From positions 608,279-672,278 of the forward strand of contig NW_004797691.1 of assembly GCF_000002075.1 (NCBI RefSeq): a DNA stretch of 64,000 nucleotides. Reading direction: 5' to 3'. The first letter of the stretch is position 1, and every line of letters starts with the position of its first letter. The position numbers and the translations under genes are program-made. Shown here one piece after another: positions 1 through 64,000 of the stretch. The DNA comes from Aplysia californica (taxonomy: Eukaryota). The notes beneath the pieces were generated by a model. It was not told the origin of the DNA. It made no database searches and worked only from the letters and a program-made list of their open reading frames with translations.

Positions 1-29
1 TATTTAACTTTTCGAATCGAGCCGAACTA

Positions 30-1050
30 CGCGGGTCGCCATTTTGTTTTGACCGGAAGTTCTCGCGCTACTCCTCTCTCCTTCTCTCTCTCTCTCCACT
101 GCCCACAGACAAAATTGTACGCTTTTAGTAGGCTACAGTTGTAATGGAACGTTTGTTCACTGCACAGAATTCTACAATTTTTCTGTTATCACAGTGTAGA
201 ATTCTGTGGTTTAGGGTGAACGCAAAATTTGTTGGCCTAGATCTAGGCTATAACGGTGAACGCGCACCGGGTGAGAATAGCGAATAGCCAAAAGACTCGC
301 CTGCACTATTCTCAACTGGGTGAGAATAGAGGTGGCCTTCAAATAGCATGTGAGCTATTCAGAATCTATCGCAGCGTTTCAAATAGCACCGGAGCTATTC
401 AGTTCAGGGTCAGACAGACCGCGGCGTTGCGCCAACTAGGCGCCTGCCTCGAGCCTCACTTTTACTACTGGAATCAAGATTTGTCCGTACTAATCCTGAC
501 CTCAATTCTCAATCTTCTTACCAAACAAAATTGCCACTCGCAACCCAAAGACTTCAAAGAGTGCTAGAGAAATCTAGATTCTAGATCCCAAACTATATTC
601 ACGAGGTATCTCTAGATATCTAATCTAGATCTAGATCTAGATCTATTCTAGATCCTAGGAATAAAATTAATTTTAATTAGCCTAATTATAACACTAGATA
701 TAGATAGATCTAGATCTAGATTCTATTTGTTACCACTTTGTTGACATCTGATCTACGGACGGGCTTTTTTCATTCAAAAATATCAGTCTCTCAAATAGCA
801 GTTTAGCAGTACAATACTACAACAACTTTTCAGGAAATGGCGCCGTGCCGTGACCGTTGATCTAGATTCTAGATCTAGGTCTACTGCTGCTGCTGCCCTG
901 CCCACCCCACTCTTCAATTGTTTCTGCTCTACCGTGCGATTATATCAATCCTTTCTTGAAGACGGGCGAGCGAGTCCAAAGTACTCGACTATCATGTATA
1001 AAAAGAAAGAATGTTATGTTGGGATCGATTATGTTTTATCGTAAGTGTTT
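30..1050. promoter_or_regulatory. Probable CpG-enriched housekeeping promoter region (TMEM144 rightward, unknown unit leftward)
   Basis: YY1-type CGCCATTTT at 37-45, ETS CCGGAAGT at 53-60, TCTCGCG at 61-67; opposite-orientation AAATGGCG near 835; GTAAGT donor at 1041. Confidence 0.5.
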
Positions 1051-2060
1051 GGATGTTGAACTATTTTTACCGATTTCGATCTCATTGTATTATTGTGATG
1101 ATATTATTATGGTTGACTGTACAAAGGTGTAAACTAGCCTAGATCTATGGTCTAGATCTTGATCTAGAATCTAGATATCTAGTCTATATATCTAGATTCT
1201 AACAAAATCTAAGTTATCAAGTTATTTTCAGTCCAATTTGAGGAGCAATAAATTGTAAGTAGATCTAGATCTAGATCTAATATCTAGATCTAGATTTAGA
1301 TGTTGGTTTGTTTGTTTTGTACTTTTTGAGATGATCAACTTTGCTTGGTAACTCCCCCTTTGCGATCATGTGACTTCGTTGTTTTGTTTCCATTCTCTCG
1401 TCTTGGACTGCCGAATGTTATCATCTGTTTGTGATAGGCCTAGGCCTACACACTGGCTGTGATGTTTGTTATCGCGGCTGTGTAGTAGATCTATGTGAAA
1501 CGACAACGAATTTTTGTTTTGAAAGGTGATTAGAGAATAAATCTAGGATCTGCCCGAGACTCCTTGCCTTAGCCTTCCAGATATGTAGAATCTAGATCTA
1601 GAATCTAGATCTAGAATCTAGATCTATATCTAGAATCTAGATCTAGATAATCTAGAATCTAGATCTAGACAGTCTAGAGTCTAGGCATAGATCTGAAGAC
1701 TGAGTTGTGCTTGCTAACTGTTGTTCTTTTCGCTGCTTCTGTTCAGATAATAATAGACATGACATCGAACTCATCATGGATTCATGGGTATGCATGAATA
1801 GTAAACTAGATCTAGAATCTAGATCCATGCCTACCTAGATTCTACTTTACATACATATGATAAATAAAGTCAGTAGAAACTGATGATAGAGGCATAGATC
1901 TATAGATCTAGATCTATATTAGATACCAAGACTACCTACTACAATAGAGTGTAGAAACTGATGATAGAGACATCGAAGTGGCTAGCTAGTCTAGCCGTTT
2001 TTTTAAAGTGCGGCTAGACTGCCAGTACTTAGATCTCATTAGACTTAGATCTTGATCTAG
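560..2060. repeat. Clusters of (TAGATC)n / TAGAATC palindromic low-complexity repeats
   Basis: Dense arrays at ~570-725, 1135-1300, 1585-1695, 1805-1925 and 2030-2060. Confidence 0.85.
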
Positions 2061-2587
2061 TTAATTATTCAGGTTTAAATAGTGCAAGTCAGTAAAGTAA
2101 GACACCTTTTGGTTTTGTCTGAAATACAAATCTATTAAATCTATTTGTGGTGGCCGAATTTTGCTATTCAAAAGGCTTTTTAATGGCTGCATCGATCGAC
2201 ATGCGGTTTTCGCCAAAAAATCCTCTAAAATATTCTCCAGATCATGGCGCCCTTGCTTGGTTTTTTCAGTTTTGAGACAGTTTTGCTGCAAAAAGCTAAA
2301 TTTCTTTATTTCGCTGATCGCTTTTGAAGTCCGACGCTTCTGTCTCTGTAATTTTAGAAAATCCGGAAGTGATATTTCGCGAGGCGCATTTTGTTTTGAG
2401 AGTATAGATCTAGACCTAATTTTTTGCGTCTCTCTCAATATTTATTTCCCCATTCCAGTAGAGTGTAAATATAGTAGGCCAATGACTTTTAGCTTATATT
2501 AAAGCACTGATCATCCCTTTCATCGAAAGGGGGCCCAGGTACTTTCTATTAGGCTTTGCCAACTAAACGTTTCATTTACAATTCAGC

Positions 2588-2712
2588 CATCAAGTATGGC
2601 TAGCCTGATAATCTAGCCTACGGCTCATCAAGTACGGCTAGCCTGATAATCTAGCCTACGGCTAGCCAAGAAGTCTATACATACGGCTAGCCAAGAAGTC
2701 TAGCCGTACTTA
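2588..2712. repeat. Short tandem repeats TACGGCTAGCC.. of a dispersed family also at ~2061-2140 (+), ~2740-2895 (+), ~4855-5045 (-) and ~5935-6145 (+)
   Basis: Shared CACC....GGTTT(C/T)GTC..AAATACAAAT and GTACGGCTAGCC segments. Confidence 0.65.
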
Positions 2713-2971
2713 GGCCCTATTAACATTAGAAAACAGGCAGGAGGTTTAAAATACATGCACTGTCATTAAGGCACCTCATGGTTTCGTCTGAAATACAAAT
2801 ACTTTAGGTACTGCAAACTAAAAATTTATTTACAGTTCAGTAGGCCTTTTTTATGGTCAATCTAGCCTTCATATTAAGAAAGTACGGCTAGCCTCTTCCT
2901 AGAGGCATACCAAAGTCATTTAAGATTATATATAGGCAGGCGTATCTCGACAACATTGACCAATATAAATA

Positions 2972-3764
2972 CAGTGGAGTCCACTTATAACGAGTCCTGA
3001 AATAGCGAGAAGTCTGTTATAAAGACTCTCTTGTAAAACTTCGTTTTTTTTCCTTTTTTTATCTTTGTATAAAATACTGCTATAACACAATCAGATAGTT
3101 ATAAATATATTGCGGAATATTGCTGCTGCTGTGCACAGCGCATAGGCTATTTATACATGTAAAACCTCGCCTGTTGAGAGACTGAATTGCTGATGATCAA
3201 GCGAAACAAAGAATGGGAGAGCCCATGTGTGCCAACATTGAAGGCCGGAGCAAATGAGTGGGGAGGGTGTGGCAATGCGCAGACAAGCTATTGTGAAGCA
3301 GAGCGCATCGCGTGATAGGCCAGCCTAGTCTAGATTATCTAGGCCTACCATGCGTCTCACTTCTCCGATGCGAGGATGGAGAGGTCACCCTGATGTGTGA
3401 CATGCGCAAGCAGACGGAATGCACCACAGGGTGTGGTGGGGTGGGGGAAAACACAGTGGGCGAGTTAGCCAAGAGAACTCTTTCTGATCGCCAACGCCGA
3501 GCTGTCAACATTACTAATGCTAGAGAAGGAAACCTGATTCGATTTTTGATCAAATAAGACCAAGAGGTCATGTTGGGCAAAATCATCATCAGGGGTGAGA
3601 AAAAAAAAAACCCAAAAATATATGTACAACCAAATTCATACACTAGGCCTACTTTATTATAAATTTCCTTTGAATTTATTACTGGATCCCTTATGTAACA
3701 AGAATCCTGCTATAACTGAAATTTTGTACCAGTCCCCCCCTCTCGTTATAACAGGATTCCACTG
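2972..3764. mobile_element. pogo/Tigger-like (Tc1-mariner) MITE
   Basis: TIRs CAGTGGAGTCCACTTATAACGAG / CTCGTTATAACAGGATTCCACTG, TA on both sides. Confidence 0.85.
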
Positions 3765-4290
3765 TAATCATAAAAACTTTAGTATCCTAGTGTAAAAAAC
3801 TTTGCACTTTCTTGAACGCAAAATTGTCAGATGGAGTCAAGTCAAGCCAAGGCCAAGTGCTAAGCAAGACCAAAAGACTGCAATTAGCTTATTTCAGACA
3901 TTTTGAGGGTGGGTTCTCTTTCTTGGTTTCTTCCACTTCTAATGTTTTTCGGAAGTCTGCACAGTTGTGTGGGCATAATACTATAGGGGGTGCCCATAAA
4001 CGCGATCAGGTCGGGTCGTTTTCTGATGATTTCAGTGCACTCTACAAAACCCCGCCGCGATTGTACCTGACGACGTGGAAGTTAAAGTAGAGAAACATTT
4101 TACTTCAGTGGCTTCAAGTCTAGTGCTCCTTTCCGCCGTTCCCAGTTGCAGTGCTGCGGCAGCCTGGAATCCCATAAAAACATTGGGTTACTTCGATAAC
4201 TTTCTATTATTTTCTTTAAGTGGATGGACTCCATTATTGTTGTCAATTGTTAATGGTATTTCACGCGGAAATGCGCGACCTTGACAGCAC

Positions 4291-4639
4291 AGCATCGGTG
4301 GCCTAGTGGTTAGGCTCTCGGACTCGCAACCGTAAGGTCGTGGGTTCGAATCCCATCAAGGGTCCGACGTTGTGTCCTTGGGAAAGGCACTTTACACGAA
4401 TTTTCCTCACTTCACCCAGGTGGGAATGGGTACCCGGCTACAGACAGCGAAAGATCTTGTCAGTTTGTTAGTGTTTGAGCGCTTAATCGGCTGCTCGCAC
4501 TGTATGCTTCCTGGGAAGCTGAGAATGTTTCGGACTGTTCTATGGTCTGCTGGGGTAATAATATAGTGTAAAGCGCATAGAGCCTGCTGCTGAGCGGGGA
4601 TATGCGCTATACAAATGCTATCTATTATTATTATTATTA
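4291..4639 (+). mobile_element. tRNA-derived SINE, family A (CORE-like centre, (TAT)n tail)
   Basis: A box TGGCCTAGTGG, B box GGTTCGAATCCC, TGTGTCCTTGGGAAAGGCACTT..CACCCAGGTG..AATGGGTACC core, (TAT)n end; further copies in window. Confidence 0.85.
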
Positions 4640-7600
4640 CCTGACTCAGCCTTGTTGTGATTGGCTGCAAACCGCCTGATCATGCGACTCGCAGGCCTGA
4701 AAACAAATGGATTCGTTTTTGAAGGTCACCGACCGAGTCGATCGGTTTGTGCCACGATGGCTGCTTTGCGCCCTCAATTTAGCTAGCTCCGATTACCAAA
4801 TCGACCTGACCTGACCCGACCACGCTAGTGGGCACCCTTTCAAGGAAGAGGCTAGTCGTACTTAAGGACGTCAAGACTGGCAGGCTAGCCGTACTTAATG
4901 ATGGCTAGACTGAGAAAAAGCTCAAAATACTGTTGTAAATAAAATCTTAGATTGTATCTAAAAAAGTATTATTTGAGACAAAACCAAAAGGTGCCTCTTA
5001 CTATTACTGACATCGTGCATATTTTAAACATGAATAATAATTATTTAACTAATGGGACTTGTGTACTCAACATTTTCCTTTACAAACACTAAGTCAGTGT
5101 GTCAAAGATTGGTTTGGTTCATATTTCATGAATTTTGTTGATTTTTCATTCTCCGTGCGTTTTACTGTTTATTGATGGGTGGCCATTATTGAGGGACAAT
5201 GGGACAATATTATTGACACTTGGTGTATATTCATCTATGATATTTCTTACTTCTTAGTTGAAAAGGAGAATGTTGAAAATGTATTATTTGGAATCACATT
5301 TCATTCCAAATGATAAAGAAACAAATGAACTAGTCATCTGAAAAAGAGCAAGTGTCACTTATGACACATGGCGTCATCAATTCCCCAGGTGTTTAAATTT
5401 CTTGGGGGGTTTTTTCCAGGGAAATTTCATCCATTATTATTTTCTTTGTTACACTTCTATTGAACTATAATACTGCTTATTTGATCAAGGAAGGTTAATT
5501 TCAAGAGAAACAAAGGGTAGTTTGTCGTCATTTGTCATAATTGACCCCAGATCCCCATATAGGACACATGTTTTATTCCACAATCCTGGAGCCAAGGTTT
5601 TTAAGAAACTGCTTCCTACGTTTCTCCCTAGGAAGAGTTTTTAGTTTTAGTAAGTGTTTTACGGCACTTGCAACACAATAAGGTGATATAAGTGCCGAAG
5701 ATTAGAGGTGTTACAAGAGAGTAACAAACACAAAAAAGAAGCAGGGGAGATAAAGACAATAGACGTTTGATAGGAAAGAAGAAGCAAACCACACCAGAGC
5801 ACCCGCCAACCACCCTTCCTAGGAAGAAGACATTTCCCTTTTAGGAGATTTAAGTTTGAACCTTGTCATTATCAAGTTTCATCTGTGTCAGTCTCAGCTT
5901 CCAATTTTGTTTTATTGCGTTTTGTAACTGTCTCATTAGTAATTATTCAAGTTTTAAATACATGATGCCTGTCAGTTTGAGGCACCTTTTGGTTTCGTCA
6001 CAAATACAAATTAATATACTTTAGGTTACTACAAACTAAAATTTTATTTACAAATTCAGCAATTTTTTTCTTTTTGTCAGTTTAGTCATCATTAAGTATG
6101 GCTAGCCTGCCTTTCTAGCCGTCCTTATATGTATGGCTAGCTACTTCAATATTATAATTTGTATTGTAGGAAAAGTCTAGATCCAGAGAGAAATGGATGC
6201 AGCTCACATATTTTGGTATTCCGAGGCAAAGTACAGTATATCATCAACTATTGGGTGGTCATCTAGTCTTATATAATTTTCCATCCCTGCCAAATTCATT
6301 ATTATTTTACTCATGGACCCGTCTCATGCTCAGTATTCTAAGGCTCTTTTCTTGTTCATTTGTATCCACTGTACGTGAATTTTGACTTAATATTATATAT
6401 CCACCACAAATTATTCATTTTTGAGAGATATATATTCTTATACGAACTATATTACTGTTATAATTATTACAAGGACTAATTGTGTAGTAATTTTAACTTG
6501 ATCTTAACAATGTGGGGGGGTTTCCCACCTGACTAAAAAAAAATCTGAGGGGTTTCAGCAGGGGAATGATTTCTGGCCTAATTTGATATTTTGCAATTAT
6601 GTTTGATATTTTCTTGAATTGATTTGCAAGGGTTTTAGCGACTATATGTGTGTGTTCTGCAGCTAAAATTACGGCAGTTTAACCCCTACGTGCGGGTCTA
6701 AAAGTAAAAATTTACCTCAAATTCAAATGACAACGGAGCCCATCAATGCATAGAGGGCTGCCACTGTTACCATTGCATACACACCTTAGACCAGTGCTTG
6801 CCAACCTGAATAACATTGCCTACTAATGGGAGGTGGGGATCACTTGAATAGTAAACTCTGATGTACTGCCTTGCAGTAGAAAAGTTGCCTTCTTAGGCAG
6901 TGACCAATTAAAATGGGGAAAAAAATGGACCATTCCTTCTGAGGATCCTTCCATAGAAGGTCACAAGCTGAAGACTGCTTCAAGGCCCATTCAAATGTTA
7001 CTGACTGGTCAACTTACAGTGGGAGAGACCAGAAACCTTGCCTTCGCAAAGCTCTGGTCAGCGATTAGTTGATTCATAGGACAGGCAAACAATAACCAGG
7101 GGCGGTTTGTTAACTGGGCAAGACCGGCGGTGCCGGTCAGATTTTTGTCAACTGAACTGTTGACTAAAGGTTTATTGCTGATGACGATTTTCATTCAGTT
7201 TTAAGTAAATCCAAACAAACATGTATCAACATTCAAAAACACCTTGCCGATTTGAAGGCGCTCAAATAGACAAGTGGGATTCACTGCTGTTTTTTCGCGA
7301 CATAACCTCATTCCTTCACGTTTGTTATCGCGCCGGTTCGTAACTTTAAATCGTCTCCCATCAAACCGTCACGTCGTGGAACTTCGTACTACGTACACAC
7401 AAATACATGGCGGGCTTGGCTAAGGCCTAGCGATGACGTCAGTCCCATGGACAAATCCATCGTCAGTCCATAGAAGGATTAGAGTATCCCTTAATTGCCA
7501 GATTGGCCTCTTTGTAGCTTACAAAATTAAGAATGAGACTGTCTTGAGCAGCACAGACACTTGTATTATTTTATCAGCAAAACATGTATTTATCATTCAG

Positions 7601-10600
7601 CCTTTCTCTAACTACTATCAGATTAATCAGAACATTTATTGTCAGCATGGCACTACTCTTTTTTGTTTATTGACTTTTTAACCACCTATAGTTCCTGTTT
7701 GACATATACTCATCGTTTTCTCCCCACTAATAACTTACCTGGCCCATAGGAGTCTGGCCGGCGGAGGGAGGAATCGTCTAGTGAAGATATATAAGGACAA
7801 TTTTAACGAGGAGCGTAGGCACTCAGCTGTCAGAGTCTGGGCCGAAAACCCCCTCCCTTCCCTCCCCTTTTCAACCCTCACCCCAGCTAGACACCAAGTT
7901 CTATAATTAGAATTTGACACACTTCCCCACTTTGTTACAACACAGTGTTCAGTTCTGAGAACTGAGAAGTGCGATGAAGTACATTTGATGATATAATGAT
8001 CGGAAACGTGTGTGCTTTGTCCAGCTTTGTATAGCATCTGATTGTAGACTTCATCTGCTTGGGACAGCGTCACTGATACAGTAGCAATTGACTTTTTGTC
8101 ATCATACAGGACAGTTCTTATTACATATATTTAACGGGTTCAATGCAGGTCAATATTTTGTATGGGGGCGTAGAAAGTACGAGTAAAGTACTGTACTGGA
8201 GGCCAGGACCAGCGATTTATTGCTTCTCACTTTCAGTTTGTTTTCTAGCTTAGACTCAAGTAGTGTGTTTCATTTTCTGTGCCGATCAAGTGAGTTTCTA
8301 TTAATCTCAGGAACTTCCATCTTACATTATTCATAATATTGTTTATTGACGCTACCGCATATTTTAGCTCTTTCACATTATATTACAATGTTTACTGTGG
8401 TGTGTGTGTGCGTGTGTGAGTGGGGGAGGGGGTGGGGATGGCGNNNNNNNNNNNNNNNNNNNNNNNNNNNNNNNNNNNNNNNNNNNNNNNNNNNNNNNNN
8501 NNNNNNNNNNNNNNNNNNNNNNNNNNNNNNNNNNNNNNNNNNNNNNNNNNNNNNNNNNNNNNNNNNNNNNNNNNNNNNNNNNNNNNNNNNNNNNNNNNNN
8601 NNNNNNNNNNNNNNNNNNGGAAAATAGTCGACGTGAATGACCGCCGGTCAGTTCTATAAACCACGAGCCGCCACTGACAATAACGACAGGTGAATGGATT
8701 GTAAAGGCTTTTAACCACAGCGTCAGGGGTCAGTAAATGATTTATGGCTATGTTGGGCAATGAGAGATTTGTGTGGCCATCTTGGAAGTTGTTATCGGGA
8801 GCTGTCGGTTGATGAAATTAAATAGTGGCAAATTTTTGCCTGAAATTGATGTTGGGGTTTTGTTTTTTTGTTAAACTAGGACTAAGCAATTTTAAATTTA
8901 TGAAAAAACAGCTGCAATAAACAACCCCATACTCAAAAAGTATTCCATTTCGTGTCACAGGTTCCGCTCTAAGAACAACTTTTTACATTTGGTAGGAGGT
9001 TGGCCGGTGCTCTAGTGTTGTTTGCTCCTTTTTTTCCTCTATCAAATATCTATCCTGATCCTTATCTATCCTCCTGTTTTTCCCTTTGTTACTCTCTTGT
9101 AACACCTCTAATATATGATCTCTTTTAAGTACAAGGGGGCTATCCCAGAAAATGCTGTTTTGAGAAAATCGAAGGTAAAGTTTTTGAACCCTTATTCAGT
9201 TTCTTTAAAAGACAAGGAGAGTTTTCTCAATAATCAAACAAATAAACTCACCAATGAAACCAAACTTCTCATATAGGTAAGGCAATTCCCACTTTTGTTG
9301 TAGGTCAAGATTTCTGGAAACCCCCCAAATCTGGGTTAGTTCGCCTGTCCTTAAAAGCGACCATATATATTCGGCCCTTATATGACCTAATTGTGTTGCA
9401 AGCGCCATATAAAAGTGGCTTACTAAAACAAAAAAAATGATTTTTACATTTGTCGTAATAGTTTTGTTCTGATTGTGAATAGAAACAGTGTTTAGAGAGA
9501 ATGAGAAAACGAATGCACTTTTGATCAGGCTCTTTTTTTTTTTTGTATCCAAAGATTCTTTTTAATGAATAAGTGACGACTAATCCATGGTTTGCCACTA
9601 TCTCTAAAATCATCATGTAGCATAACTTGTTCTCTCCTGTACTACCTTTTTATATAAATTAATCCACAACATGGTATTAAGGTAAGTTGTCTGGGGTGGA
9701 AACCTTTCTAAATTGGAAGCCTCTCGAGTCTAGAGGCAGAATGTCTCAACTTTCCTCGTAATAAATTTCTCTCTCCTGAACTTATAATAAATGATATTTT
9801 AAAAACGACAATAATGGTAATAATTAATAGTGTTTATGATTGGCTTTTCTGTTGAAAAAAAAATACTCTTATGTGCATTATAATATTCAAAGAGACCATA
9901 AATTAACATTTCTTCACAGACATGTGCATTATGAATAATGATCCTGAGCTTGGCAATGAGGATGTGAGCCCTAAAATCTGTAGAATGCAATGGAAATTCA
10001 TTGTCACAAGAAAACTACTGGAATGGCCATAGACAAACAATACAATTTTTGTTCTCTCCCCCTTTGCATGTGATGACATAATAGGCTTCTGTTTATGTCG
10101 GTATCACGTTCCATAATAGCACCCAAGTTCTCACTATCAGAAAAACCATGTGTAACTATCTATTGATCCACCCTGGTAACTTTGTTCAATTCAGGAACAG
10201 ATGTTATAGATTTGCTCCCAATATGTCATTCTCCTAAAATTTTGTTTATTTTAGTGTTTCGTCTTCTCAGAATGAGCGCAGTTTTGTTTCCCTATGGTTT
10301 CAATTTCTAATGAATCATAGGATGGTTATTAAGTTTTAAAAAAGTCAGCGGTTTACCATAGGGAAAGGAGGAGAAAGGAGTAGTGGGGGTTGATATTTCT
10401 TTTTCCCTGAAAACTTATTATTCTCCTGGCAAGAAATACATCCAAAGGAAAATAGATTGTTTATTGTTGATTAGTATAGTGCCATGGAATTTAATGCTTC
10501 GGATCTGGTTGCACTTGACATAGGGGTCTATAATTTCATTCTGATGACTCATGTTTAAAATTTTGTCACTGGTCAGATAGTGTAAGAAGAAACAGACAAC

Positions 10601-13116
10601 AATTCAAATGTTTCAAGATTCAAAATTTAATAATACTATGATTATATAATGTGCTTGAACCTGTTTGGTTATTCAGTTTGGTAGACAACCCTAGATTCCA
10701 CTGTGGTCACAGCTATTGATTTCAAAGTGAAGGAAGATTCTTGTAATTTAATTGAGTTGTTCTTCTTTCTTTAAGTGTTGTTAAGATTAAGAACCCTTTT
10801 ACATATAGAGTTTTATAACATTTTGAAAAATTATTAAAATTTGAGCTTTTCATTGGAAGTGTGTTTGTTAGTTAAAAATTACAGTGTTGAGATGCAGATA
10901 TGAACTAACTCAGGAAAAAAGAGCACTATTTTTTGTCACAAACTTAATGAAGATAAGTGCAGAGGAAAACAAATCAGCGTACAGTAAAGCGGATTCACTT
11001 TAAGACATTCTGATCTGTGTATTGTTTTGGGTTTTTTTCTCTGTCTTTTAGAGTCAATTCAAGGTAGGTGTTATTGTTTTGTTGGTCATGAAAGTAAGTT
11101 TAATTATAGTATTTCTTTGTCAGATTATTTGAAACACAGAACCTCCAATTTTCTGTCCTCTTGCGATAGACCTGAGTTAAGTGGGTGAAAAGGTAAAGAA
11201 TCCCCAAGCAACCCATGTTCGTGAATCACTTTTGGGGTTTTGATCTCGTTGCAGTTTGGCAAAATAGAGAGTTACCACACACCTAAAAATGCTCATAAGA
11301 TATATTGCTTTTAGAGAAAACTGATTAGCTCTAAGATTTGGAAGTATGAGAAAAGGAGTTTTTTTACTAGGTTTTTTTTTTTTTTTTGGGGGGGGGGGGT
11401 GTTTTTGATAAGTTAAAAGCCAAGAACTGGGGGCTTGTCAACATTTTCACCAGGTCACATTTTATTTGTGCTCAAGTAGGCTTACTCAGGGAAAACGTTT
11501 GCCATCTGGGTCTTTTTATGATTTCTTCATCTCTCCAGCTGGACTCTGTGAGTCATAAGTACAAAGGGCTGAGTCACATGCTCTGCTCCCTCTGGTCACA
11601 TGCTGTGTGTTTATTGACCTGTATCTAGAGTAAGCAAAGATTTTCTTCATTGCTGGCTAATATTTGGTAAAGATGGCCTATATGTGAAAACAATAAGTAT
11701 GAGAGATTGCAAATCATTTTGGTTAACCAAAAAAAAAGAAAGAAAGAAAAGAAAAAATGAATTACAGAAGAGACAACAATGTGATTCTTGACCCTTGGAT
11801 TTATGTTGAAGTGTTATGGTTCTTGTGCTGATGTTTATGTGATTATCATGACTGCTAGATGGCTTACTTTGTTTTCAGCTCTGCTATACCCCTTAGAAAC
11901 TGATAAACATAATAAATGTGATGATGATGAAGTCAAATTAGTTAGTGCCTACCCCAGTGTACCCACAGCTATTGTCTCTTTACATAAATCAAAGAGGGAA
12001 ACAATCTGTGAAAAAAAATTAAAAAGCGCAACATGTACATATCATGTACATTTGAAAAAAGCTTGACCGTGCAGGTGTCAGTACCCTAAAAGTTCTTTTG
12101 TATATTATATCATTTTTTAAAATTCAAAGACGCTCCTCTTATGCAGTTGCGGGCGCCATAAAACCCTATACTACAACTACTACAAAGATGCTCCTGTCAA
12201 GCTAAATGAAATACTCCTTCGTGGATCTGCTATTTGTCTGTTCTGCCTGTGAGATGTTTGATAGCACATTGCTAATCTCTACCGACATACCTGTTATGAG
12301 TAAAGTTGGTTCAGGTCATATAAATTAATTCATGTAGATAATGAAGTTGTCCTATATTTCATCATAAGAGCTAGTTTATCAACTTTTCAATGATAACGTC
12401 CCATCTTGATCTCCAAGTGGCCAGTAAATGATAATGCTGGAATTTAAGTATGGGTCGGTTTACAGCTTAAGTCATAGACTTGAGGGTGACTTGACTAGAT
12501 AAACTCCTTGTCCTTGTAATTATAACATTCAAACTATTTGTTTGTCCTTCATTTTTTAGAATTTTATCAAAAAGACGCTGAAAGAATCTTACCCATTTTT
12601 TTTTGACTGAGGTTGTACTATCTCTTTTCTCAACATTTGATTTCAATCTGTTTCTGTTTGTCAATTTTATTTGTAAAGGTCAAAGGGCAAGTTCATGTGA
12701 GCCATCCTGATAGTATCTTGGTTTTTTATTTTGTGAAATATCTCTATAGAGATAGAGGAGTAGGTGTACTAGTTCTTTCTTGGATCATTCACCTGTGTTG
12801 AGGGTTCTAGTTGCATCTCAAAAGGTCTTATTTCATTACTATCCTATAAAATATGCAGCAGTTGGAAATCAGTTTTGTTTTCATGTTTTAGATCAGTTTT
12901 ATTGAATTCTAATAAAATTTTGTGTAATTTCACTTTTTGGATGTTTTTATTGGTTCATTATTTTAATGATTTGCTTTAGCGTTACACTTGGTAGTAACTT
13001 GTGATATTTTGCCTCTTGAGAAGTGCTGGACACTCATATATGTGTATGTATAACCTCAATCTGTTTTACTTCTAAGTTTGAAATTCTACTCTCATTTTCA
13101 GAATATTCTGATGTGA

Positions 13117-27367
<14,251 letters not shown>

Positions 27368-30300
27368 GACACAAGGACTCAGATATGGCACAACAGATTC
27401 TATGTTATCTATATCGTTGGTGCATTTCGCTATCCGCGTATTGAGCATTCAGATACTTTCCAAAAAATTTTAAAAACCTTTTTTATTACTCTAGTACGCG
27501 TATTAGCCTCTTGATTTTTACAATTTATGTTTAAGTTGTCATGAACTATTGATGCTAGTTAAAATGTGTGAGCTGATTTTTAAGATTGTGCTCAGATCAA
27601 ATGTCTTTATACCGTAGTTTTCAAATTTTGTTCCATACGTGGATAGCAAACTGCAATGAGGATAAATTGCTTTATTGAAATGTTTCTATGTAATTTGTTC
27701 ACATTGGTGCAAAGCCGCCCTGGTGCTGTGATGAAATACTAACTCATTGAGATGGTGTGGGCCCCATGTGACCAGCAAATGTGTCAAAAAAGCTTTGCCT
27801 TTTTATACTCCCTTTACTGCCGTAAGCTGACAAAGCGCCCTTTTTTTTTATTCACTGCAGTTTCGAGATAAAGAAGTTTTTTGCCAGCATACCATTTAAA
27901 AAAGGCGCTCTCCTGAAAAGGGAATTCTAATTCATTCAAAAATTAGTTACAGCTTCACTTTGATTTTTTTGACACAAGTAGGATAACTGATCAGGCTTTT
28001 GATTTAGCAAATAAAAAAAATTTGGCACCAGAAATGAAAAAAGGGGTTTTGTCATCTTACAGCAGTTAACATTTTGCAGAAATTGAAATAAACTGCTCTG
28101 TTTTTGGGGGGGTCGTTTTTTTAAAATTTCTATGTATTTAAGTAATTTTTTTAAAGAAATTGTTCAATTTCGTTTCCTTATGAAAAAAGAGTGCTTGAAA
28201 TTTGAGTGCTTATCTTTTTTGTTCATGTTTAGTATAATTATGAGTACTGCAAATAAAATTCTGTCTACGGCTTTTGCCCTTATTTCGGGATTGTACGCAA
28301 TTTATATTTTTACACCTTACATTGTTGCGTCTATGGGTCGTACATTGGCATTCAGAGCACATTGTCTCAATGAGTTAAAACATTGGTGTGTACCTTTAAT
28401 TTTGTTACTGTATTGAAAAATGTAAGCAAATAATTAACCCCGTCTCTACTCAAGCTGCAGTGACAAATCAACCTTTTTGTAATTTTGCCACATGTGTGAT
28501 GGCCGTGACATGAACGATGAGACAGATATATATAGTCTTACCTGTCCCACATTGTCCAAGAAAAGTACTCATCTAAGACAGAGGGTCTTCTTGGACTGTG
28601 TCATTTTGATAAAGAAAAAGTGCAAGGGTGGAAGTTGGAGGTGGTTGTTTGTACAAATGATTGTCGTAGACAGTTGGTCATTTGGGCAGGTTTTACTGTA
28701 TATATATATATATATCCACATTCATGAATACTTTTATTATTGTCCAGTTTTCTTATTTATGGTTGATTTTCTTTTCATTGGCCTCTCAATTTCATTGTGA
28801 GGGTTTTAAATTGTGGCCTCCGGAAATACTTGTAAAACTAAAGATTATCCAAAAAGCAGAAGGGAGATAAGGTTTTTCAGAGAATATGATAACCGTTTTA
28901 TGTACCCTTCTAGCCTGCCTTAACCCATAAGACCTAAGCTCCTGTGTGTCGACAGTTAAATATACCCACTGTATTCTGAAGTGTGCATTTGATACACAGG
29001 CACATACTCAAGTTTAGAGGATTAATATATTATGTTTATGCACCATATGGATGCCACGAGATTAGAAGCAGATTTGATTGAAGATTTCTTTTTCACAAAA
29101 AGGTGCACTCTGTCTTCTCTCAACAAATACCCCAGATCTCCTGTCTGAATGGAAATGTTTGGCCTTACATAGACAGTTTCCTGAACAACTATTTTTTCAC
29201 TTTCATACATACAGTGTCTCCTCAAGACAACAATTAGAACAGACATGCAGCTTTTACAGAATGGCATCATGCAGAAGAGTTAACGCTCAGATGCTGCTGG
29301 ATCACTAGCAACAACAGCAACTACATACATACAGTGTGACCAAAAGCCTATGTAGTGAATGTCGCCATTATATTTTTCTTTCCCTTTTTATAAACATAAT
29401 ACATGTCTGGGACTTTGTGTCTTTGAGCACTTGTTCATCAGCATCCGCCTTGTGGTCAGACTTACAACACTTATGCAGTTGTGAGCACCGTAAAACTCTT
29501 ACGGTACTAAACTAAGGCAAAGAACAGACTTAACTTCAATCCAGCTCTGAGACAGAAAAATAGCAGTCAAAAATCAAAATTGTCTTGAATGGCCGCCCTT
29601 TGTCAAGGTGAAAGGTGTCTGTCTTTGATGGGTGAATGTCCTGGATAATGTCATTGTAACATAGAAAATATGTTTGGGGGGGGGGGGAAAGTGGTTGTGT
29701 GAACAGGTGATTGTCTAGGACATGTGGCCATTAGAACAGGTTCAATATATAATTGTATTTCAAGTAGACCACTTTTTTGTTGTTGTCCAATCTTGTTTGT
29801 TAAAACTACTGGAGACAGAGAAATAAGTATGAGATTGTTAGTACTTTGATTGTGATTTCTTTTATCATCTAGCGTAGAAGATAACCTGTCATTTATGTTA
29901 CAAAATTGACATATTTTTCAGAACTATAATAATAGATAGATTATTTAATAGATAGCATTTGTATAACGCAAATTCCTGCTCAGCAGCAAGCTCTATGGGC
30001 TTTACAATCTGTATGTATCAGCTATAAAAGGTCAATCAGAATGTTAGCTGGCATCCAGGAGTTTTCCAGTGCCCCTTCTACAGTAGGCATAAATAAGGAA
30101 GCTTTCCAGTGCCTATTGTACAGTAGGCATAAGGGAGCTTTTCAGTGCCAAATCTTATTTGCTAAATGCCATCTAAGCTTCAACACTGAGATGCCTCTAG
30201 AGTCGTTTGGAATGTAATTTTTGCTAGTATTTAATGATTAGAACCAAAATTTTGGTTTTAAAAAAAAAGAAGAAGACCAACTTCAGACTTGTGCTCTCCC

Positions 30301-30821
30301 TCCAGTGGGCTGTTCCTGTACCAATGCTTTATTCTTAAGTGATTGTTTTTACATCAGACAAATGCATTTAGATTTAGAGAACGCTTTATTGATCTTTTTT
30401 TTTTTTTACTTTTGTGACAAGTTTCGTTATTGGTATTAGCCTGTGTATCTTAATGTCTCGCTCATTTTATCTATGACACCACTTGAGATTATTTACTGGG
30501 GTTTTGTACCATTTACGGAGTTTACTTTTACAGCTATTGCTGTGGCTGTTTATGATTGCTGCCATGACAAGAACTCCTATGTAGTATTCATAATTTTTTC
30601 GGAATCTTCTGTGTTGTAAGATGCAAAGCTCTCTAAGAAAGCTCGGAGCTGAAATGAAAGTGGGCAGTAGCTATGTATGAACATTTTTTTAATTAAGCTT
30701 CGAATATTTTAGATACCCTTATTGATTTTTACTACACTGTTCTTTTGCTGTGCATCTTGCCAGTTGAGGATTTGTGATATACCTGGTGTGTGCAATATGT
30801 CTCCATTTGTATAAATGTATG

Positions 30822-30827
30822 AATAAA
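30822..30827 (+). terminator. Candidate distal polyadenylation signal of TMEM144
   Basis: AATAAA followed ~15 nt later by a T-rich tract; other AATAAA sites (e.g. ~28009) are also possible. Confidence 0.3.
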
Positions 30828-31544
30828 CATTGGCACATTTCTTTTTACGTTGAAGGGAAAGTCAGCTCATAAAATATATTTTGGCGAAATCATTTGAGTA
30901 GTTGTTTGAAGTGTTATAGGCATTTCATACTAAAAGGCTTTGAATATTATCATGTTTCTTACTGTCGCTGTGTTTTGTTTTTGTTTTTTTAGCCCACATG
31001 TACGCTGTTTCTTGTGTTTGTTATTGGCTTTCACGCAACAAGGACCAAGTAATTTTAGATACTTTGGGTTGCCTTAATTATAAACTCTTTAAAATATGTG
31101 ATGATAACATGCACTCCAAAATGAAGATAATCGGATATCTTAATTAACCTGTCCTGCCACACTATAACTTTTTTATAAGTGTTTCCAATAATTAATGTTT
31201 TTTGATGGGCTATTTCCATAATTTTCTCATCATTTAAATTTTGAAAGTATTTTCTTCTTAAGGCTGTATGTAAACTTAATACTCCAAATGTTGAAGGCCA
31301 ATTGACCCCAAGTTTCGTTCTGTGGTGGCGCAACTTTGGTTCAGTTATATATCATCAGACATTTTAACTCCCTCACAAATGAGCTCTAGTTCCTATTTTT
31401 ACATACTACTATCTGAAAATGAATAGATTTATGGTGTATTAACTGGGTTTGCCTTTTCTCAAGCATTTTCCAAAATATTGTGGTGAAAACATGTTATTTT
31501 TCCTGACACCAGAGGTTATTGATAATAATTGCTAGCCACACTTG

Positions 31545-31770
31545 AGGGTTCAGTGACAGTGTAACTGGTGTCTGTGGGGAACTTAACCATTGCATGCAGA
31601 AGAAAGGAGTTTGATTCCCGTGTGGGGAGAATTTTTATTGAATATCTGCATGTTTCTGTTGGGAAGTTGAATCTCCCAATCCCACAGGTCGGCTCTTGCT
31701 GGCAGGGTTAAAGCAGCCAGCCTCCTAAATTATCTAAATTGTGTCGATTGAGATGTAAAACACAAAAAAC
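31545..31770 (+). mobile_element. Older degenerate SINE-like repeat (family C); related copies ~21875-22050 and ~38000-38140
   Basis: Shared CATGCAGAAGA..TCCCGTGTGGGGAG head and CTAAATTA(T/C)CTAAA..GTGTC tail. Confidence 0.55.
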
Positions 31771-33449
31771 AGCCTGTAAAAGTTAAGTTGTGTGTCATAC
31801 AAATTTGTGTATGCAGTAGGCTTACTGTACTTTAAGCACTTACGGGTTGTCAGAATATAAGTCATGGTACTTATTTGTTTGTCTTATAGAGAAAGGCACA
31901 GCGGTCTGATGGACCTGCCCTGGGTGCATTGATGTTGGTCCCAGTGGCTATGGAGGATAGAAACACTGCCCTGTGCATGATTTTCTTTAATCTTATTATG
32001 ATGTTGACAGAGCAAGATACAGCGAGTACAGGGATCTTTAGATTTATTTCTTATTATGTCTTGTGTAAAATGGACTATGATATGGTGAGAACAGGGAAAG
32101 CAAATGTATAAAAATATATGCGAGATGTACAGTATTTTCTAAACATCATCTTGCTTATATATGAGTTTGATTCCCATCTTCAGTTGAAACCCTGTGGATT
32201 TGTTTTTTACACTGGCAGTCAGAAACAACAGGAAGAGAGTCAAGAAGTGGAACTGTTAGAGGTATTTTTCTGCCATTTGCTCACAGATTATGTGAACTTT
32301 GTCTCATGAATTTTGCCTAATGTGCGTGGGCGTCTTCCTCTCTTTCATGTTTCAAAAATGTTTTAATGAATGTACTAACTGCCAAAGGATAACAGGTTGA
32401 AATTGTATTTTGATCATTTACAAATCAGCATTTTATCAGGTGCCCAGTTTTTACTATCATGGTTTTCTTAATGGAACAGGCAACCCGGTGAATTTGATGA
32501 ACACGAAGAGAGTGTTTTATTCAACCGTTTGTTCATTTTTTGTAGGTCTCATGTTTTTACCAGTTTTGAAGTAGTAAATCAAAGTCAGTTTTTTTAAAAT
32601 TGTGTTGTCTCCCATTGCTAACAATATGTTCCAGGTCTTAATATTGTAGATCAAGCAAATTTCTTATTCAGACTTGGAACATTTTTATTTCTTGGCATCG
32701 AGGAAAAGGCTTAACTAACAATCATAACTGAATCAATAACAACCACATGGAAACAAAACTCTTATTGACTTTCTTGGGAGCATAACAATAACATTTACTA
32801 CCTTGTTGACACATTTTCTACATAACTTACCAAACTGCACCAGATTGGGATATGAGGTAAAAAAAACTTGTTGACTGTTGACTATTGGATTCAACTACAG
32901 CATCTTATGAAATCCTATTATCACTCTTGCATTATCATCAGTTTTTTCATACAATGTAGTGCACACATAGCAAACATGCACATAATGAAACACTCATAAA
33001 GCGAACAGATTTTCATGTCCAGAGTTTTACTTACTTTTTTTTTTGTGTGTATTTAAAACACACACGGCAGTGCGAAATTTGTACTTGCCAGAAAAGATTT
33101 CTATGTCTGGTCATTTTTGCTATGTGCATGTTACACTGTATTTACATTCAGTCGTTAGATTTGGAGTGAAACCCTGTGTTCTGCCTTGAGGCTCATGACT
33201 ATTGTTATTGTGTTTACATATATATATTATGTATATATAGGAGAGTATAAGTTTGCCCCTTTTCCTCACCTAATTGCCAAATGGTATTTGTCGGGGTCTT
33301 GCATCCAGCCATCGATATGCATTAAGCTTGCCCTGTTTTTCCAATTTGTATAAGTCTATTTGTGTATAGTCCTCATGTGTAACAACACACAGGCTGGAGT
33401 GTGTATTTCAATTTTGATATAACTAACACTTTATGACTTAAATTAAATG

Positions 33450-33635
33450 CAGTCAAAATTGTCCAAGATGGCCACCCATTATCAAGGACAAAAGTGGTTG
33501 TCCTAGACAGGGGATATCTTGAACTGTGTCATTATAATATATGTTTTTAAAAACACAAAGGGGGAAGTGGGAAATGGTCATTTGTTCAGGTGATTTTTTT
33601 GGACAGATGGCCATTTGTTTGAGCAGGTTTGACTG
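33450..33635. mobile_element. Short Tc1/pogo-like MITE (related copies ~24317-25230, ~28520-28700, ~29564-29750)
   Basis: CAGTCAAA.. start and ..CAGGTTTGACTG-TA end; shared GGCCAC/GGACAG internal motifs. Confidence 0.6.
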
Positions 33636-36461
33636 TACTTAAAACTTAAACTGAAACACACAGGGTGAACTTCCTATTTGTCTTTACATTTCCAGTCTTT
33701 ACATTTCCAGTCTACTGTATTTGGNNNNNNNNNNNNNNNNNNNNNNNNNNNNNNNNNNNNNNNNNNNNNNNNNNNNNNNNNNNNNNNNNNNNNNNNNNNN
33801 NNNNNNNNNNNNNNNNNNNNNNNNNNNNNNNNNNNNNNNNNNNNNNNNNNNNNNNNNNNNNCATGCAACTAAATATGGGAATCATATCATTTTACAATCT
33901 TTCCTTTAAAATGTCACACAAAGAATCCGGCCGTGAGGTGCTTCTGCAAAGAGAGAATATGACAGCTATACAATGAAAGAAGTTTGTGAGAATGCAATTG
34001 AAATGTGATTATTATTTTGAAGACAATGTTTGTTTCTACTATGATCTCTGCAGGCATTCACTTAAGGATTGTCTGCTGTTGACTTTTGTTGTCCAGACGC
34101 TGGCACACTGATAAATGTTTTACCACACACGCACACACACTCACACACACGCACGCACACACATTCTCTCTTCCACACATATGTAGCTCTACACATACAC
34201 ACATGATATATGCTTACTCTCACTAACCCACAGTCACACACATATATATGATATATAAATGAAGTGGCTTCTATCCAAAGGTATCTAGCTAACTGGTCCC
34301 AAAGGTTCTCTTGAGGACGAATCCTGTAATGATGTTTAATACTTGTACAGACAAAACTCAAGAAAAGCCATCGCTTTGCCTTTCAACAAGTAAAGCTGTC
34401 CGTGCTTTCATGTTTGTTTGATGTTGTTTTTTTTGGGGGGGAGGGGGGGGTCTATTTCAAGATGAGAGTTGTAATGGTTTCAGTGTGAATGAATATTTGT
34501 AGTGTGGGAAAATGTAAAACCGTGGCCTGAGATACACAATGCACCATATATACTCGCGATTCTATTTTAAATATGAGGCCCAAAAATAGACCCTCGTATT
34601 GTACACACAACATACTGACAGCATCAGCCCCAAGAAAAGTAAATAGGCTTAATGCCAAATAGGGTTTATTAAAAATCTGCTTATTACAACACATTATCAT
34701 TATGACATTCTGCTTGGATTACCTGCCACTCCAGTCTCACAAATTAAATCAATCTCAATGCAACAAACAACAGTTAAAACACAAGAGGTAAAAACACTAT
34801 TTTGATACGCAACTAGTACTTGATTTCACACATGTTGAGCCCCCTCAAGCATGGCAAATATTCACTGGATATTATATACGCAACCTACAAAAATGGGCTG
34901 ATTGTAGGGTCACAAAACTTGTTGGTTTTTTTGAGTAAAGAGAAGCTTATGAAACGGTCATTTAGTGCTGAGAAAAAAAAAAGTAAGATCGACAGACTAA
35001 AACAACAGAGGGGAAAGTAAACAAGTTAAAAGGACCTACCCAGTGGCGCCCTGCTACCACCCACTGAGTGAAAGCATACCCCTGGATTGTGCTAAAGTTT
35101 GTGTTATAGGCGAATACTGTATTTTTTCCCCCCCTTCAACAGAAATTACCTGTGTGAACCTCATCACGAAGGCCAACATATATAATACAATATAATATAA
35201 GTGTGCGCCAGAACATGTATACCCATTGTGAACAAACTACCCATGATGGCCCTCTGATGGTGCCAATGTCTCCTGCTGGGAATCATACAGCATGTTTTCT
35301 ATGATAATGAGTGTATGTTGTGCATGCTTGTTGTACATGTGCAACTGTGAGAAGAAACGTGTGAAATGTACACAGGACTTAAGTGTGTGTTTGTGTGTGT
35401 GTGATTTATGTACACTAATGTTGTGTGTATATAATACATACATGTACACTTTTTTTTATTATGTGTGTATGCATAAGTGAGATAGGTGTACTACAGAGTG
35501 TTTGTGTATTGATAACTGTCTTAACAATCTCTTGAGAGGAAAATTTGTGTAGGAATTTATTTATTTTTTTTCAAGAGGGGATATTTGAGGTTGGTTAGAA
35601 AAGCCAATGGGTTCTTTTTGGAGTTTTTAAATATCTCCACCCACTTGACCCTGTACTTTTGGAAGGACATTAAATTTTGATTCAAAGGCACTGCCTCTTA
35701 AATAATCGTACAATGTTCATTAGTCTTGAATTTTTACGATCTATCTATATATTTTTTTTTCCTTGTAATTGACTGTTCTAAATATTAATCTACTGATGAA
35801 AGCAAAATTCCAAAAAAGGGCGAGTGTTTTTTGTTTTTGTTTTTGTTTTTTTTGTTTTTGTTTTTTACCTGCCTAGTTACAGTATTTTGAAATAAGGTAC
35901 CGGTATAGAATTGTTAGAGTACGGTAATTTGAAATATAAGGTAATGAATTTGAATAGTTAGTGTAACTGCAAACTTTGCAGATTGTTGCATGCATGTTGT
36001 GAATCCTGTTCTAAAAAAACCTCTCAACATCTTTTACTCTGCAGACTTTACACCGAAATGAGAACCACATGATCCAAAATGAGTGTCACAAAATATATTT
36101 TCAGCAAAAGTTATGTTAGTTGATGATCCCCTTAAGTGGTTATAGTTACTTTTTGTGTCTCTTGAGATACTGAAATCAAATATTGTTTATTTAACGTAAG
36201 AATTCTGCAACTCAATATGTGTGACAGCCACTGATGGTCATGTAATTCTTGTCGTGGCTGAAAATGCAATTACAGTACACTGTATGACTGTGAAATCAGC
36301 TGAGAGTGAATTTTCTTATATATATCCAAAATTAAAGTGTTATTTGCTATTATTATGCATTCCCATTAAACATTGAATTGTGTTTCACCCAGAAAGACGA
36401 ATGTGTCATAATTTCTGTACTGCACTATCAATGTATTGTATTGTCATACTCATATACCCAA

Positions 36462-36978
36462 GGGGGGGCTCTTGTGGTCTAGAGGTTAAAGTGTTCACCT
36501 CTCATTCAATAGGTCCCGGGTTCAAAACCTGACAGTAAAGTAATGGAAAATTTTCTCCTTTCACCTCCTTTTCTGCTCTCTAACCACATTCTGTTGTTGT
36601 CTGCTTTCATTTCCACTTTCTGCCCTGCCCCCCCCTCCCCCCCCCTCTTGCCTCTTCCTCTTTTCTGCCGCCTTTCTACTACTACTCCTTGGATCCTTCT
36701 TCCAGCGGTCTTTCAGCCACACCCCTGATTTTAGTGTAGGTGAGATCTAACACCTAGCCTTCTCGGACAAGGGTGAAAAATCATCAGAGGTCGCGTGTGT
36801 AAGTTGTGCACGTTAAAGATCCCTTGGTGATCCTAATATCAATGAGAGTAGGCTTCGGTGGCCACCTGGGCAAAATTATAAATTAATTCCTACCAAACTG
36901 AAAATGTTTAATGTATCCTGCACGCTCATATGACTTAATGCAGTTGCAGGCGCTGCAAAACACTTACCGGAAAAAAAA
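36462..36978 (+). mobile_element. SINE family B copy
   Basis: Collinear with the other family B copies. Confidence 0.83.
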
Positions 36979-38533
36979 CCCAGAAATTAAAGTTCTGGAT
37001 ATTGATTGATTTTTATATGGGCTACTTCTTTTGTGTTAAATTAGAAACCGTGGTTTTAAAAAATTCATTGTGATAGTATTTAAAGGTTCAAAAAAATTTG
37101 ATATATTATATATGATGTTTTTGTCTAAAATGTGTCCTCATTTGGGCACTAAAATCAGTGAAAAAAAATTGACCAATTCAAGGCAAAATTGCTATCCTAA
37201 AAATAATCATAACTTTTGAACAACTAAAACTAAAGATATAAATTTACACAGTAGAAAAGCATGATTTTCTGGAGGGCAAGACCTTTTTTAAGTCTATTTT
37301 TGTAAAAATCTACATATCGAAACAATTTGAAATTTTCACAGAACAGCCTATTTAAAAAATTCTCATCCTCAATTATGTTTCTGATTTAGCCAGACAAATT
37401 TTGTCAACTATAATTTTCTACCCTCTTAAAGAAAAATGTTTAAATGACTCGGCACAGAGCCCCTATGATGATGAAATATTTCAAACATTATATTTATTGT
37501 ATATCCTGAAAAACTAGATTAAGAACCAGGAGGAAGATCTGATTTTCATTGGTGTAGTTCTTAAACCCTTTGAGCCCTAACCACAGGTACAGCTGTGAAT
37601 GAGGCTCTATTCTCAACTTGGCCCACCTGGGACAAAATGTGCACAGAAAACTGTTAACCATACAGGACGTTTTTGATTATATTTTGAAGATCTTTCTGAA
37701 TAAGATGCTGGTAATGACAAGGACTACCCTATGTGGGATATGGAATGTGATTCTGATGATGATATGAATGAAGGCGTAAATCACTCTGGAGTTCAGGCGG
37801 AGGGGGCACAGTAGCCTCGCGAAGTCAGGGCTTAAATGGTTAAGAACACAAGTCCATTGAGGGGAAAAAAAGATGGAAGAAGTATGTATTTTTATACATA
37901 CACTGAGGACTACAGCAGCTTGCAGTAGTATTAAGTAGTGGGAAGTTTGCCGGGTTGAGAGAAAAAAGTAATGGGGAATGAAGAGACAATTACGGACTCG
38001 ACCAGCATCTGTGGTGTAATAGTTAAGCTCTTCAATGTTGCGCAAAGAAGCATGAGTTCAATTCTCTTGTGGAAGTTTTTTGTTGAAGCAGTCTGCTTCC
38101 TAAATTATCTAAACTGTGTCAGCGGAAGGAATTTAAAAAATATACTTTTATAATATGAAAAGAACTCGTGCAACATCTTCTGAGACCACCTGTCAGTCTT
38201 CCATGTCCGTAAAATAAAATAAATATTTTTTAAAAGATATTGAAGATTCCATGTTTGTCAACAGTGTGAATTTCAGTTCTTCCACTTTCATCAAAGAAAT
38301 AAATCACTAAAAAAACCTTCATATAATTTTCATGAGCTTTTAATCATCAGCTTATGCAGTATCAGCAGGATATCTAGAGCCATGTGAGTATGAGAGTGGT
38401 TTTTGTAATTTCGCATCTCTCACTCTCAGATAGCTAAAATGCATACACAGGCCTACATCGGTTAATTCTTCAATTTGAAAGAGAGGCAGGGTTATACAAA
38501 ACAGCATGGCAGATACTTCTGATAACGAAGTTG

Positions 38534-38866
38534 AATAATAATAATAGAGATAGCATTTGTATTGTGCAAATCCCCGCTCAATAGCAAGCCCTCTGCACTT
38601 CACAATCTATACTACATGTATTACCCCAGCAGACCTGAGAGCATTCTGAAACAACCTCATCTTTCTGGGAAGCATACAGTGCAGGCAGCCATTTATAGGC
38701 GCTAAAAACTAACATACCGCCAAGATCTTTCACTGGTTATGGCCGGGTACTCATTCCCACCTGGGTGAAGTGAGGAAAATTCGTGTAAAGTGCCTTTCCC
38801 AAGGACACAACGTCGGGCCCGCGATCTTGCAACCTCGCGATTATAAGTCCGGTAGCCTAACTACTA
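38534..38866 (-). mobile_element. SINE family A copy
   Basis: Reverse complement of 4300-4639, including the near-identical core GAGGAAAATTCGTGTAAAGTGCCTTTCCCAAGGACACAACG. Confidence 0.82.
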
Positions 38867-40328
38867 TTTAAGTTTCCGCTTCATTTTGTTTAAACATGAA
38901 TAGAGAAAAGGCTGCTCTAAGAAAAAACAGGTATCAAGGAAACAGTAAAAAAAAAAACTCTTTCTTGGCGTTTTTCAGAAAAATCATTTTACAAAGGCAT
39001 GGTGTATTGGTAAACACCGCTGTAGTCATCCTACATTAAAAAAAACAAGTAAAAAACAGATAAGATCATACCCACACCAGTGGTGGTCACCACAGTGCAG
39101 TGTCCTGTTTTAGAGCTAGGACATAAGCTAGAGACCGCGAAATTCACAGAGCTACAGTCAGTCTGACAGTTTCATCGTCTGGAATTAGCAAAGCATATTT
39201 TTCCTTTGACTTACGAAAACAAGCGAATTTGTTGAATGACAAAGAAAATTTGGTTTGATGTGGTCCTGCATCTGGTACTGATAACTGTTTTGACTGCGAG
39301 AGTAGTCTCAAGATCCAACTTCTTCAAATGATGAGTCCACCAATTATCGTAAAACACAATGATAAAATATCGGAGTTCGAAATTGTAGTCTCCTACGGCA
39401 AATTATATTGTCACACTCATAAGATAAACGCCTAGAGGTCATTTTGAGCCATTTTGAAAAAAATTAGAAAAAAACTTTCTTTTAAACAATTGACCCTGTG
39501 AAACACTTGAATTTTGGTACACTCACTTGATTTTATATTTGGATTTTTTTGTCCAAGTGAACTAAATTACCAAGCTAGCTCTGCTCTTCATTTCAGAACC
39601 AAAAACTCCAACTCCAACTAACCAGTCATAAATGACTCCGGCAATTATCTTATGAGCGTAACAATATGAAGCAGTCTTAAACATCCGGCAAATCACTTTT
39701 GATAAAGTGATCGTAAGAGACGAGCTATGCAGCAAGGTGTTTAGTCTACTAAATATATACATGCGCAGTTGTCAACTTTTCAAAAACCGAAAACAGACAC
39801 TAACCAAGCAAGGGGTCAGGGTGGTGGGCATTGGTCAAGTGACCTCCCTCCAACCTTTCACACACACTTTTCTGTATTCAACAGATTCAAGCTATTCAAA
39901 GTTGACCCGCAGAAAATGATTTTTCCAATTGACTATTGGGTTTTGTTCTCATTATTATTCACAAATCTCATCAGAAAATTCATAATTTTTGTTCAGCATA
40001 AACATGTCAGTGAGGAGCAATACTAACTAAAAATATGAATACATATTTTTAAATACAAAAATGCACTCAGAGCCTCAACAATGTAGTAAACACTTTTTTT
40101 TTTAACATACTGATTGGCATCTATGAACATGATTCCAAAAAGATCTTACTAAAACAACCATAACAGGGGAACAGGAAGACTGTTGTAGAGCAAGTATCTT
40201 CACAACTCTGACATCTTAAGAAATTCTACGAAAATTATAAAAAAAAGTAAAGCACTGTCACACAGCTTTTTCTCTCTTTTTTGAGGATTAGTCTTGGTGT
40301 ATGAAATTCTTTACAGTTTGTGTTGGTT

Positions 40329-40403
40329 CTAGCTAGGCATCTCAGGACCTCCATTTTGATAGTTTCCCGTCATCGCTGCATTGCTGAAGTCCATGCCTGG
40401 GTT
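40329..40403 (-). CDS. NUDCD2: NUDCD2 last coding exon (NPGMDFSNAAMTGNYQNGGPEMPS*)
   Basis: ttttccacag| acceptor; TAG at 40331-40329. Confidence 0.93.
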   Translation of the reverse strand, partial: NPGMDFSNAAMTGNYQNGGPEMPS

Positions 40404-43400
40404 CTGTGGAAAAAAAAAGGGACATGTGAGGAAATAACTAATAGGCCCTAATCAAGTTTCATTACAAAATGCTCTTAAGTATTGGTTTTTGAACACCAAC
40501 AACAGGGAAATGACCTTGTCAGAGATCAACTTAACCCTATCCGTACGTCGTGCTTTACTATCGTATCCATACGACATGCGGAACTCTGAGCCCCCCACTT
40601 TCCAAAGAGGAAATTTACTCGTTAATCCGATCTGTACACTTTGCATAGCAGTCTGTCAAAACGATTTTTTGAGAAATACTGAAAGTTTCAAAGAGATCTT
40701 CACAATAGAAGTATTCTAAAATGTGAAGAATACAACCTCTGGGGTACAAAATAACCCCAGGCGTACAGACAGAGTGATGACTCTAGAACAGACAACAATG
40801 ACAGAATATCAAAGATGACAAAGTCAAGACTAATCTCAAGATGAAACAGAAGTATGAAGCAGTGAAGGCATCCGTAAGATCTGGGGAGACACAAAATGAT
40901 GCAAAGAGTGCAGATTTCAACCATTTCCTCGCACTTGCAGAACCCACAAATTCTTTGCATATATTGACCTGACAAGCAACATTTTATGACCAAGACAGCA
41001 AACACACCATCATTTATCATTATGGAATTATGTCTTAGATACTTAGGCAAAGCCATCATGTTGTCTTAGCTTAATAGTAAAGAGGAAAAAAGACATACTA
41101 AAGGTCTCAAGCATTATAAGGAAGACTGGGGAGCCCGAACAATAAGATAAGACAGCAATTTAGTGATCTCTGCACAGATAAATTTGCAGCAGCACGGCAA
41201 ATACAGTGGAGCTCAGATTCAACGAGAGCTTGGATTCAACGAGAGGAGATGGGTTCCCCGTTTTTTTCTCCTTCAGGCACCACTAGTTACTTCACTTTAT
41301 ACATTACTTGCTCAGTGCCAGTAATTATCTACACAAAACCTCATATTGTCATATTTGCTATAACGAACACTCAGATTCAACAAGATTTTAGGTCAGGCCA
41401 GGCGACTTCAATGAATCCGAGTTCCACTGTACACGCATACATACTCATCAACACACACACACGAACACCAATTACACAGACACACACATGAATAGTTATT
41501 GGATGGACACCTAAAATGATGTTATTCTTGCACACTTGTCAATGACTGAAAAATAATGACGGACAAGAAAGAGTTTTCGGGGACATTATACGGAAAGGAA
41601 CATTCACCTTGAAAATGGTAACACACTTTTATTCTGAGCTGCTCAAAACTAAAAGGCAATAAAAACACTAAACACAGGACAAAAAAAACAACTTACAAAG
41701 TCTTTGAAAACATTGAAACTGGTCTAGATTGCATTAGTGATTCAAGGAGCTGGAGCAGAGCTCAGGAGTATTTTAAAAAATAACTAAAAAACAGCCAAAA
41801 ATCACAAACCTCAAACTGAAATCTTTGCAAGGTCAATTTTTTCTGCATTTCGTCAAAGGTGACTGGGTCAGCTCTGTACTGGTCTTTGAGCAAAGAGGGC
41901 CAGCAATGAGCTGCTGTGCTGTGAACTTTACTCAGACAAATCCGTACCATCTTTTTATCTTCTGTGGACAATAATACAGGAATATACATGTATTATACAC
42001 TCTGTATCATAGCATAAGTATGAAAATATAGCATGGATTTAAAACTTTTCTATCAAACTTCAAATACAGACATGAGCGAGAACTTTCTTTCCTAACAGTA
42101 CCTAGCAATAGTGACTTTATCATAGACAAATTAGGACATTTCTTATGCCATAGTCTACATCCCTGGTTACACACAGCGATTTATATAAACCGTATCAGAT
42201 TCATCGCACACAAGAACTGCCACTTTAAGAGAACTGAGTATTCTAAATTCTGTTTACACATTCCAATTTATCATCCAATTCTCTTTTGATTGAGAAAATC
42301 CCTCTTCCTTGCGTCAGATAACTGTTATCTATGACTCTATGCGATGACAGCAATTTGCTTGCTCTCTGTGAGTGTGAGCTTAAAACTTAGCTTATTTGAA
42401 CAGAAGACTAGCTTTTACAGCAAAACATTTTAACTCATACTGTCGTCATCCTACAATTTTCCTAACAACATTTTTTTTAAACATAAAATCCTTCTCGCCC
42501 CTCCCAAAACGGACCTAGATCACACATATTAGCAGAGCCAATGGTTTTTTTTTGTTGCAATAATATGGGGTGAGCCTTCCAGACTTTAACCCCATTCAAA
42601 GAAATATAAAGGCACACACTGAGTTCAACCTCAAAGTGCACACAAGCCACACTTAAGCACTCTAACTAGTCTAGCATAATCAGCCTGAGTTCATGCAAAT
42701 TAAGATCAAGTGCTAAAAGCAGACACAATATGACTTGTTTAAATGATTATATTTGGACTTTTCTGATAAAGCTGTGATAGGTGAACCTGTGGAGTACACA
42801 TGATGTGGAGTGTTCTGTCTCTTGTTTTAATGACTAAAAATGTTTACACATAAATAAATCAATTACTCGCCTAGTGTCCACACAGCATCATCAGCGTGGA
42901 CTGGTTCATACAGATCGCCCTGTGGAAGACAAAAAATGATTTCATTAACATTGTAGGTGTATTACTTCAAAGACGCATGTATATATGTATATATAATATC
43001 AATATAATTATAATTAATTCATCTGATAAGAAGAACAATATGTTGTACTGAAGCTTTTTAAATTATATTAACTCTTAGTTTACGGAAGGCTAATTGCTAC
43101 TCTTCCGTAGGCCCTACGCAGCCAGTTTTGTCAGCCAAGATTTCAGCATCACAAACTTTCTTTGCATAAAACAAACACCGAACTCAGCAAATAAAGACGT
43201 CCTAAGCAGTAAAATACAGTTTGGTTAATGGGAGTGTATACAGACCCGGTAACCGGGAACAAAGTCACAAAGTATACAGACCCGGTAGGGGAACTCTTTT
43301 GTGATTTCAGAAAGTTTCAGCGCCTGTTGGCTCAGGGAAGACCTAGGTTCTTCTAGATCTATGGCCCAGGTCTAGATCTAGATAGACAGACATTATAAAT

Positions 43401-43548
43401 GTAGATTAGATCTAGATCTAAATGAAGATTGCAGATGTCTCTTCGATGAACGATAGTTTTTCCTCCGTTTTGGAGTTGGAGGAATCACAATTTGAAGAAA
43501 AGAACAATGTCATAATTTCAATCGAGCAGTCACCCTCTCTATTTCTCT

Positions 43549-43628
<80 letters not shown>

Positions 43629-46431
43629 ATCACTCGCATTCTCTTTTTCTTTGTTTGTCTCCGTCTTTCTTTCTCTCCACCTATTTCCCACTCTATCTTT
43701 CTCTCGTTCCCTCCTACCAACTCGGGGCATGTTATCACNNNNNNNNNNNNNNNNNNNNNNNNNNNNNNNNNNNNNNNNNNNNNNNNNNNNNNNNNNNNNN
43801 NNNNNNNNNNNNNNNNNNNNNNNNNNNNNNNNNNNNNNNNNNNNNNNNNNNNNNNNNNNNNNNNNNNNNNNNNAAACTTTCCGAAATCACAAAAGAGTTC
43901 CCCTACCGGGTCTGTATACTTCGTGACTTGGTTCCCGGTTACCGGGTCTGTATACACTTCGTTGGTTAATATAGAAAGAATTTGCTGAGGTCTGTTGGAG
44001 TCTTGTTATGACTGCCGTGAGTCCACTGAACTGGCCACTGCTGCGCCATATACAAAGAGTTAAATTATAGTACATCCTTTTCATTGCATAATATCAATGA
44101 CTGCCACATTTAGATGAAAAAAATAAATACCCTGGAGAAAAAAATCCCCCAAAAAAGAGAAAGTCAAAGGAAAGAAGGGCTCAGAGTCATTGATGTAGCT
44201 GAAGATTCCCTGCTAGACAAAATGCAAAAATATTCTTCAAGTTGAAGCACTCAATATCCAATAGAAAAATACTCTAAAAACTAGAAGAAAATACTCAATC
44301 ATAAGCTAAAAAATGTACTGTCTAGCTGGTGGGCTCAGACAGTCCCTTTGAATGTTTTATTTTCTATAGGCATCTAACTATACCTGATAAAACAGCACTA
44401 AAATGCAACAAGATGAAATATTATTAAAAAGTAAAGATCATTTATAAATATGATCGTGTTATAATAATAGTTTATCTATCATAATACATTTTCATATCGA
44501 AGTGACTATTCGGACTCGAGTCCAATTCAAGAAAAATTATATTCGGACTCTGATTCGAATCTGTATGTCGGTTGTCTGTTTTGTTTTTGTAAAGTGTTTT
44601 ACGGCGTTCGCAACTGCATAGGTCATATGAGCGCGCGGGACACACCTAATATTTTCAGTTGGTAGGAAATTTTGAATTTTGCCCGGGTGGCGACCGAAAC
44701 CTACTCTTATCGATTTTAGACCACCAAGGGATCTTTAACGTGTGCAACTTGCACACGGGCCCTCCGAGATTTTTCGCCCTTGTCCGAGAAGGCTAAGTGT
44801 AGATCTTTCCTACCAGAAGATCAGGGGTGTGGCAGAAAGACAGCAGTAAGGAGGGGCCAAGGAGTAGCAGTAGAAAGGCTGCAGAAAGAGTCAGGAGCCC
44901 AGAGGAGGGGGCAAAGGAGGTGAGAGGGTGGGGGCAGAAAGTGGAAATGAAAGCAGACAACAGAACATTGCTAGAGGGCAGGGAAGGAGGTGAAAGGAGA
45001 CAATTTTAGAGAAGAAAATTTTTTGGTCGCTACCCGGATTCGAACCCGGGACCTTTGAATGAGAGGCCAACACCTTAACCTCTAGGCCACGAGAGCCCCC
45101 CACACACACACGAGTCGGTTGTCTGTTATATGCTAAATATTTCCAGCATTTACAAAAATTGTTTCGATTATAATGATAAAAATCGAGACGTGAGCTTTAC
45201 GTAAAGTCCCCAGATGACAGTTATATAATGTAACTTCCTTACACTAGTTACTAAATCTAGCCCGATCTCTAAACTGGTCCTCTCTGCATCTATAGGCCTA
45301 GTAATCTATTTATCATGTTTCAGAACAACCACGTTGAGTTGACCTCGCCAGGGGCAAAGTTAAATAGGTTGACCAATGAGATCATGTATAACCGATCGCG
45401 CATTCTCGGCTAGATGGGGGAAGAGGTATTGGGAAGAGGCCACGGCTGCCAATTTTGTGCAATGTAATTGTTTTTGTTTTTTAATAAATTAATTACAGAA
45501 AAACTATAAACATCAACAAAATGAAATTTTATACTGAAAAGACAAAAGGTGGTGAAAGTAATCAAGATGCTGTTGACTGGTAGTGGTACCCGGGGCTGGT
45601 TGCCACATATATGTCAACTCTTGAGTTGTTGGCTACCATGTCATGTACGTAGACACTGCCGTTGGGTAATGAGAGTGCAGTCTTTTGACTTCTGACACAG
45701 TTACACAAATCTTGTAGGGAATTCTATTTCTAATTATGGTTTTTTTACGTAAAATTAAAAATCCCACGACGACAGTTGTATTACGCAGCCTCCTTATAAC
45801 AACACTCTATAACCCAGTAAGTTAGAAGAAGAGTCTGAATGAATAAAACATTTTTTTCAGACCCAAGTCCAAATAGATAAAAAATCTTATCGGACTGGAG
45901 TCCGATTTGTAGAAGTGGCCTTTTCATACAGTCTTTTTAAAATTTTGACTAGACCCATTATCATAATAGATCTAGGTGTATTTGTTCATCTGAGGGAAAA
46001 TCATTGCTTGAGATAGCTCTCCACAGTCTACGTCAGGCCTATAGTAACACTGATTTTTATTTTGAATTAACAGAGAATTTTTTAAACTTGAACTTTCAGT
46101 TCATGATGAGTCTTTCGCATAAAAATTCATCAGATGAGTATAATTAACAGCTTGCACAAGGTTCACATTGTGAACTGAGGGCGCCATTAAATTGACCCGA
46201 CCCTGCTAATAAGCACCTGGAATTAATTAGAATCCAACCATTTACCTGAAACACTGTTGCTCCTTGAATGGAAAGACTGATGGCTCTCGGTTTGATGTTA
46301 CATTTCACTTCCTTGGCATTCAGTATCTGGTTGCTTGCTACTTCTATAAAGACTTCTTCCATTGTCTGCCACCAGAAGCCCCATTCGGTTTTGCATGGAA
46401 TTACTCCACTTCTTTCATCAAAGTGGGTCAT
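40329..46431 (-). CDS. NUDCD2: NudC domain-containing protein 2 (CS/p23-domain Hsp90 co-chaperone), exons 46431-46246, 42919-42871, 41961-41810, 40403-40329; 153 aa
   Basis: Motifs MTHFDERSGVIPCKTEWGFWWQTMEEVFIEV, VHADDAVWTLEDKKMVRICLSK, CWPSLL..QY.ADP..FDEMQKKLTLQRFQFENPGMDFS.A.MTGNY..GGP match recalled NUDCD2; frame is consistent with one GC-AG intron. Confidence 0.95.
41204..41429. mobile_element. pogo/Tigger-like MITE in NUDCD2 intron 3
   Basis: TIRs CAGTGGAGCTCAGATTCA / TGAATCCGAGTTCCACTG with TA flanks. Confidence 0.8.
41810..41961 (-). CDS. NUDCD2: NUDCD2 coding exon 3 (EDKKMVRICLSK...RFQFE)
   Basis: tccacag| acceptor; GAG|gtttgt donor. Confidence 0.94.
42871..42919 (-). CDS. NUDCD2: NUDCD2 coding exon 2 (GDLYEPVHADDAVWTL)
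   Basis: cttccacag| acceptor; AG|gcgagt GC donor required for frame. Confidence 0.9.
43230..43961. mobile_element. MULE/foldback-like non-autonomous element with ~90-bp TIRs and 9-bp TSD
   Basis: TIRs 43230-43318 and 43874-43961; TTGGTTAAT at 43221-43229 and 43962-43970; internal (CT)n and gap. Confidence 0.85.
43551..43627. repeat. (CT)n(GT)n microsatellite
   Basis: Direct reading. Confidence 0.95.
44581..45113 (-). mobile_element. SINE family B, full-length copy with 14-bp TSD
   Basis: GTCGGTTGTCTGTT at 44567-44580 and 45114-45127 flanks the element. Confidence 0.9.
46246..46431 (-). CDS. NUDCD2: NUDCD2 coding exon 1
   Basis: ATG at 46431; CAG|gtaaat donor. Confidence 0.95.
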
Positions 46432-47481
46432 TCTGCTTTGGCTTTGTGGGATCCTTTTTGTACTCTAAAGACTCAGTGACAATGCCTGGCTTCACTTGGA
46501 TATTATTTATGGTGTCAGTCCCAGGTGAGTGACAGTCTCTCTAGATGAAGACAAACAGTCAAAGTACAAATGAATGGGGGCTACATTAAACTAAAAATGA
46601 ATTACAATCTAGTAGCTTCAGTACTGTCTGCACTTTAAAGTCGTGCAGACAAGACTTGCTTACTAGAACTACAACTGTGTAGCAACTTAACTAGATTTAC
46701 ATACATATCTAGGCTTAGCAGACTGTTGTCAAGACCAAGAAGAGGCGAGAGGAAAAGGACGGAGAAGACTGAGCGAAGTCGAAGTCAATTATACCCATAT
46801 TAACACCCCTTTCATATGGTCTGTCTTTCATTACTCTCAACATTAAAAGCAGCCAAATATTTCATGTATAACGAATCTGAGTATGATGACTGACAATGAC
46901 ATGAAACTTTCCACTTTCCACCCACAGTTACAGGAAAATAAACAATGTGAAACCGAAAGTGCGGATGCCGGGCACTCTTTTCTTTTAGGAGATAAGGAAA
47001 CAAATCTCGAATAAGCCAGGTTGCACTTTCTGTAGTTTGTAGGCCAGAACATTTAGAAATGTGCTCTGATATATTATTACTTTCAGAATTTATAGAATAA
47101 GATCACAATAACAAATATTTTCAAAAATTTACAAAAATATTTTTTTAATCATATTTGTAAAGGTAATGTCTCTAGAAATTCACACAATCATAAAGAGAAT
47201 GAGGAAGATCTAATTTCTTTGGCTTTAGACACCAAGGAAAAACGACACAAACAAAAAGTACGAATATCGATAAAATAAGTACATAGTAATCGAAAATAAG
47301 TTGGAAAAAAATCTGTCAACATGTGTGCCATTGCTTTCACTTTCATGGATTTAATGAAGAGGGAATCTTAAGTCAACTCCCAAAATTGAGGGAGTTTGAT
47401 CTGAACTGACATCTCTGTAATATTCGGTTCTTGACCTTTTTCTTCAAATTTAGAAGTAGGCTAAAGCTGATTGACTTCAAA
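46432..47481. promoter_or_regulatory. Bidirectional promoter / 5'UTR region between NUDCD2 and SDAD1
   Basis: Divergent ATGs 1.05 kb apart; DRE-like TATCGATA at 47265-47272; candidate NUDCD2 5'UTR intron (minus donor near 46663, acceptor 46542-46541). Confidence 0.7.
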
Positions 47482-47580
47482 ATGTCCAGTAAAGCCGTTG
47501 CGAAGTCGGTGCAGTTTGCATCCAACTTGCCACAGCTTCAAAATTTGATGAAACGTGATCCACAGTCATACAAAGATGAG
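47482..47580 (+). CDS. SDAD1: SDAD1 coding exon 1 ([33 protein letters not shown])
   Basis: caaaATG start; GAG|gtatgg donor. Confidence 0.93.
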
Positions 47581-50500
47581 GTATGGTAGATACATAGATC
47601 TAAACTAGATCTAGATCTAGTCTTTGACAACCAGCTAAGTTTAGATCTAAATATGCAGATTAATTGGTGTTGATTTACTTCCACACCAGTCTCATATCCA
47701 GATAGTCAGTAGTGCCATTGTTTGACCATTGCCATGGATGGCTGGAGGAATTGCATTTATTATACTATACGGCATAATACGCTGTGTCTACGTAGCCTCG
47801 GGGTCTACGTACACGGTAACCGTGTACATAGCCTCCTGGTCTACGTACACAGTAACCGGGCAGGTAAGCTAGCCTCAGTGTCTACGTACACGGTACCGGT
47901 AACCGGCAACCGGGCGCGTACGTAGCCTCGGGGTCTACGTACACGGTAACCGGGTGTGTAGTCTCAATGTCACACGCACGGTAACCAGGCGAGTAGATCT
48001 AGCTTCAATATCTACGTACACGGTAACCAGCAACCGGGCGCGTAGCCTCAGTGTCTGCGTACACTGTAACCGGGTATTTTGTTTTGTGGGCGGGCGCTTG
48101 AGCTAGGTGCACGGTAACTGCTTCGCTCCCTTCGTGACCTTGACCCTTTTCTTGTTTCACTCCGCTTTTTATGTTCCAAAACCACGAAAATTATCCCAAT
48201 CTACTCCCCGTCATCTTTCCTAGTTTAGTTTAGTGTTAGCAGAGGTTTTACGGCACTCGCAACTGCATAAGGTCATATGAGCGCCAGAGAATTAGAGGTA
48301 GAGTAACAAACACAAAAAGAAGGAAAAGAAAGATAAGGATGACAGATGTTGAATAGGAAAGTAGGAGCAGACCACACAAGAGTACCCACCAACCACCCAC
48401 TAATACTGTCTTTACACACACCACACTTACAATCACACACAAAAATACATTAACACACACAGAGAGAGAGACAGATTGAGACAGAGAGTGAGAGAATAGA
48501 GAGAGAGGGGGGAAAAGTAAAAGAGATAGAGTGAGAGATGGGAAAAGTAAAAGAGAGAGAGAGGAGAGAGAAAGAAAGAGAGAGAGATAGTGTGGGTGTG
48601 TGTGTGTGAGAGAGAGAGTGAGAGAAGAGAGAGGGGGGGGAGTGAAAGAGGAGAGAAAGAAAGAGAGAGAGAGACAGTGTATGTGTGTGTGTGCATATGT
48701 GTGAGAGAGAGAGGGGGAGGNNNNNNNNNNNNNNNNNNNNNNNNNNNNNNNNNNNNNNNNNNNNNNNNNNNNNNNNNNNNNNNNNNNNNNNNNNNNNNNN
48801 NNNNNNNNNNNNNNNNNNNNNNNNNNNNNNNNNNNNNNNNNNNNNNNNNNNNNNNNNNNNNNNNNNNNNNNNNNNNNNNNNNNNNNNNNNNNNNNNNNNN
48901 NNNNNNNNNNNNNNNNNNNNNNNNNNNNNNNNNNNNNNNNNNNNNNNNNNNNNNNNNNNNNNNNNNNNNNNNNNNNNNNNNNNNNNNNNNNNNNNNNNNN
49001 NNNNNNNNNNNNNNNNNNNNNNNNNNNNNNNNNNNNNNNNNNNNNNNNNNNNNNNNNNNNNNNNNNNNNNNNNNNNNNNNNNNNNNNNNNNNNNNNNNNN
49101 NNNNNNNNNNNNNNNNNNNNNNNNNNNNNNNNNNNNNNNNNNNNNNNNNNNNNNNNNNNNNNNNNNNNNNNNNNNNNNNNNNNNNNNNNNNNNNNNNNNN
49201 NNNNNNNNNNNNNNNNNNNNNNNNNNNNNNNNNNNNNNNNNNNNNNNNNNNNNNNNNNNNNNNNNNNNNNNNNNNNNNNNNNNNNNNNNNNNNNNNNNNN
49301 NNNNNNNNNNNNNNNNNNNNNNNNNNNNNNNNNNNNNNNNNNNNNNNNNNNNNNNNNNNNNNNNNNNNNNNNNNNNNNNNNNNNNNNNNNNNNNNNNNNN
49401 NNNNNNNNNNNNNNNNNNNNNNNNNNNNNNNNNNNNNNNNNNNNNNNNNNNNNNNNNNNNNNNNNNNNNNNNNNNNNNNNNNNNNNNNNNNNNNNNNNNN
49501 NNNNNNNNNNNNNNNNNNNNNNNNNNNNNNNNNNNNNNNNNNNNNNNNNNNNNNNNNNNNAGAGGGGGGGAGGGGAAGTAAAAGAGAGAGAGAGATAGTG
49601 GCTGAGTGAATTATCTCTTGGACCTTCCGGTTACCGTACCCTGAGGCTACGGGCCCGGTTACCGTGTACGTAGACCCCGAGGCTACGTACACGGTTACCT
49701 TGTACGTAGACCCTGAGGCTACGTACACGGTTACCGTGTACGCACTCCGTTTATTATAACAATAACGGAGTGTCTACACGTACACTACACGGCACTCGGT
49801 AACCGGGCACCTAGCCTAGTCTCAGTATCTACGTACATGGTAACCGGGCACCTAGTCTCAGTATCTACGTACACGGTAACCGGGCACCTAGTCTCACCTA
49901 GATTCTAGTTTCAGTATCTACGTACACAGCGGTAACCGGACACAAGTCTAGTCTCAGTCTGAGTATCTACGTAAACGGTATCCGGAATGAAAATAAATCA
50001 ATATATTTGTCCTGTGCTGTCACTTGCTGAAAAAGTCATACAAGCGTTTTTTTGGGCTCGCCATCATGACCGGTCAGTGAACCTGTGCCTGCGCATCACA
50101 TACATTGTGAGTACCGGTTGGTGTCACCAAAGTTCATTCAAAGTCTTCTAAAGCTGTACGCTGCGAAGTATAGGGCTTGGGAATGGGGGGATTACCCCGG
50201 TATTTTTTTTTTTAAGGTACAGTCGGGGGAGTGGTGGGGATGAAGGCAACACCGGATGACAAAAACTAAACTTGGAGTTCTGAACTGCCGGGTTACCGTG
50301 TACGTGACACTGAGACTACATGCCCGTTACCGTGTATATATATATGCCCGGTTACCATGTACGTGACACTGAGACTTGGTGCCCGGTTGCTGGTTTCCGT
50401 GTACGTAGACACTGAGGCTAGGTGCCTGGTTACCGTGTACGTAGACACTCCGATTCCATAATGAGCGACCACTCTCTAACTTCTAAGAAACAGTAGAGAG

Positions 50501-53500
50501 AGGGTTAGGTTATATATCTAGATCTAGATTCTAAGGGTAAGGTTAGGGGTTGGGTCAAGGTTAGGTCTTCTTTATTGTGTTTGTTGGGGTGTTCACTCGT
50601 TGCAGAGCAAGTCCTTCCGCCATGATTGACGGCCAGGCAAACATACTGTATAGCAGCAGGCTAGAACAAGTGTCAACAAGTAGCTTAACAAACTACAAAT
50701 GGCTTGAAGAAACGGCCACTTTCCTTTTCCCCCTTTTTTATATTTTTATGTCCACAATGTAGGCCTGAGCCTAGATCTAGAATAGATCTAGATCGATAGC
50801 CCTTATATAATATAATTCGAAGTGGCTATGCATACGGCTCCCGTACGTATAGCCTTATGGCTATGCGTACGACCCTCCCATACGCATAGCATCGAGGCTA
50901 TGTGTACAGCCCTCCACTTCACATAATAAGCTAGGCTTTGTTACACTTTGTAGGCAGCACATAAACTATCAAACCGGACACTATAAGTGGACAAACTGAA
51001 ACCCTGGAAGCGCGCAGGCCCTTTATAAAGGACATGAGCCGGGCTACCCGGGAAGCATGCAGGCCCTCTATATATACATTATAGGGATGACCTTCTTCGA
51101 TTGGGAAGCGCGGAGCTATAAAGGGCTAAAGACGCTGACCTTTTTTCAATGGAAAATTTCAGCATTCCTTAAATGTGGAAAATGACACAGTAAATTACAG
51201 GTCAAAGTTATAAATAGTGACCAATGATTTTGCAAGTTATCTTGACTTTGTATAGCAATGCCCACCGAGCGCGTTTTGTTCTGCTGATTTGTGGCCCCCG
51301 CAGCGGGGTGTTTCGTGGGACGCACTAACGCAAAGGTTGTTGTCTTCAACTCGCTCTCACGCCGCTTCTCGTGAATGGATATGAATGAAACTTGGCAGCC
51401 AATCAGAAAAGAGGTCAATCTAGTAGTTTGAAGTTTGACAACTTTGTACCCATCAAAGAAGTAGTCGAAAACGTTTGCGAAAGTGGTTGATGTGGTGCGC
51501 TTTGAAGATTTTTCGGAGCTATGATTTGTCAAACTGACTGATACGTTGTACACCATTTTTCTTTATTCCCTTAAAATTTCATGCTTCTGTATTTAGCGGT
51601 TTTCGCGTAATCTTTAAAAATGTGGGAGTAACTAAGGGAAAAAGCGGCATTGCCATATTTGCGCGTGCTGGGTGAACAACCGGCGGCTGGGAAATTTCCA
51701 CTGAGTGACGTCATCAGCCATCGGTCGCCTCGGGCGCTACAAACGAGGCCCCGCTTTTATGTGAACCGGAAAGGGGGGGAAGGATACTTGAAAACTAAAC
51801 GGGGGCTTTGATAACTTGCGTTTTTGTTGCATTTTAGTCACAATACATCAATAGATAGAGTCATTTTTATTTGCTTGATTGCATGACAGAAGAATAGAAA
51901 CAGAAAAGCAAACATCTTGAGAAGTGGTATGGCATTGTGTTTGCGTTATGAAAGCCTATTCCCCCCTCTTTGGAAAGCACACACTTGGACTCATCCTGTG
52001 TGCTCTGTTTGGGAAAGTGAGGCATCAAGATTGTTATTAAAGAGTATGGTACTTATTTAGTCCAGTCTGGGAAGATAGTCCCGTTTATACATTGTTATCG
52101 TTCACGCGTGCGTGCGTGAGTGTACGCGCGTGCATGTGTGTGTGTGTGTGCGTGAGAGAGAGGGAGAGAGAGAGAGAAGGGGAGGGGGTGTAAATATGTT
52201 ACATTTATTGTATGAGTTGTAGCCTACACATGCGAAATATTCCCATGACTTGTGAACTATATTATCTGAACGCATCTTAATCTACCTACCACACAATAGG
52301 ACACTGTCCAACAATGGATATACACAGAGACAATCTTATTTTCTATAACAAAGTATGCATGCTTTTACTAGTAGAGAACTGGATTTATTTGACTAATAAA
52401 TCCAGCTCTCTACTTACATTTTTAGACAAATTGATCCAGAGCATTGCTTGGCAAGGAGGAACCTTTTATGTTGCCAAGTTTCATTCAAATATCTGAAATA
52501 TCATGACTTTGGGAGAACATATGACTGATAATCTTTGTAAATCTGTAAAGAACGCCACTTTTTTACCTATTAATGTCTTTACAACTCAAAAAGAATGACA
52601 GATATTAAAAATCTGACAGCATGACTAGATTCTGCATTAAAAAATGTACTAGACTGCCAAGTTTCATTTACGTATTCCAAGAAATGGGCGAGCTATGACA
52701 AATATTCTCTCAAAACGCACCGAAAACCGCCACATTTTTACCTATAAACGTCTTCATAACTCAAAAAGTAGGATAGCTATGAAAAATCTGAAAGCTGCAC
52801 TAGAAAATGTACTTGGTTGCCAAGTTTCTTTTTAAAAATTTAAATACTCCAAGAAATGAGCGAGTTATGACGATTGTCTCAAAACTCACCAAAGAACGTC
52901 CCATATTTTGGGGTTTTTTCATTATATATATAAAAGTGTACCAAAAATTAATTGATTAAAAAATTTGTAACTTTTTTGTTTATTGATGGATTTCAAAAAT
53001 TCAAAAAGTTCCATGCTCTGTGAAGAAACGGCTACAAAATGCACCTGTTTGCAAACTCTTTCTGGCAAAAAAAGGTTTTTCGTGGTCATTGCTACTTTGT
53101 ATAGCAATGCCTACGGAGCGCGTTTTGTTCTGCCGATTTTTGGCCCCTGCACAGGGGTGTTTCGTGGGACGCACTAACGCAACGGTTGTTGTCTTCAACT
53201 CGCTCTCACGCCGCTTCTCGTGAATGGATATGAATGAAACTTGGCAGCCAATCAGAAAAGAGGTCAATCTAGTAGTATGCAGTTTGACAACTTTGTACCC
53301 ATCCAAGAAGTTGTCGAAAACGTTTGCGAAAGTGGTTGATGTGGTGCGCTTAGAAGATTTATCGGAGCCGTGATTTGTCAAACTGACTGATATGTTGTAC
53401 ACCATTTTTCTTTAAATTCCCTTACAATTTCATGCTTCTGTGTTTAGCGGTTTTGGCATAATCTTTAAAAATGTGGGAGCAACTAAGGGAAAAGCGGCAT

Positions 53501-56500
53501 TGCCATTTGCGCATGCTGGGTGAACGACCGGCGGCTGGGAAATTTCCACTGAGTGACGTCATCAGCCATCGGTCGCCTCGGGCGCTACGAACCAGGCTCC
53601 GCTTATATGTGAACCGGAAAGGGGGGGAAGGATACTTTAAGACTAAATGGGGGCCTTGATAACTTGCATTTGTGTTGCATTTTAGTCACAATACGATAGA
53701 GGTAGTCATTTTTATTTGCTTAATTGAACGTCTTTGCAAACACTTTCTGGCAAAAAAAGGTTTTTCGTGGTCATTGCTACTGTACTTTGTAGAGCGTCTC
53801 TTGGCCAAAGATCGTTTGTAACAAAATAGTTCACTCAGCCAAAAAGGTGTCCGCAGAAGTCCTCACTTTGGTTCAGATGACACTGCAGTCTTTGTTTTGA
53901 AGCTCTCTTTCGCTTCACCAAAAGAAGAATAGGAATAGCCCAGTTTGTTAGTTTCATTTTTATTATATATTTTCACACAAGTAGGGTAACTCTGATAGCA
54001 AAGTCCGCACTTTTTCGAAGAGGGCGCCATCGAATCCTCATGGACACTTCTTAAATTTTTAATTGGCTCAATTTTAGAGGAGTGAACTATCTTGTTATAC
54101 ACGATCTTTGTCTTGGCCAAGATATCGATCGATAAAATTACGCTGTCCGGCTGAGGGATTACCAAGGCCGTGAGTATACTTCTATCTAAATAAATCTAAG
54201 GGCCGTACGCATAGCCACAGGCTATATATAATTTCACTGTGTAAAACAGTCACCTTTCCAACACAGTTGCAGCCACTATTTTATGTACAATGAATGTCAG
54301 AGTCACACCAACCGATAAACTTGACTAAGAACTGACTCAAATCTCTCATCACCCAATGTTTTGTTAAAAAGTATTGGCCTCTGACATTGTGGATGAGCCG
54401 TCGTTATCCAATCACCTATTGCTGTTATTGTCAGGTAGTCCCTCCAACTGATCATGTTGTGTAGGCCCCTCCCACAGTTGACCAATAGGCTAGGTAACAA
54501 TAAATTTTCTGCTACTGATGAGGAAAGAGTATGATCCCTCATAAAACTAGATCTAGATCTAACTGAGCATTTGCCAAAAGGTGGGATACCTGGGTGTGAC
54601 AAATGAGGTCCAAAATCAACTTTATGTAATAATTCTTTAATCACCCATATTATATAGCCTAATGATTGCTCTTTCAGACTCAGTAACTGCCAAAGCTGTA
54701 TATGCAAGGGTCTTGGTGTAATTCTGACTTGAATGACGGAAATAGCAAAAAGTTCATTCATAACAATGATGACACAAATTTATGAATACTCGAAGTTCCT
54801 TTCTTCAGCTAGGCTGATGTTATATTTTGAGACATAGCAAATAACTTCCAAAACTACATAGAATTGACAATTTATAAAAATCTTTATTAATTTTTGATAA
54901 AATTACTTTTTTGTGTCATAATAGTTATGAACGAACAATAAGTGACCAAAATACTATCAATTATATCAAGTTTCATCGACTAGAATTGTCTAAAATAACA
55001 CTCAATTGACTAATTATAGTCAAGTGATAAATGAAAGACCATTAAACAGCTATTTTTAAGCGCAAACTGGTCTTAGGGCATATTATGCATAAATTTAAAG
55101 TTCGTTCATAACCATTATGACACACTGTTTCGTTCATAACTATTATGACAAATTTTACTTTTGGCCCCTAAAATTTACTTATATTGTTCTGTCTTTCACA
55201 TAAAACGTTTTTCATTTATGAGGCTTTCCTTAAAATGATAGATTCCTCTATGTAGGGAGAATTCAAAGTTTATATTTCCTGAAAAACCCTTAGAATACCT
55301 TTAAAATGGTTCGTTCATAACAATTATGACAAACTTCAATTTTGACCTAAAAATTTACTCATTTTGATCTGTCATTCATTTTTTAAAACTTTTATTAAAT
55401 GAAACTCTCCTCATAATATGTATCTCTGTACATGTTTTTAAAGTTTGTTAACACTGAAAAGCCCTCAAAATATATAAAATGGACTATAAATAGTTCGTTC
55501 ATAACCATTACTACAAAAGTATAATACTAATTAAAATCCACACCCATACACTTATGATAAAAATCAAAATATCAGAATGTATGCAAGGTCTATTCTGTCC
55601 TTTAGTTGGGTTAAAATTAAAAATACATCCCAAAACAACTGTAAATTACATGGAATTAGGTTTCGTTCATAACCGTTATGACACACTGTTTCGTTCATAA
55701 CTATTATGACAAATTTTACTTTGGGCCCAAAAAATTAACTTATTGTTCTGTCATTCACATAAAATTGTTTTAATTTATGAGACTCTCCTCAAAATAAGGT
55801 TATATGTTGGAAGAATTCAAAGTTTAATCACTGAAAAACCCTTAGAATACCTTTAATTGTTCGTTCATAACTATTATGACAAACTTCAGTTTTGACCTAA
55901 AAATTAATATTTTGACCTGTCATTTACTTTAAAATTTCATATTAAATGAAAGTTTCCTCATAATATGTATCTGTGTACATGTTTTTAATGTTTATCAACT
56001 CTGTAAAGCCCTCAGAGTACAATATGTAGTTCGTTCATAACCATTACTACAAAAGTAAAATACTAATTAAAATCCAGACCCATACACTTATCATAAAAAT
56101 CAAAATATCAGAATGTAAGCAAGGTCTGATACATCCTCAAGTTGGGTTAAAATTAAAAATACATCCCAAAACAACTGTAAATTACATGGAATAAGGTTTC
56201 GTTCATAACCATTATGACACACTGTCACGTTCATAACATGATGACAATCCATTATGACAAGCATATTTTTGCCTCTCCTTCGCTTCTCTTTTGAGTCATC
56301 AGCACGATACTCTTCCATGTTCATTCCACCATGTAAAAGGATGTTGTGAAACAGTGGGAAGTCCCTCACATGATATTTTGCAGAAATATCATAAAGTGTT
56401 TGTTCATAACATCATTATGACAAACCTGGATTATCTCAATCAAAGTCATATTTAAGCAAAACCATGCGATGGAGCGGAAAATTACCCTTCTGATGGATCA

Positions 56501-59500
56501 ATGTCAAACCAATGTTTAATACCGGTCATTTCCCGGGATGATATGTTTAACGATTTGGGTTTTCTAGACCTTGGAAAGTCTGATGATGTAATTATGACAC
56601 GAGTTATGAACGAACTTATAAATTTTACTCAGCAATAACATCATTAATATAAAAAAATAAAACCCTTTTAATGGACACACGCTGTTATGATGGTGTATAC
56701 AAACTATTTTCAATGTTTGAATGCACTACTGTTTGATAGTTTAAGATTAACAATATTCTGTATTTAACATACAATTACGAGTGCACTCAGGATGAGTAAA
56801 AAATGCCCTATTTTTAGTACTATTATCTTTCTATGTAGAGATATAAGATGCACACATCAATCTACTTGCTCATGCAGCTTGACCAACTTATTTCCTTGCC
56901 ATACGCATAAAGTTTTTAGAAGAAAACATATTTTACCATGAGTAGTGGTTGATTAAAAAAGTCCTCATGCAAACACCCCCACCTTTTGGCAAAAGCTCAA
57001 CTAGACCTGCCACTCATCCTGATTTAATTGGGATTATTTATATGAGTCAGATTTTTTTTCCCCCAAATCTGGTGTCTAGCATCTTGTCGATTTTCCCTAT
57101 TTCGATTGCGTATCCCGATTTTTTTGTTCCTTCTGTTGCCCTAGATTTTTCAGAAACCTACATTCTTTCTCTGTAGCAGGAAGCACCCGTTGAACTTTTT
57201 GTCTGCAGGAAACTCTGATTATTTTATTTTCCTAAAAATAAATATCTTTTGTTGGATCTTTGCTCGCACGTGTTATTTCCACAACAGTCGAACCTGCCTT
57301 TTTACGGAGACATGTGTAAGACGGAAACCTGTCTTAACGGAATCTCCCTGCTCCCCCTTGATATTTCTCTGTAATTACCTCTATGAGACTAAAACCTGTC
57401 CGACTCGGAAACGGAAAGAAAAAGCCGCTCCTTCCAAGGGTTTTACCTGTCTCAGATGGGAAAGAAATGCTTTGCCCGCTCAGCCCTGATTTAAAACAAA
57501 ACTCACAAGTTTGGTTCCACTTCCTCTAAACTTAACGTCATGCTGCCAGGCGAGGAAGGGGAGTAGGGGTGCACTTTGGGGGTAGATTAAGGACCTTACT
57601 TTATAGTTATAACCTCCTTGGGGTAGATGTTACCCCATCTCTTAGTGAGCCCTGAGCGATGCAATTGATCAGGGTGGTGTGGGTTTGAAATCTCATGAGT
57701 ACCAGTGAAAGTGGCCGAGTAGCGAGCCATCTCAGAATCTTTCCTGGATAGCCAGAAGCCAGAGGTGTGAGATTAGTTTGACCAATGCCTGCCTCCTTGA
57801 TCGTACAGCCAGCCGAGAAAAGAGTTCCTCGAATCGTTGTTGCATGGCAGTGAGGGATGGCATTGGTTGACTGCTATTACACCGATGGGTAGGACTAAAG
57901 GTAGAATCAAAGCATTCAAATGTTTACTGTTTTTAATAGATCAGATGGTGGTCCTATGTAACAATGCAAAAGCGCTGGTGGTAATTGGATAGTAAGACTG
58001 ACGCATGTCATTATCACAGAGACTAGCAGTTGAGAGGTGTGAAGTTTTGATCACTGCTTGCAGACCGGACAAGCGACCTTTGATACCACCGGCTGGGCCT
58101 TTGAAATCTCCCTCCTTCTCCTCCATAAATCCCCTAAGGCAGAATTTTTTTCGGGCTCCCTTGCAATCTGTCTTACACAGGTTCGACTATAGATAGATAT
58201 TATAAATAGGTTGTATTGATTTGATATTCCCCACTTACGACATTCTCAAGATCTAGATCTACTTTCGCTTTGTTACCACTCAGAGAAAATTCTCCAATGA
58301 TGGCCAGATAAAGTCTGCTACTGTAACATTAACAATTTGCTACATGATACAAATGATTGATATTATAATTCATAGTTCTCTCTCTCCCTCTCTCTCTCTC
58401 TCGTTTCAATGTAAATGCTCTTTTTTTTCCAGTTTCTAAAACAGTGGCAGTATTTTCACACCCTGATGCAAGCTTTTCAGCTACAGCCTACAAAGTACAA
58501 TGAAAAATTGGATGAAATGATCAGCTTTGTCGCACAGGTTAGTAAACTTTAAGACCTCTATTAATAGCCGTAGATGTATTTGTACCCATCAGCGTAGTGT
58601 GGTTATTTTTCTTAAATTTTAGGTCTTTTCGGAGATATACTGCTTGGGTCCTGCTCCTCAGTGCCATGTTTAAGGGCACATGAGAAGTACATGTATAGCC
58701 TTTAGATTTTAAGAAGGCGACCTTTTGATTTTAAGAAGATGACTACTTACGAAAAGAACAGGAAATATATCATGAATAACAACAAAATCCAAACATTTTC
58801 ACTTTTAAGGATGAGCTTGGCTCCACTTGTTTTCCTTTGCTCTGCTGTCATTTAAAAAAGTATAGTATATTTATAAATGCTGTTTTCAAAATTTTGCAGG
58901 AGAACCGAATGAATGTTATTACAAATATAAAACAAGATTTACTTTTTAAAAGATAATAAGTAAGTTATTATCAAAATTGTATTTTTTTTTAATATTGATT
59001 TCGGATGTTTGCGCAGTTTGTTTTCTTGGTAGTAACACAATATTGTTTTTTTGACTCTCCTGTAATATTATAAAAACTTATATTAACTGTATTTTTTAAA
59101 TGACGGCACAGCTTTACCACCTAGTTTCGAGCTAGTCGAATTTGACTATTTTTCAAGAGAGGCATTTATATGAGTGATATGGGCATGATTATGAATGGAA
59201 TGTGTGTGTATATAATGGGAGGGGGGGGGGGAGAGATAAAGGAGAGCATAAAAAAGAATAATTAATGATTAATACTTCAAATTTTTAATTTGCATATTCA
59301 AGTGGCTCAAAATGTTTATAAACTGTCATGGTACTACCATTTGTGCGATTTGATCAAGAATACAAAAGTTGTTAACAAACACTGTTGGAAATGAACTAAT
59401 ATGCCTTTAGACTGAAATTTAATGTGTACTTCAGGAAAATGATGTTATTAGTGCACTCCTTTTTTTTTGCATATTTGAGCATTACAAGTGTGATAGTTTT

Positions 59501-62500
59501 GGAAAATGCTTTCTAATGTCCTACTGAGATCAGATAAGATAGGTAAAATCATCAACACAAATTGAACAAGACGACTACAAAGAAATAAAGGAAAACAAGA
59601 CAAGCTAGACTTAAAAACCACCTTTGTCTCCTTGCAATTGTTTATTTGTGTACTTTTTCCTGTGCAGGTTAGTCACTGCTACAAAGAAGAAGTTGGTGAT
59701 CTGCCAGAGCAGCTGGGTGACATCCTAAGAAATCACAGCACAGTGCTAGACAGGACCATTAGAATGGTAAGCTGAAGGTATTCCATTAGAGGGGCTTTGT
59801 AAATGTTTTGAAAAGTGAAAAGTTTTCTATTATTAATTGTTTTGATTGATACAGAACTTTTTCTTTTAAACAGAATTTATTTGGAATTGATGGTGCTTGC
59901 TTTTCTTGAGGAAATGCTTAGTGGTTACTTTACATTGAGATTATGTCCTAGTGGAAGGAGTGGTGGGGGCTGTCTGACGTTTTAAATGATAAGCAAATAC
60001 AAACAGAAAGAAACAGTAAAATAAGGGAGGTTTTCATGGGAAATAAAGCTTTTGATTCCCCTGCCTTTGCTGTACTTCATAAACTGTAGAGGAACATGAA
60101 GTCACACATCTCATCAAACTGAATAGACCTTAAGACTAAGACATTTGTGCAGGTAGTTGTTATTTTCTGCAGTACCAGATGTGTGCAGTGATTCGGGGTT
60201 TTGATTTTTGTGATGACACTGTATCTCCTGGAGTAATGACGCTTCATGAGGTTATGACTCCATGATAAAACAATACATCAAAATAGAGACTGGGGAGCCG
60301 CGGCCCTGTTGTGGCAAGGAATAGGCTCCAATGAACGAACGCGGTGACAAGTGACCAAATCCTGCGTGCAAAAAATAATATGATCAAGTTGTAATCTCCA
60401 AAAATTCACTCTGTCTTCAGTATAACATTGTTGCCTTTCTGGTATTAAAAGAAACTTTCTGATCTTTGAAGAATTTGTAACAATTTAATTTTGGAATTTA
60501 TCTTTTACAGACACTGATCAAAGCGCTGATTATGCTGAGAAACAAAAACTTGATCTCAGCCACCCAAATTCTCCAGCTGTTCTTCAAGCTCCTCCGATGT
60601 GAAGACAAGCTGCTGAGGAAGACCATCTACCAGTACATAGTCTCAGACATAAAAAATATAAATGCTAAACACAAGAATGCCAAGTTGAACTCTGCCCTAC
60701 AAAATTACATGTTTTCCATGCTGCAAGAGAACAGTGCGATAACCGTGAAGACTGCCTTAGACATCATGACTGAACTCTACCGAAGAAATATCTGGAACGA
60801 CGCTAAAACTGTGAATGTGATCACTACTGCTTGCTTTTCAAAGATTACAAAAGTGATGGTTGCTGCTCTCAAGTTCTTCTTAGGTAATTGTCCTTTTTAA
60901 CGTATGAGGGGTGCTCTCGTGGCCTAGAGCTTAAGGTGTTCGCCTCTCATTCAAAGGTCCCGGGTTCGAATCCAGGTAGTGACCAAAAAATTTTCTTCTC
61001 TAAATTTGTCTCCTTTCACCTCCTTTCCTACTCTCTAGCAATGTTCTGTCGTCTGCTTTCGTCTCCTCTTTCTGCCCCCCACCCCTTAACCTCCTTTGCC
61101 CCCTCCTCTGGGCTCCTGACTCTTTCTGCAGCCTTTCTACTGCTACTCATTGGCTTCTTCTTACTGCTGTCTTTCAGCCACACCCCTGATCTTCTGGTAG
61201 GAAAGATCTACACCTAGCCTTCTCGGACAAGGACGAAAAATCTCGGAGGTCCCGTGTGCAAGTTGTGCACGTTAAAGATCCCTTGGTGGTCTAAAATCGA
61301 TAAGAGTAGGCTTCGGCCGCCACCCGCGCAAAATTCAAAATTTCCTACCAACTGAAAAAGTTTAGTGTGTCCCGCGCGCTCATATGACCTTATGCAGTTG
61401 CGAGCACAGTAAAACACTTACAAAAACAAACAAACAAACAAAACATTACCTTATGACATTGTTTTACTTATTCTTAACTTTTGAGGGTGGAAACAATGAA
61501 TTTCATGTTTTATAAATTTAAGTAAGTTTCAAAGTATGTCAAGTAAAGTAGACTACTAATTGATTTTGAATCCTCCTAACTTTCATTCCAGTATGCTTTA
61601 TTTTATTAGTCCAGGAGGTGGGGATATCAATGAGAGAACAATGAACTGCACATAGTATTTTGAAAGTTGCAAATAAATGCTTAAAATGAGCTTTTGAGTA
61701 CCTCTGTTGTCTTGTCTTTCCTCATGGTTAACGACTTTGTCCTGGTGGGCCAGTTTGTGTGCTCTTAAATGATTATAAATGTCTCAAGTAATGAACATCG
61801 AGTTCTGTCATACTTTGTGGGCTGGTTTTTGTTTGTACTTTACATGTGTGATAATCCTTTTTTTTTTCAGCTGATCTATTTGTATATATTGTGTTAAGCT
61901 TTTTGCTTCTTTTTTTTTTTTTTCTTACTCTAAATGTGTTTTCATGATTTTTGAAAGTTGGGAGAAAAAATGGTGCATAGGTCTGTCTCAAACTACTTTG
62001 CTTCCAGGGCAATTGTCGTCAGTTCATTAATGGATGCATGGATTCATGAAAGTATATCTTTTAACGGGAGGAGCTACCCTTGAGGACCATTTTCTATGTT
62101 TGTTGCCCGAGATCAAATCTAAGTACACATATAAGTTAGACATAGTAAAATCTCTTGATACGCAATTTTATTTTGGCATAGCTACAACGGTTGCTATGGA
62201 AATGGTCGCCATCTTGAAAATAAACAGTGAATTTGAAATCCCTAAGGCTTTCTTATTTACAGACCAAATTTGACCAAATTTGGGGAGAGTATATCTGAAC
62301 CAAACCCTATCAGAGTAACAGCAAGTTTTTTTCAATACGTGCAAAAGAAAAAAATTATGAGAATTTTCCCAAAGTATAAAAAAAAACTTGTTCTAAATAC
62401 GTAATCGCTTGCCAAAGGAAAAATGTTACTTTTTTCGCAAATATCTTTCTGTTACATTGATGGCAGCCTTGCCAACTATGTTTCCTGAAAGTTTCATGTC

Positions 62501-63213
62501 AAAAGGATAAAAACTAAGGAAGGAGTAGGGAAAAAACTGCACAAAAATTACATTTTGCGAAAACTGACAATAATTGTGAAAATTCACTATATTAATCCAT
62601 CTTCATGTTTTTAAAGGCAAATTACCTGTAGAATAAAGTCTTTCTCAATTGAATCCATGCAATTTTTAGACAAAAAACTGGTGGATCTTCAAAAATCAGC
62701 CAACATAAAATGTGCATAGCCTGACCTAAAATCAGCAAAATCAAGGGTCGCTCCTCCCCTTAAAGAATTGTACATTCACTTCTAGCAAATTTTCATTATC
62801 TTCCTTTTCTCATCTTTTGTTTCTCAGGGAAGGATGAAACGGAAGAAAAAGAGGAAAGTGACTCTGATGATGAGGAACCAAAGAAGAAGACAAAAGAATT
62901 GAGTCTAGGGCACAGAGTGGCCAAGAAAACAAAAAAGAGGAAAAAGAAACTGGACAGAGCTCTTGAGGCTGTGAAGAAGCATAAAAAGAAGAAGACGAGT
63001 GTGGAAGCTTTCAATTTCTCAGCTCTTCATCTCATTTACGACCCGCAGGGCTTTTGTGAGAAACTGTTTCGTCAGGTTGAGAAGACCACAGAGAGGTTTG
63101 AGGTGAAGCTGATGATGGTTGATTTGATTTCACGCCTCATTGGTATCCACAAGCTGATAGTGCTCAATTTCTACCCGTTCATGAAGCGATTTTTGCAGCC
63201 ACATCAGAGAGAG
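47482..63213 (+). CDS. SDAD1: Protein SDA1 homolog (60S ribosome biogenesis), partial; exons 47482-47580, 58433-58537, 59668-59766, 60511-60883, 62828-63213; continues beyond window
   Basis: [69 protein letters not shown] and [28 protein letters not shown] are hallmark SDA1 motifs; GT-AG introns in phase. Confidence 0.96.
47765..49749. mobile_element. Foldback-like element with minisatellite arms (unit ~TACGTACACGGTAACCGGG..TAGCCTCAGTGTC)
   Basis: Forward units 47785-48118, reverse units 49627-49749; TTTATTATA at 47756-47764 and 49750-49758. Confidence 0.65.
49766..50452. mobile_element. Second foldback-like copy with the same minisatellite arms
   Basis: Starts CGGAGTGTCTAC, ends GTAGACACTCCG; forward units to ~49985, reverse units from ~50288. 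Confidence 0.7.
50797..54224. mobile_element. Putative ~3.4-kb non-autonomous DNA transposon (TAGCC-initiated TIR, Academ-like) with an internal ~635-bp duplication
   Basis: Right end reverse complement TAGCCTGTGGCTATGCGTACGGCCC; left end TAGCC..GTGGCTATGCATACGGC at 50822; superfamily call inferred from the terminus only. Confidence 0.5.
51245..53726 (+). repeat. Direct duplication 51245-51881 vs 53094-53726, plus partial extra copy 53733-53795
   Basis: Near-identical sequence; explains the twin ORFs 51146-51556 and 53001-53405. Confidence 0.9.
54917..56626. repeat. Higher-order tandem array of TTCGTTCATAAC-headed units (~550-bp period with ~170-210-bp subunits)
   Basis: Motif at 55101, 55129, 55309, 55494, 55662, 55689, 55860, 56030, 56198; inverted copies at ~54922 and ~56604. 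Confidence 0.8.
57285..58189. mobile_element. Degenerate pogo/Tigger-like non-autonomous element
   Basis: TIRs CAGTCGAACCTG / CAGGTTCGACTA, TA on the right side. Confidence 0.6.
58433..58537 (+). CDS. SDAD1: SDAD1 coding exon 2 ([35 protein letters not shown])
   Basis: ttttccag| acceptor; CAG|gttagt donor. Confidence 0.92.
59668..59766 (+). CDS. SDAD1: SDAD1 coding exon 3 ([33 protein letters not shown])
   Basis: tgtgcag| acceptor; ATG|gtaagc donor. Confidence 0.92.
60511..60883 (+). CDS. SDAD1: SDAD1 coding exon 4 ([12 protein letters not shown]...ALKFFL)
   Basis: ttttacag| acceptor; G|gtaatt donor. Confidence 0.95.
60906..61444 (+). mobile_element. SINE family B copy in SDAD1 intron 4
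   Basis: Full head-to-(CAAA)n tail; highly similar to the 44581-45113 copy. Confidence 0.88.
62065..62759. mobile_element. Kolobok-like MITE (TTAA TSD)
   Basis: TTAA|CGGGAGGAGCTACCCTTGA ... TCAAGGGTCGCTCCTCCCC|TTAA, 17/19 TIR match. Confidence 0.8.
62828..63213 (+). CDS. SDAD1: SDAD1 coding exon 5 ([17 protein letters not shown]...FLQPHQRE)
   Basis: ttctcag| acceptor; GAG|gtatga donor. Confidence 0.95.
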
Positions 63214-64000
63214 GTATGATTTGGTGGGCTGTTTGACATCCATGTTTTGTTAATAGGTTTATGATGTTAAAAATGTATTTTTAGATACTTTTTCTGACTT
63301 ATAAGTTGTCAGTTTTCCTGTCCCATTTGCTTTGCTCACTGGCTACTGGTCTTATAATGCGTGGATTAGGGGTTCCCTTCCAAGATTTTGGTTGTGCGTT
63401 TTTAACTGTGTTATCTAGCTTAGTGATAATTATGCTACTGGGTTCATAATCAATAGGGCATGGATTCTGTTTCTTTCTGTGCCATTTCCATTTGTATGAT
63501 TAGGATGCCATTATCTGCAAGAGGATGAACCTGTCCCAAACTAGAGTCATCTCTGAATGGTGATGTTGTGCCATCTGTAATCCTTTACCTAGTGGAAAAT
63601 TGAAAATTTTAACAGAAAGCCCCTATATGTTTCAGAGATGCCGACCAGTACGATTTTACGTATTTTAGTACGATTTTTGGCAGAAAATACGCGAATACGA
63701 CTTTTCATGAAAAAATACGCAACCTGGAATGCGAAAACTACGAGATTCAGCTTGGGCGAGTAAACCAGATTATCTCAGGTCCCATCTTTTGTCAAAATAG
63801 TATCAGTATCGCAGAACTAGAATATTTGAAAACCAAGTCCGATGTGGTCGGTAAGTTCATTTTTGCCGGTCGCGATCGTGATATTATATTCGTTCAGCTT
63901 TTCCCATCTGGGGAGTACGTTTCACTTTCACACGAAAAGGCAGCTATGGCGGCAGGCGGAAGCGTATGTGACACCGAGGCTCGATCGGGAAAATCAAGAT

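What the first reader, a model, noticed from the sequence alone, without database searches (positions are those of the whole stretch)
47590..53790. TA-x-TA insertions in single repeat copies: a catalogue of probable transposon excision footprints
Seen in sequence: where sister copies of a repeat have a plain TA, single copies carry a short insertion that duplicates it. Examples in the minisatellite units are TAGATCTA (47994-48001), TACCGGTA (47894-47901), TAGCCTA (49812-49818) and TAGATTCTA (49899-49907). TACTGTA (53778-53784) corresponds to a plain TA in the sister copy at 53093. Established knowledge: TA-targeting Tc1/mariner elements leave TA plus 2-4 terminal nucleotides plus TA on excision, and TACTGTA/TACAGTA is the footprint expected from CAG..CTG-ended elements like the MITEs here. 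Inference: the other motifs are footprints of families ending GA..TC, G(G)..C(C) and CC..GG, so several cut-and-paste families repeatedly visited this intron.
Basis: partly seen in the sequence, partly recalled or inferred. Interest (0 to 1): 0.7.

Follow-up and report, generated by a model that had tools for sequence, protein, structure and literature searches.

The report
Jumping-gene scars at TA sites
In this animal genome a plain TA has repeatedly become a short fixed palindrome such as TAGATCTA or TAGGCCTA, likely the scar of a jumping gene that landed and left; two of the five listed sites fit, two look like copying slips, one is unresolved, and the element behind the commonest scar was not found.

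Summary
All five motifs are at the stated coordinates, in intron 1 of an SDA1 homolog. Four lie in subterminal 36-bp repeats of two MITE-like elements, and the fifth at the end of a 7-bp-TSD element. Genome-wide pattern searches of that repeat found the same non-templated inserts (GATC, GATTC, GGCC, GCC) at 14 loci on other contigs, at three different TAs and never at non-TA positions. TAGATCTA and TAGGCCTA are 15-16-fold enriched in 0.99 Mb of sampled DNA. The process is therefore real, and most likely Tc1/mariner/pogo excision that keeps both element ends. Per site: TAGATCTA (47994) and TAGATTCTA (49899) fit. TAGCCTA (49812) is an exact tandem duplication. TACCGGTA (47894) is one base from a 7-bp duplication seen elsewhere. 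TACTGTA (53778) is unresolved. GG-ended (pogo) and CA-ended TA elements exist. No GA-ended donor was found, and the commonest Tc1 and mariner families found leave no matching enrichment. Each scar type has its own target context. The scan noted this pattern before, in this genome and another. Verdict: new variant of a known kind.

The parts
47482..47580 (+). First coding exon of an SDA1 homolog; the finding lies in its first intron
   Evidence: Translation followed by GT donor; match to human SDA1 homolog 8fl2_NT, E=0.00052; later SDA1-like exons read by eye
47595..47619 (.). (TAGATC)n tract just after the donor site, same motif class
47780..49749 (.). MITE-like element A with inverted subterminal arrays of a ~36-bp unit (contains the N run 48721-49560)
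   Evidence: Inverted arrays; ends matching the family terminus (C)GGAGTGT
47865..47871 (+).
   Evidence: 41 of 49 rows carry this variant or its decay forms (my count)
47894..47901 (+). TACCGGTA: likely slippage (7-bp GGTAACC duplication minus one A)
   Evidence: Exact 7-bp duplication at 3 other loci and one near-exact; CCGG only in the window; 1 edit from a tandem duplication
47994..48001 (+). TAGATCTA: likely footprint of the GATC class
   Evidence: 13 of 13 sister units plain TA; GATC at the same TA on 3 other contigs; 2 edits from any tandem duplication
49766..50452 (.). MITE-like element B of the same family
   Evidence: Ends CGGAGTGT...ACACTCCG; exact 9-bp TSD read in sister copy L110
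49812..49818 (+). TAGCCTA: exact 5-bp tandem duplication CCTAG; slippage at least as likely as a footprint
   Evidence: 0 edits from a duplication, which only 3 of 64 possible inserts achieve; only the window has it
49899..49907 (+). TAGATTCTA: likely footprint of the GATC class (+1 base form)
   Evidence: Same insert in this repeat on contigs C630 and C796; caveat: 1 edit from a 6-bp duplication
51253..53094 (.).
   Evidence: 15 of 26 other full copies have an exact 7-bp TSD and 3 more have one mismatch
53102..53779 (.). Second, internally deleted copy of the same element, in tandem
53778..53784 (+). TACTGTA: extra CTGTA between the element end and the third TSD copy (53785-53791); unresolved (CAG/CTG footprint, TACT slip, or damaged extra TSD)
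2970..3766 (.). TA-flanked CAGT...ACTG MITE, a possible donor type for CA/CAG scars
41202..41431 (.). Second TA-flanked CAGT...ACTG MITE

Best explanation
Plain TA sites in this genome have repeatedly gained the same few inserts (TA-GATC-TA, TA-GATTC-TA, TA-GGCC-TA, TA-GCC-TA), which are likely scars left when TA-targeting cut-and-paste transposons of the Tc1/mariner/pogo kind excise and the host joins the break while keeping about two bases of each element end. Shown: the inserts, their recurrence at several TAs on many contigs, their absence from non-TA positions in the repeat tested, and family-specific contexts (GATC type mostly C-TA or TA-G; GGCC type G-TA; CATG type A-TA). Inferred: insertion with TA duplication, cleavage 2-3 nt inside the element, end-joining that keeps both overhangs (sometimes with one extra base), and separate GA-, GG- and CA-ended donors. 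Also inferred: a GATC scar creates the C-TA and TA-G contexts its own donor prefers, so re-insertion plus slippage would build the (TAGATC)n tracts. In the window this applies to 47994 and 49899; 47894 and probably 49812 are slippage; 53778 is open.
For: Pattern searches of the 36-bp repeat: 7 of 14 rows at one TA are GATC x3, GGCC x2, GATTC x2. 7 of 30 position-agnostic 5-7-bp insertions in a second stretch are GGCC x3, GCC x2, GATC x2, all at a TA. Together these are 14 loci outside the window at three TAs (my count). Clean inserts in single copies of other repeats: TAGGCCTA at L016:2560, L052:2567 and L102:1770, and TACATGTA at L175:8957, each 2-3 edits from any tandem duplication. TA-x-TA form in 10 of 41 non-tandem insertions versus 1 of 26 deletions (Fisher p=0.04). 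Of the 15 palindromic TA-NNNN-TA words other than TATATATA, four stand out: GATC 16.2x, GGCC 15.0x, CCGG 4.4x, CATG 3.4x. Mixed adjacent GATC+GGCC scars occur 8 times, which slippage cannot make. Donors with matching ends exist: TA|GGG...CCC|TA pogo-type elements (L286, L287; 596-aa ORF) and TA|CAG...CTG|TA elements (L276, L319, MITEs). Footprints of 2-4 terminal nucleotides are established (PMC6943129, passages). TACATGTA is quoted as a rare Tc1 footprint (PMC3520976, passage).
Against: No GA-ended TA-flanked element was found in about 2 Mb of held DNA, among 30 DDE_3 loci, 30 DDE_1 loci, 20 extra DDE_3 regions or 2 mariner copies, although GATC is the commonest scar. The most common Tc1 family among the hits (TA|AACT ends, 26 of 30 loci) and the mariner family (TA|CGAG ends) leave no matching enrichment (TAAATTTA 1.0x, TACGCGTA 0.3x; CpG decay may hide the latter). 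The canonical one-end forms are weak (TACAGTA 178 versus 132 expected, TAGGTA 1.2x), whereas in Tc1 and Sleeping Beauty they dominate. Some recurrences may be one event copied with the MITE. Only 2 of 48 in-repeat TAGATCTA were scored as insertions, one of them poorly aligned. With margins held fixed, a few low-count non-TA frames reach ratios as high as the TA frame. No filled allele of any scar was seen.
Confidence: 0.62

Rival explanations
1. An element-free process writes the palindromes: a host or domesticated nuclease makes a staggered cut at TA, and a repair polymerase or a transposase-like enzyme adds or integrates a fixed 4-5-bp piece.
For: The dominant GATC class has no donor in the DNA examined. 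Scar frequencies do not follow the abundance of transposase families. The +1 forms with central A or T are enriched in all three classes (GA 3.8x, GG 5.8x, CA 2.1x), which points to a repair signature.
Against: GGCC and CATG inserts are not templated by their flanks. GG- and CA-ended TA elements exist. Each class has its own symmetric target context, as a dimeric transposase would give. No such host system is known to me.
Confidence: 0.22
2. All motifs are replication slippage (short tandem duplication) plus point mutation in TA-rich repeats, and TAGATC is simply a microsatellite.
For: Exact for 49812; 1 edit for 47894, 49899 and 53778. Most insertions in this repeat are duplications. 111 of 228 TAGATCTA sites adjoin a related motif.
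Against: The same GATC and GGCC words appear at different TAs with different flanks. Inserts at L016, L052 and L175 are 3 edits from any duplication. Mixed GATC+GGCC neighbours exist.
Confidence: 0.1
3. The palindromes are selected regulatory words (transcription-factor or nucleosome-linker motifs) near promoters, built up by substitution.
For: They cluster near first exons in the window (35 GA-type motifs in 1-4000, none in 4001-40000, 17 in 40001-60000). Teleost hypomethylated domains carry linker 6-mers of unknown function (PMC5607494, passages). TACATGTA was read as a binding site in Phytophthora (PMC3520976, passage).
Against: They arise as one-step insertions inside non-autonomous element copies. 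The link to CpG content is weak in the genome sample (rho 0.09 for GATC, none for GGCC). Selection could shape retention but not origin.
Confidence: 0.06

Closest known systems
Tc1/mariner excision footprints (C. elegans Tc1; Sleeping Beauty; ZB)
   Same: TA duplicated around 2-5 extra bases; TA-specific; CA-type word TACATGTA quoted as a rare Tc1 footprint (PMC3520976, passage); 2-4 terminal nucleotides (PMC6943129 and PMC7913693, passages).
   Different: Here the both-end palindromic 6-bp insert dominates, whereas Tc1 leaves mostly TACATA or TATGTA (10.1101/2025.10.09.681459, passages) and Sleeping Beauty TACAGTA or TACTGTA. The commonest words need GA and GG ends; the GA donor was not found. 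Density is about 230 TAGATCTA per Mb.
pogo/Tigger-type (DDE_1, PF03184) elements with TA|GGG...CCC|TA ends in this genome
   Same: TA target and GG ends that would give TAGGCCTA (2+2) and TAGGGCCTA/TAGGCCCTA (3+2; 5.1x enriched).
   Different: Few copies seen (L284, L286, L287, L292); their own flanks (A-TA-T, A-TA-A, x-TA-C) do not show the G-TA preference of the scars; no excision shown.
Promoter-enriched short words of teleost hypomethylated domains (PMC5607494)
   Same: Short TA-containing words enriched in accessible promoter DNA with no explained origin (passages).
   Different: That paper treats them as nucleosome-positioning sequence and, in the passages read, does not propose a transposon origin; I did not see its 6-mer table (supplement not read).

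Membership tests
Tc1/mariner/pogo excision footprint | Empty homologous site has a single TA; insert is flanked by a duplicated TA | tested here: met
   47994: 13 of 13 sister units plain TA; 49899 and genome-wide cases
Tc1/mariner/pogo excision footprint | Insert is TA-specific and not templated by the flanks | tested here: met
   Stereotyped words only at TA among 30 + 5 + 49 position-agnostic rows; 2-3 edits from duplication for GGCC and CATG cases. Not met for 49812 and 47894.
Tc1/mariner/pogo excision footprint | A TA-targeting element with matching ends exists: GG and CA classes | tested here: met
   TA|GGG pogo-type L286, L287; TA|CAG elements L276, L319 and window MITEs
Tc1/mariner/pogo excision footprint | A TA-targeting element with matching ends exists: GA class (the two best window sites) | tested here: inconclusive
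   None in about 2 Mb of 927 Mb, nor among the transposase loci fetched; the sample is too small to exclude one
Tc1/mariner/pogo excision footprint | A TA-targeting element with matching ends exists: CC class (47894) | tested here: inconclusive
   Only a single weak CCG-ended candidate (L303:4839-5817), not confirmed as a family end
Tc1/mariner/pogo excision footprint | Filled, scarred and empty alleles at one locus | tested here: inconclusive
   Contig lays were swamped by repeat contigs and did not show the letters of the 9-base gap in the one long contig of another sample
Tc1/mariner/pogo excision footprint | Transposase produces the scar in an excision assay | not testable with these tools
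   Needs a bench assay
Zator (TAG target; features recalled) | Obligate TAG duplication | tested here: not met
   45 of 117 isolated TAGATCTA and 54 of 63 isolated TAGGCCTA have neither C before nor G after
ISL2EU / PHIS | AT target duplication, GG ends (PMC4482050, passages) | tested here: not met
   The duplicated dinucleotide here is TA
Flank-hairpin (hAT-type, P-nucleotide) footprint | Palindrome copied from the flanking target | tested here: not met
   GGCC at A-TA-C and G-TA-C sites is not in the flanks; GATC at C-TA-G alone could be read either way

The most novel reading that the evidence does not exclude
An unidentified GA-ended TA-targeting transposon, or a host enzyme doing the same job, has written on the order of 200,000 TAGATCTA scars into this genome, concentrated in promoter-proximal DNA. 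Each scar creates the C-TA and TA-G context that the enzyme prefers, so the scars seed their own tandem arrays. Abundant unexplained TA-framed promoter palindromes in other animals and oomycetes would be fossils of the same kind of process.
Probability: 0.35. Interest if true: 0.75.

Novelty: new variant of a known kind. Interest (0 to 1): 0.5.

Why it matters
If right, cut-and-paste elements that leave almost no copies can still be a main source of short insertions and of the commonest non-microsatellite words in an animal genome. Palindromic words near promoters that are usually read as binding sites (as TACATGTA was in Phytophthora) could be mutational scars, and scar spectra would record extinct transposon families and germline chromatin access. 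The high-copy 36-bp repeat gives a ready test bed, because every TA in it can be scored genome-wide. The five listed sites are minor in themselves.

Tried and rejected
Population polymorphism: the look-up of sequencing runs and two lays of contigs, on window 1-20000 and 560-2060 rather than on the finding itself. One long contig of another sample spans 610-1275 with 9 gap letters, but the tables were filled by repeat contigs, so no TA versus TA-x-TA allele could be read. Donor search: TA-flanked inverted repeats, repeat-boundary catalogues (the outputs of 30, 45 and 58 were cut, and the GA, GG, CA, CC and CG rows were reprinted), and Pfam searches PF13358, PF03184 and PF01359. A planned look at 20 more DDE_1 loci with long flanks was not done, so many pogo-type families remain unexamined. 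A young family with TAGGCC...GGCCTA ends (L232; at least 40 copies) looked like a GGCC donor but has an 8-bp TSD in the one copy read, so it was rejected. The 520-bp repeat at 44572-45107 was tested as a MITE and is SINE-like, with a variable TSD and a TTTG tail. A GAT-ended 3-nt-overhang model was considered because TAGATATCTA is 8.3x enriched, but all 10 sites are in C-before or G-after contexts and +A/T forms occur in all three classes, so the third base is not determined. Paper searches that found no genome-scale footprint account: footprint+TACATGTA+transposon, excision footprint+TA dinucleotide+genome-wide+short insertions+mariner, TAGGCCTA (30 of 283 listed), transposon footprints+promoters and others, six-term Tc1/CATG search (none), TAGATC+gastropod (15 of 17 listed), hATw+7-bp (none). 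Most subscription papers are not in that library.
Full report
Observation. All five motifs and the plain TA at 53093 are at the given coordinates. The region is the first intron of an SDA1 homolog: 47482-47580 translates to a peptide that matches human SDA1 (E=0.00052) and is followed by GT. The window lies in a 927-Mb genome, G000.

What the repeats are. The 'minisatellite' is the subterminal ~36-bp repeat of two MITE-like elements, 47780-49749 and 49766-50452, whose arrays face each other. Sister copies end in (C)GGAGTGT, and one shows an exact 9-bp TSD (L110). The pair at 53093 and 53778 are the right ends of a 1,842-bp element TAGCAATG...CATTGCTA (51253-53094) and of an internally deleted tandem copy (53102-53779). 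15 of 26 other full copies have an exact 7-bp TSD and 3 more have one mismatch. In the window the TSD CTTTGTA occurs three times, and the extra CTGTA lies between the second element's end and the third TSD.

Why the form alone is weak. The unit has five TAs, and 12 of 28, 19 of 32, 13 of 22 and 17 of 23 possible exact duplications of 4, 5, 6 and 7 bp can be written TA-x-TA. The window arrays also carry unlisted insertions. TAAGCTA at 47865 is an inherited variant seen in 41 of 49 genome-wide rows (my count).

Genome-wide test in the same repeat. At the TA of 49812, 49899 and 47994, 14 loci have a 4-5-base insert: GATC x3, GGCC x2, GATTC x2, and 7 duplication-like rows. A position-agnostic search for 5-7-bp insertions in another 9-bp stretch gave 30 rows: GGCC x3, GCC x2 and GATC x2, all at a TA; CCGG once (the window); the GGTAACC duplication exact x3 and near-exact x1; and 18 other duplications or degenerate units. 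A third stretch gave 5 rows, none stereotyped. The same words therefore recur at 14 other loci and three TAs, and not at non-TA positions. All 7 GGCC/GCC inserts follow G; 6 of 7 GATC/GATTC inserts follow C (my count). Some recurrences could be inherited with a MITE copy; this was not tested.

Other repeats. In an all-against-all comparison of 1.6 Mb, 10 of 41 non-tandem insertions of 4-9 bp had TA-x-TA form versus 1 of 26 deletions (p=0.04). Simple-sequence contexts, N-containing rows and duplicates were dropped first (145 insertions to 129, 64 deletions to 63). Clean cases are TAGGCCTA (L016:2560, L052:2567, L102:1770), TACATGTA (L175:8957) and TAGGCTA (L032:4495), 2-3 edits from any duplication. 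Against this, only 2 of 48 in-repeat TAGATCTA, and 0 of 18 TACTGTA/TACAGTA, scored as insertions.

Word counts. In 120 stretches of 10 kb taken at fixed offsets in contigs C1-C111 (989,835 non-N bases), TAGATCTA is 16.2x, TAGGCCTA 15.0x, TACCGGTA 4.4x and TACATGTA 3.4x an order-2 Markov expectation. The other 11 non-TATA palindromes lie at 0.3-2.2x. Forms with one extra central A or T are enriched in each class (3.8x, 5.8x, 2.1x), as is TAGGGCCTA (5.1x). Contexts differ by class: base before is C in 36% (GATC), G in 53% (GGCC) and A in 48% (CATG). Adjacent pairs are GATC+GATC 37 and GATC+GGCC 8. Extrapolating 228 sites against about 14 expected gives roughly 200,000 excess TAGATCTA genome-wide (inference). 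In the window the GA-type motifs number 35 in the first 4 kb, none in 4-40 kb where CpG is mostly depleted, and 17 in 40-60 kb. In the sample the CpG link is weak (rho 0.09). A control with fixed margins gave the TA frame 2.4-3.4x, matched by a few low-count frames. Contigs from two samples span the TAGATC-rich stretch near 610-1290, so the tracts are not an assembly artefact.

Donors. TA-flanked elements found: CAG ends (pogo-type L276, Tc1-type L319, MITEs including window 2970-3766 and 41202-41431), GGG ends (pogo-type L286 and L287, 596-aa ORF; a related end in L158 and L191), AAC and CAC ends (Tc1; 26 and 2 of 30 loci), GTG/CTG ends, and a CGA-ended mariner. GG and CA scars thus have possible donors. 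No GA-ended element was found, and the AAC- and CGA-ended families leave no matching both-end enrichment. A TAGGCC-ended family has an 8-bp TSD and was rejected.

Verdict per site. 47994: likely footprint (13 of 13 sister units plain TA); caveat: its partner in the 130-bp higher-order repeat carries the TAAGCTA variant, two edits away. 49899: likely footprint (same insert on C630 and C796), though one edit from a 6-bp duplication. 49812: exact CCTAG duplication, unique to the window, in the wrong context for the GCC class; slippage at least as likely. 47894: slippage. 53778: unresolved; CAG-ended donors exist, but a TACT slip or a damaged extra TSD is as short, and TACAGTA is only 178 versus 132 expected.

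Mechanism. Established: Tc1/mariner transposases cut the non-transferred strand a few bases inside the element, and end-joining leaves 2-4 terminal nucleotides between two TAs (PMC6943129, passages; PMC7913693, passages). Tc1 leaves mostly TACATA or TATGTA (10.1101/2025.10.09.681459, passages) and rarely TACATGTA (PMC3520976, passage). Inferred here: repair in this animal's germline tends to keep both overhangs, giving palindromes, and separate GA-, GG- and CA-ended families account for the three contexts. A GATC scar creates C-TA and TA-G, the context its class favours, which would explain why it forms arrays (117 of 228 isolated) more than GGCC (63 of 86) or CATG (80 of 86). Confidence 0.62; element-free writing 0.22; slippage for everything 0.10; selection 0.06.

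Comparison and novelty. It works like Tc1/mariner footprints. Membership is met for site form and TA specificity and for the existence of GG and CA donors, and is inconclusive for the GA class and for allelic proof. Zator (features recalled), ISL2EU (PMC4482050, passages) and flank-hairpin footprints fail their tests. Seven paper searches (the last for the side question of the 7-bp TSD) showed no genome-scale account in their listings. The scan itself reached a similar reading on another piece of this genome and in another genome. I had formed my reading before those look-ups and took two paper leads from them. Interest 0.5.

Noticed in passing
window 51246-53791: Non-autonomous TIR family TAGCAATG...CATTGCTA with an unusual 7-bp TSD; here two copies sit in tandem with three TSD copies, as from double insertion at one target. 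A link to hATw-type elements is recalled only; a paper search found nothing.
   Followed up: partly
window 238-2405: Dense (TAGATC/TAGAATC/TAGATTC)n tracts around a likely first coding exon (993-1040 followed by GTAAGT, read by eye); 35 motifs in the first 4 kb.
   Followed up: partly
L232:7134-8280 (G000:C73): Young family (at least 40 copies, 94-99% alike) with TAGGCC...GGCCTA ends and an 8-bp TSD in this copy; hAT-like.
   Followed up: partly
L286:388-3423, L284, L287, L292: Recent pogo-type element with GGG ends, TA TSD, subterminal repeats and an intact 596-aa ORF.
   Followed up: partly
L301:2698-4995 and L302:2618-4928: 2.3-kb TA-flanked elements whose DDE_3 match spans about 195 codons for about 135 model positions, so possibly a long-spacer IS630-Tc1-mariner group.
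   Followed up: no
window 43233-43958: MITE with 85-bp inverted arms (96%) built of a related GGTAACC-type subterminal repeat.
   Followed up: no
window 25251-25772, 36463-36979, 44572-45107, 60902-61437: Four copies of a young ~520-bp SINE-like repeat with variable TSD and TTTG tail (7,441 candidates genome-wide).
   Followed up: partly
window 20219-20757 and 55088-56247: A 21/42-bp degenerate tandem array and a ~550-bp duplicated block with ~170-bp subrepeats.
   Followed up: no
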